Origin: Parcubacteria group bacterium Gr01-1014_31
GTDB taxonomy: Bacteria; Patescibacteriota; Patescibacteriia; Buchananbacterales; GWA2-38-13
Reading direction: 5' to 3'
Length of the DNA stretch: 64,000 nucleotides
Assembly (NCBI GenBank): GCA_007376135.1
Contig: VMFR01000001.1
Span: 9,259-73,258 of the forward strand
The number at the start of each line of letters is the position of its first letter. Within the stretch, counting starts at the first letter, position 1. The translations under genes and the position numbers were made by a program. Under the pieces are notes generated by a model that searched no databases, was not told the origin of the DNA, and was given only the letters and a program-made list of their open reading frames with translations. Shown here one piece after another: positions 1 to 64,000 of the stretch.

Positions 1-26
1 GTGAGCTGCGGGTAAATTACGATGAT

Positions 27-482
27 GTGCAGAACTCCATGAATATCATGGGGCAGTACGACCCTGACTACGGCACGATCAAGCTCCCGCTCACGCCCGA
101 GCTGCAGCAGCGGTACATCGCGATCGGCAGCCGGATCGCGTGCGAATACTGCTGCGGCGCGAAGATGATCGTCTTTCCCAACGGCAAGGCGGCCTGCGGC
201 TGCGCCCACTCGCAGGCAATGCGCGGTCTGATCGTCTACCTGTTGACCAAGCATCCCGCTGAATTCAGCGATGACCGTATCCTGCAGGAATTGGCGCGGT
301 GGAAAGCGCGTTTCTTCCCCAAGCAGATGATCGCCAAGGTCGCAGATCAGCGCGCGTCGGGCCAGTACACGCCTGATGTGGCGGCCCTTCTCTTGAACCA
401 GCCGACCGGGGGGTCGCGCAGCACTGCCGCACCGCTGCCATCCAGCCTGCAAAATCTGCCGAACATGGTCGGCGGTTGCTAA
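27..482 (+). CDS. Cys-rich protein (CxxCC...CGC) with C-terminal tail APLPSSLQNLPNMVGGC; possibly 5'-partial (frame open to window edge)
   Basis: ORF track; GTG at 27 or ATG at 39/48; frame has no stop back to nt 3; shares its last ~18 codons with the next ORF. Confidence 0.45.
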   Translation: MQNSMNIMGQYDPDYGTIKLPLTPELQQRYIAIGSRIACEYCCGAKMIVFPNGKAACGCAHSQAMRGLIVYLLTKHPAEFSDDRILQELARWKARFFPKQMIAKVADQRASGQYTPDVAALLLNQPTGGSRSTAAPLPSSLQNLPNMVGGC

Positions 483-533
483 TACCGTGCCGCGCCCAGC
501 AGATTCATCCTTCATTCTTCAATCCCTACTCGT

Positions 534-812
534 ATGGAAAATTGCACGCACCACGACCATAGCCATACTGTTCCGCACGCGGCGAGTGCTCCCGCCGCGC
601 CCGCATCAGAAACGCGCCGGCTTACCATCGCGCTGGTCGCCGTCACGGCGTTCCTCGGCATCCAAACCGTGCAGCTGGTTTCGCTGCGCCGCAGCCTGGC
701 GGCCGCACCGTCCGCTGCTGCTCCGGTCGCGGCGGCCGCGGCTGCCCCACAGGGTGCCGCTCCGCTGCCGTCCAGCCTGCAAAATCTGCCGAACATGGTC
801 GGCGGCTGCTAG
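534..812 (+). CDS. small membrane protein: His-rich N-terminus (CTHHDHSH), one TM helix, Ala/Pro linker, same C-terminal tail PLPSSLQNLPNMVGGC
   Basis: ORF track; ATG at 534; C-terminus encoded by a near-identical ~55-nt repeat of 422-482. Confidence 0.4.
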   Translation: MENCTHHDHSHTVPHAASAPAAPASETRRLTIALVAVTAFLGIQTVQLVSLRRSLAAAPSAAAPVAAAAAAPQGAAPLPSSLQNLPNMVGGC

Positions 813-815
813 GGT

Positions 816-1637
816 ATGCCGCGTTTCATGCGACCGACGTTCGCCGTTGCGATAGTGGCGGTGGCTGTTGCGGCGCTCAACGTCGCGGGCACCGCGCAGC
901 TATTCGGGCAGGTCAAATCCTCGCCAACTCCCGTGCCGCCTCCGCGTTTACAGGTGACCGTGGTCACCGATGCCGCCTGCGCCGAGTGCGCCTCGCTTGA
1001 ACCAGTGGTTGCCCAACTGGCGAAGTTCAATATTGTCCTGGAGCGGGCAACGTTTGAACGCAACAGCACGGAGGGGGCAGCCTTGCTGACGCGGTACGGC
1101 ATCGTTACCGTACCGACGTTGGTGGTGAGCGGCGATGTGGACGCCCTACCGGAACTGGCATCGTTTTGGCAGAAGCTGGGGCGGCGCGCGGCGGACGCCG
1201 TCATTCTTGATCCGCCCATTCCGCCCTACCGCGACGTGCAGAGCGGACAGATCCGCGGCCGGGTGGCCGTGACCCTGGTGGGCGATGCCGCTTGCACCAC
1301 CTGCTACGACGCGAATGAGCACCTGACCATTCTGGCACGCTTCGGCATCAAGGATGAAAACCCGCGCCGGGTGGACATCCGTTCCACGGACGGCCAAACA
1401 TTGCGCCGTGATTACGGCATTACCATGGTCCCGACGTTCGTGCTCACCGGCGAGGTTGGCGTTTACGAAGGGCTGTCGAACATTTGGGTACAAGTGGGTA
1501 CCACCGAAAAGGATGGCGCCTACGTTTTCCGGCAGGGGGTAGCGAGCATGGGCACGTACCGTGATCTGGCGACGGGCAAAATTATTTTGCCCACCCCGAC
1601 TCCCACACCCTCGCCGGTCCAAGGAGTCCAGCCATGA
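816..1637 (+). CDS. membrane-anchored protein-disulfide oxidoreductase-like protein with two thioredoxin-fold units (CAEC...VPT; CTTC...VPT)
   Basis: N-terminal hydrophobic anchor; two CxxC motifs each followed ~40 aa later by a cis-Pro-like VPT(L/F)V motif; starts 3 nt after previous stop. Confidence 0.6.
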   Translation: MPRFMRPTFAVAIVAVAVAALNVAGTAQLFGQVKSSPTPVPPPRLQVTVVTDAACAECASLEPVVAQLAKFNIVLERATFERNSTEGAALLTRYGIVTVPTLVVSGDVDALPELASFWQKLGRRAADAVILDPPIPPYRDVQSGQIRGRVAVTLVGDAACTTCYDANEHLTILARFGIKDENPRRVDIRSTDGQTLRRDYGITMVPTFVLTGEVGVYEGLSNIWVQVGTTEKDGAYVFRQGVASMGTYRDLATGKIILPTPTPTPSPVQGVQP

Positions 1638-2566
1638 ACGCCAATTCCGTCCGGGGACTGGCGAGGTCGCCCTGGTCGGCCGGGGTGGCAGGGATGCTTG
1701 GCATGGCCGGGCTGTACGCAACGATCGTTACCCTCCTGAGCCGGTCCGCGGGGCATACATGGGAGCAGTTCCTGCTCTACCGCTGGTGGATGCTGGCGAT
1801 GTTCCTCGCGTTTGGCATCCAGGTTGGTATCGTTCGGCTGCTGGCCCTGCGTCGTCACAACGCGATTCGCCAGGCGGCGGTGGCCGGCGGTACCGGTTCG
1901 GTGGCCATGGCGGCATGCTGCGCGCACCACGCCCTCGACTTTCTGCCGTTCATCGGGGGAACCTTGGTGGCGGGATTTGTCGTGCGCGCCCAGGCGCCGC
2001 TGCTGGCGGTGGGCGTGGCGTCGAACCTCGCCGGGATAGCGGTACTGTTGGGTCGGCTGTGGGGGGTTCCGTGGCGGCGATGGTTGGCGGTCCGCCGTTC
2101 TCGCACCGGTGGTCTTCGATCGCTGGCGTCCTTGGCGTACGCCGGCGGCGGTGCGTTGGCGGTCGTTATTGCCGCCGCGAGTTTCGGATTGTTGGGAATC
2201 AGCGCGGGGCCAGTGGAAAGCCCGACAGCACGACTCGCGGACATCCAGCGGCCGACGCGAAACGATGCGCAAGCCTCCATCGAGGTGACCGTCAGCCCGC
2301 TGCAGCTGGACCAACTCGGCGTCAGGTTTGCCGTCGGTCTCGAAACCCACACGGTCGAGCTGGACTACGATTTCGCGGCCCTCAGCAGTCTGACCGTCGA
2401 CCGTCGCACCTATGCCGCGCAGCGCTGGGAAGGCGGGCGCGGCGGGCATCACTTGTCCGGCATCTTGGTGTTCCCGCCGTTGCCCCCGCAGGCGCGCACC
2501 GTGGTACTGACCATGAACGGCGTCGGCGGCGTGGTCCGAAAATTCGACTGGTCGGTCACGCCGTAA
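1634..2566 (+). CDS. polytopic membrane protein with vicinal CC-HH motif (AMAACCAHH) in a TM helix plus ~120-aa C-terminal soluble domain
   Basis: ATGA start/stop overlap with upstream gene (translational coupling); 4-5 predicted TM segments; no family recognised. Confidence 0.5.
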   Translation: MNANSVRGLARSPWSAGVAGMLGMAGLYATIVTLLSRSAGHTWEQFLLYRWWMLAMFLAFGIQVGIVRLLALRRHNAIRQAAVAGGTGSVAMAACCAHHALDFLPFIGGTLVAGFVVRAQAPLLAVGVASNLAGIAVLLGRLWGVPWRRWLAVRRSRTGGLRSLASLAYAGGGALAVVIAAASFGLLGISAGPVESPTARLADIQRPTRNDAQASIEVTVSPLQLDQLGVRFAVGLETHTVELDYDFAALSSLTVDRRTYAAQRWEGGRGGHHLSGILVFPPLPPQARTVVLTMNGVGGVVRKFDWSVTP

Positions 2567-2639
2567 CGTGAGTTCACAAGCGGCGGGCAGGTGCTATACT
2601 GAAGCAACCTTCCCGCCGCTTTGCGGTTTTCTCTTAGTT

Positions 2640-4049
2640 ATGCGCCGTATTCTCATCGTCAATCCGAATCTCTACTCATCGCGCGCCACCGTGATGCGCG
2701 GGCGGCACCGGCCGCCGCTGGACTTGGCCTACATTGCCGCTCTCCTGCGCAACGATTTTGAAGTGCGGCTCGTGGACGCGCGCGTCGACAATCTTGATGT
2801 GTGCCAGATGTACGCGGAGGTGGCGGCCTATTCTCCCGAGGTGCTCATTACGACGACCACGCCCGTGGACCGCTGGGAGTGCCCGCAGTCCTATTTGGAG
2901 TCATTCTTCAGCTGGCTTGGCGATGTTGCCAACCTGCCCACCAAGCCCGTGATCATCGTCACGGGCACGCACGGCACCACGCAGCCCGACTGGCTGCTGC
3001 GCCGTTGCCCGTCCATCGATTTCTTGGTGCGCGGCGAACCTGAACGGACGTGTGAGGCGTTGGTGCGCGCAATTGCGGCCGGCGGCCATCCGTCCGTCAT
3101 CGCCGGAGTGTCGTACCGCCAGGAGGAAAAGATCCTGCACAATCAGGCAGCACCGCGCATTCTGGACCTGGACGCCCTGCCCTTGCCGGCCTACGACCTG
3201 CTGCCGATGGGCAAGTACCGCTACACGTTCGGCGACATCCCGCAACCGTTCTCCATCGTGCTGGCCACCCGCGGGTGCCCGTACCGCTGCACCTTCTGCT
3301 GCCGGGTCATGATGGAGAACGCCTACGTTACGCGCAAACCCCAGCAGGTGTACGATGAATTGAAGTACCTGCGCGAGCGGTTCGGCGTGCGCGGGATTTT
3401 TTTCCAGGACTGGGAGTTCACCATCAACAAGTTTTTCGTCAATGCGCTGATGGACCTGCTGCTCGCCAAGCCGTTGGGCATCACCTGGGGTTGTAACGCG
3501 CGCGCCAATGATTTCCAACAACCCCAACTGTTCGAGAAGATGCAGCGGGCCGGCTTGGTGCGGGTGAACATCGGCTTTGAGTCCGGTTCTCCCGAGGTCC
3601 TGGAGGCGGTCAACAAGAAGATCACGGTCGACGACCTGGCGCGGGCCATAGAAGTGACCCGGCGGCTGAAGCTGCACTTGGGAATGTACGCGCTGCTCAA
3701 CGCGCCCGGGGAAACGGCAAAAACCATCCGCGAAACCATGGCGTTCCTCAAGCGCCAGGGGATCAGTTCGATGAATTTCAACCTGGTCGTGCCGTACTTC
3801 GGCACCGCGGTGCACGAGCAGCTGCGCGAGCAGCTCGGCCCCGAAGCGGCCGAGCACCTGACCTGGGATACCATCGAAGAGTACGCCGGCCGCACCCGCA
3901 CGCAGTTGCCGCCTTGGCTGGCGCGCCTCTACCAGCGTCACACGAAATACCGCCTCTCCAGCGGGCCGATCTACTGGCTGCGCCCTGCGGTCTGGGCCGA
4001 GGTCGGGAGAAAGGTCGTGGGCCGCATGCATCCGCATGAGGGAAAGTAG
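2640..4049 (+). CDS. B12-binding-domain radical SAM protein
   Basis: N-terminal Rossmann-like B12-binding region (RILIVNPN...LDLAYIAALLR); CxxxCxxC cluster motif GCPYRCTFC; start moved to internal ATG 2640. Confidence 0.8.
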   Translation: MRRILIVNPNLYSSRATVMRGRHRPPLDLAYIAALLRNDFEVRLVDARVDNLDVCQMYAEVAAYSPEVLITTTTPVDRWECPQSYLESFFSWLGDVANLPTKPVIIVTGTHGTTQPDWLLRRCPSIDFLVRGEPERTCEALVRAIAAGGHPSVIAGVSYRQEEKILHNQAAPRILDLDALPLPAYDLLPMGKYRYTFGDIPQPFSIVLATRGCPYRCTFCCRVMMENAYVTRKPQQVYDELKYLRERFGVRGIFFQDWEFTINKFFVNALMDLLLAKPLGITWGCNARANDFQQPQLFEKMQRAGLVRVNIGFESGSPEVLEAVNKKITVDDLARAIEVTRRLKLHLGMYALLNAPGETAKTIRETMAFLKRQGISSMNFNLVVPYFGTAVHEQLREQLGPEAAEHLTWDTIEEYAGRTRTQLPPWLARLYQRHTKYRLSSGPIYWLRPAVWAEVGRKVVGRMHPHEGK

Positions 4050-4058
4050 CGTAGCGTT

Positions 4059-4086
4059 CAGCCGCCCTTTGCCGGGCGGTTTTTGT
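4059..4086 (+). terminator. rho-independent terminator after radical SAM gene
   Basis: stem CCGCCC / GGGCGG with 6-nt loop followed by TTTTT. Confidence 0.6.
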
Positions 4087-4106
4087 TTGGGCGTTCCGTC
4101 GGTTTG

Positions 4107-4115
4107 TGGTATAAT
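4107..4115 (+). promoter_or_regulatory. extended -10 element TGgTATAAT upstream of receiver gene
   Basis: TGnTATAAT match ~37 nt upstream of ATG 4152; upstream TTGTTT hexamer is spaced 21 nt (non-canonical). Confidence 0.4.
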
Positions 4116-4151
4116 TATGCCCTAGTATCAACGCGCGCGGGCGCGATTCTT

Positions 4152-4562
4152 ATGGCAACCAAGAGCACGAAGAAGCCGACAACCACGGCGGCGGGCGGCA
4201 AGGCCGTTCTCATCATCGAGGATGATGAATTTTTGGCAAAAATGATGGCCCGGATGCTGGAAGAGGCCGGGCTGCGGTGTACGCTGGCGGGGAACGGCAA
4301 AGAAGGCTTGCGGAAAGCGCAGGCGGATGTCCCGCAGCTCATCATCCTGGACATCATCCTGCCTGATTTGGACGGGTTTGCGATTTTGAGCAAATTGAAA
4401 GCCGCCGCCGCTACCAAAGCGGTTCCGGTCATCATCATTTCCAACCTTGGCCAGGAGGAAGACGTGCAGCAGGGTCTGCGGTTGGGCGCCAAGGACTACA
4501 TCGTAAAGAGCGACCTCAGCCTGGATGCGGTGGTGGCTAAGGTGATGAAGCAACTGAAATAA
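4152..4562 (+). CDS. stand-alone response-regulator receiver domain (CheY-like), likely pilus-associated
   Basis: phospho-acceptor Asp in IILDIILPDLDG, DYIVKSD motif; no output domain; immediately upstream of pilB/pilC. Confidence 0.8.
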   Translation: MATKSTKKPTTTAAGGKAVLIIEDDEFLAKMMARMLEEAGLRCTLAGNGKEGLRKAQADVPQLIILDIILPDLDGFAILSKLKAAAATKAVPVIIISNLGQEEDVQQGLRLGAKDYIVKSDLSLDAVVAKVMKQLK

Positions 4563-4565
4563 CAT

Positions 4566-4654
4566 TTGACTGTTGACCTTTGACCATTGACCGCGTTGAT
4601 GTTGGTCAAATTTCGCCGCTTGTCAAATGTTGCCGGTCAATGGTTAATGGTCAG
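4566..4654. promoter_or_regulatory. array of TTGAC(C) heptads (four tandem 7-bp units) followed by inverted GGTCAA copies, upstream of pilB
   Basis: TTGACTG TTGACCT TTGACCA TTGACCG at 4566-4593, then GGTCAA/GTCAA at 4604, 4622, 4635, 4642(GGTTAA), 4649(GGTCAG). Confidence 0.45.
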
Positions 4655-4655
4655 T

Positions 4656-6350
4656 ATGCACGTATCGGATGAACAACTGAAAGAGGCGCTGGTTTCGCGG
4701 CAGCTGTTGCCCGCGAGCCAGGTGAACGCTGCGTTCGCGAAGGCGGAGGCGCAGCATCTGTCTTTGCGCGAGGTGCTGTTGAACGATGATCTGATCGCCG
4801 ACGAGCACGTGGGCCGACTGATCGCCGACCTGCTGGGGGTCCCGTTCATTAACCTCCGCAAAGTGCAAATACCGGAGGCGGTGCTGCGGTTGATTCCGGA
4901 AGTGGTGGCCAAGAGCCGCCAGGTGATCGCGGTCAAACGCGATCGCGAGGGGTTGACGGTCGCGATGGCGGATCCCGACGACATGGAGGCGGTGGCGCTG
5001 GTGCAGAAGGCGACCGGCGAGCTGGTCACGCCGGCCTTGGCCACCCCGCGCGACCTCGGCGGCGCGTTGTCGCGGTACCGGAAGGGCTTGCAAGAGGATT
5101 TTTCCGCGCTGCTGACGGCGGCCGCGTCGGAAGCGGAAGCTGCCACCAAAGAGCAGGCAGTGGAACAGGCGGAAGCGACGGTAGTGCGCATTGTCGAACA
5201 GCTGCTCGCGTACGCCTATGAGAATAAAGCCTCCGACCTGCATCTGGAGCCGCAGCGCGACGCTCTGGTGGTGCGTTTCCGCATCGATGGCGTCCTGCAC
5301 GAGGTGGTCGCTCTGCCGAAAGCCATCGAACCGCAGATCGTCTCCCGCATCAAGGTATTGTCCAAATTGCGCACCGACGAGCATGCGGCGGCCCAAGACG
5401 GTAAATTTCGGTTCAGCGTTCCGGAAGAGCAGGTGGATGTCCGCGTTTCCATCCTGCCGGTGACCGCCGGTGAAAAAGTGGTCTTGCGGCTGTTATCGTC
5501 CAAGCAGCGGGAATTTTCCCTCGAGGATCTTGGCTTTGGGGCGGGCGATCTGAAAAAAGTGAAACTGGCGTTCAACAAACCGTACGGCATGATCCTGTCC
5601 ACCGGCCCGACGGGTTGTGGCAAGACCACGACGCTCTACGCCATCCTGCAGATCCTCAACAGCCGCGAGATCAATATTTCCACGATCGAAGACCCGGTCG
5701 AGTATGAGATCGCGGGCGTGAATCAGATCCAGGTCAACGCCAAGACGAATCTGACGTTCGCGGCCGGCCTGCGCTCCATCCTGCGCCAGGACCCCGACGT
5801 CATCATGGTCGGGGAGATCCGCGACGAGGAGGCGGCCGGCATCGCGGTTAACGCCGCCATGACCGGCCATCTGGTGCTCTCGACGCTCCACACCAATGAT
5901 GCCGCGACTTCGCTGCCGCGGCTGTTGGACATGCAGGTGGAACCGTTCCTCATCTCCAGCACTGTGAATGTCATTGTGGCGCAGCGTCTGGTGCGGCGCA
6001 TCTGTAGCCAGTGTTTGGTGAGCTACCAGGCCAAGCGCAAGGAGCTTGGGGCGACGCTTTCGCCGGCGCTGGTCACCCGCCATTTCGGAAACCGCGCGTC
6101 GGTGCGGCTGTACAAGGGCAAGGGGTGCCAGGTGTGCGGCGGTACCGGGTACCACGGCCGGGTCGGCATTTTCGAAGTTCTGGAGGTGACGGAGGCGGTA
6201 CGGCGGCTGATCATGGAGCGCGCCAACGCGGATATCATCAAGGCGGAAGCGGTCAAGGAGGGGATGACGACGATGTTGGATGATGGCCTGGCGAAAGCGG
6301 TGCAGGGGGCGACGACCATTGAGGAAGTCCTGCGGGCGACCCGCGAGTGA
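4656..6350 (+). CDS. pilB: type IV pilus assembly ATPase PilB (GspE family)
   Basis: GspII_E N-domain, Walker A GPTGCGKTTT, His/Asp boxes, tetracysteine CSQC...CQVC; start chosen at ATG 4656 (track start 4587 lies in the repeat array). Confidence 0.9.
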   Translation: MHVSDEQLKEALVSRQLLPASQVNAAFAKAEAQHLSLREVLLNDDLIADEHVGRLIADLLGVPFINLRKVQIPEAVLRLIPEVVAKSRQVIAVKRDREGLTVAMADPDDMEAVALVQKATGELVTPALATPRDLGGALSRYRKGLQEDFSALLTAAASEAEAATKEQAVEQAEATVVRIVEQLLAYAYENKASDLHLEPQRDALVVRFRIDGVLHEVVALPKAIEPQIVSRIKVLSKLRTDEHAAAQDGKFRFSVPEEQVDVRVSILPVTAGEKVVLRLLSSKQREFSLEDLGFGAGDLKKVKLAFNKPYGMILSTGPTGCGKTTTLYAILQILNSREINISTIEDPVEYEIAGVNQIQVNAKTNLTFAAGLRSILRQDPDVIMVGEIRDEEAAGIAVNAAMTGHLVLSTLHTNDAATSLPRLLDMQVEPFLISSTVNVIVAQRLVRRICSQCLVSYQAKRKELGATLSPALVTRHFGNRASVRLYKGKGCQVCGGTGYHGRVGIFEVLEVTEAVRRLIMERANADIIKAEAVKEGMTTMLDDGLAKAVQGATTIEEVLRATRE

Positions 6351-6385
6351 TCTTCCGGAGAAAATCAAGGTTAAAAACACAAGGC

Positions 6386-7594
6386 ATGCAATTCGCGTAT
6401 TCGGCAGCCACGGCGGACGGGAAGATGACCCGCGGCGTTGTGGCCGCAGCCAACCAGCGGGCCGCGATCGCGCTGCTTGAACGGCAGCAGCTGGTTGTCG
6501 TGAAGCTGGAGCGCCGTCGTGACGGCAAGGCTCAGGCGCTCTACCGCGTGCCGCTGTTGCAGCGGATGCTTTTGGCGCAGCACCTGTCGACGCTCCTAAG
6601 AGCCGGCGTCAGCTTGCTGGAAGGCCTGCGAGTGGTGCAGGAAGAGGCCCGCTCACGGCGATTACGCAAGCTGTTGGAACGCGTGCGGGTCAAAGTATCG
6701 TCCGGCACCACCTTTGCCGCCGCCCTCGAATCCCAGGGCGGGGCCTTTGACTCCCTATTTACCAGTTTGGTGCGCGTCGGCGAGTCCTCCGGCACGCTGG
6801 AGGAGAATCTTTCCTACCTCGCGGATGAATTGGAGAAACGGATGGCGCTCCACACCAAAGTGCGCTCGGCGTTGACGTATCCGGCGGTGGTCGTCGGCGT
6901 GACGGGCGTGCTGGGCGCGGTCCTCGCGTTCTTCGTATTGCCCAAGATTGTTCCGCTGTTCACCTCGCTCAAGGTGAAACTCCCGCTCTCGACGGAGATC
7001 CTGTTGAGGGTCGCCGGGTTCTCCCGCGACCACGGTATGCTCTCCCTGGCGCTCATCGCCGGCGCCATCATTGCTTTCCGTTTGCTGACCTTGCGGGGAC
7101 CGTTGCGGCGGCAATGGCATTGGTTCTTGCTGCGTTTGCCGGTGGTCGGCCGCATTACGCGAAGTTTGAACCTGGCCAACGCCTGCCGGACCCTGGGGAC
7201 GCTGTTGAAGAGCGGCGTGCCGTTGCTGGAGGCGCTTGATATCACCGCCGGCACACTGGGGAATACGGCGTACCGCGAGGAATTTTCCGCTCTGCGGGAT
7301 GCGGCCGGCACCGGCACCAGCCTCGCTGCAAGCATGGCGCAGCCCTCGCGGCGGAAGCTGTTCCCGCCCTTGACGCTGTCGCTGGTCCGGGTGGGCGAAT
7401 CCAGCGGGAAACTGGACGAGAGTTTGCTCTACCTGAACCGTTTCTACGAACGCGAGGTGGATAATTTAATGAAAGATCTGACGGTCATCCTGGAGCCGAT
7501 GCTGTTGGTGTTCATCGGACTGGTGGTGGCGTTCGTCGCCGGGGCCATCATTACGCCTATCTACCAGATCTCCGGCAGTCTGCGAGTGAGATGA
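6386..7594 (+). CDS. pilC: type IV pilus inner-membrane platform protein PilC (GspF family)
   Basis: two GspF repeats, 3 TM regions; start at ATG 6386 preceded by AAGG. Confidence 0.85.
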   Translation: MQFAYSAATADGKMTRGVVAAANQRAAIALLERQQLVVVKLERRRDGKAQALYRVPLLQRMLLAQHLSTLLRAGVSLLEGLRVVQEEARSRRLRKLLERVRVKVSSGTTFAAALESQGGAFDSLFTSLVRVGESSGTLEENLSYLADELEKRMALHTKVRSALTYPAVVVGVTGVLGAVLAFFVLPKIVPLFTSLKVKLPLSTEILLRVAGFSRDHGMLSLALIAGAIIAFRLLTLRGPLRRQWHWFLLRLPVVGRITRSLNLANACRTLGTLLKSGVPLLEALDITAGTLGNTAYREEFSALRDAAGTGTSLAASMAQPSRRKLFPPLTLSLVRVGESSGKLDESLLYLNRFYEREVDNLMKDLTVILEPMLLVFIGLVVAFVAGAIITPIYQISGSLRVR

Positions 7595-7597
7595 TCT

Positions 7598-9646
7598 ATG
7601 AGGTTTCACTGGCCGCGGCGCAGCGTGGTGGGCATCGACCTTTCTGACCGGTCGATCGAGGCGTTGCAGCTGAAGCGGTCGCTGGGGAAGCCCGCACTGG
7701 CTGCCTACAGCCGGGTGCAGTTGCCGCCGGGTGTCGTTGAGGACGGGCGGATCCTACAGCCGGCCGCGCTGGTGGAACGGGTGCGCCAGCTGCTGCAGAA
7801 AGCGCGTCCGGAGCCCATTAAGGAGCATCTGTGTGTTATCGCCCTGCCGGAATCCCAGGTCTATTCGCATGTGTTTTCGTTGCCCGCGGCGTTCCAGGCC
7901 GAACAGGTGCGGCGGGCAATCCTCCTGGAGGCGGAGCACTTCATGCCCATCCCACTCAGGGAAAGTTATTTGGATTTTCGTCCTATCGGCGTCCGCGGCG
8001 AGTATCAGGAGGTGGCGTTTGCGGCGACCCGGCGCGGCCTGGTGCATACGTACCTTGAGGTTTTCAAGTCCGCCGGGCTCCAGCCTATCGCCTTCGAGCC
8101 GGAATCCGTCAGTCTGGGCCGGTCGCTGGTGCGCCGGACCTTAGGCGACGGGTCGGCGGCTACTCTTATTGCGGATGTGGGTATGCGTACGACCAATGTC
8201 CACCTCGTGCGCCAGGGTGCGGTCATCGGCAGTTTGACGATTCCGCGGGCCGGCGGTCACTTCACTGAGGCGGTCGCCGCGGCCATGAAGATTTCCCCGG
8301 AGGAGGCCGAGACCCGCAAACTGCAGGTCGGGTTCGACGAGCGGCGGGGCGATGCCGTCCTGGTGTCCGCGCTCTCGTCGGCAGCGGTGCCGATCATCGC
8401 CGAGGTCAAGCGGTTCGTGGCGTACGCGGTCGAACATCGCGGCGTAACCGTACGCCAGGTGGTGTTGGCCGGCGGGTCCGCCTTGCTGCCGGGGTTCCCG
8501 GAATTTTTGTCGGCCCAGTTGAGTTTACCCGTCAGCGTCGGGGAGCCGTTGGCGCGCCTTTGGCAGGGCCGCGTGAAGCTGCCCGAACGCCAGGGCGTGC
8601 TGTATGGCAATGTCATCGGGCTGGCGCTGCGCGGGCTGCACCGCGACCCGGTTGCGGCGGGACCAAATCTGCTGATTCAGGCGCAGGACCGCATCCGCAG
8701 CGAACAACTGCAGCATTTTTTGACCGTACCGAAATTCGATCGGCGGCTGTGGGGAATGGTCGCCGCACTGGTATGCTCCCTGCTGGTGCTGGGGGGGCTG
8801 TTGTGGTACCGATCGGCAACGCCGGCGCCAAACCCGCGCTACGTGGTGGAATTTTCTCCGTTGGACTGGGCCAAGAGTAAGGCGCCGCAGACGACGGAGC
8901 TGGCTATTTCCTTTGCGTCCGCGGAGGCTGTTCCCGCCAATGCGCTTCCCGCGCGATTCCTGGAAGGAGTATTCACCGCCACGGACGTTTTCGCGGCTAC
9001 GGCGTCCGCCACCGTTGCCACCACGGACACGCTGGTGCGATTGGTGAACACGACCGATCGGGACCAGCCACTGGTGTCCAATACCCGGCTGGAGGCAAAT
9101 GACGGAACCACCCTGCGTCTTACCTCCGGGGTCATCGTGCCCGCGGACGGTACTTTGACCATTGCCGTTCCCCTCCCGCCGGACGGTGGAGTGAGCGGGC
9201 GTTTGCGACTGCCGGGGTTGTCGGTTGATGCCCAGCGGTCCATCTACGCCGAAGTCATCCTCCCCGCCGCCGTCATCGGGGCAGGCGATGTCGCCGCGGC
9301 CCGCGAGCGGCTGTTTGCCTCAGCGCGGCAGTTGGCAACCGATGCCTTCGTTGTTCAACAGGAAGCTGAGGAGTACCTGCTGCCGATATTCCCCCCGCTT
9401 GAGGGGGAGGCGCTGACGACGTCGTTGCCAGTCGGAGCATTCGCCGTCGAATTTTCGGCCACGCTGCGCCAACCCTTCGGAGGCATCGTGGTGTTCAAGA
9501 ATGACCTGGTATCGGCGATCACCGCCGCGTTTGGCCCCCTGGAGCAGCCGCTCCAGTCCGTCAGTTTCACGCTTGGCAAGCTGGATTTGGCGGAGCGCCG
9601 GATTTCTGTTATAATAACCACAGCCAGCCCGCCTGTGGAAAAGTAA
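7598..9646 (+). CDS. PilM-like actin-fold ATPase fused to PilN-like TM segment and a ~280-aa C-terminal extracytoplasmic domain
   Basis: N-terminal VVGIDLSDRSIEAL... PilM/FtsA-like fold; single TM (LWGMVAALVCSLLVLGGLLWY) near residue 390. Confidence 0.7.
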   Translation: MRFHWPRRSVVGIDLSDRSIEALQLKRSLGKPALAAYSRVQLPPGVVEDGRILQPAALVERVRQLLQKARPEPIKEHLCVIALPESQVYSHVFSLPAAFQAEQVRRAILLEAEHFMPIPLRESYLDFRPIGVRGEYQEVAFAATRRGLVHTYLEVFKSAGLQPIAFEPESVSLGRSLVRRTLGDGSAATLIADVGMRTTNVHLVRQGAVIGSLTIPRAGGHFTEAVAAAMKISPEEAETRKLQVGFDERRGDAVLVSALSSAAVPIIAEVKRFVAYAVEHRGVTVRQVVLAGGSALLPGFPEFLSAQLSLPVSVGEPLARLWQGRVKLPERQGVLYGNVIGLALRGLHRDPVAAGPNLLIQAQDRIRSEQLQHFLTVPKFDRRLWGMVAALVCSLLVLGGLLWYRSATPAPNPRYVVEFSPLDWAKSKAPQTTELAISFASAEAVPANALPARFLEGVFTATDVFAATASATVATTDTLVRLVNTTDRDQPLVSNTRLEANDGTTLRLTSGVIVPADGTLTIAVPLPPDGGVSGRLRLPGLSVDAQRSIYAEVILPAAVIGAGDVAAARERLFASARQLATDAFVVQQEAEEYLLPIFPPLEGEALTTSLPVGAFAVEFSATLRQPFGGIVVFKNDLVSAITAAFGPLEQPLQSVSFTLGKLDLAERRISVIITTASPPVEK

Positions 9647-9718
9647 GATCACTGGCGGGAGGACGAGAATTATAATTTCAGCGGCAGCAGTTGCCGCCGC
9701 AACCTAACGTATTTATTT

Positions 9719-10234
9719 ATGGCGAGTGCGCGCGCGGTGCTCCGCAGGCAGAACGCGGGGTTTACCCTCATTGAGCTGCTCATTGTCATTGGCATCATTT
9801 CGGTGCTGGCAGCTATTATCTTCGTTGCCGTTGACCCGGCGCGGCGCTTTGCGGAAGCTCGGAACGCTCAACGTTGGAGCGAAGCGAACGCCGTTTTGAA
9901 TGCGATCTTGAAGTGTACCGTCGACAATAACGGCACCCTCCCATCTAATCTGAATACGGCGGCGAGCGGCACGTACTTCATGATCGGGACCGGTGCTGAC
10001 GCGACCAGCTGCACCTCCCAGGCGACGTCGGCCGTTTTGGACCTCGGCGCCTCCACCTGCGAGGGGGCAACGACCCTGGCACCCGATTACATGGCCTCGA
10101 TGCCGGTGGACCCGACGGGGAGCGGGTGGACGGCGGCCAAGTCCGGCTACTACATCATCAAATCCACTTCCGGACGCATCACGGTGGGTGCATGCGCGGC
10201 AGAGCGCGGCGAAGCCATCAGCGTCACGCGATAA
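9719..10234 (+). CDS. type IV pilin / pseudopilin (prepilin-type N-terminal cleavage/methylation domain)
   Basis: leader MASARAVLRRQNAG then FTLIELLIVIGII with Glu at +5. Confidence 0.85.
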   Translation: MASARAVLRRQNAGFTLIELLIVIGIISVLAAIIFVAVDPARRFAEARNAQRWSEANAVLNAILKCTVDNNGTLPSNLNTAASGTYFMIGTGADATSCTSQATSAVLDLGASTCEGATTLAPDYMASMPVDPTGSGWTAAKSGYYIIKSTSGRITVGACAAERGEAISVTR

Positions 10235-10250
10235 AACCAGTATTGCCCTC

Positions 10251-10283
10251 AAGACGGCCCGCAGTGGGCCGTCTTTTGGTTTT
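10251..10283 (+). terminator. rho-independent terminator after pilin gene
   Basis: stem GACGGCCC / GGGCCGTC, 5-nt loop, TTTTGGTTTT. Confidence 0.7.
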
Positions 10284-10378
10284 GCCTGCGTACCTGCGCT
10301 ATACTGCAGAGGTAGGTATGCCCGGCAGGACATGGGCCAATGAACCGGAACAGGATAATCGACTGCGATTAAATATTC

Positions 10379-10402
10379 CCAGGTGGTGACGTGATCACCT
10401 GG
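10379..10402. promoter_or_regulatory. palindromic operator-like site CCAGGTG-GTGACGTGATCAC-CACCTGG (imperfect) immediately upstream of DJ-1 gene
   Basis: 7-bp perfect inverted repeat flanking GTGATCAC core; 23 nt upstream of ATG 10425. Confidence 0.4.
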
Positions 10403-10424
10403 TTTGACCGTTGTACTACCGGGT

Positions 10425-10937
10425 ATGTCTGCCAAAGTCGTGTTCATCGTTGCCCAGCGTGATTTTCGTGATGAGGAGTTGTTGCAGACGCGCGAGGTAC
10501 TGGAGCGTTTCGGCGTGCAAACGTATGTCGCCGCGGATTCCCAAGAGCCGGCGCACGGAAAATTCGGTTCGCTGGTCTTGCCCAGTCTGACCATCCAGGG
10601 GGTCTCGGCGCGGCACTTCGACGGGATCATTTTCGTCGGCGGTCCGGGCGCGCGCGGCCTGTTCGAGAAGCGGACCGTGTTGCGGCGCGCCCAGGAGTTT
10701 GCTCAGGCCAACAAGGTGGTCGCGGCTATCTGCAGCGCACCGACCATCCTGGCTAACGCCGGCCTGCTGATGGGGAAGCGGGCAACCGCGTTCCCCACCG
10801 AGGAGACGGTGCTACGCGATCACGGCGCGGAGTATACCGGCCTGCCGGTCGAAGCGGACGGGAACCTCATCACGGCCAAGGATTCCACCTACGCGCGCGA
10901 TTTTGCCGAGCGCATTGCCTGGGAGCTAGGACGGTAG
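10425..10937 (+). CDS. DJ-1/PfpI family protein (class I glutamine amidotransferase-like)
   Basis: IIFVGGPGA and nucleophile-elbow AAICSAP motifs; start at internal ATG 10425 (MSAKVVFIV). Confidence 0.75.
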   Translation: MSAKVVFIVAQRDFRDEELLQTREVLERFGVQTYVAADSQEPAHGKFGSLVLPSLTIQGVSARHFDGIIFVGGPGARGLFEKRTVLRRAQEFAQANKVVAAICSAPTILANAGLLMGKRATAFPTEETVLRDHGAEYTGLPVEADGNLITAKDSTYARDFAERIAWELGR

Positions 10938-10965
10938 CCCCTGCTCCAGGCGGTCACGAGCACCC

Positions 10966-10995
10966 TTGTTGCATTGGTACCCGTCAATATATAAT
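10966..10995 (+). promoter_or_regulatory. sigma70-type promoter TTGTTG-N18-TATAAT for sodA
   Basis: hexamers at 10966-10971 and 10990-10995, ~30 nt upstream of ATG 11025. Confidence 0.5.
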
Positions 10996-11024
10996 TCAAA
11001 CGCACGTAATTCATCTGCAAACCT

Positions 11025-11636
11025 ATGCCATACACACTGCCCAAATTGGCCTACGCTCTTGATGCGCTGGAGCCGCATCTTGACGCGCGGACGATGGAGA
11101 TCCACCACGGCAAACACCACCAGGCGTACGTCGACAATCTCAATAAGGCCCTGGAGTCCTATCCCGAACTCCAGCGGTTGACCCCGGAAGAGCTGGTGGC
11201 GCAGCTTTCTACGGTGCCGGAAGCCGCGCGCACCGCCGTCCGCAACAATGCCGGGGGACACCTCAACCACAGTTGGTACTGGGAGTGGATGGCGCCGAAA
11301 GCCGCAGGAAAGCCTGACGGAAAATTGGCGAAAGCGTTCGAACAAGAGTTTGGCGGGTTCTCCGGGTTCCAGGAGCAGTTTACCAAGGCCGGCATGACCC
11401 GTTTCGGCAGCGGTTGGGCGTGGCTCGTCATCAAAGAGGGAAAACTTTCGGTTCTCTCGACGGCCAACCAGGACAATCCGTTGACCGACGGCTTTACCCC
11501 GCTGCTGGGCTGCGACGTGTGGGAGCACGCCTACTATTTGAAGTATCAGAACCGCCGGGTTGATTATTTAAAGGCGTGGTGGAGCGTGGTGAACTGGGGA
11601 AACGTCGAAACGCGCTTCGCGAAAACGCAGCGGTAA
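11025..11636 (+). CDS. sodA: superoxide dismutase, Mn-type signature
   Basis: [20 protein letters not shown] (GG = Mn-type), [19 protein letters not shown]; close to E. coli SodA. Confidence 0.9.
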
Positions 11637-11660
11637 CCGGCGAGGTTGGATTTTTTTGCT

Positions 11661-11900
11661 ATGCCCGCCGTCACCATCTATTCCACCCCGACCTGTCCGT
11701 ACTGCAAGATGGCAAAAGCCTACCTGCAGAAAAAGAACGTCCCGTTCACCGACGTGGATGTGTCCGTCGATGCGGCGAAGGCCGAAGAAATGATCGAAAA
11801 ATCAGGGCAACTGGGCGTGCCGGTGTTGGATATCGGCGGCCGTATCGTTATCGGGTTCGATCAGCCGCAGATCGAAGCGGCCCTGGTTGAAATGAAATAA
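11661..11900 (+). CDS. glutaredoxin-family protein (CPYC)
   Basis: VTIYSTPTCPYCKMAK... GVPVLDIGG; start at ATG 11661. Confidence 0.8.
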   Translation: MPAVTIYSTPTCPYCKMAKAYLQKKNVPFTDVDVSVDAAKAEEMIEKSGQLGVPVLDIGGRIVIGFDQPQIEAALVEMK

Positions 11901-11916
11901 ACGTTGCGTTCGCGGT

Positions 11917-12480
11917 ATGCGCCGGAATTATTCCCTTCTTTTTTTCGCCGCGGCATTCGTTACCTTGGCGAGTGTTGGATGCACGCGCACGGCATTGACG
12001 CCGAACGTTGCGCCGCCTGATGCATCCGCACCCGCGGTGCCGTCCAACGGGGAACGCGTTCCCGAAGCGGCGGGCAGCCCGCTCGAGCAGCCCCAGCGGG
12101 CCACCGCGGATACGCCCGTGCCTCCCGCGGTATCCAGCTATCGGCCGTTCACGAAAGATGCCTACGAACAGGCCAAGGCCGACGGACGGCCGATCCTGCT
12201 GTATTTTTACGCCAACTGGTGCCCGTTGTGCGCCGACCAGGAACCGCAGGTGGCCGAACTTTTCCGCAGTCCGGCGATGGCCGATTGGGGGGTGGCGGCG
12301 TTCCGCGTCAACTACAACGACAGCGACAGTGACAGTGATGAGCGGGACTTGGCGGCGGAACTCGGCGTGAACTACCAGCATACCTTTTTTACATTCGACC
12401 GGAGCGGCAAGCAGGTGTGGCGGGCGACCGGCACGCAAACGCCCGCGCAGCTGCGTTCTCGTCTGGAAGCGATCCGGTAA
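11917..12480 (+). CDS. secreted/lipoprotein thioredoxin-like protein (TlpA-like, WCPLC)
   Basis: N-terminal signal ...LASVGC; thioredoxin fold ILLYFYANWCPLC. Confidence 0.7.
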   Translation: MRRNYSLLFFAAAFVTLASVGCTRTALTPNVAPPDASAPAVPSNGERVPEAAGSPLEQPQRATADTPVPPAVSSYRPFTKDAYEQAKADGRPILLYFYANWCPLCADQEPQVAELFRSPAMADWGVAAFRVNYNDSDSDSDERDLAAELGVNYQHTFFTFDRSGKQVWRATGTQTPAQLRSRLEAIR

Positions 12481-12494
12481 CGGCTTGGTTTGGT

Positions 12495-13331
12495 ATGGAG
12501 ACGCTCACTCTGCCATCGTTGCTCGCGCTTTCCGCATTTTCCGGTGCGTTGACCATCGCCGCGCCCTGTATCCTATCGCTGTTGCCCGTGATGCTGGGTT
12601 CAGCCTTGGGGCAGCACCGTCTGCGGCCGCTCTTCATCGTGCTGGGGCTGGTGTCCAGCTTCACCGCCTTCGGCCTGGCGTTCGCGACCTTCACGCGATT
12701 TTTCGGCTTGAACCGAGTGCAATTCCGCCAGATCGCCGTCTGGCTGATCTTTTTTTTCGGGTTGGCGCTGCTGTTCCCGCGCCAGTATGAGCGGATCTCC
12801 GCCGGACTGAAATCCTTGCGTTCCCGCCTTATGCTCCGAATGCGCGGCGGCAATCTTCCCGTGCCGACTTTGCACCGGCCAAGGGCCGGTTTCCGCGGCG
12901 CGTTCCTGCTCGGCGCCTCCATGGGTTTGGCCTGGGTGCCGTGTGCCGGACCGGTGCTGGGTGTGATCTTCACGATCGCTGCTTCGCAGGAAGCCTACGG
13001 AACTGCGGCGCTGCTGTTTGCAGCATACGCAGTCGGTGCCGGCGTGCCGTTGTTGGTGATCGGGTACGGCGGCAATTGGATCGCGGCCAAGACCAGATTT
13101 CTGGCCGGGAAGACCGAACTGGTGCGCCGCATCGCCGGGGCGCTGCTGGCAACCATGGGCCTGCTGATGATCACCGAATTGGACCGCCGGCTGGAAATAT
13201 CCGCTTTCGGCCTGTTCCCGAATACGGTAGGTATCGAAGAGCGCCTGCTGGAAGAGCAGATGGATGAGTTGCCCATGGGGGAACTCGTGGACCCGGGCCA
13301 GAAAATGCCGGTGCTGCCGCGTCAGCCATGA
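12495..13331 (+). CDS. ccdA: cytochrome c-type biogenesis / thiol-disulfide transporter CcdA (DsbD family)
   Basis: two conserved TM Cys motifs APCILSLLP and VPCAGPVL; 6 TM; start at ATG 12495. Confidence 0.75.
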   Translation: METLTLPSLLALSAFSGALTIAAPCILSLLPVMLGSALGQHRLRPLFIVLGLVSSFTAFGLAFATFTRFFGLNRVQFRQIAVWLIFFFGLALLFPRQYERISAGLKSLRSRLMLRMRGGNLPVPTLHRPRAGFRGAFLLGASMGLAWVPCAGPVLGVIFTIAASQEAYGTAALLFAAYAVGAGVPLLVIGYGGNWIAAKTRFLAGKTELVRRIAGALLATMGLLMITELDRRLEISAFGLFPNTVGIEERLLEEQMDELPMGELVDPGQKMPVLPRQP

Positions 13332-14470
13332 AGTCTATGCATCTTCGCGGGTGGTTGAACATCCTGATTAGTATCGCGGTCATCGTCGCGGTCGTGACGG
13401 TCGGCTACCGGCTGATCTATGCGTCCAATCCGCTCAAGCAAGCGGGAGCATTGTTCTCCAGCCTTTTTGACCGTTCGTCCATGCTCCATTCCAGCTTGCG
13501 GCGCGAAGCCGTGCCCGCCCCCGAGTTGGCCGGTATTCAGCAGTGGTTCAACACCGCCGGCAATACGCCCTTGCGCATCTCCGACCTGCGCGGAAAGGTC
13601 GTCATCGTTGATTTTTGGACCTATAGCTGCATCAACTGCATCCGGACCATGCCGTATATCACGGCCTGGGACAAAAAATACCGCGATCGCGGTTTGGTGA
13701 TTATTGGCGTGCATACTCCGGAATTCGAATTCGAAAAGGTCCCCGCGAACGTCGCGGGGAAGATCAAGGAGTACGGCATTGAATACCCGGTGGCGCTGGA
13801 TAGCCGCTACGATACCTGGAACGCCTACGGTAACCAATTCTGGCCGGCCAAGTACTTCATCGACCATGAGGGTAACATCGTCTGGCGCCATTTCGGGGAA
13901 GGCGCGTACGAGGAATCGGAAGCAAAGATCCAGGAGCTGTTGCGCAATGCCGGTTTGCTCGATGATGTCCCGCCGACGGCAGCCGTCAGCCCGAATGTCG
14001 ATTTTTCCCTGATCAAGACGCCGGAACTGTATTTCGGCTATCGCCGGCTGCTGTCGCCGTCCCAGCGGCGGCATTTCGCGCCTGACCAGCTTCGCCCGGG
14101 CGAGGTCAACCGGTACGCCGCGCCGCCAACGTTACAGGAGAACGAATTTACCCTGGTCGGTGATTGGCTGATGGAGGATGAGTACGCCGAGCTGAGATCG
14201 GCGCAGGGGGCGATCCTTATCCGTTACTTCGCCACCAAGGCGAATCTGGTGCTGGAGGCGACCCCTGCTGCCAGGGCGAGCGTGCTCGTGGATGGCGAGC
14301 CGCTCCGGGGCGCGGGTCGCGGGAGCGATGTGCGCACAGACGGAACCGTGGCCATCGGCGAACCAAGACTGTATAATCTGACCGTTGCCGGGGACGACCT
14401 GGGCTGGCATACTCTGGAGGTGCGGTTCGACCGGCCCGGCATCCGTGCGTTCTCGTTCACCTTCGGCTGA
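13328..14470 (+). CDS. membrane-anchored TlpA/ResA-like thiol-disulfide oxidoreductase (redoxin, DipZ C-terminal-like) with ~140-aa C-terminal extension
   Basis: ATGA overlap with ccdA stop; TM anchor; VVIVDFWTYSCINC...YFIDHEGNIV. Confidence 0.75.
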   Translation: MKSMHLRGWLNILISIAVIVAVVTVGYRLIYASNPLKQAGALFSSLFDRSSMLHSSLRREAVPAPELAGIQQWFNTAGNTPLRISDLRGKVVIVDFWTYSCINCIRTMPYITAWDKKYRDRGLVIIGVHTPEFEFEKVPANVAGKIKEYGIEYPVALDSRYDTWNAYGNQFWPAKYFIDHEGNIVWRHFGEGAYEESEAKIQELLRNAGLLDDVPPTAAVSPNVDFSLIKTPELYFGYRRLLSPSQRRHFAPDQLRPGEVNRYAAPPTLQENEFTLVGDWLMEDEYAELRSAQGAILIRYFATKANLVLEATPAARASVLVDGEPLRGAGRGSDVRTDGTVAIGEPRLYNLTVAGDDLGWHTLEVRFDRPGIRAFSFTFG

Positions 14471-14571
14471 ACTGGGTGGCGACCGTTGGCAGACCAACCC
14501 GTTGTGTTATATTATTCACCAGCAGCTTATGCTGCCGGGGAAAATCTCCCCGCGATAATTATGTGTGTGGT

Positions 14572-15390
14572 ATGCGAAAATATTTCGCGTTCATGGCGCT
14601 TGGCGCCGCATTGATCGCGGCCGCTTGCACTCGTCAAGTGCCGCCGCCCCAGGCCGGGGGTAACGACAATGACCAGGCCGCCGTCAGCCCGACGCCCGAT
14701 GTTAGGGCGGCAAAGACGGTCGTCCAGATCCTGAACTTGCGCAGCAAAGCGTTGGCCGGCCAACCGTTGGAGGTGACCTGGCAGGTCAAACCGGAGGATG
14801 GCGCGACCGGTACCATCAGCCATACCGCGTTCCACTACGATGTTATCTCCCATCCGGGCGTGTTGGGCCAGGACGTAACTCCCGCCGCCGCCGGCTACAA
14901 GGAGTTGACGCCGGATTTTGCCCAGGGCGAGTTCCAGGTACCGCGGTCGTTCTCGGCGAAATTGACGCCGCAAGCCGGGAAATTGTACGTTCGGGCGCAC
15001 ACGATCATCGAGGGAAAGCAGTACTGGACCGACGAGGCCGTGGTGGAGGTGGTATCCGACCCGGCAATGATGGGCGAGGGCGGAGACCAGGACGATGAAA
15101 CGGTGAGCGGCGAGGTGAAAACCCTGACCATGACCGCAGAGACTTGGGAATTCGAGCCGTCGACCATCCGGGTGAAGAAAGGCGACCGCGTCAAATTGGT
15201 GGTTACCAGCAAGGACGTTACGCATGGATTGATACTGCCGCAGTACAAGATCGACGAGAAGCTCGAGCCGGGCAAGACGGTGACCGTCGAATTCACCGCC
15301 GATACCGCGGGTGAATTCCCGTTCTGGTGCAATGTACCGTGCGGGGAAGGCCACCGCGAGATGCGCGGTACGCTGATTGTGGAAGAGTAA
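14572..15390 (+). CDS. lipoprotein with C-terminal cupredoxin domain carrying a complete CuA-type site (H-x34-C-x3-C-x3-H-x2-M)
   Basis: signal ...LIAAAC; VTHG...FWCNVPCGEGHREM matches the CuA ligand spacing of COX2/NosZ; no oxidase subunit I nearby. Confidence 0.65.
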   Translation: MRKYFAFMALGAALIAAACTRQVPPPQAGGNDNDQAAVSPTPDVRAAKTVVQILNLRSKALAGQPLEVTWQVKPEDGATGTISHTAFHYDVISHPGVLGQDVTPAAAGYKELTPDFAQGEFQVPRSFSAKLTPQAGKLYVRAHTIIEGKQYWTDEAVVEVVSDPAMMGEGGDQDDETVSGEVKTLTMTAETWEFEPSTIRVKKGDRVKLVVTSKDVTHGLILPQYKIDEKLEPGKTVTVEFTADTAGEFPFWCNVPCGEGHREMRGTLIVEE

Positions 15391-15421
15391 TAAAATTTTT
15401 CGCGCCGACGCGCGTTCCTTT

Positions 15422-15553
15422 ATGGGGTACCTGTGCACTGAGTGCGGCTACTCCACGGAGCATCCAGGGCATTGTCCCGAGTGCGAGTTACTACTGCAGG
15501 AGATTTGCGAGACCTGCGGGCAGTTGCTGGCCGAGTGCGAGTGCGACGATTAG
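15422..15553 (+). CDS. 43-aa Cys-rich peptide (3x CxxC + CxC), zinc-ribbon-like
   Basis: MGYLCTECGYSTEHPGHCPECELLLQEICETCGQLLAECECDD; below track size cut-off; weak RBS. Confidence 0.3.
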   Translation: MGYLCTECGYSTEHPGHCPECELLLQEICETCGQLLAECECDD

Positions 15554-15571
15554 TCGGCGGTGCTGCCGACC

Positions 15572-15603
15572 CACAAGCTCCGGGTAACCCCCGGGGCTTG
15601 TGT
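15572..15603 (+). promoter_or_regulatory. GC-rich hairpin CACAAGC-TCCGGG..CCCGG-GCTTGTG without U-tract
   Basis: 7-bp outer plus 5-bp inner stem; between small ORF and uvrB. Confidence 0.3.
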
Positions 15604-15685
15604 TGCGCCGGTTCCTTCGGTTTGGTAGGATGGAGCAACAATTGAGCCGATTTCAGGGGAACCGCGCGGGTTCCCCGGCTATGCT

Positions 15686-17713
15686 ATGGGAAAATCCCCG
15701 TCTTACGCCCGACCTGCCCCTCGGCGACCACTCTCTGCCGGGCCCGGTTTTGCGTTACGCGCACCGTTCGCGCCGGCGGGGGACCAGCCCGCGGCGATCG
15801 CGGCGTTGACCGAAGGGGCCAAGCCCGGCAGCCAGCAGACGCTGCTCGGGGTCACGGGTTCCGGCAAGACCTTCACCGTCGCCAGCGTCATCAATAATCT
15901 GCAGCTGCCGACCCTGGTACTGTCGCACAACAAGACCTTGGCGGCGCAGCTTTACCAGGAATTGCAGGATTTTTTTCCTGACAACCGGGTGTGCTACTTT
16001 GTTTCCTACTACGATTACTACCAGCCGGAAAGCTACCTGCCGGCCTCGGATACCTACATTGAAAAAGACGTCCTCATCAATGAGAAGATCGAGCAGCTGC
16101 GGCTGGAGGCGGCCACCAGCCTCCTGACACGCCGCGACGTCATCGTCGTGTCGTCGGTGTCCTGTATTTACGGTTTCGGCCGTCCGGAGGACTATGCCGC
16201 CGGCAGCCTGACGGTTACCGTCGGGCAAGAGCTGGACCGCGATGCGCTGCTGCGCCGTCTCGTCGGAATGCTGTATGAACGAAACGACGTGGATCTGCGT
16301 CCGGGGCGGTTCCGGGCTCGCGGTGGCACGGTCGATGTGTTGCCGGGTTCGGCGTTCGCGCACCTGGTGCGATTGACGTTCGAAGGCGACCGCATCGCCA
16401 GCATTACGGAACATCACCGGTTGACGGGTCGCCTCGTGACCGCGCTCGCGGAGGTGACCGTATTTCCCGCTAAGTCGTTCGTCGTTCCCGACGAGCGCCG
16501 CGGGTCGGCAATTTCCGCCATCCGGGCGGAACTGGAAGAGCGCGTGCCCCAGCTGGGGCCGCTCGAGGCCTACCGCCTGCGTCAGCGTACGGAGTACGAC
16601 CTGGAGATGATTGAGCAGCTCGGGTACTGCAAGGGCATCGAGAACTATTCGCGCCACTTTGATCACCGTACGCCCGGTAGTCATCCGTACACGCTGCTGG
16701 ACTTTTTTGAGTACGCCGCGCGCGACTGGCTCATGGTCATGGACGAGTCGCATGCCACACTGCCGCAGGTCGGCGGGATGTACCACGGTGATCGGGCACG
16801 CAAAAAGAACCTGGTGGATTACGGTTTCCGGCTGCCTTCGGCCTATGATAATCGTCCGCTCACGGCCGCCGAGTTCGATGGCTACCTGCGGCGGGTAATC
16901 TACACGTCGGCGACGCCCGCGGCGGAAGAGATCTCCCGTTCCTCGCGCGTGGTGGAGCAGATCATCCGGCCCACCGGGCTGGTCGACCCGCCCGTCGAGG
17001 TCCGGCCCGTGGCCACCCAGGTGCCAGACCTGATCAGCGAGCTTAAATCCACGGTGGCGAAGAATCACCGCGCGCTGGTGACCACGCTGACGAAAAAATT
17101 AGCCGAGGATCTGAGCCAGTATCTGGTCGGCGCCGGTTTGAAGTGCGAGTACTTGCATGCGGAGATCGAGACCCTCGAGCGCACTGAGCTGTTACGGCGG
17201 CTACGCAGTGGCGTTATCGACGTCGTGGTGGGCATCAACTTGCTGCGCGAAGGGCTGGATCTGCCCGAGGTCGCGCTGGTCGCCATCCTCGACGCCGACC
17301 GCGAGGGATTTTTGCGCAATGCCACCAGTCTGATCCAGACCATCGGCCGCGCCGCCCGGAATATCGACGCCAAGGTCATCATGTACGCCGACCGCGTGAC
17401 GGGAGCGATGCGCGAGGCGATACACGAAACCGAGCGTCGTCGCGAGCGTCAGTTGAACTACAATCGCGCTCACCACATTACCCCCCAGGGCATCCACAAA
17501 GCCATCCGCGACATGGCGCCGACGGTGCCCGTCGGCGCGCCGGAAAGGTCCGAGCACCGGGCGGCGCTGGTGGAAGACCTTGATACGCAGATGCGTGAGG
17601 CCGCGGAGGCGTTGGATTTTGAGCGCGCCATCGAGTTGCGGGAAAGGATCAGAACGCTGCAGGCCGGCGTTGCCGAAACGCGTCCCCGTTCGCGGCGGCG
17701 TACGACGGCGTAA
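15686..17713 (+). CDS. uvrB: excinuclease ABC subunit B
   Basis: [32 protein letters not shown], helicase motifs, C-terminal UvrC-interaction region; ~14-aa N-terminal extension relative to E. coli. Confidence 0.95.
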
Positions 17714-17726
17714 CTTTTTTTCTATT

Positions 17727-20594
17727 ATGTCGGAGGAATTCATCAAAATTCGCGGCGCGCGCGAGCATAATCTGAAGAATATCTCGGTCGATATTCCCAT
17801 CGACCAGTTGACGGTCATTACCGGGCTGTCGGGTTCTGGCAAGTCGTCGTTGGCGTTCGATACCCTCTACGCTGAAGGGCAGCGCCGCTACGTGGAGTCG
17901 CTCTCCGCGTACGCGCGGCAGTTTTTGGGCGTCATGGGCAAACCCGACGTCGATAAGATCACCGGGCTTTCTCCCGCCATTTCCATCGAGCAGAAATCGG
18001 TATCCAAGAACCCGCGCTCGACGGTCGGCACCGTCACCGAGATCTATGATTACCTGCGGTTGCTGTTCGCGCGCATCGGCGAGCCGCACTGCCCGCGCTG
18101 CGGGAACAGTATCGCCCCGCAGTCGGCCGAACAGATCGTCGCGACGCTGCTGCAACAGCCTGCCGGTACCATGTTCACGATCTTTGCACCGGTAGTGCGC
18201 GGACGCAAGGGAACCTACGGGGCGCTGTTTGCCGATCTGGCCGCTCGCGGGTTTGCTCGTGCGCGCGTGGACGGCAAACTGCGGGATCTGGCCGACTGGG
18301 AGCAGTACCGGCTGGATAAACAGGTCAAACACACCGTCGACGTGTTGGTCGACCGCATCAGCGCCAGCGACAAGGCAAAAAGCCGGTTGACCGAGGCCGT
18401 GGAAACGGCGCTGGGGGCGACCGACGGTCTGGTAATTTCCTCATTCGGGGAGGGGAAGTCGGCCCGCGAGCAATTATTCTCGCGCAACTACGCCTGTGCG
18501 GCGTGCGGCATCTCGGTAGACGATCTGCAGCCGCGGCTGTTTTCCTTTAATTCGCCGTTCGGGGCCTGTCCGGAGTGCCATGGGTTGGGTATCTCACAGA
18601 AGTTCGACCCCGAACTGGTGGTGCCCGACGACCATAAGGCGCTTTCCGAGGGCGCGGTGCGGCCCTGGCAGACCCATCTGGATGGCTGGCGCAACCGGTT
18701 GGTGGAGAGTGTGGCGCGCCACTACCATGTCGACCCCTGGACCCCCTGGCGCAAGCTGCCCGCAACGTTCAAGAGCGTCATCCTGTACGGCAGCGAGGAG
18801 GAGATCGATTTCAAGCTTGAGTCCTACGGCGGCGATTCATCCTGGCAGTTCACCAAGACCTTCGAGGGGGTGATCCCGCAGCTGGAACGGCTCTACCATC
18901 AGACCACTTCCGCTTACCGCCGCGAGGAAATGGAAAAATATATGCGCGTGGCCACCTGCCCTGCCTGCGGAGGCAAGCGGTTGAAGCCCGAGGCGCTGGC
19001 GGTAACCGTCAACGGGCGCAATATCTGGGAGGCCTGTGAGCTGGCGGTCGAGGATCTGCTGAAGACCTTCGGCGGCATGCCGATGACCCCGACTCAGCAG
19101 GCGGTTTCCGGCGTCATTGTCAAGGAGGTCATTGCGCGCCTGACGTTCCTGGTCGACGTGGGCCTGGGCTACCTGACGCTGGCGCGACAGGCCGGTACCC
19201 TGGCGGGCGGCGAAGCGCAGCGCATCCGGCTGGCAACCCAGATCGGTTCCGAGCTGCGCGGCGTGCTCTATATTCTGGATGAACCGAGTATCGGGTTGCA
19301 CCAGCGCGACAATGCCAAGCTGATCAGCACCCTGCGGCGTTTACGCGACCTCGGCAATACCGTGGTCGTGGTCGAACACGACGAGGAGACCATCCGTACC
19401 GCCGACTTCGTGCTGGACCTCGGACCGGGTGCGGGCATCCACGGCGGGGAGGTTGTGGCGGCCGGCACGCCCCAAGAGATCGAGCAAAACCCGGCGTCGC
19501 TCACCGGGCGTTACCTGTCGCGCCGGCTGCAGATCCCGGTACCGGACAAGCGGCGCAAGGTTTTTGATGTTCTTGAGGTCGTCGGCGCGGCCGAGCACAA
19601 CTTGAAAGGTATTGACGTCAAATTCCCGCTCCATGTGTTGACCTGCGTCTCCGGGGTTTCCGGTTCAGGGAAATCCACGCTGGTGAACGACATCCTTGCT
19701 CAGGCGCTGCAAAAGATCTTCAACGCCTCAAGCGACCGGCCCGGCAAACACCGCCTGCTTCGCGGGTACGGCCAGCTCGACAAGGTCGTGCTGGTGGACC
19801 AGTCGCCCATCGGGCGCACCCCGCGGTCCAACCCGGTGACCTACATCGGTGCGTTCACCGCGATCCGCGAGCTCTTTGCCCAGACCACGGAGGCCAAGGC
19901 GCGCGGCTACCAGCCGGGGCGATTCTCCTTCAACGTGGCAGGAGGCCGGTGCGAAGAGTGCGACGGCGACGGGGTCAAAAAGATCGAGATGCATTTTTTG
20001 CCGGACGTGTACGTGACCTGTGAACGCTGCAAGGGATTGCGTTACAATGCCGAAACGCTCGCCGTGCGGTATAAGGGAAAAACCATCGCTGAGGTGCTGG
20101 CGATGTCCGTGGAGGAGGCGCTCGCTTTTTTTGCGCCGCTGCCGGGGCTGGCGCACAAACTTCAGACCCTTCACGACGTCGGCCTGGGGTACATTCATCT
20201 CGGGCAGTCGGCCACCACGCTATCGGGCGGGGAGGCGCAACGCATCAAACTGACCTCGGAACTGTCGCGCAAAGGCGGCCGGACGCTCTATATCCTGGAT
20301 GAACCGACCACCGGATTGCATTTTGCGGATGTGCAGAAGCTATTAGATGTGCTCAACCGGCTGGTCTCGAAGGGTAATTCGGTGCTGGTCATCGAGCACA
20401 ATCTGGACGTGCTGAAGTCAGCCGACTGGATCGTCGACTTGGGACCTGAAGGCGGGGAGCGGGGCGGCCGCGTCATTGCCGAAGGCACGCCGGAAAAGAT
20501 CGCCAAATGCTGGCGCTGGTCGCACACCGGTCGTTACTTGCGGCCTCTACTGGGCGGCGCGCGCCCAGTGGTGAGAAAAAAAAGACGGCCGTAG
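17727..20594 (+). CDS. uvrA: excinuclease ABC subunit A
   Basis: two ABC ATPase modules ([14 protein letters not shown]; [11 protein letters not shown]), zinc fingers CxxC; start at ATG 17727 ([19 protein letters not shown]). Confidence 0.95.
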
Positions 20595-20631
20595 CAGAGC
20601 TGAAGCCGCTTTGATGCCCGTTTTCTCGCGC

Positions 20632-20665
20632 AAAAAAAGAGAGGGTCGACCGCTGGGGTCGACCC
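20632..20665 (-). terminator. intrinsic terminator for small gene A (minus strand)
   Basis: GGGTCGACC / GGTCGACCC stem followed on minus strand by T7. Confidence 0.55.
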
Positions 20666-20686
20666 GGTGGAAAAAGGGCGTCGTCG

Positions 20687-20890
20687 TTACGACTCCTCGT
20701 CGCTGACGGTCCGGGAAAGAACCGGTATCGGTTGAAGGGGGTCGTGGCCGAGGCGTCTGAGCTCAGGGCCGGTTACGTAGTCGATGTTGCCACCGCACTG
20801 GGGGCAGCTGCCCTCCTCGTCGGGCACCACCGGCACCCGGCACTTGACCCCGCGGCAAAACGGAAAGGAACCAAGCTCCTCATGGTCCAT
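20687..20890 (-). CDS. 67-aa zinc-ribbon-like protein (C-x4-C ... C-x2-C)
   Basis: ATG 20890 with AGGAGGAG SD 5 nt upstream; MDHEELGSFPFCRGVKCRVPVVPDEEGSCPQCGG... Confidence 0.6.
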   Translation of the reverse strand: MDHEELGSFPFCRGVKCRVPVVPDEEGSCPQCGGNIDYVTGPELRRLGHDPLQPIPVLSRTVSDEES

Positions 20891-20923
20891 CACTCTCCTC
20901 CTGTCATTTGGAGTTTCAGGTAT

Positions 20924-20945
20924 AAAAAAAACCCGCTTCGGGCGG
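20924..20945 (-). terminator. terminator-like hairpin + U8 inside the 5' leader of gene A (possible attenuator)
   Basis: minus-strand GCCCGAAGCGGG followed by TTTTTTTT, ~30 nt upstream of the SD of gene A and ~60 nt downstream of its promoter. Confidence 0.4.
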
Positions 20946-21009
20946 ATAGCGGCGCGGGTGCTCCCGCCTGATCGGATAGTCGTCGTTTTCAAGGACGCAA
21001 ATTATCAGA

Positions 21010-21038
21010 ATGGTAACGCGCGTCGCATGCGCTGTCAA
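21010..21038 (-). promoter_or_regulatory. sigma70-like promoter TTGACA-N17-TACCAT (minus strand) for gene A
   Basis: plus-strand TGTCAA 21033-21038 and ATGGTA 21010-21015. Confidence 0.45.
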
Positions 21039-21068
21039 GGGTTTGGTGTGGATAAGCGCGAAAAGCCT

Positions 21069-21091
21069 AAAAAAAGACCGCTGGTGCGGTC
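21069..21091 (-). terminator. intrinsic terminator of gene B (minus strand)
   Basis: GACCGC-TGGT-GCGGTC hairpin followed on minus strand by T7. Confidence 0.6.
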
Positions 21092-21125
21092 TCGGCTGGG
21101 CGGCGCGGAAAGGGCGGCAAAGGAA

Positions 21126-21302
21126 TTATTGCCGGGGCTGGCGGGGTGGTCGGGTGACCACCCGATCTTTTTTGTCTAGCACCATGTCCGAAGCGACGAA
21201 AATACTTTGGCAATTGCGGCAGCGGTGTTCTTTGCCCTTGACGGGCGGAGGTGCGGGTTTGCCGCAGTAGGAGCATCTCCCCTTCACGATGTAGGCGATC
21301 AT
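21126..21302 (-). CDS. 58-aa zinc-ribbon protein (CxxC ... CxxC)
   Basis: ATG 21302 with AAGGAGGG SD; MIAYIVKGRCSYCGKPAPPPVKGKEHRCRNCQ... Confidence 0.6.
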   Translation of the reverse strand: MIAYIVKGRCSYCGKPAPPPVKGKEHRCRNCQSIFVASDMVLDKKDRVVTRPPRQPRQ

Positions 21303-21359
21303 GCGCCCTCCTTTTGGTGCACGTCGGCCGTTGTGAAAACAGCGGCATTCCCCCTTGGC

Positions 21360-21388
21360 GTTATACCTGGAGCGCCAACCACCGTCAA
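21360..21388 (-). promoter_or_regulatory. sigma70-like promoter TTGACG-N17-TATAAC (minus strand) for gene B
   Basis: plus CGTCAA 21383-21388, GTTATA 21360-21365. Confidence 0.5.
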
Positions 21389-21390
21389 GC

Positions 21391-21427
21391 AAAAAAAGAC
21401 GGGCCGGATGCGATGCAGCCGACCCGT
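21391..21427 (-). terminator. intrinsic terminator of gene C (minus strand)
   Basis: 9-bp stem ACGGGUCGG/CCGGCCCGU (one G-U) with 11-nt loop followed by U7. Confidence 0.7.
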
Positions 21428-21454
21428 TCCATGTCTGTTCTCCCCCGGAGAACT

Positions 21455-21646
21455 TCAGTCGAAGAACGCCCCCAGGCAGAAGTCATATCTGCACAAATTG
21501 CAGATGCTGCCTTCGTCGATAATGCCGCCGCAGCTGCAGTGGCATCCGTGCCTGACCGGCGGCCGCCGTTCGTTTGGAGCCTCAACGCGAGGTGGGAGCC
21601 CCTTGGGCGGACTGGATTCGGCGGAAGGCCGTTTCGAAGTTTCCAT
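21455..21646 (-). CDS. 63-aa Cys-rich protein (6 Cys: CHCSC...C..C.....C)
   Basis: ATG 21646 with GGAGG SD 6 nt upstream; consensus promoter upstream. Confidence 0.6.
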   Translation of the reverse strand: METSKRPSAESSPPKGLPPRVEAPNERRPPVRHGCHCSCGGIIDEGSICNLCRYDFCLGAFFD

Positions 21647-21713
21647 GAAATACCTCCATGGTTTTGGTGGTTTCTAGGTACAGGAGGAAACGAAGGTGCA
21701 TAAGATAACATCC

Positions 21714-21742
21714 ATTATATAACAAATAGTATGTTTTGTCAA
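21714..21742 (-). promoter_or_regulatory. perfect-consensus sigma70 promoter TTGACA-N17-TATAAT (minus strand) for gene C
   Basis: plus TGTCAA 21737-21742 and ATTATA 21714-21719; AT-rich context. Confidence 0.7.
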
Positions 21743-21940
21743 GGGTATTGAAAATAAAAAAGACGCCCCGGCAGATAGTTTGGGATTATTGCCGGAGCGT
21801 TGGGGATATTCTATGTCAAGAGGTCCTAGTCCGCCGTCGGCGTTCCTGCTATTATGCAGGTACGTCATTCTCCGAGGTCGCGTCGCTTCGGGCGGACCAC
21901 GGGCCGGGGGCTTCGCCGTCCGGTAACCATTCACTTCCGT

Positions 21941-22828
21941 ATGCGCCGAATCTTTGCGCGCTGGGCTGGAACGGGAGCGGTCGGGCGTCGTAGCCCCGTC
22001 ATCCGCAGCACGCTGCTGACCGTGCTGGCGGCCACCTTGGTCGCCGCCACCGTGCTGGCCGCGACCACCATCAGCACCAACGTCGTCACCGAGGGGACGC
22101 TGGCGGTGACGGGACGGGCGACCACGTCTGCCTCGTTAGTGATCGGCACCAGCCAGTCTGGGCCGTTCGACCTCGGCGCGGGCGATCTGTTCGTTGGCGG
22201 GGAAGCGACCACGACGGGCAACCTCGGCGTGGGCAACAGCTCCAATGCCGATGACGACTCCCTCTTCTTTGACCAACATGGCGCGGAAGCCTTGTGGTGG
22301 GACGACAGCCCCGGCCAGTTCCAGGTCACCGACGACCTCATCGTAAACGGGGCCGCGACCACCACCGGAACCCTCGCCATTGGCACGAGTGCCGCCTCTG
22401 ACGACGACTACCTCTTCTTCGACGACGGCTGGACCGAGGCGCTGTGGTGGGACAATGACCCCGGCCAGTTCCAGCTGACTGACGATCTCCTGGTGAGCGG
22501 CAACGCCACCACGACCGGCTACCTGGTGGTCGGCGGTACGAACCCCACCAGCAACCTCGCCGCCGGGTCCCTCTGGGTCAGCGGCACGGCCTCGTCCACC
22601 AACGTGGTGGTTTCCGGCCAGGCCACGACCACTGGCAACCTTTCCGTTGGCCACAGCAACCAGACGGCCAACAGCACCACCACCGTCACCTTCGGCAGCT
22701 ACGAGGCGACCAGCGTCAACCAGGGTGTCTGTCTCAAGATTCGCCAGGGCACTGCCTTCGTGTGGTGTTACATTGGCGGGGCCAACGGCACGACCCTCAC
22801 GTGCAGCAAGACGATCAGCTGCGAATAA
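21941..22828 (+). CDS. secreted repetitive surface protein (Thr/Gly-rich, ATTTGxLxVG repeats, C-terminal 4-Cys module)
   Basis: signal/TM at N-terminus from ATG 21941; ~50-aa tandem repeat DDD(S/Y)LFFD...ALWWD..PGQFQ(V/L)TDDL. Confidence 0.6.
   Translation: MRRIFARWAGTGAVGRRSPVIRSTLLTVLAATLVAATVLAATTISTNVVTEGTLAVTGRATTSASLVIGTSQSGPFDLGAGDLFVGGEATTTGNLGVGNSSNADDDSLFFDQHGAEALWWDDSPGQFQVTDDLIVNGAATTTGTLAIGTSAASDDDYLFFDDGWTEALWWDNDPGQFQLTDDLLVSGNATTTGYLVVGGTNPTSNLAAGSLWVSGTASSTNVVVSGQATTTGNLSVGHSNQTANSTTTVTFGSYEATSVNQGVCLKIRQGTAFVWCYIGGANGTTLTCSKTISCE
22246..22545 (+). repeat. two tandem ~150-nt coding repeats inside the surface-protein gene (coordinates approximate)
   Basis: ~75% nt identity between consecutive units; protein-level repeat obvious. 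Confidence 0.55.
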
Positions 22829-22837
22829 CCGGCGTGA

Positions 22838-24022
22838 ATGACGCTTCGTCCTATGTTCCGGCTCCTTCGATCAGTTTGGGTATTTGCTCTCGCGGCAGCA
22901 CTCGTACCCTTGGCCGGGCAGGCGGCGTACAACGACGTGCAATTCACTGCCGACACGAATCTTGAGTTGGCGAATGGCGACGTGGTGGTGGCGGAGAGTG
23001 GTGGGGCCGTTGAATCGTTGACCGTGAACGCCGCGTCGATCGAGATTACGATCTCCTCCGGTTCCTCTATCACGCTGCGCAGCGACGCCCGCCGGCAGAT
23101 GACCCTTTCGCCCGGTGTCGCGACGCTGACCTGCGGGAGTACGTCGTCGAGTTTTGCGCTGACCGGCGGCGCAAGTTTGCAGACGATAACGCTAACGGTC
23201 GAAGCGGGGTCCACCTGCACCGCGGCCGCGGCGGCAACCCCCACGCCCGCCAGCACGACCGGCAGAGGCGGCGGGCTGCCCCCACGGCCATCGCCGCCGA
23301 CGGCCGTCGCCGCCTCGATCAACGACGGCGCGGCGCAGACGGCCAGCCGCACGGTGACCCTGACCCTGCAGGCGACCAACGCCGTCCTGATGCTGGTGTC
23401 CAACTTCGCCGACTTCCATGATGCACCGTCCTGGGTGCCATACCGGACCAGCCTGCCGTGGACCTTGCGGGAAGGCACGGGCGAACAGTCCGTGTTCGTC
23501 AAGTTTCGCAGCCCGCAGGGCGGCGAGAGCGCGGTGGTGAGCGACGCGATTCAGCTGACGGGCGGTGGTGCCGGACCCGTTGCGCCACCGCCGGGCGTTG
23601 CGTTGACGGAAGGGTCGCTCGTCAAGGAGGCCGGCGCGCTACCGATCTACCGCATGGAAAACGGCGTTCTGCGCTGGTTGCCCAGCCCTACCATCTTCCT
23701 GGCGCACGGTCACCGCTGGCAGGACGTTCGCACCGTGGCGAGCCTCGCCGGGATTCCGCGGGGCGAACCATACTCGCTGTCTACCAGCCCGCAGCCGCGT
23801 TTCACGCTGCCGCTGCGCCGCGGCGTCAGCGGCCCGCAGGTGTACGCGCTCCAGCTGTTGCTGCAGACGCGCGGGTACTTCCCGACGACCGTGCCGCCCA
23901 CCGGGTACTTCGGGCCGGTCACCACGGCCGCCGTCGAACAGTTCCAGAGTGCACACGGGCTCCCAGTCGTCGGCAGCGTTGGCCCGCAGACCCGTGCGGT
24001 GTTGAACCAGCTCTCTCAGTAG
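22838..24022 (+). CDS. secreted protein with C-terminal peptidoglycan-binding domain (PG_binding_1-like)
   Basis: signal peptide (alt. start ATG 22853); C-terminal LPLRRGVSGPQVYALQLLLQTRGYF...GYFGPVTTAAVEQFQ. Confidence 0.65.
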   Translation: MTLRPMFRLLRSVWVFALAAALVPLAGQAAYNDVQFTADTNLELANGDVVVAESGGAVESLTVNAASIEITISSGSSITLRSDARRQMTLSPGVATLTCGSTSSSFALTGGASLQTITLTVEAGSTCTAAAAATPTPASTTGRGGGLPPRPSPPTAVAASINDGAAQTASRTVTLTLQATNAVLMLVSNFADFHDAPSWVPYRTSLPWTLREGTGEQSVFVKFRSPQGGESAVVSDAIQLTGGGAGPVAPPPGVALTEGSLVKEAGALPIYRMENGVLRWLPSPTIFLAHGHRWQDVRTVASLAGIPRGEPYSLSTSPQPRFTLPLRRGVSGPQVYALQLLLQTRGYFPTTVPPTGYFGPVTTAAVEQFQSAHGLPVVGSVGPQTRAVLNQLSQ

Positions 24023-24039
24023 TCGCGCCGCTTCGCTGC

Positions 24040-25400
24040 ACCAGTCGTACGGTCGCGGGAACTAGGACGCTCGCCAGAGAAGGTCCGAATCTACGGTCAC
24101 GCTGTGGGGTGTTCACCCTGTGGCGTGTTGCTGTTTACGCCATGGGCTACCGTCGGCGTATACCGGTACGGCTGCCGGTGCTTGAGCATGGCGTAGATGA
24201 TGTCCACGAGCCGCCGCTTGAGGCAGCAAAGCGCGTGGACCTTGGTCTTGCCCTCGGCGAGCTTCTTCTGGAAGTACTGGCGCGCGGCCGGATTCCCCGT
24301 GGGACTGATCTGGCTCAACGCGATGCGGTGCAGTGCCAGGTTGAGCCGACGGTTGCCGGCGCGGGTCTTGCGGTGCCGCACGGTCTTGCCCGAGGAACGT
24401 TCGCGCGGGCTCAACCCCGCGTACTTGGCGAGCGCTGACGGCGACCGGAAGCGTACGATGTCGCCCACCTCAGCGAGCACCAGCACCGCGAGCACCGGGC
24501 CGCAGCCGCTCATCGTGTCCAGGTACTGGCCCGAAGCGCGTAGGCACTCACGAAGGTCATCCTCGAGATCTTGGATCTGCTCGCGGCAGTAGGCCAGCCG
24601 TTCGATCTTGCGTCGGATTTGCCGCGCCAGCAGCACCGGGTCGCCCGGGACGTCGGTGGCCTTGCGGGGCACGGGGCAGCGGCGCCAGTAGCGCAGGGCC
24701 TTCTGTGAGAAAGGGTCGGTGAACTTGTCCCGGTAGGCGGAGTTGTACGCGGCATGGAGCAGCCGGTGGAGCTGGTTCTTCATTCGGGTCTGCTCCTTGA
24801 CGAGGAAGCTGCGGTCCAGCGTCAGCTCCTTGAGCGCCTTGGCGGTTTCCTCGGCCGGCGTTACGCTGTAGCTGGGCAAGCTGTCCATCCGCTGGATCAA
24901 GACTCGCGCGACGCCCAACGCATCCAGAGAATCCGTCTTCTCTGGATGCGTTTCGTGCCGGCGCAGCCGGTCCACCAGGATCGGCGCGACGGTCTTGACC
25001 GGCAGCCCGGCATCAGCCAGGTACCGGGCGAGCCGGAACCCGTAGCCGGTGCTGTCCTCGAGCGCGACCTGCGGGGTCAGCCCGCGCTCGGTCGCTTCAC
25101 GTTCAATAGCCGCAACGAAAGTTTGAAAATCTTCGGCCGTGTTGCCGACGGTCAGCTCCAGCAGGCGGTGGCCGAAGCAGTTGGTGAGAACGGCGGTGTG
25201 GCGGTCCTTGTGGACGTCGATGCCGACGTACAGGCAGCGGTCGGGCGCGGGTGCGTCGCGCAATTCCAAGGCACCACCCAGGCGGGTGCGCATAGGCTCA
25301 CTCGGGTGAGGGAATTAGCGACTCACCAGCGAAACTCCAGTATCCAGGCCTTCGCCCCGCGCGGGCAGGGCTGGCGATACTCTATTTGTTCATGCTGGTG
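24040..25400 (-). mobile_element. IS110-family insertion sequence (boundaries approximate; no terminal inverted repeats expected)
   Basis: single transposase ORF with IS110 N-terminal DEDD domain and C-terminal helix-hairpin-helix region, flanked by ~60 and ~100+ nt non-coding sequence, inserted between a surface-protein gene and uvrC. Confidence 0.6.
24097..25293 (-). CDS. IS110-family transposase
   Basis: LYVGIDVHKDRHTAVL... N-terminal motif; GCGPVLAVLVLAEVGDIVRF... C-terminal motif. Confidence 0.85.
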   Translation of the reverse strand: MRTRLGGALELRDAPAPDRCLYVGIDVHKDRHTAVLTNCFGHRLLELTVGNTAEDFQTFVAAIEREATERGLTPQVALEDSTGYGFRLARYLADAGLPVKTVAPILVDRLRRHETHPEKTDSLDALGVARVLIQRMDSLPSYSVTPAEETAKALKELTLDRSFLVKEQTRMKNQLHRLLHAAYNSAYRDKFTDPFSQKALRYWRRCPVPRKATDVPGDPVLLARQIRRKIERLAYCREQIQDLEDDLRECLRASGQYLDTMSGCGPVLAVLVLAEVGDIVRFRSPSALAKYAGLSPRERSSGKTVRHRKTRAGNRRLNLALHRIALSQISPTGNPAARQYFQKKLAEGKTKVHALCCLKRRLVDIIYAMLKHRQPYRYTPTVAHGVNSNTPQGEHPTA

Positions 25401-25621
25401 AAGGACGAAGGCAAGCTGCAATCCCCGGATAGCCTTGCGGTCGGCAGCAGTTGTGCGGGCAATACCTGCCTCCGCCTCCACCGTACCACACGGGGGTAGC
25501 TTCCTGCACCCTGCCCAAATCTTTGCATACTGGCAGTTGTGGGCTGCGGTTATTCTAGTGGCCGATTGATTGCCCACCTGCTTTGCGGGGACTTGGTCCC
25601 CAAGAACAAGGAGGAGTCGAA

Positions 25622-25708
25622 ATGCCGGATGATATTGGTAGCCACCAATATATTGCGGTAGTAAATGTTTGTCAAGGCGTTCCCATCTGTAAGCTGCCGT
25701 GGTAGGAT
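25622..25708 (+). CDS. 28-codon upstream ORF with strong SD, ending 4 nt before uvrC start
   Basis: AAGGAGGAG-5nt-ATG; MPDDIGSHQYIAVVNVCQGVPICKLPW; speculative. Confidence 0.2.
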
Positions 25709-25712
25709 TTTT

Positions 25713-27308
25713 ATGCTTATGTTCAGCGATGCGCTCGCGAAGGTCACGTTGCCGGAAGCCCCGGGGAGCTACCAGTTCTTCGACGCGAAGGGCGAGGTTA
25801 TCTATGTCGGCAAGGCCAAGAGTATCGCCAAGCGCGTTGCCAGCTACCGCCGCGCAAGCGACTACAAAACCACCCGGCTGCTGACGGAGGTCGCCGACAT
25901 CCAGTGCACCGTCACGGGGAGCGAAGTGGAGGCGCTGCTGCTGGAAGCCAAGCTCATTCGTCAGCATCAGCCCAAATACAACATCACCCTCAAGGGCGGC
26001 GAACGCTACGCGTACATTCAGGTGACCAATGAACCGTTCCCGCGCCTGGTGACCACGCGCCAGCCCAAGCCCGGCGACCGGGTTTTTGGTCCCTACACGT
26101 CGGGGGAGGCGCGCGTGCAAGCCATCCATTTGGCGAATACGCTGTTCAAACTCCGCGTGTGCAAGCGGTTGCCGAAGCGTCCCTGCCTGCTCTACCACAT
26201 GAAATTGTGCTCGGCGCCGTGTATCGGCAACATCACCAAGGATGCCTATGCGCGGAATGTGAAGCAAGCCGAACGGCTGCTGCGCGGCGATGTACCACCG
26301 CTGGTCGATGATTTAACGCGGGAGATGAGGGAGTACGCCGCGCAACAGGAGTATGAACAGGCGAAGCTTCGGCGCGACCAGGTCCGCGCACTGCAGCGAA
26401 TAGGGAACGAACCGGGGGCGAAGCTGCGCCAGGCCTATGATCAGGATGTGGTCAATTTTTCTGCGGCCGGAGCCAAGGTTGTCGTGCAGGTGTTCCACGT
26501 CAATCGCGGCATCATCTCGCGTCGGCGCGAGTTCACCCTGCGCCGTACGTTGCCGCAATCCGACGCCGCGATGCTGGCAGATTTTTTGACCCAGTACTAC
26601 TACGCCGAGGACATTCCGGGCGAGGTCATTGTGCCCATCGCCGCGGAGCGGCAGCCGGTGGTGGCCAATTACCTGTCGCAGGCCGCCGGCCGCAAGGTGC
26701 GCATCACCGTGCCCAAGCAGGGAGAAAAATTACGGCTCCTCGAGCTGCTGGCCGAAAATATCGCCGTCAGTTTGAAGGCGGGCGACAGCGCGCTTTTGGA
26801 ACTGCAGGAAAAATTGCGTTTGCCGCGGTTGCCGCGCGTGATTGAATGCGTGGATATTTCCAATCTTGGCCCGACCAACGCGGTCGGGTCATTGGTTTTT
26901 TTCCGTGACGGCAAGCCGGACAAGAACGAGTACCGGCGGTTCAAGGTCCGCACCGTGGCGGGGCAGTCGGACTACGACGCAATGAAGGAGGTCATTGGCC
27001 GACGCTTCCGCCGGTTGCTGGCGGATCGCGCTGCGCTGCCCGACCTGCTGCTGGTGGACGGGGGCAAGCCGCAGCTGTCCGCCGCGGTGTCGGTCTTCCG
27101 GGAGCTTGGGCTGCAGCAGCCCGTCGCGGCCCTGGCCAAGCGCCGGGAGGAACTGTACACGACGGATAGTCAGTACCCGTTGCGCATTGCCCGGACGTCG
27201 CCGGCGTTGAAACTGGTCCAGCGCGTCCGCAATGAAGCCCACCGATTTGCCATTGGCTACCAGCGCCTCCTGCGGGGTAAAGATCTGCGGGCGCAGTTAA
27301 AATTTTAA
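25713..27308 (+). CDS. uvrC: excinuclease ABC subunit C
   Basis: GIY-YIG N-terminal (PGSYQFFDAKGEVIYVGKAK), UvrBC domain, RNaseH-like endonuclease domain, C-terminal HhH; start ATG 25713. Confidence 0.9.
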   Translation: MLMFSDALAKVTLPEAPGSYQFFDAKGEVIYVGKAKSIAKRVASYRRASDYKTTRLLTEVADIQCTVTGSEVEALLLEAKLIRQHQPKYNITLKGGERYAYIQVTNEPFPRLVTTRQPKPGDRVFGPYTSGEARVQAIHLANTLFKLRVCKRLPKRPCLLYHMKLCSAPCIGNITKDAYARNVKQAERLLRGDVPPLVDDLTREMREYAAQQEYEQAKLRRDQVRALQRIGNEPGAKLRQAYDQDVVNFSAAGAKVVVQVFHVNRGIISRRREFTLRRTLPQSDAAMLADFLTQYYYAEDIPGEVIVPIAAERQPVVANYLSQAAGRKVRITVPKQGEKLRLLELLAENIAVSLKAGDSALLELQEKLRLPRLPRVIECVDISNLGPTNAVGSLVFFRDGKPDKNEYRRFKVRTVAGQSDYDAMKEVIGRRFRRLLADRAALPDLLLVDGGKPQLSAAVSVFRELGLQQPVAALAKRREELYTTDSQYPLRIARTSPALKLVQRVRNEAHRFAIGYQRLLRGKDLRAQLKF

Positions 27309-27312
27309 ATCT

Positions 27313-28326
27313 ATGCAAAAAAAATTACCCCTCGTCGTTGCGTTCAGCGTGCTGCTGTGGGCAGCCGCTGCCTGTACCCCGGCCCAGCGCTTGTCGTGGG
27401 TACCGGCCAACGGGCCGGCCGCTTCGCCGACCCCGCACCCGGTGTCGCTCCCTTCCTTGCGGGCCAAGCCGCTGGATGGCGGGGATTTCAAGCTCGGCAA
27501 AGTGCTTTCCGCCAATGAGGCCTACACGCGGTACTCTATTACCTATCGCAGCGGGGAATTGAAAATCTCCGGCATCATGAACGTGCCCAACGGGAAGGGG
27601 CCGTATCCGCTGCTGCTGCTTAATCATGGCTACATCGACCCGGCCGTCTATACCAACGGGCGCGGTCTGAAGCGCGAGCAGGACTATCTGGTGAGGGAGG
27701 GCTACGTCGTGCTGCACTCCGATTACCGCAACCACGCGGGTTCCGACCGGGAACCCGACCCCGAACAGCGTTTCCGGATGGGCTATGCAGAGGACGTAAT
27801 GAACGCCATCGCCGCTGTCCGCGCCGCGAATCTTTCGTTCGTGGACGCGACGCGGGTGGGGATGCTCGGCCATTCGATGGGCGGCGGCGTGACGTTGCAG
27901 TTGATGGCGGCCAAGCCCGACCTCATTGCGGCGGCGGTGCTGTTCGCGCCGGTGTCGGGCGACGTGCGGGACAATTTCGAGCGCTGGACCAAGCAGCGGC
28001 CCAGCACCACGGAAAAGATCATCGCTGCGTACGGCCGTCCGGAAGATAACCCCGCGTTCTGGGACCATATGTCGCCGTTGACCTACGTGAATGAATTTCT
28101 CACTCCGGTGCAGATCCACCATGGCACCGATGATGACGACGTGCCGCTCGAGTGGTCCGACCGGCTCTACACCCGGCTTCAGGCGGCGGGAAAAGAAAGC
28201 CAATTCTTCGTCTACCGCGGCGAACCGCACGAATTCATCAACGCCTGGCCGGCGGTGATGCGCCGGACGACGCAGTTTTTCGATACCCACCTGCAGTTGC
28301 CTACCATTCCATCAGCAGCACGCTGA
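27313..28326 (+). CDS. lipoprotein alpha/beta-hydrolase (S9 peptidase/dienelactone hydrolase-like)
   Basis: signal ...LLWAAAAC; nucleophile elbow GHSMGG; C-terminal His region. Confidence 0.65.
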   Translation: MQKKLPLVVAFSVLLWAAAACTPAQRLSWVPANGPAASPTPHPVSLPSLRAKPLDGGDFKLGKVLSANEAYTRYSITYRSGELKISGIMNVPNGKGPYPLLLLNHGYIDPAVYTNGRGLKREQDYLVREGYVVLHSDYRNHAGSDREPDPEQRFRMGYAEDVMNAIAAVRAANLSFVDATRVGMLGHSMGGGVTLQLMAAKPDLIAAAVLFAPVSGDVRDNFERWTKQRPSTTEKIIAAYGRPEDNPAFWDHMSPLTYVNEFLTPVQIHHGTDDDDVPLEWSDRLYTRLQAAGKESQFFVYRGEPHEFINAWPAVMRRTTQFFDTHLQLPTIPSAAR

Positions 28327-28624
28327 GGAACGCGAGGGCTAGGCCGATGCGGTTAGCGAGCGTCAATTCTTCGCGGAAGAGGTAGGCGCCGACCAGCACG
28401 GCGGCGGCGAGGTTGGCGACCGTGAAGACGGTAATGGCCCGAGCCAGTCCTTCCTGGCGGAGCGAGAACGCCCAGAAGACCGATCCGGCGAAGTACACGC
28501 CCAGCCCAAGGACCAGCAAGGTGGTGCGCTCGGTGCGCGACCACTGCTTGAACAGCACGTCGCCGGCGACCTCCAGGATGACTGCCGCCGCGATCAAGGC
28601 GATGAACATCAGCCGGGTTTGCAT
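28301..28624 (-). CDS. SMR-family small multidrug-resistance-type transporter (4 TM)
   Basis: 107 aa, conserved Glu in TM1 (ILEVAGD), four hydrophobic segments; -10 TATAAT 8 nt upstream of ATG (near-leaderless). Confidence 0.6.
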   Translation of the reverse strand: MQTRLMFIALIAAAVILEVAGDVLFKQWSRTERTTLLVLGLGVYFAGSVFWAFSLRQEGLARAITVFTVANLAAAVLVGAYLFREELTLANRIGLALAFLSVLLMEW

Positions 28625-28651
28625 ACGCTTGGATTATAGCATGCGGGCCGG

Positions 28652-28680
28652 TTGAAAAATCGCGCGTTTTGTGCTATTAT
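28652..28680 (+). promoter_or_regulatory. sigma70-like promoter TTGAAA-N17-TATTAT for rsmI
   Basis: hexamers at 28652-28657 and 28675-28680. Confidence 0.55.
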
Positions 28681-28698
28681 TGCAGCACATTATTTGTT

Positions 28699-29364
28699 AT
28701 GGGAACTCTGTACGTGGTGGCCACACCCATCGGGAATCTGGCCGACATTACGCAGCGCGCGATCGACACCCTGCGCGCAGCCGACCTGATCGCCTGCGAG
28801 GATACGCGCCACACCTCGATCCTGCTGCGCCACCTTGGCATTGCCGCGCCGCTCACCAGCTACCATCAGCATAGCGGTCCGGTAAAAATCGAGCAGGTCG
28901 TGCGCGCCCTGGGAGAAGGGAAGAAGGTCGCGGTCGTGACGGACGCCGGCACGCCGGGTGTGAATGACCCTGGCGGCAAGCTGGTAGCTGCCGCGGCCGC
29001 TGCCGGGAATCAGATCGTCCCCATCCCCGGCCCGTCGGCAATCGTTGCCGCGCTTTCCGTGTCGGGGCTCCCGGCCGATGATTTCCGTTTTCTTGGTTTT
29101 TTGCCGCACAAGAAGGGGCGGCAGACGGCCATCGCCGGCATCGCGGCGGCCGAGACGACCGTAGTGTTCTACGAGTCCACTCATCGCATTCTGAAAACAC
29201 TGCAGCAGTTGGCCGACGCGCTCACTGCGGATCGCCCCGTCGTGGTGTGCAGGGAATTGACCAAGCAGTTTGAAACCGTCTACCGCGGCAGTTGCCAAGA
29301 GGTACTGCAGCAGTTGCAGGCCGGCGTTACCAAAGGGGAGTTTGTCGTTGTAGTTGGATTCTGA
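28699..29364 (+). CDS. rsmI: 16S rRNA (cytidine1402-2'-O)-methyltransferase
   Basis: GTLYVVATPIGNLADIT...LIACEDTRHT tetrapyrrole-methylase fold; start ATG 28699. Confidence 0.85.
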   Translation: MGTLYVVATPIGNLADITQRAIDTLRAADLIACEDTRHTSILLRHLGIAAPLTSYHQHSGPVKIEQVVRALGEGKKVAVVTDAGTPGVNDPGGKLVAAAAAAGNQIVPIPGPSAIVAALSVSGLPADDFRFLGFLPHKKGRQTAIAGIAAAETTVVFYESTHRILKTLQQLADALTADRPVVVCRELTKQFETVYRGSCQEVLQQLQAGVTKGEFVVVVGF

Positions 29365-29379
29365 TCTGTTCTCGGCTCG

Positions 29380-29790
29380 TTATTGGGCAATCAATTCACA
29401 ATCGATGGTGCATTGGCACCATTTGTTACCAAATTCCATGGTTTTCGAAGATGCGTTACACCACCAGGCACTACCAGGGTTGTGACCTTCACATAGGCTG
29501 CCCACAGGGCAATTGTTGGAAACCTTTCCCCGAATAGTTTGGAGATTTGATTCCACTAAATTGTTTTGCTCGATTAACTCTACTTTCTGTGTAATCAAAG
29601 CTTCCCCATCCTTTTTTGCTTGGTTGAGTGCAGTATTCGTTTCCATGTACCGCTTTGTCGCTAGTTTAGACTCTCTATGAAGTGTCCCCACCCATCGGGC
29701 GAGTTGTCTATTAGTGTTCCATAATGTTACTAGTTGAGCGGAAAGAATAGCCGATCCGATGATTAGCCCTACCAAGATGATTTTTTTCAT
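29380..29790 (-). CDS. low-GC island gene 1: N-terminal TM anchor, coiled-coil region, C-terminal 6-Cys module (C-x5-C-x10-C-x13-C-x-C-x3-C)
   Basis: ORF track; local GC ~42% versus ~65% genome; paralogue of next gene. Confidence 0.55.
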   Translation of the reverse strand: MKKIILVGLIIGSAILSAQLVTLWNTNRQLARWVGTLHRESKLATKRYMETNTALNQAKKDGEALITQKVELIEQNNLVESNLQTIRGKVSNNCPVGSLCEGHNPGSAWWCNASSKTMEFGNKWCQCTIDCELIAQ

Positions 29791-29816
29791 AACTTTGTTC
29801 TGATTTATTGCTACCT

Positions 29817-30260
29817 TTAGCGTTCGGATGGCCGGGAAGCCACCTCACATTCTTCGGTGCATGTGCAGAAATTTGGCGCAAGCCCACGATCTACATAGTT
29901 CCCATTCTGGTCACACCTGAAACCAGAACCTCGGGTTTTACCTCTACAGCTATTTTCTTTGAGACAAATTATGGGCGTGGGGCTAGTTAAATTTTCATAG
30001 AATTTTACCCCAGCTGAGTTGCCCTCTAGAGATTGGCGAAGCGAAGTTATTTCACTCGACAACAGTGCATTTGAGGTTTGTGTAGCCTTGAGGTTCTGTT
30101 CAATCACCTGAGTTTCTAGGCCTAATGTTTCACGGTAACGGAGCAATGAATCAACGGTTGAAAGGAATATGTTATTATTAAGTGCGAACACTAACGTAAA
30201 AGCTGCCAAGAAAACAATGAGTGTACCGAACATCCCGATCCAGGCGTCGATTATTTTCAT
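29817..30260 (-). CDS. low-GC island gene 2: paralogous TM anchor + coiled coil + 6-Cys module (C-x5-C-x10-C-x15-C-x-C-x3-C)
   Basis: start at ATG 30260 (MKIIDAWIGMFG...); same Cys framework as gene 1. Confidence 0.55.
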   Translation of the reverse strand: MKIIDAWIGMFGTLIVFLAAFTLVFALNNNIFLSTVDSLLRYRETLGLETQVIEQNLKATQTSNALLSSEITSLRQSLEGNSAGVKFYENLTSPTPIICLKENSCRGKTRGSGFRCDQNGNYVDRGLAPNFCTCTEECEVASRPSER

Positions 30261-30315
30261 AGAAATACTTGTGAGGAGTAACAATTCACCTTCATCCTAG
30301 CATATTTTTTCTGAC

Positions 30316-31779
30316 ATGCCCAAGAAGTTCTACGTCACCACGTCCATTCCCTACGTCAATGCCGCGCCCCACATCGGGTTCGCGCTGGAGCTGGCGCAGA
30401 CGGATGCCATTGCGCGCTGGCAACGGCAGCACAAACGTGACGTTTTTTTTCTGACGGGCGCCGACGAGAACAGCCTCAAGAACGTCCGTGCGGCCGAAGC
30501 CGAAAAGATGTCCACGCCGGAGCTGGTCATCCGCAATACGCAGCGTTTTTCCGACCTCGGCAAGGCGTTGAACATCTCGAACAGCGCGTTCATTCGGACG
30601 TCATTGCCCGAGCATCACGCCGGTGCTCAGGCGCTGTGGCGCGCCTGCAAGTCGGAGGATATCTATCGTAAGAGCTATCAGGGGTTGTACTGTGTGGGGT
30701 GCGAGACGTTCTACTTGGAAAAGGACCTGGTCGGCGGCACCTGCCCCGAGCACCGCACCGTCCCCGAGCTCGTCAATGAGGAGAACTACTTTTTCCGCCT
30801 CTCCGCCTACCAGCAGCGCCTGCTGCAGCTGATCAACGACGGCACCCTGGAGATCATTCCGGAGGGTCGGCGTAACGAGATCACCAGCTTCATCAGCATG
30901 GGATTGGAGGATTTCAGCATTTCGCGCTCGCGCACTCGGGCTAAGGACTGGGGCGTGGATGTGCCGGGCGATCCGGGCCAGGTGATGTACGTCTGGTTCG
31001 ATGCGTTGTCCAATTACTTGACGGCGCTGGGCTACGGGCAGAAACCCGCTCCGCGCTACAAGCGCTATTGGCCAGCCGACCTGCATGTCATCGGCAAGGG
31101 GATCACCCGTTTTCACGCGGTGTACTGGCCGGCGATGCTGTTGTCCGCGGGTGTCCCGTTGCCCAGGCGTATCTTTGTCCACGGCTACATTACCGTCGGC
31201 GGGGGAAAGATCTCCAAGTCGTTGGGGAACACCGTCGATCCGTTCGCGCTGATCGATGAGTTCGGCGCCGACCCGGTGCGCTACTACTTGCTGCGCTACG
31301 TCCACCCCACCCAGGACAGCGATTTTTCTGCCGAGAAGGTCGCCGAAGCGTACCAGGCCGACCTGGCCAATGGGCTGGGCAATCTGACCTCGCGGGTGAC
31401 CGGTCTGATCGAACAGAGCAAGATGGAGATCACCCCGCGGAAGCTTCCGTCGCCGTCCAAAGAGTTGGCGGCGGCGATGGCCTCCTTCGATTTCAATGAA
31501 GCGTTGCGACTGGTCTGGGAAGAGGTGCGTCGGACCGACGCGCTCATCGCGGCGGCGGAACCCTGGAAGCTGGCCAAGGCCGGCAAGACCACACAGCTCA
31601 AGACGGTCCTGGCCAAGGCCCTGACGGGATTGGCCACCGCCGCGTTCTGGCTGGAGCCGTTCCTGCCGGCGACGGCGGAAAAGATCCAAAACTCACTGGC
31701 GGTGCGTCCCATGGTCAAAGTGGCGCCGCTGTTCCCGCGCCTTGAAATCAAAGAGCCTGCGGCTCCAGCCCAGGTCTAA
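30316..31779 (+). CDS. metG: methionyl-tRNA synthetase (short form without C-terminal tRNA-binding extension)
   Basis: HIGH-like PYVNAAPHIGF, zinc knuckle CxxC...CxxC, KISKS. Confidence 0.9.
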   Translation: MPKKFYVTTSIPYVNAAPHIGFALELAQTDAIARWQRQHKRDVFFLTGADENSLKNVRAAEAEKMSTPELVIRNTQRFSDLGKALNISNSAFIRTSLPEHHAGAQALWRACKSEDIYRKSYQGLYCVGCETFYLEKDLVGGTCPEHRTVPELVNEENYFFRLSAYQQRLLQLINDGTLEIIPEGRRNEITSFISMGLEDFSISRSRTRAKDWGVDVPGDPGQVMYVWFDALSNYLTALGYGQKPAPRYKRYWPADLHVIGKGITRFHAVYWPAMLLSAGVPLPRRIFVHGYITVGGGKISKSLGNTVDPFALIDEFGADPVRYYLLRYVHPTQDSDFSAEKVAEAYQADLANGLGNLTSRVTGLIEQSKMEITPRKLPSPSKELAAAMASFDFNEALRLVWEEVRRTDALIAAAEPWKLAKAGKTTQLKTVLAKALTGLATAAFWLEPFLPATAEKIQNSLAVRPMVKVAPLFPRLEIKEPAAPAQV

Positions 31780-31802
31780 ATCGATCATCTATTGGTCGCT
31801 GT

Positions 31803-32354
31803 ATGATCACGCTGAGTCTGCCGGACTTTGTGATGGTGCTGGTGATCGTGTGCTTTGGGGCGTTCGGTTTCGCGCTCGGATTGATCCAGGTGGTCGGCAG
31901 CCTCGTGGGGATGGTGGTTGGCGCGTGGCTCGCCAGCCTCTCCTATTCGCCGCTGAGCAGGCAGATGAGCCAATACTTTTTGGGTCGGACCGGGGCGGCT
32001 GATGCGACCGCCTTTCTTATCGTCTTTTTGCTGGTCAACCGGCTGTCGGCGGCCGTGTTCTTCGTTCTCAACCGCGTATTTCGCCTCTTGTCCTTCATTC
32101 CGTTCCTGAAGACGTTCAATCGGATCCTGGGCGCCGCCTTTGGTTTTTTGGAAGGCGCACTGCTGCTGGGTATTATTCTGCGCGCCGCGCAGCACTTTAG
32201 CGCGTTTCCGTGGGTGACCCAGCTGATCGGCGAATCGAAGATCGCCGGTTTCCTCCTGGCGTTGGTACAGCTCGCGTCTCCGCTCTTACCCGCGCTCTTG
32301 TCGGTCGTTCGGCCCGCTTCCCCCATACCCAATGAGCAGCTTCCGGTTATTTGA
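31803..32354 (+). CDS. CvpA-family membrane protein
   Basis: 4 TM, N-terminal LPDFVMVLVIVCFGAFGF pattern typical of CvpA; weak. Confidence 0.45.
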   Translation: MITLSLPDFVMVLVIVCFGAFGFALGLIQVVGSLVGMVVGAWLASLSYSPLSRQMSQYFLGRTGAADATAFLIVFLLVNRLSAAVFFVLNRVFRLLSFIPFLKTFNRILGAAFGFLEGALLLGIILRAAQHFSAFPWVTQLIGESKIAGFLLALVQLASPLLPALLSVVRPASPIPNEQLPVI

Positions 32355-33162
32355 TTCTCACGCCCACGTCAATTTCGTCGCGTTCGAAGACGATTGGCGC
32401 GCGGTGTTGGATGACTGCCAGCGGCACGGCGTGGCCGTTACCTTGGTAGGGTCACAGTTGCCGACCAGCCGTCGTGCCATCGAGCTGGCCGAACTCTATC
32501 CGGAGGGTGTGTACGCTGCCGTCGGTCTGCATCCGGTGCATGTTGCCGACCAGCCGCAGCCGTTCCGCGTCGAGGACTACGCCGCCATGATTTCCGCGTC
32601 GTCCAGGGTGGTCGCCATCGGGGAAACCGGCATCGATCATTTTCGTCTGCCGGCGGGACGCGAGGCCCAAGATCTGGAACGTCAGCGCGAGGTGTTCATT
32701 GCTCAACTGCGTTTGGCGCGCGACCATGAACTGGCATTGGTGATTCATACGCGCGAACATCCCACGAAGCCGCCCGCCGCGTATGCCGAGGTTTTGGGGA
32801 TCCTGCGGCGCGAGCAGGCCGCAGGCTTGCCGCAGGGCGTCATCCATTGTTTTTTGGGCACCGTTGAGGAGGCCGAGGCGTTCACTGCGTTGGGGCTGTA
32901 CGTCGGCATCACCGGCATCATCACGTTCGAAAAAAGGTCCGAGCAGTTGCGCCGCGTGGCCGCTGCCGTGCCGCTCGAGCGGCTGGTGGTGGAAACCGAT
33001 AGCCCGTATCTGGCGCCGCAATCCTACCGCGGCAAGCGCAATCAGCCGCAGTACGTCGCGCACGTCGTGGAGGAGATCGCCCGCTGCAAGGGGGTAAGTG
33101 CGGCGGTCGCCGCTGAGCAAACGAGTGAGAATGCGCGGCGGCTTTTCGGCATAAAAAATTGA
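32332..33162 (+). CDS. TatD-family metal-dependent hydrolase/DNase
   Basis: FDSHAHVNF ... IGETGIDH ... ETDSPYLAP. Confidence 0.85.
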   Translation: MSSFRLFDSHAHVNFVAFEDDWRAVLDDCQRHGVAVTLVGSQLPTSRRAIELAELYPEGVYAAVGLHPVHVADQPQPFRVEDYAAMISASSRVVAIGETGIDHFRLPAGREAQDLERQREVFIAQLRLARDHELALVIHTREHPTKPPAAYAEVLGILRREQAAGLPQGVIHCFLGTVEEAEAFTALGLYVGITGIITFEKRSEQLRRVAAAVPLERLVVETDSPYLAPQSYRGKRNQPQYVAHVVEEIARCKGVSAAVAAEQTSENARRLFGIKN

Positions 33163-33181
33163 ATAATTTTAGGCGCGGGGG

Positions 33182-33210
33182 TTGACACGCCCATCGCTTT
33201 GTGGTATTCT
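33182..33210 (+). promoter_or_regulatory. sigma70 promoter TTGACA-N17-TATTCT with TGn extended -10
   Basis: hexamers 33182-33187 and 33205-33210; TG at 33202-33203. Confidence 0.55.
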
Positions 33211-33267
33211 CGTTTCGCTTCATTCAGCGATTGTTTCGTTGAACAAGCGTTTGACGTTTGGTCTGTC

Positions 33268-33298
33268 TGCCAACGGTGGCAGATTGCCACCGTTGGCA
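33268..33298 (+). repeat. 31-bp perfect palindrome TGCCAACGGTGGCA-GAT-TGCCACCGTTGGCA in the leader of the NYN gene
   Basis: 14-bp perfect inverted repeat, 3-nt spacer; sits just 5' of a strong SD/9-codon uORF. Confidence 0.7.
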
Positions 33299-33322
33299 CC
33301 CTCGGGAAAGGAGGTAGTTGCA

Positions 33323-33352
33323 ATGCAGAACCGTCGTACGTTCACAATTTGA
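33323..33352 (+). CDS. 9-codon upstream ORF MQNRRTFTI with strong SD (GAAAGGAGG)
   Basis: followed by GC-rich hairpin plus TGTTTTT (33371-33399) then the SD of the main gene; leader-peptide-like layout. Confidence 0.25.
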   Translation: MQNRRTFTI

Positions 33353-33440
33353 CAGTTCGTCAACGTTTAGGGGCGCGCGCGTAGCGATGCCCTGTTTTTC
33401 CACCCTTGATTCCACGCCGTCGTGCGCAGAAGGAGCACCC

Positions 33441-34523
33441 ATGTCCTATGAGTGGAAAAGAGGTGGAGAGAGTGTAAAGGTGTCGTTCCGCGTGAACGAC
33501 CGACCCCCGCCCGAAACTTCGGGACTCTCGGTGGTTGGAACCGATATGGTGGAGCGATTTCGCAGCCGCTATATCGGGATTGTCGCCGCGCCCGGCGAGC
33601 CGCAAACCGAAGCCATGCGCAAGGCGGTATTCCCCGCCAACCGGATGGTCGAGGATGCCCTCGACGCGCTCGCGCGGCACTGTCGTCCTCCCTGGCGGCT
33701 CTCGTGCTATCTGATGACGCGGGAGACGGTTTTCTCGGCCTACGAGGTCGATTATTTCAGGGCCAAGAACCTGAAACTCGACCCGGAAGAGCTCTTCCAA
33801 TCCCTGCTGTTGCGCTGTCACCATCTGGAGCAGCGTTTGAGCGCGGAAGTCCGCGCACGGGAAGGGTTGGAGCAGCAGCTCGCCGATATTGGCGAGCAGG
33901 TGCAGTGGATCGCCGCGCGGCGGCGGCGATGCGCGGTGGTCGTTGACTACCCGAATTTCCGCCAGTCGGTGCAAGCCGAAGCGGCCCGTCTGCCGTTGGA
34001 GCAAACCACCCTCACCGGTGCGGTCGAAGCCATCCGTTGGTATGCGGCAACCTGGCCGCGTGAAGTGGTCGCGGTCCAAGTCGTGGACCACTTCCGTCCG
34101 ACCGAACTGGACTTCCATCGAGCCCTCGAGGTTCATGGCTACAATTTTGTGGCCGCGCCCCCGGACGAACGGGTCAACACCACCGACCAGGTGGTGCGCG
34201 ACGAAGCGCTGCGACTGGCGCAACGCCAGGATCTTCGGCTGCAGGAGCTTTTCCTGTTCACCGGCGACGGTGATTTCGCGCCGCTGGTCCGCACGCTCCG
34301 GGACGAGTATGGGCTCAAAGTGTTCGTGGCCGGATTCCTCGGTCACGTCTCTCAGGCCCTGACCAACCTCGTACCGGTCATCTATCTGGACCACATCGTT
34401 CCGTTACCGCCACCCAGGTACTGGGTGGAACTCAAGGCCGTCGAGCTGGCCTCGGAGAGCGGCCCAAGTCCGTCGCCATCGGCGTCCGACTCGCCGTCTT
34501 CTGCACCCCCCGCGAATCCGTAA
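33441..34523 (+). CDS. protein with C-terminal NYN (LabA-like, PIN-related RNase) domain and ~190-aa unknown N-terminal domain
   Basis: SD GAAGGAG 5 nt before ATG 33441; C-terminal AVVVDYPNF...DHFRPTELD...LFLFTGDGDFAPLV...GLKVFVAGF. Confidence 0.6.
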   Translation: MSYEWKRGGESVKVSFRVNDRPPPETSGLSVVGTDMVERFRSRYIGIVAAPGEPQTEAMRKAVFPANRMVEDALDALARHCRPPWRLSCYLMTRETVFSAYEVDYFRAKNLKLDPEELFQSLLLRCHHLEQRLSAEVRAREGLEQQLADIGEQVQWIAARRRRCAVVVDYPNFRQSVQAEAARLPLEQTTLTGAVEAIRWYAATWPREVVAVQVVDHFRPTELDFHRALEVHGYNFVAAPPDERVNTTDQVVRDEALRLAQRQDLRLQELFLFTGDGDFAPLVRTLRDEYGLKVFVAGFLGHVSQALTNLVPVIYLDHIVPLPPPRYWVELKAVELASESGPSPSPSASDSPSSAPPANP

Positions 34524-34543
34524 CTTCGTGGGCCCACTCCGTT

Positions 34544-34577
34544 CCGCCGCTTCATTCTCGGAGCGGCGGTTTTTTTC
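34544..34577 (+). terminator. rho-independent terminator after NYN gene
   Basis: CCGCCGCT / AGCGGCGG stem, 10-nt loop, T8. Confidence 0.75.
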
Positions 34578-34580
34578 GGC

Positions 34581-34610
34581 TTGTGCGCGGCGGCAAACGG
34601 CGGCTACAAT
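34581..34610 (+). promoter_or_regulatory. sigma70-like promoter TTGTGC-N18-TACAAT for helicase-nuclease gene
   Basis: hexamers 34581-34586 and 34605-34610, 12 nt upstream of ATG 34623. Confidence 0.5.
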
Positions 34611-34622
34611 AGGGTGGTTCCT

Positions 34623-37600
34623 ATGTCCTCGGACCTGCTCGCCAATTTGAACGATGCGCAGCGCGCGGCCGTCACCCACGGCGATGGGCCGCTGTTGATC
34701 GTGGCCGGCGCGGGAACGGGCAAAACGACGGTGGTGACCTCGCGAGTGGCGTGGCTCATCACGCAGGGCAAAGCGAACGCGGACGGCGTACTGGCGCTGA
34801 CGTTCACCGACAAGGCCGCCGGGGAAATGGAGGAGCGCATCGACCGGCTGGTGCCGTACGGCACCGTCGACCTGTGGGTCTCGACGTTCCACGGATTTTG
34901 CCAGCGGGTCTTGGCCGCGCATGCCGTGGACATCGGGCTGCCGGGCAATTTCCGTCTGCTGAACGCGACCCAGCAGTGGCTGCTGGTGCGTGAGCATTTG
35001 GATGAGTTTAAACTTAAGTATTACCGGCCGTTGGGCAATCCGGCGAAATTCATCCACGCGCTGCTCTCCCATTTTGGCCGCGCCAAGGACGAGGCTGTCA
35101 GTCCGGAGGAATACCTGCGGTTCGGCAAGGAGCTGGCCCTCAACACGGACACCGACCGATTCGTGTCGCAGATCCTGACCGAGGACGAGCGCGCGCAGCT
35201 GACGGCCGGGGAGGTGCGCGAATTGGCGGCCATGGAGATCAGCAAGATCAACGAGGTGGCCGAGGCATACTTTACGTACCAGCGGCTGTTGCTAGACCAA
35301 GGCGCACTGGATTTCGGCGATCTCATCACCTCCATGCTGCGGCTGCTGCGCGAGCGTCCCAAGCTGTTGGCCCAGTATCGAGCGCAGTTCAAGTACGTAC
35401 TGGTGGATGAATTTCAAGATACCAACTGGGCGCAGTACGAATTGGTCAAGCTGCTGGCGGAACCGAAGCGCAACATTACCGTGGTGGGCGACGACGACCA
35501 GTCTATCTATAAATTCCGCGGCGCGTCGGTCGCCAACATTTTACAGTTCAAGGACGATTACCCCCAGGCGCGCGAGATCTTTTTGACCACCAACTACCGT
35601 TCGCGGCAGGGCATCCTGGACGCCAGTTACCAGGCCATCCAGCGCAACAATCCTGAGCGTTTGGAGGTCATTTTGGCGGCGCGCAACGCGGGGAAGGGCT
35701 TGTCCAAGCGATTGACTGCCGTACGAAGGGGCGATGCGGCGTTGCAGGTGATCGTCGCTCCGACGGCCGAAGACGAGGTGCGGCAAGTGGTCGGTATGAT
35801 CCGCGAACGCAAGGAAAAAGATCCGGCTTTGAATTGGTCGGATTTCGCGGTGCTGGCGCGCGCCAACGACCACCTCAACGGGTTCGATTACGGCCTGCAG
35901 CAGGCTAGTATCCCGTACCTGCTGTATTCTTCGCGCGGCCTGTACACGAAACCCGTCGTGCTGGACGTCGTCGCGCTCCTGCGGCTGCTGGACAATTACC
36001 ACGAGAGTCCGGCGATGTACCGGGTGCTGACTTGGGCGGTTTGGGACCTGCCGCAGGCGGCGTTGGTTGCCCTCAACTACTGGGCGCACCGCAAGGCGCG
36101 CTCGCTCTACCACGTGGCGCGCGATGCGTCCGGCGTGCCGGAGCTCGACGACGAGGTACGCGCCAAGCTCTCCGCCGTCGTCGCCTTGGTGGACGAACTG
36201 GCAAAATTGACGCGTGAGAAAACCGCCCGTGAGGTCGTGTTGGAGCTGCTGCAGCGGTCCGGGTACCTGGCATGGCTGACGGGCAGTGAAGACGCGCGTC
36301 GGCTGGAGCAGGTCGGCTACCTCAACCAGTTCTTCCGCGTTTTGACCAATTTTGAAACGACGGCGGCGGATCGCAGCGTGCGCGCATTCTTGCGTCAGTT
36401 CACGCTCGAGCTGGAGGCGGGGGAGGCCGGTGCGCTGGCGCCGGAGCTGGAGCAGGGTCCGGACGCCGTGCGGCTGATGACCGTGCATGCGGCCAAGGGG
36501 CTGGAATTCTCCCATGTCTTCGTGGTCAATATGGCCGAGCGGCGGTTCCCGACGACCGAACGCGCCGAGACCATCCCGTTGCCCGCCGGCCTCATCAAGG
36601 AGCGATTGCCGGGCGGGGATGTGCACCTGCAGGAGGAGCGCCGGCTCTTATACGTGGCCGTCACGCGAGCCAAGGATTCCATTACCTTCAGCTATGCTCA
36701 GCGGTACGGCGGCACGAGAGCAAAAAAGCCCAGTCCGTTTTTGGCCGAGCTCAATCTCGTGCCGCCCGAGGAAGCGGCGCGTCCTGTCGGGGTTGTACCG
36801 CAACTGGATCTGGAGGCTGGTGAGAGCCATGCGTTGCCCAAGGGGCGGCATGAGTTTTACCGCATGCCCGTAAAGTTCTCGTACTCGCAATTGAAGGCGT
36901 ATGAGACCTGCCCGTGGAAATACCGTTTCGCTTTCCTGCTGCGTGTTCCGGTGCGCGGCCGCGCCGTCTTCAGTTTCGGCCAAACCATTCACGCCGTGCT
37001 GCAGCGGACCTACGAGCTGGTGGTAAATCGTCAGGGAGCGGCACAAACCACGCTGTTCGACTCTCCGCGCGGCGGCGGGGCCCGGCCCGTGGGCGAGCTG
37101 GTGCGGCTGGAGGAATTGCGGCAGCTGTATCGCGACTGCTGGGTGGATGATTGGTATGAAAATCCACAGCGGAGAGAGGAGAATTTTGCTCACGGCTTGG
37201 AGCTTATCGCCGATTACTATGCGTTCATCAAAGACCAGGTGGTCAATCCCAAATACTTGGAGCAGGGGTTTAATTTGAAATTGGAAGATCAGGCGACCGG
37301 CCGTTCCCATATCCTGTTCGGCAAGATCGACCGCGTGGATGAGCGCGACGGCAAATTGTCACTCATCGATTACAAGACAGGAAAGCCCAAGGACAAGCTG
37401 GCCACCGAAGATAAGGAGCAGTTGCTCATCTACCAGTTGGCCGCGGCCGAGATCTTCGGCCAGCCCGTCACCAGCCTGACGCTCTACTACCTTGAGGGTA
37501 ACCGGCAGCAATCATTCCTCGGCACCGACAAGGATCTAGCACGGCTGAAAACCAAAGTGTTGACGGCGATCGCCGAGATCGAGCGCGGTCGGTTCGTACC

Positions 37601-37664
37601 CACGCCGGGCAAGGTGTGCGCCAGCTGCGAGTTTCGCGACATTTGCGAGTACCGGGCAATGTAA
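34623..37664 (+). CDS. UvrD/PcrA-family SF1 helicase fused to C-terminal PD-(D/E)XK nuclease with Cas4/AddB-type Cys cluster
   Basis: AGAGTGKTTV Walker A, DEFQDTN, helicase motifs; C-terminal ...DYKTGK... and CASCEFRDIC (CxxCxxxxC) at the extreme C-terminus. Confidence 0.8.
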   Translation: MSSDLLANLNDAQRAAVTHGDGPLLIVAGAGTGKTTVVTSRVAWLITQGKANADGVLALTFTDKAAGEMEERIDRLVPYGTVDLWVSTFHGFCQRVLAAHAVDIGLPGNFRLLNATQQWLLVREHLDEFKLKYYRPLGNPAKFIHALLSHFGRAKDEAVSPEEYLRFGKELALNTDTDRFVSQILTEDERAQLTAGEVRELAAMEISKINEVAEAYFTYQRLLLDQGALDFGDLITSMLRLLRERPKLLAQYRAQFKYVLVDEFQDTNWAQYELVKLLAEPKRNITVVGDDDQSIYKFRGASVANILQFKDDYPQAREIFLTTNYRSRQGILDASYQAIQRNNPERLEVILAARNAGKGLSKRLTAVRRGDAALQVIVAPTAEDEVRQVVGMIRERKEKDPALNWSDFAVLARANDHLNGFDYGLQQASIPYLLYSSRGLYTKPVVLDVVALLRLLDNYHESPAMYRVLTWAVWDLPQAALVALNYWAHRKARSLYHVARDASGVPELDDEVRAKLSAVVALVDELAKLTREKTAREVVLELLQRSGYLAWLTGSEDARRLEQVGYLNQFFRVLTNFETTAADRSVRAFLRQFTLELEAGEAGALAPELEQGPDAVRLMTVHAAKGLEFSHVFVVNMAERRFPTTERAETIPLPAGLIKERLPGGDVHLQEERRLLYVAVTRAKDSITFSYAQRYGGTRAKKPSPFLAELNLVPPEEAARPVGVVPQLDLEAGESHALPKGRHEFYRMPVKFSYSQLKAYETCPWKYRFAFLLRVPVRGRAVFSFGQTIHAVLQRTYELVVNRQGAAQTTLFDSPRGGGARPVGELVRLEELRQLYRDCWVDDWYENPQRREENFAHGLELIADYYAFIKDQVVNPKYLEQGFNLKLEDQATGRSHILFGKIDRVDERDGKLSLIDYKTGKPKDKLATEDKEQLLIYQLAAAEIFGQPVTSLTLYYLEGNRQQSFLGTDKDLARLKTKVLTAIAEIERGRFVPTPGKVCASCEFRDICEYRAM

Positions 37665-37739
37665 CTTGTAGGAAGTAGCTGGTAGCTGGTAGGGTTACGT
37701 AAGCTATCCTACAAGCTACCAGCTATAAGCTACTTCCTC
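37665..37739. repeat. ~70-bp compound imperfect palindrome with internal AGCTGGT direct repeat and central TTACGTAA
   Basis: AGGAAGTAGCT (37670-80) pairs with AGCTACTTCCT (37728-38); AGCTGGTAGCTGGTAGG pairs with CCTACAAGCTACCAGCT; 14-nt loop contains TTACGTAA. Confidence 0.6.
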
Positions 37740-37742
37740 GCT

Positions 37743-38066
37743 ATGCCGTTCCTGCCTTTGAAAGATCTGCTGCCGCGGGCGTTGCGGACCGCCAAGATCA
37801 CCGATCAGGTGCAGGCGGCGCAGGTGCTTGACGCGGCGCAGCGGGTGCTGGCGCAGTTGCTGCCACCGCAGGCGATGACGGGCGTGCAGGTGCTCCAGCT
37901 GCGGCAGGGGACGCTGACCATCCGCGTGCCGTCGTCAGCCGTAGCCAACGAACTGCGGTTGCGGCAGGGTGACGTGCTGCGCCAGCTCAATGCTCAGGTT
38001 GGCTTGCAGGTTTTGCACCTCCACTGCCGGCCGACGGGCGAGCGCGAGGATTACCCAGAAGCATGA
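37743..38066 (+). CDS. DUF721/DciA-like small protein
   Basis: 107 aa; Leu/Gln-rich pattern resembling DUF721; weak assignment. Confidence 0.35.
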   Translation: MPFLPLKDLLPRALRTAKITDQVQAAQVLDAAQRVLAQLLPPQAMTGVQVLQLRQGTLTIRVPSSAVANELRLRQGDVLRQLNAQVGLQVLHLHCRPTGEREDYPEA

Positions 38067-38219
38067 AGAATTATTCGCGAAAAATGAGCCGGCGCGTGAC
38101 GCGCTACCGCAGCCCGAGTACCTACATCGTGCGGCGGGCCGAGAACGCCAAGCGCCTGCCACCAATGACGCCGCCGGCGCACGGACAGCCGAAACGCCGT
38201 TCCAAGGGGCGCGGCTGAA
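38064..38219 (+). CDS. 51-aa highly basic small protein, start overlapping upstream stop (ATGA)
   Basis: MKNYSRKMSRRVTRYRSPSTYIVRRAENAKRLPPMTPPAHGQPKRRSKGRG; below track cut-off; speculative. Confidence 0.25.
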
Positions 38220-38300
38220 TCTTCCGTTCCGCGGCGATTTGCCGTATACTGACCCCTAGGGCAGACACGGAGTTCTTCGTCTGCACTCGGTATATTTTAC

Positions 38301-38708
38301 ATGCGGCCAGCGTGGTACAACCTTTTGATACTCATCGGCACCGTTGGGGCATGGGCTTCCTGGTGGTCGGTGGTCGCCAATATTGAACCCGCCGGCGGTA
38401 GTCCGACGGCCTTGGCGTATTTTTTTAGTACGCTTTTTTTCGCTCTGATGGGGACGATCTACCTCGTCGCATATTTTTTACAGATGCGTCTGATCGGCCG
38501 GCAGGCGCCCACGCAATGCGTGCGCGCGAGCACCCGCCAGGCGGTGCTGTTCACGACATTGCTATGCGCATCGCTGGCGCTCCAGGGTTGGCGGCTTCTG
38601 ACGTGGTTCAACGCCTTGCTGCTCATCGCGCTCTTGACATTCATTGAGCTGATGTTTATCAGCCGCCAGCGGCATCCGGTCGCGGCGGGCGAGTGGCGCC
38701 GGACGTAG
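38301..38708 (+). CDS. hypothetical membrane protein (3-4 TM)
   Basis: ORF track; hydrophobic segments; TATATT 4 nt upstream of ATG. Confidence 0.45.
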   Translation: MRPAWYNLLILIGTVGAWASWWSVVANIEPAGGSPTALAYFFSTLFFALMGTIYLVAYFLQMRLIGRQAPTQCVRASTRQAVLFTTLLCASLALQGWRLLTWFNALLLIALLTFIELMFISRQRHPVAAGEWRRT

Positions 38709-38709
38709 T

Positions 38710-39753
38710 ATGGAACAGGCTTTGCAACAATTGCGCCAAGATGCGGAAGCGCGGGTGGCGGCGGCCCGCGACGCGGCGGCGTTGCGCCAGGTGGAGATCG
38801 AGTACCTCGGCCGCGGCGACGGGAAACTCACCGTGCTGCTTGCCGGCCTGCCGGGTTTGCCGCTCGAACAGCGCAAGTCCGCCGGCCAGCTGGCGAACGA
38901 GGTGAAAGCTGCAATCATTACCCGCCTCAACGAGCGGCGGGCGACGTTCGGGCAGGCGGAAAGCGACCTGGATGTCACGCAGCCGGGCATTGCGCCCCAG
39001 GTCGGCCACCGCCACCTCGTGACGCAAGCCATCGACGAGATCACCGCGATTTTTGAGCGCATCGGGTTCCAGCGTTCGCGGCATTCCGAGGTGGACTGGG
39101 AGCACTATGCGTTCGCGGCGCTCAATATGCCCGCTGACCACCCGGCGCGCGACGAATGGGAAACTTTTTTCGTGGATGCCGAGCCGCATTCGAAATTGGG
39201 ACGGCGCGTGCTCACTCCGCACACGTCCAACGGGCAGGTGCGCGAGATGGAACAGCGCCGTTTGCCCATCCGGATGGTGAACATCGGCAAATGCTACCGT
39301 CGGCAGATCGACGTGTCGCACGTGCCGATGTTCTACCAGTTCGAGGGGTTGGTGGTGGACGAGGGCATCACGATGGCCCATTTGGTGGGAACGCTGGATT
39401 ATTTTGCCAAGGCGTTTTTCGGTCCGGACCGGAAAATACGCATCCGGCCCTACCATTTCCAGTTCACGGAGCCCAGCATTGAAATTGACATCAACTGCGC
39501 AGTTTGTGGCGGCCGCGGCCAGCTTGCCGACGGAAAAATCTGCCGCTTGTGCAAGCAGGGCTGGCTGGAGTTGGGCGGCGCCGGAATGGTGCACCCCAAC
39601 GTTTTAAAGGCCGGCAAAGTTGACCCGAAAAAGTATTCCGGGTTTGCGTTCGGCTGGGGCGTGGAGCGCTGCTTCCTGATGAAATCCGGGCTGCAGATCC
39701 CCGACATCCGTATGCTGTACGAGAACGATCTGCGGTTTTTGCAGCAGTTTTAG
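38710..39753 (+). CDS. pheS: phenylalanyl-tRNA synthetase alpha subunit
   Basis: class II motifs, FQFEGLVVDEGITMAHL, C-terminal NDLRFLQQF. Confidence 0.9.
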   Translation: MEQALQQLRQDAEARVAAARDAAALRQVEIEYLGRGDGKLTVLLAGLPGLPLEQRKSAGQLANEVKAAIITRLNERRATFGQAESDLDVTQPGIAPQVGHRHLVTQAIDEITAIFERIGFQRSRHSEVDWEHYAFAALNMPADHPARDEWETFFVDAEPHSKLGRRVLTPHTSNGQVREMEQRRLPIRMVNIGKCYRRQIDVSHVPMFYQFEGLVVDEGITMAHLVGTLDYFAKAFFGPDRKIRIRPYHFQFTEPSIEIDINCAVCGGRGQLADGKICRLCKQGWLELGGAGMVHPNVLKAGKVDPKKYSGFAFGWGVERCFLMKSGLQIPDIRMLYENDLRFLQQF

Positions 39754-39768
39754 CTGCGGCTCGCGCGC

Positions 39769-41931
39769 GTGACGGACGGAAAAATCGAGCACGAAGTGGT
39801 TTGTGGCGCTCCCAATATCGAGGTCGGACAGATTGTTCCGTTCGCGCCGCTCGGCGCTACGCTGCGCGACATGAAAACCGGGGGCAGCTGGACGCTGACG
39901 GCGGCGAAAATTCGCGGGGTGGAAAGCCGCGGAATGCTGTGCGCCACGGACGAACTCGGGGTGGGCGACGACCATAGCGGCATTTGGGTGCTCCCCTCGG
40001 GCACGCCGCTGGGGGCAGCGCTGGAAAAAGTCTACCCAGCCGACGATGTTATTTTCCATGTTGAAGTAACGGGCAACCGGCCCGACTGTATGTCGGTTTT
40101 TGGCACGGCGCGTGAGGCAGCCGCCGTCGTGCCCAAGGCCAAGTTGCAGCAGCAAAAAGTTGTTCCGCCGAAAATGCAGGGTACGGAGGTGCCGCTGACC
40201 GTTAAAGTGGCAGAATCCCGCCTCTGCCCGCGTTACCAGGCCGTGGTTATTGATGGTGTTCGCGTTGGTCCATCGCCATTATGGCTGCAGCAGCGCCTGA
40301 TTTCCGCGGGCAATCGCCCCATCAACAACGTCGTAGACATCACCAACTACATTCGGCTGGAGTACGGCAATCCCTTACATGTCTTTGACTACCGCGCGCT
40401 GGCGGGAAACGCCATTGTCGTGCGGCGCGCCAAAGCCGGAGAGAAGCTTACGGCGCTTGATGAAAAGACCTATCCGTTGGCCGTTACCGACCTGGTCATC
40501 GCCGATGCGAAAAAACCCGTTGCTATCGCTGGGGTGATGGGCGGGCAGGATTCGGCGGCCACTGCGGCGACCACGACCATCGTGTATGAGGTCGCCAATT
40601 TCGACCCGGTTGCGGTGCGCAAAACCAGTCGTCGGTTGGCGCTGCTGTCAGAGAGTTCGCTGCTGTTCGAAAAGGGTCTGCCGCCCCAGGCGACGGACGC
40701 GGCATTGCGTCGGGCACTTGAGTTGACGCTGCAGATCTGCGGCGGGCATATTGTCAGCCCGGTGTACGACGTTAAGCGTCCGCTGCCCAGACCGAAAACT
40801 GTTCCCTTTGACCCGGTGCAAATCACGCGGACCTTGGGCGTTACGGTTGCTCGGGCCGCGGCGAAAACCATGCTCCAGCGGTTGGGGTTTGTCGTGGCAG
40901 GGGCAAAGACCTGGCGGGTAACCCCGCCGTGGTGGCGCAGCGACGTTCTCGCGGCCCATGACGTGGTAGAGGAAGTGTCGCGGCTGTATGGTTACCATCG
41001 GCTGCCGGCACAACTGCCGGCTGGCCGCATTCCGGTCAGGCAGCCCGATATTCTCCTGGGGTTGCAGACCCGGATTCGGGACTGGCTGATAGGACAGGGA
41101 TTCACGGAGATCCAATCGTATTCCCTCGTTTCCGGTAAGCTTCTGGAGTTGATCGGGCTGCCGACAGCGGTGGCACTGCGCGTCGCCAACCCTTTGAGCG
41201 CCGAATTCGAATACCTGCGGCCGACGTTGAGCGCAAGTCTGCTGTCCGTAGCGGGCCAGAATATCAAGCGGTTCGCCCGCCAGCGGCTGTTCGAGCTGGC
41301 CAACATTTACCATCCCAAATCCGGCGGACTGCCTGATGAGTTGCCGATGCTGGCGTTGGCCATGACCGACCGGACGGACGATTTTTTCGCCGCCAAAGGC
41401 GTGGTGGAGATGATGCTCTTGCAGCTTGGCGTGCGGGGGTTGCGTTTCGTTCCGGACGCCGCCGGGATCAATGAATTCTGGCAGCCGAGGGCGCAGATTT
41501 CCGTCGGCTCGACCACCATCGGCCGTCTCGGGCCGGTAACCCCGCAAGTATTGGAACGATTCGGCATCCGCCAGCCATTGATCCTGTGCGGATTGGATCT
41601 GACCGCCTTGGTGCCGCTCGCGCATCCTGTGCTTGAGTACCGGCAAATCCCGTCGTTCCCCGTCAGCGAGCAAGACCTGGCCGCTGTGCTGGATGCGAAG
41701 ATCTCCTGGCAGCAGTTTCGGTCGGCGATCGTGGGCATTCATCCGCTGGTCCGCCAGGTAACGTTTTTGAGCGCGTACCGCGACGCCAAACTTCCGCCGG
41801 GCAAAAAGAGCATCGCCTGCCGCATTGAATTCCGTGCCGACGATCGGACATTGTCTTCGGGGGAAGTGGACGGTATACTGGGGAAAGTAAAGGAGAAGCT
41901 GCAGCAACAATTTGCCGCGACCATCCGCTAA
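39769..41931 (+). CDS. pheT: phenylalanyl-tRNA synthetase beta subunit (N-terminally short, ~70 aa shorter than E. coli PheT)
   Basis: VCGAPNIEVGQ... B3/B4, B5, FDX-ACB domains; GTG start; frame opens immediately after pheS TAG. Confidence 0.85.
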   Translation: MTDGKIEHEVVCGAPNIEVGQIVPFAPLGATLRDMKTGGSWTLTAAKIRGVESRGMLCATDELGVGDDHSGIWVLPSGTPLGAALEKVYPADDVIFHVEVTGNRPDCMSVFGTAREAAAVVPKAKLQQQKVVPPKMQGTEVPLTVKVAESRLCPRYQAVVIDGVRVGPSPLWLQQRLISAGNRPINNVVDITNYIRLEYGNPLHVFDYRALAGNAIVVRRAKAGEKLTALDEKTYPLAVTDLVIADAKKPVAIAGVMGGQDSAATAATTTIVYEVANFDPVAVRKTSRRLALLSESSLLFEKGLPPQATDAALRRALELTLQICGGHIVSPVYDVKRPLPRPKTVPFDPVQITRTLGVTVARAAAKTMLQRLGFVVAGAKTWRVTPPWWRSDVLAAHDVVEEVSRLYGYHRLPAQLPAGRIPVRQPDILLGLQTRIRDWLIGQGFTEIQSYSLVSGKLLELIGLPTAVALRVANPLSAEFEYLRPTLSASLLSVAGQNIKRFARQRLFELANIYHPKSGGLPDELPMLALAMTDRTDDFFAAKGVVEMMLLQLGVRGLRFVPDAAGINEFWQPRAQISVGSTTIGRLGPVTPQVLERFGIRQPLILCGLDLTALVPLAHPVLEYRQIPSFPVSEQDLAAVLDAKISWQQFRSAIVGIHPLVRQVTFLSAYRDAKLPPGKKSIACRIEFRADDRTLSSGEVDGILGKVKEKLQQQFAATIR

Positions 41932-41952
41932 ATCACAAATAAAAATTATCTT

Positions 41953-42258
41953 ATGTTCGATACCTCGGGCGACATCCTCAACATGGTGCTGGCGGTTTGC
42001 GCCGTGACGCTGACCATCTTCATCGTCTGGACCCTGTATCACCTGCTCAATGTCCTGCGCAACGCCAACCGCATCTCCACCTCCGTGCGGCTGAAACTGG
42101 AGGTCGTGGACCGCATCCTTGAGTTGGTAAAAGATAAATTGGAAAAGGGGGCCAGCAACTTGAATCTGATAGCCGATTCCGCCATCAAACTGGTCGGGTT
42201 TCTTATCGAGCGACAGGCGGAAAAGCCGGGGAAAGGGCGCCGAAAAAAAGACGAGTAG
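41953..42258 (+). CDS. small membrane protein, hypothetical
   Basis: 101 aa, one TM then charged helix. Confidence 0.4.
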   Translation: MFDTSGDILNMVLAVCAVTLTIFIVWTLYHLLNVLRNANRISTSVRLKLEVVDRILELVKDKLEKGASNLNLIADSAIKLVGFLIERQAEKPGKGRRKKDE

Positions 42259-42276
42259 CACGCAACTAAAAACAAT

Positions 42277-42313
42277 AAAAAAAGGAGTTCGTCGGTTGAC
42301 GAACTCCTTTTTG
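42277..42313. terminator. bidirectional intrinsic terminator between convergent genes
   Basis: perfect 10-bp stem GGAGTTCGTC / GACGAACTCC, 4-nt loop, flanked by A7 and T5. Confidence 0.8.
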
Positions 42314-42342
42314 ATTGAAGGTGCATGGCGCCGGTGCGTGGC

Positions 42343-43209
42343 TCACTCCGTTGTTTGGCGGCGGGTGATGACCACTGTGAGGAAATCAAAGCGGTTCGGT
42401 GAAACGTTGACAACGTCCAGTCCATGATCCCTGACGCTGCGATGGAGATCAGACATCGCCTTGCCGTCGCAAGAAATCGTCCATGGTCCCGTCGGGAGGA
42501 AGCCGAAACCTGGCGGCCATGGGGCATGGATGATTAGCACCGCGTCTTGGGTGAAGCGCAGCGCATGATGCGCAAAGTCCAGCAACGCGGTGACCTCGCT
42601 GAAGGTCGAGAATGGCAGCTCGAACCGGCTTAGCAGACCGTCAACGGATTTGTCGGCGGGTCTGATGACCTGCACAAGGCCAGAGTCGACAAGGGTGATG
42701 CGTTCGAGTTGGTGACGTTCCCGCAAGAGGACGGCCAGGCGTTCGTGCAGCCATGCGATGCTGGCCGCGTCGGTGATGACCGTCAGGCGGTAGGCGTGCC
42801 GTGCCGCGTCCGCCAGGTCCTTCACGGCGTCCCGGTAACTGCCGACCAAAAAAATCCGCGGCGCCTCGAGGGGATCGAATCGTGACACCAGCTGCGGAAT
42901 GAGGTGGGCAGCGGGCAGAAAATTCCAGTCGGTGTCTCTCAACAGAGAACGATCCGTTAAGAAACCTTGCCGATAGCCACGACGGCGTTGACGGGTATGG
43001 CGTTTGGGATCAGGTTTGCCTGCATCGCGCGATACCCAATAGGGTACTTTTGGCCGTTTACTCACGGCGACCTCCTTTCTTTTGTCAGAGAACATCGTCG
43101 GGAACAAACGATGATCCACTCTAGGATAAACATTGTCCTCTGTCAAGGAAAAACGGAAAAACTGATTTGAAAATATCGCGGACTCCTCCCTTGGGGTACC
43201 TTCCGCCAT
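42343..43209 (-). CDS. hypothetical protein (288 aa)
   Basis: ORF track, ATG 43209; no confident family assignment. Confidence 0.4.
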   Translation of the reverse strand: MAEGTPREESAIFSNQFFRFSLTEDNVYPRVDHRLFPTMFSDKRKEVAVSKRPKVPYWVSRDAGKPDPKRHTRQRRRGYRQGFLTDRSLLRDTDWNFLPAAHLIPQLVSRFDPLEAPRIFLVGSYRDAVKDLADAARHAYRLTVITDAASIAWLHERLAVLLRERHQLERITLVDSGLVQVIRPADKSVDGLLSRFELPFSTFSEVTALLDFAHHALRFTQDAVLIIHAPWPPGFGFLPTGPWTISCDGKAMSDLHRSVRDHGLDVVNVSPNRFDFLTVVITRRQTTE

Positions 43210-43240
43210 GGGCCGACGCTCAAGGCCTTCCTCGCCACGG

Positions 43241-43273
43241 GAATAAAAGAAGCCGCCTCGTGAAGGAGGCGGC
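43241..43273 (-). terminator. intrinsic terminator after purH (minus strand)
   Basis: GCCGCCTC / GAGGCGGC stem, followed on minus strand by TTCTTTTATT. Confidence 0.65.
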
Positions 43274-43293
43274 TGTGCGGTTGCAGAAGGCGC

Positions 43294-44904
43294 TTAGTGC
43301 CCGTAGAATCCCCGGCCAAGCTTGTCCGGAAACATCCCGAGCACGACGCCGGCATCCTGGAAGGTCTTGATGACCGCTGCATCGTTAACGGAACCACTCG
43401 ACGTGAGTACCGCGCGAATGCCGGCATCCACCAGGACCTGGGCGCCGTCCGGGAACGGGAAGAAGCTGTCACTGTAGGCGACCGCACCTTTCGAGTCGTG
43501 TCCCGCCTCGCGTACCCGCTGAATGGCAAGTTTGGCCGCAGTCACCCGGTCTTGTTGACCCACACCATTGCCAATCAGGTAACTCGGTCCCTTGCCGCTG
43601 ACCACCGTGACGGTGTTGCTGTTGCTGAACGCACCAACTGCCCAGGCCAGTATGAGCCCATTACGGTCATCATCCGTCGGCGTGCCGTACCACCGGAGCT
43701 CGGGGTGCCGTAAATCCAGCACGAAGGTGTAGTTGTCCTGCGACAGAAAGCCACCCCGGACCGGGCGAGCCAGCGGAGCAGTGTCGATGGTGCCCGGTCC
43801 TCCCAAGTGCTCAAGCGCCGGGTTACCCAGCATCCGGCACTTGCCGTGTTTCCGCCGGAGAATTTCTCTCGCACCATCGGTAAACGTTGGAGCGGCGATG
43901 ACGTCGATCAAGCGCCGCTCGCCAGCGGGGCGTCCCACCCATACCAGGTGGTGCGCGGAGCGGTCGTTGACCGGCCGGTTCGTCAGCACGGTGCCGCCCA
44001 TAATCGCTTGGCGGCTGCCTTGAACCATCAAATCGACCGCCAGCACTTCGCTTTGACTGGCGGTAGCGCCACACGGGTTGCCGTGTTTGACGCCGATGAC
44101 GAACGGTTGCACCGTCGTGAGGTTGAGCTGCTGTGCTGCTGCCAGGTGGGCACCGACGGCCAGCACACGGTGGAGATCAACCCAGTTGTTGTAGCTGGGC
44201 TTTTCTCCTTCTACGAGCTCGAAACGTTCCAGCGCCAGCGGATCGTTGGTGTCCAGACTGTAGAGTGCGGCGTTACCCTGGTACGGATTTTCGCCGTAGA
44301 GACACGAGTGGACACGTCGGCCAATGAGACCGGCGAATTCGCCCTCGCCGAGGTAGCTGGCGGAAAGCAGCGCGTAGCGGGCAACAATGAATTCCGCTTT
44401 GGCTGCCAACCAACGCAGCTTGGCCGGGTCGTTTGCGGTACCATCCCGCAACCACTGCAGGACCATCGCCCGATCGGCCGGGTCGCCAATGACGAGACGC
44501 CGACCCTTGGCCGCCGACCGGAGCAGGGTTGGCCCGCCGATGTCGGTCTGCTCGGTGACGGACTCCAGCGTGCTGCCTGGCCGGGTCATCTCCATCCCCA
44601 GGGGGTAGAAGTCAATGCAGGCCAGATCGATGTGGGGAATGCCGAGCGCTTCCAGCTCGGCGATGTCAATGTCCCGAGAAAGCAGTCCGGCGTGCACTTC
44701 CCGCGACAGGGTTACCACGCGGTGGCCGAGGATCGGGCCCCCGCCGACCAGTTCGGCCACATCGCGCACGGGTAGACCGGCCCCGGCGATGGCCTTCGTG
44801 GTTCCACTTGAAGCCAGTAGCTGCCAGCCTCTGCTGACCAGCTCGCGAGCGAACTCCACGATTCCTTCTTTGGAGTACACCGACAGTAACGCTACTTTTT
44901 CCAT
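43294..44904 (-). CDS. purH: bifunctional AICAR transformylase / IMP cyclohydrolase
   Basis: MGS-like N-domain (ALLSVYSKEGIVEFA...ASSGTTKAI...ILGHRVVTL) and AICARFT C-domain. Confidence 0.9.
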   Translation of the reverse strand: MEKVALLSVYSKEGIVEFARELVSRGWQLLASSGTTKAIAGAGLPVRDVAELVGGGPILGHRVVTLSREVHAGLLSRDIDIAELEALGIPHIDLACIDFYPLGMEMTRPGSTLESVTEQTDIGGPTLLRSAAKGRRLVIGDPADRAMVLQWLRDGTANDPAKLRWLAAKAEFIVARYALLSASYLGEGEFAGLIGRRVHSCLYGENPYQGNAALYSLDTNDPLALERFELVEGEKPSYNNWVDLHRVLAVGAHLAAAQQLNLTTVQPFVIGVKHGNPCGATASQSEVLAVDLMVQGSRQAIMGGTVLTNRPVNDRSAHHLVWVGRPAGERRLIDVIAAPTFTDGAREILRRKHGKCRMLGNPALEHLGGPGTIDTAPLARPVRGGFLSQDNYTFVLDLRHPELRWYGTPTDDDRNGLILAWAVGAFSNSNTVTVVSGKGPSYLIGNGVGQQDRVTAAKLAIQRVREAGHDSKGAVAYSDSFFPFPDGAQVLVDAGIRAVLTSSGSVNDAAVIKTFQDAGVVLGMFPDKLGRGFYGH

Positions 44905-45074
44905 GCGTATCCTTTCTCACCGGTGGGTGGTGGATTTGCAGTTTGTTGCCAAAGATCAGCCATTCAAACGCGTAGGGATGGTATGCTATGGACTGGGGTG
45001 TTGTCAATGTGACCTGATGGCCAAAAATGTACTATACTAGAGCCGAGGGGAACCCTCATTTTTTCGCGCTTCCC

Positions 45075-48000
45075 ATGTCGTTCGTCCACCTCCACACGCA
45101 CTCGCACTACAGCTTACTTGACGGCTTGTCCAAGATCGACGAACTGGTCGGGCTGGCCAAGAAATTCGGCATGCCTGCCGCTGCGCTGACGGACCACGGG
45201 GTGATGTATGGGCTCGTGGAATTCTACCAGAAATGCAGCAAGGCCGGCATCAAGCCTATCCTCGGGGTGGAGGCATACCTGGCCAGGAACCTGCATACGG
45301 ATAAACGGCCCAAGCTCGACGACAGTCCCTATCACCTGCTGCTGCTCGCCAAAACCGACCAGGGGTACCGCAATCTCATTAAACTCACGACCATCGCGCA
45401 CCTGGAAGGGTTTTACTACAAGCCGCGCGTGGATTGGGCGCTCATCGAGCGGTACCACGAGGGAATCATCGCGACCTCCGGCTGCCTGCAGGGGGAGCTG
45501 GCGCGCCAGCTGGTCAGCGGCGACTACGAGGGCGCCAAAAAAGTGGCCCGCCGCTACCTGGAAACGTTCGGCCGCGGGAATTATTTCCTTGAGGTGCAGC
45601 ACCACCCCAACCTTCCCGAGCAGGGCGTGGTGAACGCCGGCGTGTTCAAATTGGGCGCAGCACTGGACATCCCGGTCGTGTCGACGGCGGATTCGCACTA
45701 CCCGACGACGGACGACGCGTACGCGCAGGATGTCATGATCTGCATCCAGACCAAGAAGGTCCTGTCGGATACCGACCGCATGACGATGGTCGGTGGCGAC
45801 TACTCGTTCCAGTCGCCCGACGTGATGCGGTCGCATTTCCCCGACCATCCCGAGGTCGCCGACAACACGTTGAAGGTCGCCGAGTCCTGCCAGGTGACAC
45901 TGCAGTTCGGTAAGTCGCTGTTGCCGCACTTCGTGGTGCCGTCCGGCATGGGGACGGATGACTACCTGGCGGAACTGTGCCGTCAGGGGTTGGGTGACCG
46001 TTACGGGGCCCAGGCCGAAAGCCGCGAAGTGCAGGAGCGGTTGACCTACGAGCTCGAGGTCATCAAAAAGACCGGCTACGCCTCCTACTTTCTTATCGTG
46101 CAGGATTTCATCAACTGGGCGAAGCGCAACAAGGTCGTCGTCGGCCCGGGCCGCGGGTCGGCGGCCGGCAGCATCGTCGCGTACTTGACGCGCATCACCG
46201 ATATTGACCCCTTGCGCTACCAGCTCATCTTCGAGCGGTTCCTCAACCCTGAGCGCATCTCCATGCCCGATATCGATTCCGATTTCGCCGATCATCGCCG
46301 CGATGAGGTGCTACAGTACGTTGCCGACAAATACGGCCGCGACCGGGTGGCGCAGATCATCACCTTCGGCACGATGGCGGCGCGCGCGTCGGTGCGCGAC
46401 GTGGGCCGGGCGATGAGCCTGCCGTACAGCTACTGCGACAAGGTCGCCAAGCTCATTCCTCCGACGCTCGACCTGGCCGAAGCTATCAAGTCGGTGCCAG
46501 AGCTGCAGGAGGTGTTGGCCGATCCGGCGGGTAAGAAACTCCTGTCCACCGCCCAGCGCCTCGAGGGCTGCGCGCGCCATGCCAGCACCCATGCGTGCGG
46601 CGTGGTCATTACCAAGGATCCGCTCGATCACTACGTGCCCCAGCAGCCGTCCACCGAGGGTACGATGACCATGACGCAGTACGAGATGCATGCCATCGAG
46701 GACCTTGGCTTGCTGAAGATGGACTTCCTTGGCCTGCGTAACTTGACGGTTATCGAGAATACGCTGGAGATCCTGCGTAAGGCGCGCGGTATCGAGATGG
46801 ACCTGAGCGCCCTGCCGCTGGACGACCGGCAGACCTTCGCGCTCCTGCAGCGGGCGGAGACCACCGGCGTGTTCCAGCTGGAATCGTCGGGAATGAAGCG
46901 CTACCTCAAACAGCTCAAGCCGTCCGAATTCGAAGATATCATTGCCATGGTTTCGCTCTACCGGCCCGGACCGATGGAGTTCATCCCCGAGTATATCGCG
47001 GGCAAACATGGTATCCGGCAGATCACCTACCTGGATCATCGTTTGGAACCGATCCTGGGGAAGACCTACGGCATCGCCGTCTACCAGGAGCAGATCATGG
47101 TTATTGCCCGGCAGCTGGCCGGGTTCTCCTACGGCGAGGCCGATGTGCTGCGCAAGGCGGTGGGCAAGAAGATCGCTCACCTGCTGGCCGAGCAGGAGGA
47201 AAAAATGGTCGCCGGGATGGTGAAGAACGGCATCAAACAGTCGGTTGCCAAAAAGATCTGGGATTTCATTTTGCCGTTCGCTCGCTATGGGTTCAACCGG
47301 TCGCACGCCGCCTGCTACGCAACGGTCGCGTACCAGACCGCGTACTTGAAATCGCGCTACCCGGCCGAATTCATGGCGGCGCTGCTGACCGGCGACCAGG
47401 GAGATATCGACCGGGTCGCCATCGAAGTGGAGGAGTGCCGCCAGATGGGCCTGACGATCTTGCCTCCGGATCTCAATGAAAGCTTTTCATCGTTCACGGT
47501 GGTCTACGATACGCCGGAGGTTCTTCGGGACAAGGCCAGCACCACCATCCGTTTCGGGTTGACAGCCATCAAGAACTTGGGTGAGAACGTGGTGAAGGCC
47601 ATCATCCGTGAGCGCAAGGAACACGGGCCATACGCGAACCTGGAGGATTTTTTGAGCCGCGTAAAAACCAAGGACCTGAACAAAAAATCCCTCGAAGCGC
47701 TGGCAAAATCCGGCGCGTTGGACCGTTTCGGCGAGCGTAACCTCCTGCTGTCCAACCTCGACAATCTGCTGTCGTTCCTGAAGTCCGTCAACGACGAACT
47801 CTCCAGCCAACAGGGGAGCCTGTTTTCCAATCTCGCCCAGTCCAGCACCCTGCCGAAGCTGCGCCTGGAGCCGGTGGAACCCGCGACCGATCGGCAGAAG
47901 GTCTCTTGGGAGCGCGAACTGCTCGGATTGTTCCTCTCTTCTCATCCTTTGAAAGCATTCACCGCCGTGCTGCGCAACCAGGCCATACCGCTGACCGAAC

Positions 48001-48620
48001 TTGCCAATACTCCCGACCTGGTCGGCCGGCCGGTGACGGTTGCCGGGGTGATCGGGACCATCAAGCGGGTCATCACGCGCCGGGGCGAGCAGATGATGTT
48101 CGCCAAGATCGAAGACCCAACCGGCGCGCTTGAGGTACTGGTGTTCCCAAGTATTCTCCAGCAGGACCCGTCCGTCTGGCAGGAGGACGCGGTGGTCGCG
48201 ATGCGCTGTCGGCTATCGGATAAGGATGGGGAGACTAAGCTCATCTGCCAGCGCGCGCTGGCCTTAACCGAAGAGACGGCCGTGGACGTGCTACAGACCC
48301 TCGCCCAAGAGGTGGATGACCGTCCGCTGGGCAACGGGTTTGGACGCCGGACCGTGGCGGCGGCACCGGCAACCACGGTGGTGGAACGCGGTACGGCCTA
48401 TCTGACCGTGCCCGCCACGATGGACCGGCAGGCCATTGCCACACTCAAGGAGCAACTCAGCCATTATCCGGGAGCCTACCGCGTCTGCCTGATGGTGGAA
48501 AGCGAGCGTGGTTTTAAAAAGATCGTGACCAGCTATCTGGTTTCCGACCGCCCGGCGTTGCGGGATGAATTGTCCGCGATCCTCGGACCGCAGGCGGTGC
48601 GGTTCGAGGACGCGGCGTAG
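45075..48620 (+). CDS. dnaE: DNA polymerase III alpha subunit
   Basis: PHP domain HLHTHSHYSLLDG, polymerase core, OB-fold; start ATG 45075. Confidence 0.95.
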   Translation: MSFVHLHTHSHYSLLDGLSKIDELVGLAKKFGMPAAALTDHGVMYGLVEFYQKCSKAGIKPILGVEAYLARNLHTDKRPKLDDSPYHLLLLAKTDQGYRNLIKLTTIAHLEGFYYKPRVDWALIERYHEGIIATSGCLQGELARQLVSGDYEGAKKVARRYLETFGRGNYFLEVQHHPNLPEQGVVNAGVFKLGAALDIPVVSTADSHYPTTDDAYAQDVMICIQTKKVLSDTDRMTMVGGDYSFQSPDVMRSHFPDHPEVADNTLKVAESCQVTLQFGKSLLPHFVVPSGMGTDDYLAELCRQGLGDRYGAQAESREVQERLTYELEVIKKTGYASYFLIVQDFINWAKRNKVVVGPGRGSAAGSIVAYLTRITDIDPLRYQLIFERFLNPERISMPDIDSDFADHRRDEVLQYVADKYGRDRVAQIITFGTMAARASVRDVGRAMSLPYSYCDKVAKLIPPTLDLAEAIKSVPELQEVLADPAGKKLLSTAQRLEGCARHASTHACGVVITKDPLDHYVPQQPSTEGTMTMTQYEMHAIEDLGLLKMDFLGLRNLTVIENTLEILRKARGIEMDLSALPLDDRQTFALLQRAETTGVFQLESSGMKRYLKQLKPSEFEDIIAMVSLYRPGPMEFIPEYIAGKHGIRQITYLDHRLEPILGKTYGIAVYQEQIMVIARQLAGFSYGEADVLRKAVGKKIAHLLAEQEEKMVAGMVKNGIKQSVAKKIWDFILPFARYGFNRSHAACYATVAYQTAYLKSRYPAEFMAALLTGDQGDIDRVAIEVEECRQMGLTILPPDLNESFSSFTVVYDTPEVLRDKASTTIRFGLTAIKNLGENVVKAIIRERKEHGPYANLEDFLSRVKTKDLNKKSLEALAKSGALDRFGERNLLLSNLDNLLSFLKSVNDELSSQQGSLFSNLAQSSTLPKLRLEPVEPATDRQKVSWERELLGLFLSSHPLKAFTAVLRNQAIPLTELANTPDLVGRPVTVAGVIGTIKRVITRRGEQMMFAKIEDPTGALEVLVFPSILQQDPSVWQEDAVVAMRCRLSDKDGETKLICQRALALTEETAVDVLQTLAQEVDDRPLGNGFGRRTVAAAPATTVVERGTAYLTVPATMDRQAIATLKEQLSHYPGAYRVCLMVESERGFKKIVTSYLVSDRPALRDELSAILGPQAVRFEDAA

Positions 48621-48665
48621 TTTTCCCCTTGCGCCGAACGCCGTTGGGCGGCACACTACTAGAGT

Positions 48666-49811
48666 ATGGCAACTTCTGACGCGCCGCGGGTCACTCGCGG
48701 GTATCTCATTTTCGGACTCCTGTTCGCCGCCGCCGGCGTGGGTTTGTGGGTGCTTTTATCCAGCTCATTGTACGGTCGCGCCGAGATCATCGTGACGGCG
48801 GCGCAGACCCGGGCGAGCGGCGAGTATTTGGTGGTCATTCAGGACGGTGTTGGCGCGTCGGATGTGCCTGACCCGCAGGTGGTGCCGGGACGCATCCACG
48901 AGCAGACCTTCGACGGCAGCCAAACTTTTACGGCGAGCGGCAGAGTGCCCCGCACCTTGGATACCATTGGCGACGTGACCCTGCGCAACACGAGTTCCCG
49001 CAGCCAGACGCTGGTGGCAACCACTCGTGTACTGGCGCCCGACGGTACGCTTTTGCGCTTGAAGGACCGGGTGGTGGTACCGGCGAACGGCACGGTGAAG
49101 GCCGCCGTCTACCCCGACAAACCCGAAGCCTTCCGGCAGTTGGCGCCCACTCGGCTGATCATTCCCGGGCTGCCGGTCAGCCAGCAGGCCCTGATCTACG
49201 GTGAGACCTCCGAGTCCCTGCCGTCCGGCGGCGGCGAGGTTCCCGCAGTGACCGTGGAAGACCTAAAGAACGCGGAAGCGGCCCTGGTGAAGTCGTTGAG
49301 CCGGGAAGCGCTGGAACGGTTCGATGGCCTGCTAGCCGAGCGGGAAAAGTTATACAGCAAGATGGTCCACAAGGAGGTCGTCGCCAGCACCGCCGACGCG
49401 AAGGCCGGCGACCAGCTGACCGAATTCACCGCGACTTTGACGCTGAAGGTCGTTGCGTTGGCGTTCGACGAGGTCCGTTTGAGCGGGCAGGTGCGCCAGC
49501 ATTTGAGCGAGCAGCTGCCGTTCACTCATGAGCTGGTCGCGCTGGACCCGTCCAGTTTGAAGTATGAAACCCAGCGGTATGATCCGGTGCGCAAAGAGGT
49601 GACGCTGAAGGTCTACGCCGAGGGGCAATCGGCCCTGAAGCCTGGCAGCGCGCTTCTTAATCCGTCCGCCATGGCCGGACTGACAAAAGCGCAGATTCAG
49701 ACATTCTTCCAACGTTACCCCGAAGTGAAAAGTGTTGAGGTGCGTTTCAGTCCCGAGGGTTTGCCCCGCGCTCCGCGGTCCGCCAGCCGCATCACCTTTA
49801 CCGTGCGATGA
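48666..49811 (+). CDS. membrane-anchored hypothetical protein (381 aa)
   Basis: N-terminal TM YLIFGLLFAAAGVGLWVLL; ATGA overlap with next gene. Confidence 0.45.
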   Translation: MATSDAPRVTRGYLIFGLLFAAAGVGLWVLLSSSLYGRAEIIVTAAQTRASGEYLVVIQDGVGASDVPDPQVVPGRIHEQTFDGSQTFTASGRVPRTLDTIGDVTLRNTSSRSQTLVATTRVLAPDGTLLRLKDRVVVPANGTVKAAVYPDKPEAFRQLAPTRLIIPGLPVSQQALIYGETSESLPSGGGEVPAVTVEDLKNAEAALVKSLSREALERFDGLLAEREKLYSKMVHKEVVASTADAKAGDQLTEFTATLTLKVVALAFDEVRLSGQVRQHLSEQLPFTHELVALDPSSLKYETQRYDPVRKEVTLKVYAEGQSALKPGSALLNPSAMAGLTKAQIQTFFQRYPEVKSVEVRFSPEGLPRAPRSASRITFTVR

Positions 49812-50569
49812 AGCGCCGCGCCGCGTGGACCAAGGCTCAACTGGCGGCTCACCTGGCCGCCGCGCGCCTGTTGGAGCAGGTGCGCGACGAGGTCTGGTGG
49901 TATTTGCGTTCGCAGCGGCGGGCCAGCGAGCGCGCAACGCAGGAGTTCGTGCTCGGCCGTTTCCGCCGTTACGGGTTGCGGAACGAATTGTCGCGGCCGA
50001 TCGTCGCATTTGGCGCTCATACGGGCGAGGTGCACTATTTCCCGCCCGCTCGCGGTTCGGCCCGTTTTCGCCGCGGGACCTGGGTGCTTTTGGATCTGTG
50101 GGCCAGATTGCAGCAGCCGGGAGCACCGTACGCGGACGCCACCTGGATGGCTTGGTACGGCTCACGCGTGCCGACGAGATTGGCGCGGGCATTTGCCGCG
50201 GTGCGGGCGGCGCGCGATGCGAGCCTGCGCTATTTGCTGACACAGACCGCGTCGGGGGCGGTTCCCAGTGGAGCGGCCCTGGATGGGGTCGCCCGTCGGT
50301 CGCTGCACCGGGCCGGCTTCCGCGGAAAATTCACTCACAGTCTTGGACATAGTCTGGGGCTCCACGGACCGCACGGGAGTCAGGGGCCGCTTTCGCCAAA
50401 AAATCCGAAATCCTTGGTCCCGGGTGTCGGGTATACGATCGAACCGGGCATCTACCTGCCGGGCCGCTACGGTGTGCGGCTGGAAATGGACCTGATGTTG
50501 ACCTCCGAGCGGCAGGTCATCGTGACCACCGCGCTGCAGCAGAATATCATCCGGCTTTCGGCCGGATAA
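49808..50569 (+). CDS. M24-family metallopeptidase catalytic domain (Xaa-Pro aminopeptidase/creatinase-like)
   Basis: HSLGHSLGLHGPHG and GYTIEPGIYLPGRYGVRLEMD pita-bread motifs. Confidence 0.65.
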   Translation: MKRRAAWTKAQLAAHLAAARLLEQVRDEVWWYLRSQRRASERATQEFVLGRFRRYGLRNELSRPIVAFGAHTGEVHYFPPARGSARFRRGTWVLLDLWARLQQPGAPYADATWMAWYGSRVPTRLARAFAAVRAARDASLRYLLTQTASGAVPSGAALDGVARRSLHRAGFRGKFTHSLGHSLGLHGPHGSQGPLSPKNPKSLVPGVGYTIEPGIYLPGRYGVRLEMDLMLTSERQVIVTTALQQNIIRLSAG

Positions 50570-50608
50570 AAAAAGACCGGCGTGAGCTCGTGTGAGCTCC
50601 CACCGGTC
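50568..50608 (-). terminator. intrinsic terminator (minus strand) for small gene D
   Basis: GACCGG...CCGGTC stem with internal GTGAGCTC repeats, followed on minus strand by T7. Confidence 0.55.
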
Positions 50609-50618
50609 AAGGCGAACA

Positions 50619-50828
50619 TCAGAGGATGTGGGAGAACCCCACGATCTTCTCGGCACGCTGGCCGCAGGCGAGGCATACCCACCGTACGCAGCGGGCGAAC
50701 ACTCGGACCCCACGCAGGGTCACTTCTCGCGGCCCCCAATGCTGGAGGCGAACCTTGCCTGTCGGATGCTCGCAACTACAGGGCGGCTCCTCCTCGTTCG
50801 CTTTCGGCGACGACTCCTTGTGGAGCAT
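50619..50828 (-). CDS. 69-aa Cys-rich protein (CSC ... C-x4-C-x2-C)
   Basis: ATG 50828 with AGAGGG SD; consensus promoter upstream; MLHKESSPKANEEEPPCSCEHP...CVRWVCLACG. Confidence 0.45.
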   Translation of the reverse strand: MLHKESSPKANEEEPPCSCEHPTGKVRLQHWGPREVTLRGVRVFARCVRWVCLACGQRAEKIVGFSHIL

Positions 50829-50875
50829 GGCACCCTCTGGTGAAAAGAACCCAGTCAGACCCAATGTGCTCCGGT

Positions 50876-50904
50876 ATACTACATAGTTTTTGAACCATTG
50901 TCAA
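50876..50904 (-). promoter_or_regulatory. sigma70 promoter TTGACA-N17-TAGTAT (minus strand) for gene D
   Basis: plus TGTCAA 50899-50904 and ATACTA 50876-50881. Confidence 0.55.
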
Positions 50905-51162
50905 GGGGGGAGGGCAGCATCGCCGTCTCGGTTTGACAGTCGTTTCACTCCTGCGCTATCGTTCAGCTACCGGTGATTGGGGCGGTTACCAACCCCCACC
51001 TCGTCGACATGGCGGGGCTTCCTAATAAGGGACTAAGCCGGGCATAAAGAGCGGTCCCGTTTTGGCGGGACAACTTGGGTGGAACCGCGGGAGATTTGCC
51101 TCTCGTCCCAATATCGCCAGAAGCGTGGCGGTTTTGGAACGGGAGGTTTTTTGCAACGACGT

Positions 51163-51699
51163 ATGCGCGTGCCGACCCTAAAAAAAACGGACGTGACGTT
51201 GCGGCCCCTGCGGGTTTCCGACGCGCCGGCGTTTTGCCGCTGGCTGCAGGACCCCGAAGTCACCCGTTTTCTTAATCGGCACGAAGACCCGCCGACGTTG
51301 CGCGAGGAACGCGAGTACCTGCGAGATGAGCAGCGCCGCGCCGATCATGCGCAGTGGGGGATCGTCGTTGAACGCGAATTGGTCGGCACCGTGGCGCTTG
51401 ATAAGATCGATCGCGAACACCGTCGCGCGGTCTACGGGATCTTCATCGGCAACCCAAGATACTGGGGACAGGGATATGGAACGGCGGCTGGCCGTTTAGT
51501 GGTTCGCTTTGGTTTCCGGCAGCTTAAGCTCCAACGGATCTCTCTGCTCGTTTACGTTTATAATACCCGCGGTTATCGTTCCTACCGGCGACTCGGCTTC
51601 CGCCGCGAAGGAAGACTGCGCAACCATTTCTATCGAAACGGCACCCATCATGATGCCTTCGTGATGGGAATGCTCCGGCGGGAATATTTATCTTTATGA
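51163..51699 (+). CDS. GNAT-family N-acetyltransferase (RimJ/RimL-like)
   Basis: acetyl-CoA binding RGYGTAAGRLVV...; alternative TTG start 51151 4 nt after GGGAGG. Confidence 0.7.
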   Translation: MRVPTLKKTDVTLRPLRVSDAPAFCRWLQDPEVTRFLNRHEDPPTLREEREYLRDEQRRADHAQWGIVVERELVGTVALDKIDREHRRAVYGIFIGNPRYWGQGYGTAAGRLVVRFGFRQLKLQRISLLVYVYNTRGYRSYRRLGFRREGRLRNHFYRNGTHHDAFVMGMLRREYLSL

Positions 51700-52094
51700 A
51701 TTTGTCAAGCAATATAAATAGTATTTTATTACTTAGGGGCAGCGTAATTGCCGCTACCGATAAATTATTATTTTGGAGGCGATGGGGTGAGCTAGAGTTA
51801 TATCAGGAGGGGATTTTATTAAAGTTAGCATCGCTTTGGTTTATGAGTTTCTTTTTCCATAAACATGACATAGTTTTTGAAATAAATAAAAAGGATATTA
51901 TTCAAGTCGGCCGAATTAGCAATATTTTCATTCTCTTTTGGCTTCAGGGTATATCTGCGTTTTATATTAAATATATGGATAAAGAGCATCGGGTTAAAAA
52001 ATTTACCGTGGTCTGTGGATGGTTATTCAGTGGCGTTAAAGCCGATGAGGAATGGATAAGTAATTTTAAAAAGATAGGAGTTAATGTTAAATAG
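51696..52094 (+). CDS. extremely AT-rich (~33% GC) 132-aa hydrophobic protein, start overlapping GNAT stop (ATGA)
   Basis: ORF track; sharp compositional break 51700-52100 versus ~65% GC flanks. Confidence 0.4.
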   Translation: MNLSSNINSILLLRGSVIAATDKLLFWRRWGELELYQEGILLKLASLWFMSFFFHKHDIVFEINKKDIIQVGRISNIFILFWLQGISAFYIKYMDKEHRVKKFTVVCGWLFSGVKADEEWISNFKKIGVNVK

Positions 52095-53913
52095 TATTTC
52101 TATGCCAAAAGAAAAAAACGTTAACCCACCGGTAGCATTGGAGGCCATGCGGCATTCGTTCGCCCACGTGCTGGCGCAGGCGGTGCTGCAGTTGTACCCG
52201 GACGCCAAACTGGCGATCGGGCCGGTCATTGACGACGGTTTTTACTATGATTTCGACCTGGGCCAAGGCAAAACGTTCACTCCCCAGGACCTGCCGAAAC
52301 TGGAGAAAGTGATGAAAAAGATAATCGCCCAGAGCCAGAAATTCGAGCGCTACGAGGGTGGGGTGGATGAATCAATCGAGTATCTACAAAGTAAGCAGCA
52401 GCCCTACAAGGTGGAATTGGCGCAAGAGCTGAAAGCGGCGGGAACGGCCACCGTGAGCTTTTACCGCAACACCGACCCGGCCGGCAAAAAACGTTTCTTC
52501 AATGACCTGTGCAAGGGGCCGCATGTGGCGTCGACCAAGGAACTGGGGGCGTTCAAACTGATGTCCATCGCCGGCGCCTACTGGCGGGGGAGTGAGAAGA
52601 ACGCGATGCTCCAGCGCATCTACGGCGCGGCTTTCGCGACGCAGGAGGAACTGGATGCGTACCTGGAGCGGCGTAAGCTGGCGGAGGAACGCGACCACCG
52701 GAAGATCGGTTTGCAGCAGCAACTGTTCTTCATCGACGAGCGGGTGGGCAAGGGGCTTCCGCTGTGGCTGCCCAACGGCACCATCATCCGCGACGAATTG
52801 GAACGCCTGGCGAAGGAGACCGAGGCGCGGTACGGCTACCTGCGCGTCAGCACGCCGCACCTGGCCAAGGAAGAGCTCTACCTGACCTCCGGGCACCTGC
52901 CCTACTATCAGGGGAGCATGTACCCGCCGATGGTGATGGACGACGGGACCTACTACTTGAAGGCGATGAACTGCCCGCACCACCACCTTATTTTTCAGCA
53001 GCAGCTGCGCAGTTACCGCGAGCTGCCCCTGCGGCTGGCCGAGTATGGCGTGTGCTACCGCAACGAGCTGTCCGGGACGCTCGCCGGCCTGCTGCGCGTG
53101 CGCATGCTGACCATGAACGACGCGCACATCTACTGCCGCAAGGAACAGATCAAGAAGGAATTTGCCAAGGTGCTGGAAATGGTGCTGTATTACTTCAAGT
53201 TGTTCGGGTTCAAGGAATACTCATTCCGGCTCTCCCAGTGGGACCCGACGCATGCGGATAAGTACGTCAACCAGCCCCAGAACTGGGAGTACAGCCAGCG
53301 GGTGTTGCGGGAGGTCCTGGAGGAAATGCAGGTGTCCTACGCGGCGGTGGATAATGAGGCGGCGTTCTACGGACCGAAGATCGACGTGCAGTTCAAGTCG
53401 GTCATCGGCCGGGAGGAAACGCTTTCCACCATCCAGCTTGATTTTCTTGCCCGTGAACGGTTCGGGTTGTCCTATGTCGATGAACACGGCACGCGCAACA
53501 GCGAGGTGTTCGTCATCCATCGCGCGCCGTTGTCCGTGCACGAGCGGATGGTTGCGTTCTTGACCGAACACTACGGAGGGGCGTGGCCGGTGTGGCTCGC
53601 GCCGGTCCAGGTCCAGGTCATCATGGTGTCGGAAAAGTTTGCCGATGCCGCCCGCAGCGTCGCGGCAACGCTGTCCGCTGCCGGGCTTCGCGCGAAACTG
53701 GACGACGCGGATGAAACGGTGAGCAACAAGATTCGCCAGGCCGAGCAGGCCAAAGTGCCGTTCATGGTGGTGATCGGCGAGAAGGAAGCGGCGGCGGGAA
53801 CGCTGGCGGTGCGGACGCGGGGTGGCCGCCAGCTGCAGACCTTGAAGGCCGATGAGTTCACGGCGATGGTAACGAAGCTCGTTCAGTCCCGCGCGGAACA
53901 GTGGTCGGCATAA
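52084..53913 (+). CDS. thrS: threonyl-tRNA synthetase lacking N-terminal TGS domain
   Basis: N2 domain MRHSFAHVLAQAV..., class II core, anticodon-binding domain; alternative starts at 52102/52147. Confidence 0.9.
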   Translation: MLNSISMPKEKNVNPPVALEAMRHSFAHVLAQAVLQLYPDAKLAIGPVIDDGFYYDFDLGQGKTFTPQDLPKLEKVMKKIIAQSQKFERYEGGVDESIEYLQSKQQPYKVELAQELKAAGTATVSFYRNTDPAGKKRFFNDLCKGPHVASTKELGAFKLMSIAGAYWRGSEKNAMLQRIYGAAFATQEELDAYLERRKLAEERDHRKIGLQQQLFFIDERVGKGLPLWLPNGTIIRDELERLAKETEARYGYLRVSTPHLAKEELYLTSGHLPYYQGSMYPPMVMDDGTYYLKAMNCPHHHLIFQQQLRSYRELPLRLAEYGVCYRNELSGTLAGLLRVRMLTMNDAHIYCRKEQIKKEFAKVLEMVLYYFKLFGFKEYSFRLSQWDPTHADKYVNQPQNWEYSQRVLREVLEEMQVSYAAVDNEAAFYGPKIDVQFKSVIGREETLSTIQLDFLARERFGLSYVDEHGTRNSEVFVIHRAPLSVHERMVAFLTEHYGGAWPVWLAPVQVQVIMVSEKFADAARSVAATLSAAGLRAKLDDADETVSNKIRQAEQAKVPFMVVIGEKEAAAGTLAVRTRGGRQLQTLKADEFTAMVTKLVQSRAEQWSA

Positions 53914-53944
53914 AAAAAGCAGCCACCCTACCCAGCGTGGCTGC
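53912..53944 (-). terminator. intrinsic terminator (minus strand) overlapping the 3' end of the basic-protein gene
   Basis: GCAGCCAC / GTGGCTGC stem, followed on minus strand by T7. Confidence 0.5.
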
Positions 53945-54449
53945 CACAGGGGTCCTGGAGGCGGTGCTCTTTGACATAGAGCAGCGCGTGCAGGAACGTG
54001 CAGCGGAGGGCGCGGGAGACTCGCGTAAGGAAGTAGTGCGTGGTCATCATCTGCCGCCAGATCCCTTCGATGGCAGGGGAGGCGATGCGGTGGCTGGGTA
54101 CGTGCGGGGAGCGCTTGAGCTCCCGTTCCAGCCGGGCCAGCAGCCGGCGCTGGGTGATGACGCGCTCTTTGCGGTAGCGCAATCCGGAAAACAGCTTGAG
54201 CTGCGCCCTACCGACGATGAGCCGCCGTTCGGTATCGTAATCCCAGCAATCCTCCGCCGGACAGCGCCGTTTGAGACGCCGCACCGCGTGATGGCGGTCG
54301 TCGCTGTTCGCGAAAGTGAGCGCGTACAGGTCGGTACGCTCTTGGAATTCGGCCCGGAATGTCTTCCTGGCCTCGGCGCGCGCCAACCGGCGCCGTCGTT
54401 TGCACTTCTTCGACCCTCCGGAAAAAAGGTGCGAGCGTCGTGGTGCCAT
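53928..54449 (-). CDS. 173-aa Arg/Lys-rich hypothetical protein
   Basis: ATG 54449 with AAAGGAGGA SD 5 nt upstream and TTGACA-N17-TATGTT promoter; no family recognised. Confidence 0.55.
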   Translation of the reverse strand: MAPRRSHLFSGGSKKCKRRRRLARAEARKTFRAEFQERTDLYALTFANSDDRHHAVRRLKRRCPAEDCWDYDTERRLIVGRAQLKLFSGLRYRKERVITQRRLLARLERELKRSPHVPSHRIASPAIEGIWRQMMTTHYFLTRVSRALRCTFLHALLYVKEHRLQDPCGSHAG

Positions 54450-54491
54450 CGGAGTCCTCCTTTCTGGCAGTAGGACGCGGTTGCCGCCCCA

Positions 54492-54520
54492 AACATAATG
54501 CGCGTGCCAGGTTTTGTCAA
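54492..54520 (-). promoter_or_regulatory. sigma70 promoter TTGACA-N17-TATGTT (minus strand)
   Basis: plus TGTCAA 54515-54520 and AACATA 54492-54497; divergent from miaA. Confidence 0.55.
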
Positions 54521-54532
54521 CTCCATGGTGCT

Positions 54533-55501
54533 ATGGCAGGACTGCCAAGGGTGATCGTCGTGGCGGGCCCGACCGGGTCGGGGAAGACCAGGCTGGCCGT
54601 TGCTTTGGCGCGCCGTTTTGGTGGGGAGATCATCTCCGCCGATTCCCGCCAGGTGTACCGCGGAATGGATATCGGCACCGGAAAGGATTTGCGGGAGTAC
54701 GGGGCAAGAATTCAAAGGGCAAGGGGCAAAAGGGAAAAGTTGGGAGCTGATTTCAAAAATTCATTCGTGCCGTACCACCTGATCGACGTGGTCGGCCCGC
54801 GGACCCATTTTACCGTGGCTGATTTTCAACGACGGGCGTATCGCGCCATCGGGGATATTGTGCGGCGCGGGAAATTGCCGATCATTTGCGGTGGGACCGG
54901 GTTGTATGTGGATGCAGTGGTGAAGGGGTACCGTTTCGGAGCAGCAAGAATCAAGAAACAAGAATCAAGGAAGTTGCGGCAGCGGGTCGAACGGTTATCA
55001 ACGCGGCAGCTCTTGGAACTTCTAAAAAAGATCGACCCGGTGACCTATCGGGTCATCGACCGGCGCAACCGGCGGCGGGTGCAACGGGGAGTGGAAATTT
55101 ATTACGCCACCGGCCGCCCCAAGTCGCTGGCGCTGGCGGCCCAGGCGCCGCAGTATGATTTTTTACAGCTGGGTATTCGCGTACCATCGGCGCAGCTGTA
55201 CCGGCGGTTGCATCGCCGTCTCGAACAGCGGCTGCGCGCGGGAATGATCGGCGAAGTACAGCGGCTTCATCGTTCGGGAGTCTCCTGGTCGAGGCTGGAA
55301 ACGTTCGGGTTGGAATACCGCTGGGTCAGCCGCTATCTGCGCGGGCAAGCCAGCCGTTTTGAACTTGAGCGCGGGCTTTTTTCCGATATCAAACAATTTT
55401 CACGGCGGCAGATGACGTGGTTTCGGCGGAATACGGAGCTGCGATGGGTGGCAAGCCTTCGCGGCGCCACGGCCTCCGTACGACGCTTCTTGCGTCAATA
55501 A
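54533..55501 (+). CDS. miaA: tRNA dimethylallyltransferase
   Basis: P-loop VIVVAGPTGSGKT, ISADSRQVYRGMDIGT; start ATG 54533. Confidence 0.9.
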   Translation: MAGLPRVIVVAGPTGSGKTRLAVALARRFGGEIISADSRQVYRGMDIGTGKDLREYGARIQRARGKREKLGADFKNSFVPYHLIDVVGPRTHFTVADFQRRAYRAIGDIVRRGKLPIICGGTGLYVDAVVKGYRFGAARIKKQESRKLRQRVERLSTRQLLELLKKIDPVTYRVIDRRNRRRVQRGVEIYYATGRPKSLALAAQAPQYDFLQLGIRVPSAQLYRRLHRRLEQRLRAGMIGEVQRLHRSGVSWSRLETFGLEYRWVSRYLRGQASRFELERGLFSDIKQFSRRQMTWFRRNTELRWVASLRGATASVRRFLRQ

Positions 55502-55533
55502 AAAGAGGCCCCGCCAGCGGATCACCGGCGGGG
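55499..55533. terminator. hairpin CCCCGCC / GGCGGGG shared by miaA end and the minus-strand small gene (T-tract on minus strand)
   Basis: 7-bp GC stem, 11-nt loop, flanked by A/T runs. Confidence 0.45.
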
Positions 55534-55554
55534 AAAGGTCGGGAGGTGACACAA

Positions 55555-55716
55555 TCATTCGATTGTGTCGTCTTCGTCATCATCGGGGTCATCACCGATA
55601 TCGATATCGGGCGGCGGGTTGTCGCCCGGGGATCTGGGTGGCGGGCCCTGAGGACGCAGCGGCTTGGGTTGGGGAAAGAGCGGTGAGGAAAGCTGAGGGT
55701 CTTTACCGGGCTTCAT
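55555..55716 (-). CDS. 53-aa Pro-rich / acidic small protein
   Basis: ATG 55716 with GGAGGA SD; MKPGKDPQLSSPLFPQPKPLRPQGPPPRSPGDNPPPDIDIGDDPDDDEDDTIE; low complexity. Confidence 0.3.
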   Translation of the reverse strand: MKPGKDPQLSSPLFPQPKPLRPQGPPPRSPGDNPPPDIDIGDDPDDDEDDTIE

Positions 55717-55885
55717 GGGGTCCTCCTTCGGTGAATGTGATATGGATCACCGACACCCTACGCCGTCGTTGACCCGTCGTCAAGTGCGCGCAGTCCGTAT
55801 TTACATCCGTGCGAGTATTTGTTACCATCTATTTTTGTACCCGTTCGTATTTTGGAGTATTCAATCCCGTGGTTAAGGAGGTTGC

Positions 55886-56167
55886 GTGGCACATTACCAT
55901 CTGACGGCGGCCGATTTCCGCCGTCTTCACGATAGTAAACGGCACCAGCCATGCCTGCTGCCGTTTGGGTTCTTTTCCCGCGAGCGGTTGGAGGAGATCG
56001 CTGCCTACAGCCGGTGCGCTTGGCAAGTCGAGGAGTTTTATTTCTGGTTCCCGGATTGTCCGGATGCCGACACGGTGCTCAGCCACCTGTCCCGCCCGCC
56101 GTTCAGCGCCGTCATTCCCGATGGCCGCACAAGTGATCAGCGGCTTACCAGCCTGCTCGATCCGTGA
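55886..56167 (+). CDS. 93-aa hypothetical protein
   Basis: GTG start 4 nt after AAGGAGG; followed by strong terminator. Confidence 0.5.
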   Translation: MAHYHLTAADFRRLHDSKRHQPCLLPFGFFSRERLEEIAAYSRCAWQVEEFYFWFPDCPDADTVLSHLSRPPFSAVIPDGRTSDQRLTSLLDP

Positions 56168-56182
56168 CCTTTTTCATACGAT

Positions 56183-56216
56183 ACGGCGCCACCTAGGTGG
56201 CGCCGTTCATTTTTGT
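56183..56216 (+). terminator. rho-independent terminator
   Basis: perfect 11-bp stem ACGGCGCCACC / GGTGGCGCCGT, 3-nt loop, TCATTTTTG. Confidence 0.75.
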
Positions 56217-56230
56217 CCAGACTTGGCGGG

Positions 56231-56659
56231 CTATTTTTCTTTGAAAAAGGTATCCACCGCCGGACGGTGCCAGGGCAGGAAGCGGAAGCGGCGGTAGTTG
56301 CGCCGGTTCAGCCAGGCATAGGATTCTTGGTGTTTGCCCAGCCGGACGCTGCCCTGACGCAGGTCGCAATGATACCCGACCAGCAGGACCCCGGCCTTTC
56401 CGGGGGCGCGGTGTTTGTAGACGACGAATGGTTGACGGATGCTGACCTTGGCGCGACTGCCGATCTCTTCATGGAGTTCGCGCCGTAGCGCGGTGGTGAG
56501 CGGTCGGGGAAACTCCCGGTGCTCCACGCGTCCGCCCGGCAGGTCCCACCCGTTTTTTCCTTTGCCGCGGATGACCAACAGCCGCCCCCGGGGGTCGGTG
56601 ATGAAGCATTTCAGCGCAACTTGGCACAGCTGGTGCCGTCGCGGTGTACGTTTTTTCAT
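56231..56659 (-). CDS. NUDIX hydrolase
   Basis: Nudix box GGRVEHREFPRPLTTALRRELHEEIG; start ATG 56659. Confidence 0.8.
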   Translation of the reverse strand: MKKRTPRRHQLCQVALKCFITDPRGRLLVIRGKGKNGWDLPGGRVEHREFPRPLTTALRRELHEEIGSRAKVSIRQPFVVYKHRAPGKAGVLLVGYHCDLRQGSVRLGKHQESYAWLNRRNYRRFRFLPWHRPAVDTFFKEK

Positions 56660-56748
56660 ATCAGCAGTATACCACGCAACCACTCGGCCGAAAAAAGAAC
56701 CCGCCGTAGATGACTTGGCGGGGTGTGTCGCATCGGCTTGATGATGCG

Positions 56749-56889
56749 TTAGGGTAACCGCCGAAGAATCCGGCGGCAGAAGGATTTTACGGCCCAGATG
56801 AAGAGCAGAACGGCGGCGCAGACGGCCAAGCCAATGAACGCCGACCACGGGTTGTTGGCCAGGGCCTCTTCGGTAACGGCAAGGAACAC
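56749..56889 (-). CDS. 46-aa hydrophobic peptide translationally coupled downstream of gatB
   Basis: AGGAGG overlapping gatB stop, 6 nt, GTG; one TM helix then RRILRRLP. Confidence 0.3.
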   Translation of the reverse strand: MFLAVTEEALANNPWSAFIGLAVCAAVLLFIWAVKSFCRRILRRLP

Positions 56890-56899
56890 GTTGTACCTC

Positions 56900-58441
56900 C
56901 TAGGGTTTGAGTTGCTTGACCAGGTGTTCTTTTACGATCGCGGGGTCAGCCTTGCCTTTTGCTTGTTTCATGACCTGCCCGACGAGAAACATGATCGCGG
57001 CTTCCTTGCCATTGCGGTAGTTGGCAACCGCCTCCGGGTTTGCCGCAACGACCGCGTTGATGATGTGCTCAAGGTCGGCGCCGCTCGCGGACTGGTCCAA
57101 GCCGCCGGCCTCAATGATCTGCGACGGGTCCTGGCCGGTGCGGTACATGATTTCCAGCACTTGCTGGGCGATGGTCGAGTTGATCTTGCCGTGGCCCAGG
57201 ATGGTGATGAATTCGGCGAAATTCTCCGGGGTCACGCGGCAGGCGGAAATCTCGGTCTTGTCGGCATTGAGCAGCGCGCCCAGCCGGTTGACCAGCCAGT
57301 TGACGACGACTTTGGTAAGTTTCCTGGTTTCGCTCGCTTCCTGCGCGTCGGAGTGCTGAGGCAGCGCATCCACCCACCCGCCGAGTTCCGACATCACGCG
57401 TTCGAAGTAGTCGGCCAGCTGCGGATCGTCGGTGAGCAGCCGAGCTTCCGCGGCGGTGAGCCCGTACTCTTTCGCATAGCGCGCGCGGCGAGCGATCGGC
57501 AGTTCCGGCAGCTGGGCCCGCAAGGTTTCTAGGTCGAATCCGCCGACCGCGCCGGGGGAGAAATCCAGCGGCGGAAGGTCGGGTTCGGGGAAGTAGCGGT
57601 AGTCATGCGCCTCTTCTTTCGTGCGTTGCTCCTCGGTCACGCCGGTCGCATCGTTCCAGCCGCGGGTGGTTTTGCCAGCCTCTTTGCCGGTACGGCCATC
57701 TTCGCGGTATTCGGTAGTCTGCCGCTTGATCTCGTACTGCAATGCCCGTTCCAGCGCTTTGAACGAGTTCATGTTCTTGACCTCGACGATGGGAGTGGCG
57801 GCTATTTTTTCTCCCCGCGCGTCCAATTCCCAAAGGTTGACGTTGGCGTCGCAGCGCAGGTGGCCTTTCTCCATGTCGGCGTCCGATATTTTCAGCGCGC
57901 GCATGATCAAACGAAGCTCCTGGAGGAAGATCTTGGCTTCCAGCGGAGAGCGAAGGTCGGGTTCGCTGACGATCTCCATCAGCGGCGTGCCTGCGCGGTT
58001 GTAGTCCACCAGCGTATGGCGGCCGTCGGGCGCGTGGATGTTCTTCGCGGCATCCTCCTCCAGGTGGATGCGGCGGATGTTGATGCGCCGAAGAACTCCG
58101 GCCTCATCGGTCACCTCGAGAAACCCGTTGACGGCGATCGGCTGGTCGTACTGCGAGATCTGGTAGCCCTTCGGCAGATCGGGGTAGAAATAGTTTTTGC
58201 GGTCGAATTTGGATTGCGGCGGTATCTGACATTCCAGCGCCATGCCCGCCAGAGCTGTCCAAACGATGGCTTGGCGGTTGGCGACCGGCAGCGTTCCGGG
58301 ATGACCCATGCACACCGGGCACACCGTGGTGTTGGCCGGCAGTTCTTCTCCCCGGTTGTCGCAGCCGCAGAACATCTTGGATTTGGTCTTCAGCTGAACG
58401 TGGATCTCCAGGCCGATGATGGGCTGCAAAGTGGTTTTCAT
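56900..58441 (-). CDS. gatB: aspartyl/glutamyl-tRNA amidotransferase subunit B
   Basis: N-terminal IIGLEIHVQLKTKSKMFC, GatB catalytic and YqeY-like C-terminal domain; start ATG 58441. Confidence 0.9.
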   Translation of the reverse strand: MKTTLQPIIGLEIHVQLKTKSKMFCGCDNRGEELPANTTVCPVCMGHPGTLPVANRQAIVWTALAGMALECQIPPQSKFDRKNYFYPDLPKGYQISQYDQPIAVNGFLEVTDEAGVLRRINIRRIHLEEDAAKNIHAPDGRHTLVDYNRAGTPLMEIVSEPDLRSPLEAKIFLQELRLIMRALKISDADMEKGHLRCDANVNLWELDARGEKIAATPIVEVKNMNSFKALERALQYEIKRQTTEYREDGRTGKEAGKTTRGWNDATGVTEEQRTKEEAHDYRYFPEPDLPPLDFSPGAVGGFDLETLRAQLPELPIARRARYAKEYGLTAAEARLLTDDPQLADYFERVMSELGGWVDALPQHSDAQEASETRKLTKVVVNWLVNRLGALLNADKTEISACRVTPENFAEFITILGHGKINSTIAQQVLEIMYRTGQDPSQIIEAGGLDQSASGADLEHIINAVVAANPEAVANYRNGKEAAIMFLVGQVMKQAKGKADPAIVKEHLVKQLKP

Positions 58442-58467
58442 ACGACAGTCAGGCGAAATCAAGGGTT

Positions 58468-58496
58468 ACCCTAGCACGGAAATTCGTAAAATGCAA
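58468..58496 (-). promoter_or_regulatory. sigma70-like promoter TTGCAT-N17-TAGGGT (minus strand) for gatB
   Basis: plus ATGCAA 58491-58496, ACCCTA 58468-58473. Confidence 0.45.
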
Positions 58497-58498
58497 AA

Positions 58499-58530
58499 TG
58501 AAAAAGACGGGCGAGTATCTCGTCCGTCGC
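58499..58530 (-). terminator. intrinsic terminator after tmk (minus strand)
   Basis: GACGGGCGAG / CTCGTCCGTC stem (1 mismatch), followed on minus strand by CTTTTTC. Confidence 0.6.
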
Positions 58531-58535
58531 GCTTT

Positions 58536-59198
58536 TTAGTGCACGTCCGGCGGGAGGTTGAAACGTTCCCGTACCGCGTTCCAGATCTCGGCATGGATCT
58601 CGATCGGCGGCAGCAGCACGCCGTCGCGGGTGCACTCGATGGTTTGCCAGCCGAAGGTTTTGGCCAGCGTCGAGCATTGGCGTTCGGCCGCCTCCAGGTG
58701 CGTTTGCTCGCGCTCCAGGCCGTCGGGGACCCGGCTGCGCTGTTGGATGAGCTGGAATGCCACCTGCACGGGCAGGTGTAAAAAAATGGTCAGGTCGGGT
58801 TTCGGTAAACCAAGAATTTCGAATTCCATCGCGATGTCCCAACGCCTGAAATCAGCCTGCTGCGAAGAGGGAAGGTTGGCCGTCTGGTGGATGAGGTTGG
58901 AGTAGACATACCGGTCCAGCACGATCGCGTGTCCGGTATCCATCCATTCCTGGATCTGCTTGCTCGATTCCCAGCGGTCCAGCGCGTAGAGCACCGAGGC
59001 CAGATACGGATTGACCGACGTGGGCGGGCCGAATTCCCCGTCCAGGTAGCGGCGCACCATTTTGCCAAAAAAATTCCGTTGGTAGCCGGGAAAGTCGAGC
59101 GTGCCGACGCTGTACTTGGCTTGCTGGAGGTGCTCCACCAACAGCCGGGTCTGCGTGGCCTTGCCGGAGCCGTCGATGCCTTCAATGATGATGAGCAT
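58536..59198 (-). CDS. tmk: thymidylate kinase
   Basis: P-loop IIIEGIDGSGKAT, DRY-like motif LDRYVYS. Confidence 0.9.
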   Translation of the reverse strand: MLIIIEGIDGSGKATQTRLLVEHLQQAKYSVGTLDFPGYQRNFFGKMVRRYLDGEFGPPTSVNPYLASVLYALDRWESSKQIQEWMDTGHAIVLDRYVYSNLIHQTANLPSSQQADFRRWDIAMEFEILGLPKPDLTIFLHLPVQVAFQLIQQRSRVPDGLEREQTHLEAAERQCSTLAKTFGWQTIECTRDGVLLPPIEIHAEIWNAVRERFNLPPDVH

Positions 59199-59207
59199 GG
59201 GTGGAGG

Positions 59208-59759
59208 TCAAGACGTACTGGGAGCAGGTGTGAGCGGAAATAGTTCGAGGTGAAGGAACGGAGCGAGCGCCGCGATGACCGCGTCGCGATAACCGACGGT
59301 GCGGGTGAGCCGGCCGTTTGTGATCAAGCCGAAATACCCTTGCTGTTGTTTGGAGTTTGTCATACCGAAGAGCTCGTCATCCACCGCGCCCAGCTCATCG
59401 CCGCGTTGCAGCCGGGCGACGATCGCTGGCGGCAGTGGCACTTGGAATGATGACCCTACGCCCAGCCGGCCGTTGCGGTCGACCACGACCGCCCACCCCA
59501 TGCTGAACCAGCGCGTACCGATGGATTGAACGCCGCCTTCAAGGCCGACGCCGAAATCAGCGTCGTGCTGGCGGAGCGCGAAATTCGCCCGGGCCAGCGC
59601 CCCGCGGATCGATTCGTCGCTACTCATTGGCTGGTCCGCAACGCCCGACGGCGCGGCCGCACATTCTACGCGTACGACCTCGTCCGGCCAGACCTTATTG
59701 AACGCATCCTGTACCGCCGCCTGTTTGACCGGATTGTTCGATCCGACGATCACGCGCAT
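59208..59759 (-). CDS. YjjX/Ham1-like non-canonical purine NTP phosphatase (DUF84-type)
   Basis: MRVIVGSNNPVKQAAV...; alignment to E. coli YjjX pattern; start ATG 59759. Confidence 0.6.
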   Translation of the reverse strand: MRVIVGSNNPVKQAAVQDAFNKVWPDEVVRVECAAAPSGVADQPMSSDESIRGALARANFALRQHDADFGVGLEGGVQSIGTRWFSMGWAVVVDRNGRLGVGSSFQVPLPPAIVARLQRGDELGAVDDELFGMTNSKQQQGYFGLITNGRLTRTVGYRDAVIAALAPFLHLELFPLTPAPSTS

Positions 59760-59763
59760 ATTG

Positions 59764-60189
59764 CTAGCGCCCCGCTTGCTGTAAAAAACCTTCCACGATC
59801 GGGCGCCAGCCATCGCCGACGTAGCCAACCGCCTGGAAATACGCCGCGCTGTTGCCGGCGATCAACGGTGACAGCCGGATGACAATATCGCGCCGGTACA
59901 TGCAGAGCACGGGAATTTTTTGCTGCAGCGCAACCGCGATTTCGTAGCCCGTGCCGAGGCTGGGGGTCGTTGTTTCCGCGACGAGGGCGTCAGCTTGGGC
60001 GAGTAACCGCATATCGCGGTCAAAGATCTGACGGTCGGTGCGCTCTTCCTCGTGGGCCAGCACATCTTTGGCGGTGACGTGCATGGTCAGCACCTCGTGG
60101 CCCAGCCTTGCCAGGTGCGCAACGATCTGCTGGTTGGTTGTCAGGTTGTCGCGGCCGCCCCGCATGGCGGCGGCAAAATAGATCTTCAT
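59764..60189 (-). CDS. nucleoside 2-deoxyribosyltransferase-like (DNPH1/Rcl family)
   Basis: MKIYFAAAMRGGRDN... N-terminal motif; start ATG 60189 overlapping thyX stop. Confidence 0.55.
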   Translation of the reverse strand: MKIYFAAAMRGGRDNLTTNQQIVAHLARLGHEVLTMHVTAKDVLAHEEERTDRQIFDRDMRLLAQADALVAETTTPSLGTGYEIAVALQQKIPVLCMYRRDIVIRLSPLIAGNSAAYFQAVGYVGDGWRPIVEGFLQQAGR

Positions 60190-61823
60190 GAGGCTCGTCG
60201 ATATTTTTTGTCCAGCTCGCGCTCCTTGACCCGCTGGCGCGCTTCGGAATCCGCGCGCGACCAGTAGTAGTCGGCGTAGTCCACGAACCGCATCATGTCC
60301 GCGCGCCACGGCGAGCGTTTTTTGATCTCGGCGTGCATCCGTTGCGACACCATGCGGTACTCCGGATGCCCTTGCGGCGTGGAGCGCAGTTCCAGCATGT
60401 GCATCAGGGCGCGGTCATTGGCGCCAAAGACCCAGCGTGTTTTATGGCCGTGAAGCACTGCGTACTGGGCCTCGGCGCGCAATCCGGCGGCGACCAGTTT
60501 ATCGTAGAGTGCGCGCACCGCATCGTCGCAGGAAATCAGCTTTGATTCCAGCTTGAGCTCCCGCAGTTCGTCCGGGACAAAGTAGCCGAGGTGCGGGGTG
60601 AACGGCTGCCACAGCTGGGTGCCCATGCGGTGCCGCTGCAGGTCCTTGAACACCTGGTAGGTGACTAGTAGGTCGAACGTGTAGGGGTAGCCGTCTTCCA
60701 GGGCGCGGCCGGGCCGATCGCGCCGTGTTTGGCGCTCACCCACGTAGGTCCGCCAGATGCGTTCACGGCCGGCCGGGGGGAGTTTGGTGATCAGCGTTTC
60801 CAATTGGGAAATCGGCAGGTGGCAGTGCGCGTAGAGCATGGCCGAAATCGTCCGGATGTCGCGCTTGGATTCCGACGTTACCAGCGGCAATAGAGAAACC
60901 ATGTCAGCCGGCTGCGGAACCATCCCTGTCGTCAGCTCGTCGGTCAGTTTCTGCATCGCGGTTTCAACGCCCGCCGCGTAGTCGCTGCGTTTGGCGCGCT
61001 TGACGTACTTCGGGATGATCTGGGTCAGGGCGGCGTGCGCTTGCCCGCCCATATCCTGCATCTCGCGCAGGGGACTGGTCAGAAAATTGGACACCATACT
61101 CTGGTAGAAGCGTCCGTTCCCAAAGACTCCAACGTTGTGGTGGGTGGACAGCGGCAGCAACACCCGCAGCGTGTCGCAGATCTTGGCCCGCAGGTCGAAC
61201 GTGTAGGTGCGCTTGAATGCCTTCACGTCGGCTTCGTTGACGCAGTCGGAAAATTTTTCTTTTTTACCGTCGCCGTTGATGTCGTACTCGGCCTCACCCA
61301 TGGGCTTGCGCGTTTCCAGGTACGCTTTCAGTACCGGCACCAGCTCGGCGTAGGTGGCAAAGCACCGGTCGGTGACGGTCGTAAACTCTTTTGCCAGCGG
61401 AGAAGAGAGAATGGTCGGGTCGCGGTAGTAGCGGAAGCGGCCCTGGTCGTCGGGCTGGTCGTAGTAGACGTAGCGCGTGGATTGCACGATGAACGCGCCA
61501 CCGATGCGGTGGTCGCAGACTGCCTTCTCACCGATGGCCGATACTTTCTCAAACGACACGTGCGCGCCTTCCAGCTCGCCCACTGAATCGTCGCCGTAGG
61601 CGACCAGTACCCGGTCGATGAGCTCCTGGGCGTGGACCGCGTCCACCGCGCCGGCCTGGATGAATTCTTTGAGCAGGGTCTCCTTAAAGCCGCCCGGAGC
61701 TCTGCTGTAGCGGGCGTAGACCGCGCCGACCAGGCCGTCCATGCCTTTGATGGCGAACACATCCGCCGTCGGGTCGGTCACGTATTTGGAGAGCAGCTCG
61801 AGTTGTTCCGGGGTAAAGGCCAT
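60186..61823 (-). CDS. thyX: flavin-dependent thymidylate synthase ThyX, unusually long (545 aa) two-lobed form
   Basis: ThyX signature FKDLQRHRM in C-terminal half; N-terminal half ThyX-like but degenerate; start ATG 61823. Confidence 0.8.
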   Translation of the reverse strand: MAFTPEQLELLSKYVTDPTADVFAIKGMDGLVGAVYARYSRAPGGFKETLLKEFIQAGAVDAVHAQELIDRVLVAYGDDSVGELEGAHVSFEKVSAIGEKAVCDHRIGGAFIVQSTRYVYYDQPDDQGRFRYYRDPTILSSPLAKEFTTVTDRCFATYAELVPVLKAYLETRKPMGEAEYDINGDGKKEKFSDCVNEADVKAFKRTYTFDLRAKICDTLRVLLPLSTHHNVGVFGNGRFYQSMVSNFLTSPLREMQDMGGQAHAALTQIIPKYVKRAKRSDYAAGVETAMQKLTDELTTGMVPQPADMVSLLPLVTSESKRDIRTISAMLYAHCHLPISQLETLITKLPPAGRERIWRTYVGERQTRRDRPGRALEDGYPYTFDLLVTYQVFKDLQRHRMGTQLWQPFTPHLGYFVPDELRELKLESKLISCDDAVRALYDKLVAAGLRAEAQYAVLHGHKTRWVFGANDRALMHMLELRSTPQGHPEYRMVSQRMHAEIKKRSPWRADMMRFVDYADYYWSRADSEARQRVKERELDKKYRRAS

Positions 61824-61827
61824 AGGG

Positions 61828-62259
61828 TTAGTGGCCGGTCGAGCCGAAACCTCCGCGTGATTTTGGCGCGACCGTGCTGACTTCCTCCCAACTTGCGCGG
61901 TCGATTTTGACGAACGTCCCTTGGGCGAACCGCACCCCGCGTTCCAGCGAGACATCAGTTTCTCCGTAATTGTAGACTGCCACGTGGATTTCGTCGTCGG
62001 GTCCGAAGTAGTCCTGGTCGATCAAACCTGGGGCATTGGGCCCCAGCAGGTTGAATTTTTTCGGCGTGCCAGAGCGCAGGCTAATGAATAAGGCGTACCC
62101 TTTGGGAACCTTGATAATGAAGTTGGTCGGCACGCGCCGGTAGCCGTTCGCCGGCACGACGGTGGTTTCTCGCGCGTAGAGGTCAAACGCGCACGCGCCG
62201 GACGTGTGGTAGTCCGGCAGCGGCAGCGTGGGGTCGAGGCGTTTGATCTTGACGCGCAT
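61828..62259 (-). CDS. dut: dUTP diphosphatase
   Basis: motifs GACAFDL, SRSGTP, GLIDQDY, RGGFGSTG. Confidence 0.85.
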   Translation of the reverse strand: MRVKIKRLDPTLPLPDYHTSGACAFDLYARETTVVPANGYRRVPTNFIIKVPKGYALFISLRSGTPKKFNLLGPNAPGLIDQDYFGPDDEIHVAVYNYGETDVSLERGVRFAQGTFVKIDRASWEEVSTVAPKSRGGFGSTGH

Positions 62260-62270
62260 GAAAAAAACCG

Positions 62271-62831
62271 TTAGCCGCGGCTGCGAATTTTCGTGAGGAT
62301 GGCGTCCAACTGCGCGTAGAGGGCAGGAAAATCGCCGTTATTATCGACGGTGAAATCGGCCGAGGACATGACCTCCGCGATCTGGCGTTCGGCTTCCTGC
62401 TGGCCTTCGCGGGCAAAGTCGGCGAACGTTTTGTGCTCGTCGTCGGGATTTTCGTTGCGTTGGGTGATGCGCTCGAACCGCACCCGCTCCTCGGCGCTGA
62501 TGCCGACCAGGAAAAAGCCCTCAATATTGCGCAGGAATTTGATATCCGGCAGCCGCCGCACGCCGTCCACCGTCACCAGCGCGCCCGTATCGGCCCCGAC
62601 GTCCTGGGCGATGGCGCGCGCCAGCAGATCGTCGCCGAAGGCCCCCCGGAGGGTGGACGAAACCTGCTGCAGGTTGTCGCGGGTGTGCGGCAGGTACACT
62701 CGGTTCAGGATGTCGCGCAGGATGGTGGAGAAACGATGGGAACGTGCGCCGTAGCGGTCAGCTAGATATTGGCAGCAGGTCCCTTTGCCTGACGCCATCG
62801 GTCCGACGAATCCCAGAATGATCTTGGACAT
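62271..62831 (-). CDS. P-loop nucleotide kinase (dNMP-kinase / adenylate-kinase-like)
   Basis: Walker A GPMASGKGT; located in a dNTP-metabolism operon. Confidence 0.5.
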   Translation of the reverse strand: MSKIILGFVGPMASGKGTCCQYLADRYGARSHRFSTILRDILNRVYLPHTRDNLQQVSSTLRGAFGDDLLARAIAQDVGADTGALVTVDGVRRLPDIKFLRNIEGFFLVGISAEERVRFERITQRNENPDDEHKTFADFAREGQQEAERQIAEVMSSADFTVDNNGDFPALYAQLDAILTKIRSRG

Positions 62832-62834
62832 AAT

Positions 62835-63380
62835 TCAGCGTCCGCCCGAGGGAGTAACGGTAAATTCGACGGGCGGTGCGGACTTGGTGGGAATTTCTTC
62901 GGTGAACAGGCGCGCCAGTTCCTGCTTCCAGGCGGGATTTTCCCGGTAGAGGTCCACCTGCAGGCCGGCGGATTTCAGGTAGTCGACCGCCTGAGTATTG
63001 CGGTAGATCCGGCCGATGACGACGCGGACGATGCCCGCCGCGACGAGGTATTTGCAGCAGTGGATGCAGGGACTGTATTTGGCGTACATCGTGGAGCCGC
63101 GCGTAGACGTGCCGCCCTGGGCGGCGGCTTGCAGAATGGCGTTGTGCTCGCCGTGCACCGTGCGCACGCAGTGCCCCTCTTCCAACAGGTGGCCTTCGTC
63201 GTCGCAGTGGGGGAGGCCCGGGGGCGAGCCGTTGTAGCCGGTCGAAATGATGCGTTTGTCTTTGACCAGGACCGAGCCGGCATGCAAACGGTCGCAGGTA
63301 GAACGCGTCGCGACCAGCATCGCGATCGCCATAAAATAATCGTCCCAGGACGGTCGGTGCGGGGCGCTGATCATACCCAA
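62835..63380 (-). CDS. dCMP deaminase (CMP/dCMP deaminase zinc-binding)
   Basis: RPSWDDYFMAIAMLVATRSTC, HGEHNAIL, SPCIHCCK. Confidence 0.85.
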   Translation of the reverse strand: MGMISAPHRPSWDDYFMAIAMLVATRSTCDRLHAGSVLVKDKRIISTGYNGSPPGLPHCDDEGHLLEEGHCVRTVHGEHNAILQAAAQGGTSTRGSTMYAKYSPCIHCCKYLVAAGIVRVVIGRIYRNTQAVDYLKSAGLQVDLYRENPAWKQELARLFTEEIPTKSAPPVEFTVTPSGGR

Positions 63381-63589
63381 TGGGAGTAGTCGGGAATCAA
63401 TTGGATATCAAGATACTACCCCAGAAATTGAGTCTTTTCAAATAAGTGAAAGCGCCTGACCAAGATGGACCAGGCGCCCGTAAAAACCAAATAGTACCGT
63501 CGTTACGGAGTTCTCAACACGCGCGCGGTGCGCATGCAAATTAATGAGCAAATAATTCCGGAAAATATTTTCGATTCCGTTGGTTCAGA

Positions 63590-64000
63590 TTATGTTTTTA
63601 CGGGCTGGTTGCCCTCGTTATCTCGGTCTTCCGTGGGCGGCGTTCCGCCATTCTGTGCCTCATGGCCGTTCGTGCTTCCGTTGTTACGGTAGCAGAAGCG
63701 CGGGTCGTCCAGCAGGACCACCTCGTCGGCTGCGTCACGGAGCGCGGCGGATAAATTCGAGCGGAAGCTCATCACGACCACATAGTGGCCGCTGCGTTGA
63801 AGGTCGACCATGAGATCGATGAAATCACCATCACCGGTAATGAGCACGGCCACATCGAGTTGCGGCGCAAAATTTTTGGCGTCAACCGCGAGGCCGACGT
63901 CCCAGTTCCCCTTGCGCATCCCGTCGGGGAAAATTTGGAGGTCTTTCGCCCGCACCCGGTAGCCGGAACATTTCAGGCTATAGATATACGCTTGCTTGCT
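63590..64000 (-). CDS. NYN-domain (LabA-like) protein, 5'-partial (continues beyond window end)
   Basis: GNWDVGLAVDA...VLITGDGDFIDL...HYVVVMSF; frame open through nt 64000. Confidence 0.6.
   Translation of the reverse strand, partial: SKQAYIYSLKCSGYRVRAKDLQIFPDGMRKGNWDVGLAVDAKNFAPQLDVAVLITGDGDFIDLMVDLQRSGHYVVVMSFRSNLSAALRDAADEVVLLDDPRFCYRNNGSTNGHEAQNGGTPPTEDRDNEGNQPVKT

Follow-up and report, generated by a model that had tools for sequence, protein, structure and literature searches.

On balance, the interval 33182-33440 of the window (the whole 64-kb stretch analysed here, from the CPR organism Parcubacteria group bacterium Gr01-1014_31) is best explained as a promoter followed by a structured 5' untranslated leader of about 225 nt, which belongs to a gene for an NYN-domain protein and acts as plus-strand RNA. 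We lean towards reading this leader as a post-transcriptional control element, either a translational throttle or an operator, on the basis of predicted folds compared among homologous loci. Its core, the part best conserved among lineages whose proteins share 33-49% identity, appears to be a bipartite helix (B:C) predicted to enclose the SD and the start codon; structure around these two elements was predicted in four lineages. The original prediction had described a promoter-driven structured leader, and the promoter in nine loci together with the folds support this. Most of the other features that it named are also present in the sequence.

The features of the leader and its gene are as follows.
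33182-33210, plus strand: sigma-70-type promoter, -35 TTGACA (33182-33187), 17-nt spacer, TG-extended -10 TATTCT (33205-33210)
33217-33248, plus strand: H1, 5'-proximal stem-loop, GCUU..UUC.GCGA with UCGU.GAA..AAGC (RNAalifold helix 1, -13.2 kcal/mol)
33260-33332, plus strand: P2, predicted closing helix, GGUCUGU.UGC (33260-33270) with GCA..GCAGAACC (33320-33332) (RNAalifold helix 3)
33268-33298, plus strand: P3, the '31-bp palindrome', RNA hairpin of 14 bp with a 3-nt loop (-27.1 kcal/mol)
33306-33314, plus strand: A element GAAAGGAGG, 127-135 nt upstream of the NYN start, with GGAGG at 33310-33314
33323-33352, plus strand: 9-codon uORF MQNRRTFTI, from ATG 33323 to TGA 33352, not conserved
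33349-33363, plus strand: P5, small hairpin UUGAC-N5-GUCAA (5 bp, -3.6 kcal/mol)
33370-33399, plus strand: T, GC-rich hairpin with arms 33370-33378 and 33384-33393 (9 pairs and one bulge, -14.6 kcal/mol), followed by GUUUUU (33394-33399)
33395-33415, plus strand: B, pyrimidine tract UUUUUCCACCCUUGAUUCCAC with two UCCAC repeats, 5' strand of the bracketing helix (UUUCCACCC..UCCAC)
33430-33435 and 33441-33443, plus strand: main SD AAGGAG and ATG, in the 36-nt loop closed by B:C
33452-33471, plus strand: C, purine tract GUGGAAAAGAGGUGGAGAGA (NYN codons 4-11) with two GUGGA repeats, 3' strand of the bracketing helix (GUGGA..GGUGGAGAGA)
33441-34523, plus strand: NYN gene (360 aa; Pfam NYN, E = 1e-9, residues 164-309)

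The NYN gene and its promoter

The main SD and the ATG stand where they had been placed, and the Pfam match confirms the NYN domain of the gene. The protein consists of an N-terminal domain with no assigned function (residues ~1-105), a long helix (115-159) and the C-terminal NYN (PIN-like) domain. Its AF2 model has a mean pLDDT of 79.8; the N-terminal tail scores lowest, with residues 1-4 below 50 and a mean of 50 over the first 10-residue block. Foldseek matched the protein to VPA0982 (2qip) and to the NYN domain of MARF1, and the presence of this domain suggests that the regulated protein is an RNase. The family is rare, with 17 representatives at E ≤ 1e-3 among 1.84 billion. The second NYN gene that had been placed from 63590 onwards is present on the minus strand: 63590 marks its 3' end, and it begins outside the window.

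The gene order around the locus is MetRS, CvpA, TatD, NYN, UvrD/PD-(D/E)XK helicase-nuclease, PheS and PheT, and the helicase-nuclease adjoins the NYN gene in three lineages. Membership in a defence system was rejected: the NYN gene gave a weak generic NYN match only, and the GajB-like matches of the neighbouring helicase reflect generic UvrD similarity. Two further coding readings were discarded. A longer NYN protein, begun 41 codons earlier at the in-frame TTG 33318, was rejected because this frame is interrupted in the closest relative 10 codons before the start, and because the added peptides in the window and L004 bear no relation to each other. An overlapping antisense gene at 33360-34394 (344 aa) corresponds to an open stretch of only 242 aa in the closest relative and 152 aa in L005; this is presumably the frame in which GC-rich genes remain open by chance.

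Comparisons were made with the closest relative, locus L001 (87% DNA identity overall), and with more distant family loci, such as L004 and L005. The TTGACA-N17-TATTCT promoter of the original prediction was recovered at 33182-33210, where it matches the consensus at 10 of 12 positions and carries a TG-extended -10; both hexamers are identical in L001. TTGACA-N16-18-TAnnnT was found once per locus, 91-233 nt before the start codon, in 9/9 family loci, against a background of 9 matches on both strands of the whole 64-kb window. Since the same consensus promoter recurs at this distance in nine homologous loci, transcription very probably starts upstream of the palindrome, at an inferred position of about 33217, and the long leader would be a trait of the family. 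No promoter-like site was found in the leader downstream of 33182-33210.

Predicted structure and conservation of the leader

The bracketing helix B:C was recovered as RNAalifold helix 9, with 19 pairs, and is present in the MFE folds of the window, L001, L004 and L005, where it closes a loop of 35-47 nt that holds the SD and ATG; in the window this loop contains a weak local hairpin (33420-33433 with 33438-33451). Because a MAFFT alignment of the B-to-C segments from the four lineages mis-registers L005, pairs were counted on per-sequence folds. Compared with dinucleotide shuffles, the B-to-C segments of the four lineages gave z = -2.8 (9/1000), -3.2 (6/1000), -4.8 (0/1000) and -2.55 (16/1000). 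In addition, L001, L004 and L005, and in part L002, keep the B motif CCACCC-N1-5-UCCAC, which is unique within the window, at a distance of 15-30 nt before the SD. Its reading frame with respect to the ATG differs from locus to locus, so the motif is not coding. On the C side, the codons AGA GGT GGA GAG AGT have genome usages of 0.02, 0.13, 0.12, 0.66 and 0.09, respectively; GGT GGA GAG AGT recurs in the window, L002 and L004, and GGT GGA GAG in L005; for L001 the codons were read from its alignment with the window. A synonymous change of AAA to AAG in L001 turns a U-A pair into U-G. The helix is without covariation; its two strands hardly vary, and coding constrains C as well. The more distant L003 and L006-L009 keep the promoter and a long leader and lack the B and C motifs. 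Immediately before B, three lineages have a hairpin, each of a sequence unrelated to the others.

The predicted cost of opening the start region together with C is 20.6-23.6 kcal/mol in the four lineages. When the region -18 to +35 was opened, the NYN gene was the costliest of 7 window genes tested (29.9 versus 8.4-25.8 kcal/mol). The SD and AUG themselves are no more paired than with shuffled flanks, and the -18 to +19 footprints of L004 and L005 are easier to open than 91-98% of shuffles, so that B:C might serve to expose the start region and not to repress it.

Further upstream, the 14-bp perfect inverted repeat with a 3-nt spacer (arms 33268-33281 and 33285-33298) was verified; the only other perfect hairpin of at least 14 bp with a short loop in the 64 kb lies at 42279-42312. 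A search for its arm sequence returned a single exact copy within the window. In L001, 9 of the 28 stem positions of P3 differ and 13 of 14 pairs remain canonical, through three compensatory double changes and two G-U pairs on the plus strand, with one C-A mismatch; pairing to this extent had P = 0.006 in simulation. The loop of the hairpin differs, reading GAU in the window and AGU in L001. Since the arms change while the pairs persist through compensatory and G-U changes, P3 is, as judged from these substitutions, an RNA hairpin rather than a DNA operator, under constraint on structure and not on sequence.

The remaining 5' helices (H1, P2, P4 and P5) are drawn from two sequences of 87% identity. 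The H1 region 33200-33238 is 100% identical in L001, and the two stem substitutions of L001 preserve its pairs (G-U to G-C and U-A to U-G); in L004 and L005 this place is taken by other 5'-proximal hairpins. P2 encloses P3 and the SD-like A element and takes in the AUG of the uORF. Two one-sided changes in L001 keep its pairing, a comparison of two close sequences, and L004 does not recover it. For P5, the two changes in L001, C to U and A to G, each replace a Watson-Crick pair by U-G on the plus strand, which is weak evidence.

The A element belongs to an invariant block, GGGAAAGGAGGTAGTTGCA, in L001, and the same 9-mer occurs in the leader of L004; it is not present in L005. GAAAGGAGG has 3 copies in the window versus 0.37 expected, and it is the full 9-nt complement of the anti-SD CCUCCUUUC (PMC10783764); the 3' end of the organism's own 16S rRNA lies outside the window. 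Two stable hairpins separate the element from the predicted 5' end, ~90 nt away, and part of it falls within a weak local hairpin (33296-33315). Neither L001 nor L004 has a start codon at a suitable distance after it; in the window itself an ATG stands 8 nt after it. With extended complementarity to the 16S 3' end and a place in the 5' UTR well before the start codon, the A element resembles a STAB-SD.

Over its whole length, the leader is 84.5% identical to that of L001, and four-fold degenerate sites of the flanking genes are 65-70% identical. In the search for relatives, a scan of genome contigs yielded one locus, L001, and word-indexed protein searches yielded P0001, P0002 and P0018 only. 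No relative was found in a metagenome scan with a protein alignment, and a scan of viral contigs gave only a generic NYN match. The pattern CCACCC-N1-5-TCCAC-N30-60-GGTGGAGA matched at least 120 loci in metagenome DNA; none of them encodes a member of the NYN family, so these matches were attributed to chance. With Rfam 15 there was no gathering-score match in the window and nothing at E ≤ 0.1 in the nine homologous loci; at E ≤ 10, the region 33100-33520 gave only chance miRNA- and snoRNA-like matches (E = 1-4). No tRNA or tmRNA explains the region, and a literature search for an NYN-associated RNA motif in CPR returned nothing relevant.

Alternative readings of the leader

The original prediction had offered a leader-peptide attenuator or a protein operator with a uORF switch; neither the uORF nor the 'operator' withstands comparison with the nearest relative. 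The strong SD GGAGG (33310-33314) and the 9-codon ORF after it are indeed present. An attenuator, in which translation of the uORF would choose between terminator and antiterminator or couple to NYN translation, could draw on the perfect SD GAAAGGAGG 8 nt before the ATG, on the hairpin and U-run downstream, and on a leader-only fold of the window that pairs the uORF SD/AUG region with the 3' arm of T. However, this alternative pairing is predicted for the window and not for L001 or L004, and inspection of the leader by eye found no complement of the 5' arm of T (33370-33378) that could serve as an antiterminator. The ATG of the uORF is replaced by GGA in L001 and followed by a 1-nt deletion, and no comparable ORF exists in L004 or L005; candidates at other loci have 1, 3, 21 or 33 codons and no similarity. 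The 1-nt indels between the window and L001 mean that the leader has no conserved coding frame, which rules out coding constraint. The AUG would be buried in the predicted helix P2. The stop codon lies 43 nt before the conserved tract, and a ribosome terminating at 33352 would, by inference, fall short of that tract at 33395. As a rough estimate, a start codon falls 5-10 nt after an SD-like motif by chance in about a quarter of cases, and the uORF does not go beyond this. MQNRRTFTI has two Arg codons, and the regulated gene is nuclease-like and not part of a biosynthetic operon. We regard the attenuator as very improbable, and the uORF itself is probably incidental. The trp, his and pheA attenuators share with the window the order of promoter, short ORF with SD, GC hairpin with U-run, and structural gene; they differ from the NYN leader in that its ORF is unconserved, it has no antiterminator and no product-related codons, and its U-run is not kept in other lineages.

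The GC hairpin and U-run that had been noted before the main SD were found at 33370-33399, and a further reading builds on them: regulated premature termination by a ligand- or protein-sensing riboregulator, with T as its platform and a product of ~180 nt that might persist as a stable small RNA. In favour of this are the multi-helix 5' domain (H1, P2, P3, P4) with its invariant blocks, the invariance of both hairpin T and GUUUUU in L001, the lack of an NYN promoter further downstream, and the use of canonical intrinsic terminators by the organism, such as that 3' of the NYN gene (34544-34569; 10 bp and 7 U, -19.9 kcal/mol). Against it, no conserved antiterminator was found, no Rfam match speaks for such an element even at E = 10, and the 5' domain is conserved neither in sequence nor in predicted structure in L004 and L005. 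The U-run is short in the window and degenerate or absent elsewhere: the counterpart of T in L004 has 11 bp (-17.2 kcal/mol) followed by 3 U, that in L005 has 4 bp (-5.8 kcal/mol) followed by 0 U, and both are unrelated to T in sequence. T directly abuts the pyrimidine tract B. That the U-run decays while the position of the hairpin persists points to a structural role beside B:C rather than termination, and we judge regulated termination to be rather unlikely.

Binding of a dimeric transcription factor to DNA, with the palindrome and TTGAC-N5-GTCAA as a roadblock downstream of the promoter and a second site in the same regulon, is very improbable. The TTGAC-N5-GTCAA palindromes do exist, at 33349-33363 and 55769-55783 rather than at the 33337-33351 and 55765-55779 first given, and two copies in the window compare with 0.01 expected; the second lies in a divergent intergenic region, and the 31-bp palindrome has perfect dyad symmetry in the window. 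Both candidate operators nevertheless diverge in L001 while RNA pairing persists. The palindrome changes at a rate near that of neutral sites with its complementarity kept, and its L001 arms hold T-G, G-T and C-A oppositions, which are mismatches in DNA. TTGAC-N5-GTCAA becomes TTGAT...GTCAG, which breaks the DNA palindrome and keeps two U-G RNA pairs. Furthermore, TTGAC is the core of a -35 hexamer, and the 55769 site forms TTGACG-N17-TAGGGT facing a small ORF on the minus strand. Half-sites of 14 bp are atypical for the operators of dimeric repressors, and no gene for a DNA-binding regulator is found among the neighbours.

Prediction of alternative folds, which had been proposed as a check, uncovered a competitor of B:C in the window that involves the 3' arm of T. 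This raises the possibility of a two-state leader, in which A (33303-33327) and C compete for the anti-SD-like tract 33379-33415 (B') and the occupancy of A by 30S or a protein would set the clamping of the NYN start region. The two duplexes are of similar strength in the window and L001 (A:B' -20.1 and -20.7, B:C -24.4 and -23.9 kcal/mol, respectively), the A 9-mer is conserved in L004, and the MFE fold of the window switches to A:B' when the start region is forced open and also uses A:B' when the coding part is left out. However, neither L001 nor L004 is predicted to switch. The A and B' tracts of L001 are the same as in the window, and only an AUGC:GCGU helix extension is lost; in L004 the A:B duplex reaches only -12.1 kcal/mol, L005 lacks the A element, and no covariation is available. 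We hold this competition to be unlikely, and equally doubtful is the wider proposal of a CPR riboregulator of a kind not described before, with two exclusive states that set the SD mimic GAAAGGAGG against the purine tract of codons 4-11. If true, it would be a sensor of ribosome availability, or an autoregulatory sensor, built on SD/anti-SD mimicry, with the mimic held by free 30S or by the NYN protein.

Finally, much of the conservation might have no function, arising from recent ancestry or recombination, from incidental hairpins in a GC-rich spacer, and from B/C complementarity as a by-product of the N-terminal peptide. Third positions of the NYN gene are 80-98% identical between the window and L001, versus 58-80% in the flanking genes; given this unusually low synonymous divergence, 33371-33440 could owe part of its identity to a recent recombination tract. 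The L001 leader alone folds no better than shuffles (z = -0.39), and the window leader folds just as well when read on its minus strand (z = -3.45). RNAduplex tests against shuffled leaders were significant for the window (4/500) and L001 (12/500) and not significant for L004 (235/500) and L005 (146/500). On the other side stand the persistence of a non-coding B motif across lineages at 33-49% protein identity, the rarity of the C codons, the promoter and long leader in 9/9 loci, the compensatory changes in P3, and the alternation of 100% identity blocks with 60-68% blocks along the leader. Taken together, we consider a largely non-functional origin quite unlikely.

Proposed mechanism and known systems

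In the favoured reading, a post-transcriptional control element, 30S would need positions of about -18 to +19 to be single-stranded and could not wrap a loop clamped at both ends; thus, B:C would have to melt before initiation, at a predicted cost of ~20-24 kcal/mol in all four lineages. In this way, the leader would throttle the translation of a strongly transcribed and potentially harmful RNase, and the SD/AUG loop might be offered as a translational operator to a trans-acting factor. The most economical candidate for this factor is hypothetically the NYN protein itself, through autoregulation by binding or cleavage. The A element, kept without a start codon, would most likely bind 30S non-productively, as a 5' stabiliser of the STAB-SD type or as a standby site. 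Hairpin T may add partial premature termination in the window lineage only.

Self-inhibitory leaders and operators that enclose the ribosome binding site include the E. coli rpoS leader, the thrS operator and the phage MS2 replicase operator. The NYN leader is like these in being long, in having a strong promoter, in an upstream segment predicted to pair at or after the start codon and to open first, and in presenting the SD/AUG within a defined structure. It differs in that codons 4-11 supply the 3' strand and that a loop, not a stem, contains the SD/AUG, and it has no sequence or Rfam relationship to them. The genes of several ribonucleases are autoregulated, among them E. coli rnc, rne and pnp through their leaders and mammalian Regnase-1 through a 3' UTR stem-loop. 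The likeness here is a nuclease gene with stable, structure-constrained hairpins in its own mRNA, for which tight post-transcriptional control is plausible. In contrast to rnc and rne, whose products are RNase III and RNase E, the NYN domain resembles the folds of MARF1 and VPA0982; the hairpin loops of the NYN leader are not conserved, and binding or cleavage of this leader is hypothetical.

The original work on STAB-SD is reportedly that of Agaisse and Lereclus in 1996. In the cry3A mRNA of Bacillus thuringiensis, an SD-like sequence in the 5' UTR binds 30S and blocks RNase J1, and it lies near the 5' end of a transcript starting at -129 (PMC4113751). The A element of the NYN leader likewise fully complements the 16S 3' end more than 100 nt upstream of the gene and is kept without a conserved start codon, but it is set back from the predicted 5' end behind the two hairpins, and in the window genome the 9-codon ORF follows it.

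CPR bacteria, including Parcubacteria, have small genomes with short spacers, and their post-transcriptional control is almost unstudied. That a spacer of 280 nt is given to a conserved promoter and a structured leader in such a small genome suggests that the NYN gene is under tight control. If the helix and the SD mimic work as proposed, this leader would be a compact case of control by leader-to-coding pairing, enforced through rare codons, and a candidate for a new RNA motif in Rfam.

The NYN gene, its family and its promoter

The window comes from a CPR bacterium. The NYN protein matched G01um101431_46, a MAG protein of Parcubacteria group bacterium Gr01-1014_31, at 100% identity, and the NYN gene has housekeeping neighbours (MetRS, CvpA, TatD, a UvrD/PD-(D/E)XK helicase-nuclease, PheS and PheT). 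The promoter, the palindrome, the GGAGG with its uORF, the GC hairpin with its U-run and the main SD of the original prediction were all confirmed. The features used here are:

32332-33162, TatD-family gene, upstream neighbour of NYN (279-nt spacer)
33182-33210, TTGACA-N17-TATTCT promoter with a TG extended -10
33268-33298, 31-bp palindrome, a perfect 14-bp inverted repeat with a 3-nt spacer
33306-33314, SD-like 9-mer GAAAGGAGG, full complement of the anti-SD CCUCCUUUC (PMC10783764)
33310-33314, GGAGG, followed after 8 nt by the 9-codon uORF (33323-33352)
33370-33393, GC hairpin followed by GUUUUU
33395-33415, pyrimidine tract UUUUUCCACCCUUGAUUCCAC
33430-33435, AAGGAG, main SD of NYN
33441-34523, + strand, NYN gene from its ATG, 360 aa, Pfam NYN domain
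33452-33471, purine tract GUGGAAAAGAGGUGGAGAGA, two GUGGA repeats, within the NYN coding sequence
34544-34569, NYN 3' terminator, 10 bp, seven U, -19.9 kcal/mol
34623-37664, UvrD/PD-(D/E)XK helicase-nuclease (2733-4303 in L003, 1312-3148 in L009)
42279-42312, the other long perfect hairpin, AAAAAGGAGTTCGTC / GACGAACTCCTTTTT, 15 bp, 4-nt loop, A/T runs on either side
55769-55783, second TTGAC-N5-GTCAA, TTGACCCGTCGTCAA, in a divergent intergenic region

The protein family is very small: HMMER, run exhaustively over 1.84 billion cluster representatives, gave 17 matches at E <= 1e-3. The comparison covered the DNA of nine loci: the window, L001, L002, L004, L005, L003 and L006-L009. L001, from another MAG, shares 93% protein and 87% DNA identity with the window; protein identity falls to 45-49% for L002 and L004, 33-37% for L005 and 22-32% for L003 and L006-L009. 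The helicase-nuclease, a UvrD helicase fused to a PD-(D/E)XK nuclease (~1000 aa), lies downstream of the family gene in three divergent lineages, directly after it in the window and L009 and with one gene between in L003; in the window the strong 3' terminator separates the two. The protein model (mean pLDDT 79.8) comprised an N-terminal domain without assignment, a 45-residue helix and an NYN domain similar to VPA0982 and the MARF1 NYN domain. No defence-system signature beyond generic matches was found at the locus. A second NYN gene, as originally predicted, does exist; it lies on the minus strand, with its 5' end beyond the window. A minus-strand ORF (33360-34394, 344 aa) covering nearly all of NYN is probably no gene but an artefact of GC content; it is the codon-aligned antisense frame, and its open stretch is reduced to 242 aa in L001 and 152 aa in L005.

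Each locus with enough upstream sequence had a single TTGACA-N16-18-TAnnnT match 91-233 nt 5' of the start, and the whole window held nine such matches on both strands. A strong putative promoter and a long leader are thus conserved family traits. No promoter-like site was present between the palindrome/uORF and the NYN start. Since the promoter position is conserved across the family, the TSS very probably lies upstream of the palindrome and uORF; the original prediction had named a TSS downstream of them as a result that would speak against it. In L005, the deposited call for the family protein P0005 begins 19 codons too early (284-340); translation probably begins at the ATG at 341, behind an AAGGAG, and what was called as an N-terminal extension belongs to the leader and contains the conserved CCACCC..UCCAC tract.

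The palindrome, the uORF and the terminator-like hairpin

Only two perfect hairpins of at least 14 bp with a short loop occur in the 64 kb, the palindrome among them; its arm sequence is unique within the window, and it is far from a chance occurrence. The other, at 42279-42312, looks like a bidirectional intrinsic terminator and sits shortly beyond the 3' end (42343) of an ORF on the minus strand (42343-43209). Genes flanking NYN were only 65-70% identical to L001 at four-fold degenerate sites, so neutral sites have diverged substantially. The palindrome stem changed at about this neutral rate (9/28 positions), and 13/14 pairs are still canonical in L001, three through double changes (C-G to G-C, A-U to G-C and U-A to C-G) and two as G-U or U-G on the + strand; one pair, close to the stem base, is now C-A. 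When nine substitutions were placed at random in simulation, at least 13 pairs were kept with P = 0.006. The loop, GAU in the window, reads AGU in L001. Because the stem changed at about the neutral rate while its pairs were kept and its loop was not, the palindrome is constrained in pairing and not in sequence, and the wobble pairs point to an RNA hairpin on the + strand. Arm divergence with RNA-type pairing retained argues against a sequence-specific DNA operator.

The TTGAC-N5-GTCAA elements lie at 33349-33363 and 55769-55783 and not, as predicted, at 33337-33351 and 55765-55779. The leader copy follows the pattern of the 31-bp palindrome: both of its L001 changes make U-G pairs and break the DNA palindrome. 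On one side of the second copy is a small proline-/acid-rich ORF on the minus strand (start near 55717), on the other a 93-aa ORF on the plus strand (55886); the copy itself overlaps, on the minus strand, a -35-like TTGACG-N17-TAGGGT that faces the small ORF. In our view the likeness of the two copies is coincidental and stems from -35-like hexamers. The heptamer CCGTCGT, not conserved in L001, occurs twice near the second copy and twice in the NYN leader (33331, 33417).

The layout had originally been read as a leader-peptide attenuator or uORF switch. In L001, the uORF ATG is replaced by GGA, and the sole remaining start, a TTG 3 nt past GGAGG, opens a frame of 21 codons that is unrelated; in L004 no separate uORF follows GAAAGGAGG, and candidates at other loci have 1, 3 or 33 codons. 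Upstream SD-like elements recur in family leaders, but the ORFs after them are not conserved. Single-base indels between the window and L001 rule out any conserved reading frame, inspection of the leader by eye showed no complement of the terminator-like hairpin's 5' arm, the uORF AUG falls within a helix predicted by RNAalifold (P2, 33260-33270 with 33320-33332), and 43 nt separate the uORF stop from the next conserved element. On these grounds the attenuator and uORF-coupling readings fail, and the uORF seems incidental. Two distant leaders hold small ORFs of their own: in L009 (~104-126) an upstream SD (UAAGGAGGAAAAGG) precedes a start-stop AUG UAG, and in L005 UUG AAA UCA UAA follows an upstream GAGG.

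The leader hairpin (-14.6 kcal/mol, five U) is weaker than the post-NYN terminator, and its equivalents are followed by three U in L004 and none in L005. Given these weak U-runs, we see its conserved role as structural, putatively stacked under the helix described below; only in this lineage might it also terminate part of the transcription.

A predicted helix between leader and coding sequence

Leader blocks 100% identical to L001 (33200-33238, 33371-33416) alternate with blocks of 60-68% identity. Across deeper lineages three elements recur: the pyrimidine tract, the complementary coding purine tract, and a hairpin directly 5' of the pyrimidine tract whose sequence is unrelated between lineages. 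The pyrimidine tract (GUUUCCACCCGUCCAC in L004, GACCACCCGAUCCAC in L005, truncated at UCCAC in L002) carries two UCCAC/CCACC repeats 15-30 nt 5' of the SD; since its frame relative to the ATG varies among loci, it is not coding. The purine-tract codons AGA GGT GGA GAG AGT have genome usages of 0.02, 0.13, 0.12, 0.66 and 0.09; GGT GGA GAG AGT is common to the window, L001 (from window-L001 alignments), L002 and L004, and GGT GGA GAG to L005. They encode an N-terminal tail whose beginning has low model confidence (residues 1-4 pLDDT <50; first 10-residue block mean 50).

Both tracts were paired by RNAalifold (window and L001) and in single-sequence folds of the window, L001, L004 and L005. The predicted helix is bipartite, with 11 to 19 pairs, and leaves the SD and AUG in a 35-47-nt loop in all four lineages, where the tract-to-tract segment beat dinucleotide shuffles (z = -2.8, -3.2, -4.8 and -2.55). 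Its only L001 change is a synonymous AAA to AAG, turning U-A into U-G.

The leaders also share a motif, UUGG(G)UCUG (window 33260-33266, L001 ~2702-2710, L004 ~802-810 and ~694-702 in the distant, AT-rich L007; UUGGUCAG in L005), which is the 5' strand of P2 in the window; P2 was not recovered in L004. In the AT-rich L006 (~205-265), the main SD (UAAGGAGGU) pairs with an upstream ACCUUAAA in a ~17-bp helix (single MFE) whose loop contains an extra SD-like AACGAGGAU; in this family member the start region is thus predicted to be structured differently.

A probable translational role of the leader

As the SD and AUG nucleotides were no more paired than with shuffled flanks, the modelled helix would surround the start region and not pair the SD itself. 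In L004 and L005 the -18..+19 footprint opens more easily than in most shuffles, and a plain duplex test against shuffled leaders was significant for the window and L001 only. The helix may therefore insulate and display the start region instead of repressing it. To open both the start region and the coding tract would take 20.6-23.6 kcal/mol in each of the four lineages, and the -18..+35 opening cost of NYN is the highest of seven window genes (29.9 vs 8.4-25.8). Ribosome geometry suggests that a 30S subunit could not load a 36-nt loop with clamped ends, on which account the helix would be inhibitory.

The 9-mer GAAAGGAGG occurs three times in the window (0.37 expected). The leader copy lies within a block invariant in L001 and recurs in the L004 leader, with no usable start codon in either, and more distant leaders carry similar purine motifs 5' of the true SD (e.g. 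AAACGAGGAA, UAAGGAGGAA). It thereby resembles the cry3A STAB-SD, an SD-like 5' UTR sequence that binds 30S without initiating and blocks RNase J1 (PMC4113751). In the window the 9-mer region can pair with the terminator-like hairpin's 3' arm and U-run at a strength similar to the bracketing helix (-20 vs -24 kcal/mol), and forcing the start region open makes this duplex the MFE structure. The switch was not predicted for L001 or L004, and two alternating states seem improbable. Most of MetRS, CvpA, TatD, PheS and PheT (starts 30316, 31803, 32332, 38710, 39769) lack a recognisable SD in the 18 nt before the start. Because SD use seems sparse in this genome, AAGGAG and a perfect upstream GAAAGGAGG stand out in the NYN leader.

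NYN four-fold sites are 88% identical to L001 (65-70% in neighbours); along the gene third positions are 80-98% identical, peaking at 33683, and nothing unusual shows at first and second positions (95-96%). Two explanations fit this low synonymous divergence: recent recombination of a tract under relaxed protein constraint, or selection acting on the mRNA itself. Recombination may underlie it, in which case the argument from pairwise conservation would be weaker for 33371-33440.

Taken together, the results show a real mRNA leader, conserved and structured, that acts on the + strand, with structural evidence for its 5' half drawn mostly from two close sequences, the window and L001. It matches no described RNA family in Rfam and, by analogy, would work like known kinds of leader. 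Its best-supported core is the predicted leader-to-coding helix held by rare codons, and the leader most likely throttles translation of a rare NYN RNase-like gene or serves as its translational operator.

Follow-up and report, generated by a model that had tools for sequence, protein, structure and literature searches.

The locus analysed here lies in a window of 64 kb, the whole stretch of DNA, and consists of a GNAT acetyltransferase gene, a small AT-rich ORF and the threonyl-tRNA synthetase gene thrS, in that order and all on the + strand. Upstream of GNAT, a consensus scan picked out a putative promoter-like site on the + strand (TTGACA-18 nt-TATCGT, 50933-50962), which is a match to the consensus only and is conserved in the related locus L001. 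It is followed by a leader (50968-51153, + strand) that we recognized as a putative T-box with a candidate Thr specifier from a partial match to Rfam RF00230, the T-box motif and a terminator. The specifier ACC lies at 50988-50990 within TACCAAC, the core GGGTGGAACCGCG at 51077-51089 and the terminator hairpin at 51098-51147, followed by U6; the terminator fold scores -31.9 kcal/mol (z = -5.05). The Rfam match (51044-51110, E = 3.8e-6) covers the 3' half of the model only and, at 37 bits, is below the gathering score of 93. In relatives, RF00230 matches of 30-37 bits are also far under the gathering score, and those of L006 and L024 align over the full model. The GGGTGGAACCGCG core is conserved in six loci and the ACC (Thr) specifier plus a purine in seven, and the motif together with the ACC specifier is found upstream of GNAT in L001, L003, L006, L024 and L025, with a variant in L010. 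From the start of GNAT to the end of thrS, the consensus scan detected no terminator-like site and no promoter-like site on the + strand; the putative Thr-specific T-box is predicted to control GNAT, the inserted ORF and thrS. Our literature search found nothing on T-boxes in CPR/Patescibacteria, nor on a T-box with GNAT and thrS.

The GNAT gene (51163-51699, + strand) encodes a 178-aa acetyltransferase of the RimJ/RimL/SpeG-like type, with Acetyltransf_3 as its best Pfam match (PF13302, E = 2.6e-26, 93 bits). PADLOC returned nothing for it, and its best NCBIfam matches (SpeG, PseH and AAC(6')) all fell below their own cut-offs, in libraries that hold no dedicated TacT/AtaT model. The thrS gene (52102-53913, + strand) encodes a synthetase with editing, class II core and anticodon-binding domains (PF07973, PF00587 and PF03129); an N-terminal TGS domain gave no Pfam match. 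The protein start MPKEK is conserved in L003, L006 and L025, and the start of thrS is probably at 52102.

Between these two genes, the ORF (51696-52094, + strand) encodes 132 aa with a pI of 9.55 and ends with a TAG stop at 52092-52094. Its ATG (51696-51698) overlaps the GNAT stop TGA (51697-51699) as ATGA, just as an earlier note on this DNA had described. The same note had the ORF overlapping the thrS start, which holds for the longest thrS ORF (ATG 52084, an overlap of 11 nt) but not for the conserved start at 52102, located 8 nt past the ORF stop. The ATG at 52084 is carried by the insert: an AGGAG (52074-52078) stands 5 nt upstream of it in the 3' end of the ORF, and the two (52074-52086, + strand) constitute an alternative ThrRS start that would lengthen the protein by 6 residues. 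No equivalent was present in the relatives compared, and we infer that ThrRS may use this start.

The GC content of the ORF is 32.8%, compared to a mean of 61.2% for the window, and the lowest 300-nt GC value of the whole 64 kb (31.3%, at 51801) is more than 6 sd under the mean. Thus, the AT-rich stretch itself had been correctly reported, but the flanks are not uniformly close to 65% GC as had been claimed. They measured 52-66%, and the last ~225 nt of GNAT are lower in GC because they are part of the imported patch described below. Within the ORF, GC by codon position is flat (0.36/0.28/0.35). Of 20,000 shuffles that preserved the dinucleotides, 2 gave an open run as long as its 131 codons (mean 54, sd 13). 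Together with the homolog P0059, described below, and the ATGA, this shuffle test bears out the earlier call of a coding ORF that overlaps its neighbours and indicates that it is a real coding gene, not a chance open frame. GenBank annotates an 83-aa version only (TSC76878.1), and an exact-product look-up of this protein (P0001) returned no gene record. That the alignment with the homolog begins at residue 12-13 favours the 132-aa form over the 83-aa annotation. No further copies of the insert were found within the 64-kb window.

When 1.84 billion representatives were searched exhaustively with HMMER, one homolog emerged, P0059 (E = 1.6e-5 over residues 13-132), which shares 29% identity with the window ORF in conserved blocks along nearly its full length. 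Among ~15 billion proteins, P0059/P0060 was the sole homologous cluster. Nothing beyond it was found by a word-indexed search of 5.8 billion protein clusters, using the single sequence and a two-sequence profile, or when viral, genome and metagenome contigs were scanned with a degenerate pattern plus tblastn, and tblastn against phage and plasmid collections revealed no homolog of the ORF. Judged by sequence similarity, the window ORF and P0059/P0060 form a very rare family, which persists in several samples. The P0059/P0060 gene is likewise an AT-rich single gene (GC 0.30 vs about 0.43), is flanked by 35-nt direct repeats and has a cyclase gene and a glucose-6-phosphate isomerase gene as neighbours, with no GNAT. 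It is 99.4% identical between two hosts in which the adjacent cyclase gene is 70% identical, and in L005/L065 an exchange breakpoint lies inside the gene.

Homology and structure searches, which the earlier note had proposed as a check, gave no family match beyond P0059/P0060. The ORF product matched nothing in Pfam (E <= 10), PHROG, PADLOC, NCBIfam or the PDB sequences, the entries DUF4258 (E = 0.21) and TraB (E = 0.12) being at noise level. AlphaFold2 built an all-helical model (pLDDT 45) when given the single sequence and a discordant one (pLDDT 38) when given the two-sequence alignment, and both were unusable. By eye, the product may resemble a bacterial PH-like (bPH/GRAM-like) domain, a beta-sandwich with a C-terminal helix; Pfam gave no match, and the pLDDT-38 model, which has a few strands and a C-terminal helix, is unreliable. 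The earlier description of a 132-aa hydrophobic protein was right in length, but the product is only mildly hydrophobic (GRAVY 0.24). With a top 19-residue hydropathy of only 1.42, there is no convincing membrane helix, and none was predicted; since the segment is also not conserved in the homolog, we rejected a membrane protein. HUH (IS200-like) and PD-(D/E)xK motifs were rejected as well, the candidate residues not being conserved by eye between the two subfamilies in alignment A3.

In alignment A1, 405 bp of the window occupy the place where L003 has 20 nt. The left boundary is ambiguous, and the difference can be read as 405 bp replacing ~20 nt or as 373 bp plus a 12-bp duplication. A repeat search found a perfect 12-bp direct repeat, TAAATAGTATTT, on the + strand at 51715-51726 and 52088-52099 (spacing 373 nt), with the copies lying 18 nt inside the left insert junction and 3 nt inside the right one. 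The right copy includes the last Lys codon and the TAG stop of the ORF, and its end, AAATAGT, recurs at the close of the P0059 gene. Even the best inverted repeat found for the insert ends is weak (15 nt, 80%); apart from the 12-bp direct repeat, no att or inverted-repeat structure was recognized at the insert, and the genes called within about 5 kb include no integrase or transposase. In the insert, Rfam matches at a permissive threshold did not rise above chance (CRISPR-DR14, E = 1.4; U7, E = 1.6). With these matches at chance level and the true leader, the T-box, sitting upstream of GNAT, we rejected a riboswitch or leader reading of the insert, and likewise the idea, raised in the earlier note, of a conserved non-coding thrS leader.

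The ORF is missing at the syntenic junction of every relative examined. Among the GNAT homologs examined, every one with 45% identity or more keeps the adjacency to thrS and none has the ORF; GNAT adjoins thrS without it in at least eight related lineages (L001, L003, L006, L008, L010, L024, L025 and L064). Searches of 66 loci by tblastn and blastn detected no ORF remnants at relatives' junctions. In L001, L003, L008 and L064, GNAT abuts or overlaps thrS with no gene between them, the two called genes overlapping by 23 nt in L001. In four more lineages, the junction contains other AT-rich inserts: a different AT-rich gene of 215 aa (L006/L007) or AT-rich palindromic mini-elements (L024, L025 and L010, with about 100 nt of such DNA in L010). 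The GNAT-thrS junction is a recurrent landing site for AT-rich DNA. The neighbourhood of dnaE, a 381-aa gene, an M24 peptidase gene, GNAT, thrS and miaA is common to L001, L003, L008, L010 and L064, with M24 absent in L010. L006 and L025 are only 72-78% identical to each other. In another lineage, the gene at this junction, different from the ORF, shows a weak match to Ivy, a lysozyme-inhibitor family.

The relationship of the window to its relatives changes around the insert. Identity to L001 is 0.93-1.00 outside and drops to about 0.60 within 51470-52140, and identity to L003 is 0.5-0.7 outside and climbs to 0.85-0.93 inside. Using sliding identity and informative sites, defined as positions where L001 and L003 differ, with breakpoints from alignment A1, we delimited a recombination patch of ~670 bp (51474-52143). 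It runs from the GNAT 3' end (51474-51697) through the AT-rich insert (51698-52102) into thrS, of which it covers the first ~41 nt, giving donor-like flanks of 224 bp on the GNAT side and 41 bp on the thrS side. The ratio of L001-like to L003-like sites changes from 106:3 before the patch to 13:79 within it and 620:24 after it. The split of 13:79 inside versus 726:27 outside (Fisher p = 4e-73) implies that the AT-rich gene arrived on this patch, and the alignments show that the 3' end of GNAT and the 5' end of thrS supplied the homology for the recombination arms. The 3' third of GNAT falls inside the imported patch, and its domain is still complete. The foreign origin that the earlier note had suggested from composition is upheld by the absence of the ORF from the relatives' syntenic junction together with patch flanks from a different lineage. 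No donor genome, that is, an L003-like genome with the insert, was found in the protein-cluster, viral, genome and metagenome contig scans.

We consider it likely that the ORF is a laterally acquired single-gene cassette that was brought in on the recombination patch and rides as a passenger in the operon. The cassette, encoding a small basic protein of a very rare family, would not have inserted by itself in the present genome; it would have entered on the patch by homologous recombination from a related L003-like Parcubacterium already carrying it. The original insertion in the donor lineage may have left, or used, the 12-bp direct repeat. The cassette gene has neither a promoter nor a ribosome-binding site of its own. 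Its transcription would depend on the T-box promoter and on uncharged tRNA-Thr to suppress termination, and its translation on coupling to GNAT via the ATGA. Ribosomes could then reach thrS by re-initiating 8 nt further on or by way of the AGGAG/ATG 52084 that the insert carries. That the ORF is intact may be due to its recent arrival and not to selection in the host. As a tentative best guess, in which we place little confidence, the product may be a soluble accessory protein with a binding or inhibitory (immunity-type) role; the inhibitor-type guess comes from the ready exchange of the family between hosts and the Ivy-like gene at the junction elsewhere.

The insert might instead be foreign DNA with no host role, an inert passenger or translational bridge whose frame is open owing to recency or to the need for thrS translation. 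The ORF does fill the insert between the GNAT stop and the thrS start, no obvious Shine-Dalgarno sequence precedes thrS in relatives, and the gene overlap in L001 fits translational coupling. The flat codon-position GC and the ORFan status of the family are in line with such a bridge, as is the GC content of the cassette, which has not drifted to the host value and thereby points to a recent transfer. However, the family shows long-term conservation at the protein level, with conserved blocks at 29% identity, and its persistence in several samples is also at odds with an inert sequence. Furthermore, ~100 nt of non-coding DNA separate the inserted gene of L006 from thrS, which implies that translation need not run across the junction without a break, and in the window the insert has its own AGGAG/ATG for thrS. 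On balance, we regard an inert bridge as unlikely.

In contrast to a cassette carried by ordinary recombination, a selfish homing-type element would encode a new kind of site-specific nuclease or recombination factor that drives copies of its own gene into the empty junctions of related genomes, dragging its flanks along. Its position between conserved genes, the donor tracts of 224 bp and 41 bp, which resemble co-conversion, the sporadic distribution among relatives, the direct repeats near both insert ends and the lack of any other mobility gene nearby would all suit such an element, as would the near identity of the homolog in hosts whose flanking gene has diverged. Yet no nuclease, recombinase or HUH signature was found in the profile libraries searched, and PD-(D/E)xK-like and HUH-like residues differ by eye between the subfamilies. 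The L005/L065 breakpoint within the gene reflects ordinary homologous recombination between genomes that both carried it, as opposed to homing into an empty site, and the unrelated cargo at the GNAT-thrS junction of other lineages speaks for a permissive site and against a site-specific agent. We therefore find homing improbable. It would be just as surprising if the ORF family were the active part of a new minimal selfish single-gene mobile cassette in CPR bacteria. Such cassettes would be ~400-bp units with short direct repeats, inserted just 3' of conserved genes, that take over host signals and spread with co-conversion of flanks between diverged relatives, and the protein would have a novel DNA-targeting activity.

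We also considered an assembly artefact, the mis-join that the earlier note had named, in which a metagenomic chimera had stitched in DNA from a co-occurring strain or an unrelated AT-rich organism. The source is a metagenome-assembled genome and the patch is a strain mosaic, as such a chimera would be, but a second assembly (ENA ERZ27284378, a 134-kb contig with MEGAHIT-style naming, compared to the 539-kb NCBI contig) agrees at 100% identity across the locus, over 10,537 bp. A Logan record holds the exact 83-aa and 178-aa products, both of which depend on the junctions. In addition, the segment is internal and has in-frame, functional gene ends on both sides, the GNAT domain is complete, the conserved thrS start is kept, and both switches would fall where strain identity is only ~60%. 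An artefact is thus very improbable. Least credible of all is a partner module in which the ORF serves GNAT as a toxin-antitoxin-like partner or acetyltransferase regulator, the pairing hinted at in the earlier note: the ORF is small, its ATGA overlaps the GNAT stop and GNAT toxins with small partners do exist (TacAT/AtaRT), but GNAT stands by thrS without the ORF in all of the at least eight lineages, the ORF homologs adjoin no GNAT, no RHH/DUF1778 or PADLOC match was found, GNAT is of the Acetyltransf_3 type and the ATGA sits at the left boundary of the insert inside a recently imported patch.

Parcubacteria are uncultured bacteria with reduced genomes, and their routes of gene exchange are poorly documented. 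A laterally acquired cassette at this locus would make recent inter-lineage homologous recombination in the group visible at base-pair resolution, and the GNAT-thrS junction offers a handy marker locus for gene flux in the clade. The conserved Thr-T-box/GNAT/thrS operon raises the question of what role a RimJ/RimL-like acetyltransferase would have under tRNA-Thr control. The annotation is also corrected, to a gene of 132 aa rather than 83 aa and a probable thrS start at 52102, and a tempting toxin-antitoxin reading of the locus is removed.

Finally, we compared the locus with known systems. In GNAT-RHH type II toxin-antitoxin modules such as TacAT, AtaRT and KacAT, an RHH (DUF1778-type) antitoxin is encoded immediately upstream of GNAT. 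The 4-nt overlap of GNAT with a small neighbouring ORF is shared with these modules, but here the small ORF lies downstream, a misfit in gene order that had already been pointed out, and has no RHH/DUF1778 domain. Moreover, the ORF and GNAT do not co-occur in other genomes, and this GNAT is RimJ/RimL-like, with thrS as its conserved neighbour. Integron cassettes resemble the insert in being single promoterless ORFs that use an upstream host promoter, with short repeats near both ends and unrelated cassettes at one site in different genomes. Unlike in integrons, the genes called within about 5 kb include no integron integrase, inspection by eye revealed no attC-type imperfect palindrome, and there is one cassette rather than an array.

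The free-standing homing genes of T-even phages (seg/mob, intronless homing) are similarly small, AT-rich and placed between conserved genes, and share a sporadic distribution with co-transfer of flanking sequence, a pattern that plain homologous recombination explains equally well. In contrast to these genes, the ORF has no GIY-YIG, HNH, LAGLIDADG or PD-(D/E)xK signature in Pfam, PHROG, NCBIfam or PDB, the cassette resides in a bacterial chromosome, and the L005/L065 exchange begins within the gene. The locus also resembles genomic islets, or ORFans exchanged via conserved flanks, in its strong compositional anomaly, its absence at the relatives' syntenic site, its mosaic flanks, its lack of a mobility gene and the reuse of the site by different cargo. 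Unlike typical islets, the cassette is of unusually small size (405 bp with a single 132-aa gene), sits inside a tight T-box-controlled operon before an essential aminoacyl-tRNA synthetase gene, and overlaps at its start and stop, leaving it fully dependent on host expression signals. It shows the composition, the absence at the orthologous site and the breakpoints expected of an islet or cassette, with no mobility gene or att site. Taken together, the process is one already known, the lateral gain of an orphan gene by recombination in conserved flanking genes.

The AT-rich open reading frame (ORF) at 51696-52094 on the plus strand comprises 132 codons with a GC content of 32.8%, compared to a window mean of 61.2% (sd 4.9%), and the GC minimum over all 64 kb (31.3%) falls at 51801, both in 300-nt windows. 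Stop codons are common in AT-rich DNA of such composition. In dinucleotide-preserving shuffles of the 405-bp segment the longest open run averaged 54 codons (± 13); the observed run of 131 codons was reached in just 2 of 20,000. The ATG at 51696 shares bases with the TGA of the upstream acetyltransferase gene (ATGA), while the longest thrS frame opens at ATG 52084 and so overlaps the ORF, up to the end of its TAG (52092-52094), by 11 nt, confirming an earlier note that had described an AT-rich ORF with overlapping ends. The overlap with thrS applies only to this frame, however, since the start kept in relatives (MPKEK...) is ATG 52102, 8 nt past the ORF stop. ATG 52084 consists of insert DNA, and the thrS gene call in an identical ENA contig begins there, whereas relatives favour ATG 52102. 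The GenBank entry TSC76878.1, on a 539-kb contig of Parcubacteria group bacterium Gr01-1014_31, is limited to the ORF's last 83 residues; the 132-aa form is the better gene model, because the alignment to its one homologue, P0059, extends well upstream of the GenBank start. The product, previously described as hydrophobic, is only mildly so (GRAVY 0.24) and lacks a convincing membrane helix (top 19-residue hydropathy 1.42).

Upstream of the ORF lies a complete GNAT acetyltransferase gene (51163-51699, plus strand; profile match to Acetyltransf_3, RimJ/RimL/SpeG-like), and downstream lies thrS (52102-53913, plus strand), with Pfam editing, catalytic and anticodon-binding domains. The encoded ThrRS (603-609 aa) begins directly in the editing (tRNA_SAD) region, with no match to an N-terminal TGS domain either in the window or in relatives (586-606 aa, same three Pfam domains). 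A T-box leader precedes GNAT, not thrS. It includes a match to Rfam RF00230 at 51044-51110 (E = 3.8e-6, 37 bits, under the gathering score of 93), the T-box core GGGTGGAACCGCG (51077-51089), a terminator hairpin followed by U6 (51098-51147; -31.9 kcal/mol, z = -5.05) about 10 nt 5' of the GNAT ATG, and an invariant TACCAAC (50987-50993) with the Thr codon ACC plus a purine as putative specifier. The leader is divergent, with an apparently short Stem I, a strong terminator and Rfam scores of 30-37 bits against the gathering score. Among loci from other genomes or metagenomes, a leader with the ACC specifier also precedes GNAT in L001, L003, L006, L024 and L025, with a variant in L010 and none in L008 or L064 (leader region 50933-51153; counterparts at ~4780-4990 in L001, ~3790-3990 in L003, 1119-1271 in L006, 795-992 in L024 and 2516-2590 in L025). 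Within a Parcubacteria clade the leader is conserved, the L008/L064 lineage having lost it; a search of a literature collection for T-boxes in CPR bacteria found nothing. No terminator-like or plus-strand promoter-like site was detected from the start of GNAT to the end of thrS, from which we infer that GNAT, the ORF and thrS form a single T-box-controlled transcript. GNAT is the conserved upstream operon partner of thrS, often overlapping it, in all homologues of at least 45% identity (L001, L003, L006, L008, L010, L024, L025 and L064), and most of these lineages place the pair under putative control by tRNA-Thr. That an acetyltransferase should be linked to a tRNA synthetase in this way may be of greater interest than the inserted ORF itself.

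We placed GNAT homologues of 45-79% identity on contigs from other genomes and metagenomes; runs SRR22387xxx-SRR22388xxx supplied L003 and L064, as well as L005, L065 and L066. In all of them GNAT was directly 5' of thrS, and most kept the wider order dnaE, a 381-aa gene, an M24 peptidase gene, GNAT, thrS, a ~170-aa gene on the opposite strand and miaA; at identities of 38% or less, adjacency to thrS was gone. Neither the ORF nor remnants of it were found in any of these relatives' loci. GNAT and thrS overlap each other in L001, and the 405 bp at 51698-52102 of the window correspond to 20 nt in L003. Near each of its ends the insert has one copy of a perfect 12-bp direct repeat, TAAATAGTATTT (51715-51726 and 52088-52099); by an estimate from base composition, chance would yield ~0.04 repeats of this kind per 600-nt region. 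The left edge can be read in two ways. In one, ~20 nt gave way to 405 bp; in the other, 373 bp entered and 12 bp were duplicated, so that the first ~7-10 codons of the ORF would derive from the host.

Once the insert is taken out, the window matches L001 at 93-100% identity over the T-box, the first two-thirds of GNAT and thrS from 52145 onwards, but identity falls to ~60% within 51470-52140, and in the same tract identity to L003 climbs from 50-70% to 85-93%. Sites at which L001 and L003 differ were L001-like rather than L003-like by 106 to 3 at 51163-51473, 13 to 79 at 51474-52143 and 620 to 24 at 52144-53910 (Fisher's exact test, p = 4e-73). This pattern makes the window the recombinant, with an L001-like backbone and a ~670-bp patch (51474-52143) from an L003-like relative in which the AT-rich gene was already present. 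The patch consists of 224 bp of the GNAT 3' end, the 405-bp insert and ~41 bp of the thrS 5' end, accounting for the lower GC of the GNAT 3' end and for a GNAT protein only 79% identical to that of L001, compared to 96% for ThrRS. Over 46422-57157, the block of T-box, GNAT 5' part and thrS is 93-100% identical to L001, with upstream genes at 86% and downstream genes at 77.5%, reflecting either stronger constraint on the operon or recent exchange of the whole operon. The foreign origin suggested earlier is borne out: none of the relatives examined has the segment at this junction, and in the window it lies within a recombination patch.

When 1.84 billion cluster representatives were scanned exhaustively with HMMER, a single relative emerged: P0059, a 123-aa protein that aligns to residues 13-132 at 29% identity (E = 1.6e-5), with conserved blocks including G-x-LELY, VF-x-I-x-KK-x-II-x-VG and C-terminal W-x-x-x-FK-x-IGV-x-VK. 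Several sequencing runs yielded contigs with P0059 or its variant P0060, encoded between cyclase and glucose-6-phosphate isomerase genes. Their gene (GC 0.30 versus ~0.43 around it) is bracketed by 35-nt direct repeats, the left copy overlapping the end of the cyclase gene. Between two of the hosts, L005 and L065, the cyclase gene shows 70% identity and the small-gene body 99.4% (316/318), with a sharp breakpoint near codon 18 of the small gene. At L005 7934-8420 and L065 ~940-1480, the direct repeats of 35-45 nt flanking the small gene take in the cyclase 3' end, and the L005 contig stops just past the right repeat. Given this homology and the contrast in identity, the family is genuine, extremely rare and repeatedly exchanged among diverged genomes. 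The ORF had no match in profile libraries, phage and plasmid collections or PDB sequences and represents a new, uncharacterised protein family. AlphaFold2 models were unusable; by eye, a PH-like beta-sandwich with a C-terminal helix is a candidate fold.

No recognisable promoter belonging to the ORF was found, and at both its start and its stop it meets or overlaps the adjacent genes. Transcription would occur only on T-box read-through, that is, with uncharged tRNA-Thr, and translation via coupling to GNAT. To restore translation of thrS, ribosomes could either re-initiate at 52102 or use the AGGAG (52074-52078) and ATG 52084 that the insert supplies. The AGGAG is encoded by the family's conserved C-terminal I-G-V, and a Val-to-Asn change relative to P0059 makes the ATG; speculatively, this arrangement may be an adaptation. 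Our low-confidence guess is an accessory role for the protein, as a binding factor or an inhibitor of the immunity type. That it is instead an inert passenger or translational bridge, its intact frame reflecting recency alone, we regard as rather improbable. A selfish homing-type element is more doubtful still: co-transfer of flanks would be compatible with it, but a nuclease signature is lacking and ordinary recombination accounts for the data. It is very unlikely that an assembly chimera created the locus, since the assemblies agree with each other and the gene ends are intact. From a second assembly, ENA contig k139_137563 (ERZ27284378, 134 kb) matches the window at 100% identity over 46163-56699, a span that takes in the insert, and junction-dependent products are also present in Logan records, so that a mis-join seems unlikely.

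Other foreign DNA occupies the same junction elsewhere. L006 (1861-2508) and L007 (953-1564) carry a different AT-rich gene (GC 0.32 versus 0.53-0.61; 215 and 203 aa), whose product has a hydrophobic N-terminal segment, an Asn/Lys-rich low-complexity stretch and a weak Ivy match. The gene has a 9-bp direct repeat, GTAAATTTG, and an 11-bp inverted repeat, AGCTTACGCAA/TTGCGTAAGCT, at its borders. Palindromic AT-rich (0.28-0.31) mini-elements of 100-200 nt lie at the junction in L024 (~1600-1760), L025 (~3195-3300) and L010 (~4560-4650), and a similar insert in L003 (~4000-4075) separates the T-box terminator from the GNAT start. Taken together, these elements measure 85-200 nt; they resemble MITE or REP hairpins and vary in sequence by lineage. 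That five of about nine lineages hold foreign material here suggests a site that is permissive and open to recombination, and speaks against a specific affinity of the gene for GNAT. The GNAT-partner or toxin-antitoxin interpretation raised previously is not supported and has next to no probability, being contradicted by the relatives' GNAT-thrS pairs that lack the ORF. On its minus strand, a second low-GC island (29370-30300; 0.41-0.47 versus 0.61) encodes two small proteins of 136 and 155 aa. In both, the N-terminus is hydrophobic, the middle has a coiled-coil look by eye and the C-terminus is rich in Cys. Lying between genes that by eye appear rsmI-like and metG-like, the island also adjoins an aminoacyl-tRNA synthetase gene.

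Collectively, these results identify the ORF as a genuine orphan gene cassette, exchanged laterally and hitch-hiking in a conserved T-box-GNAT-thrS operon. Events of this type are already familiar; what stands out here is how clean the evidence of recombination is by the standards of CPR genomes, and that insertions at this junction recur.
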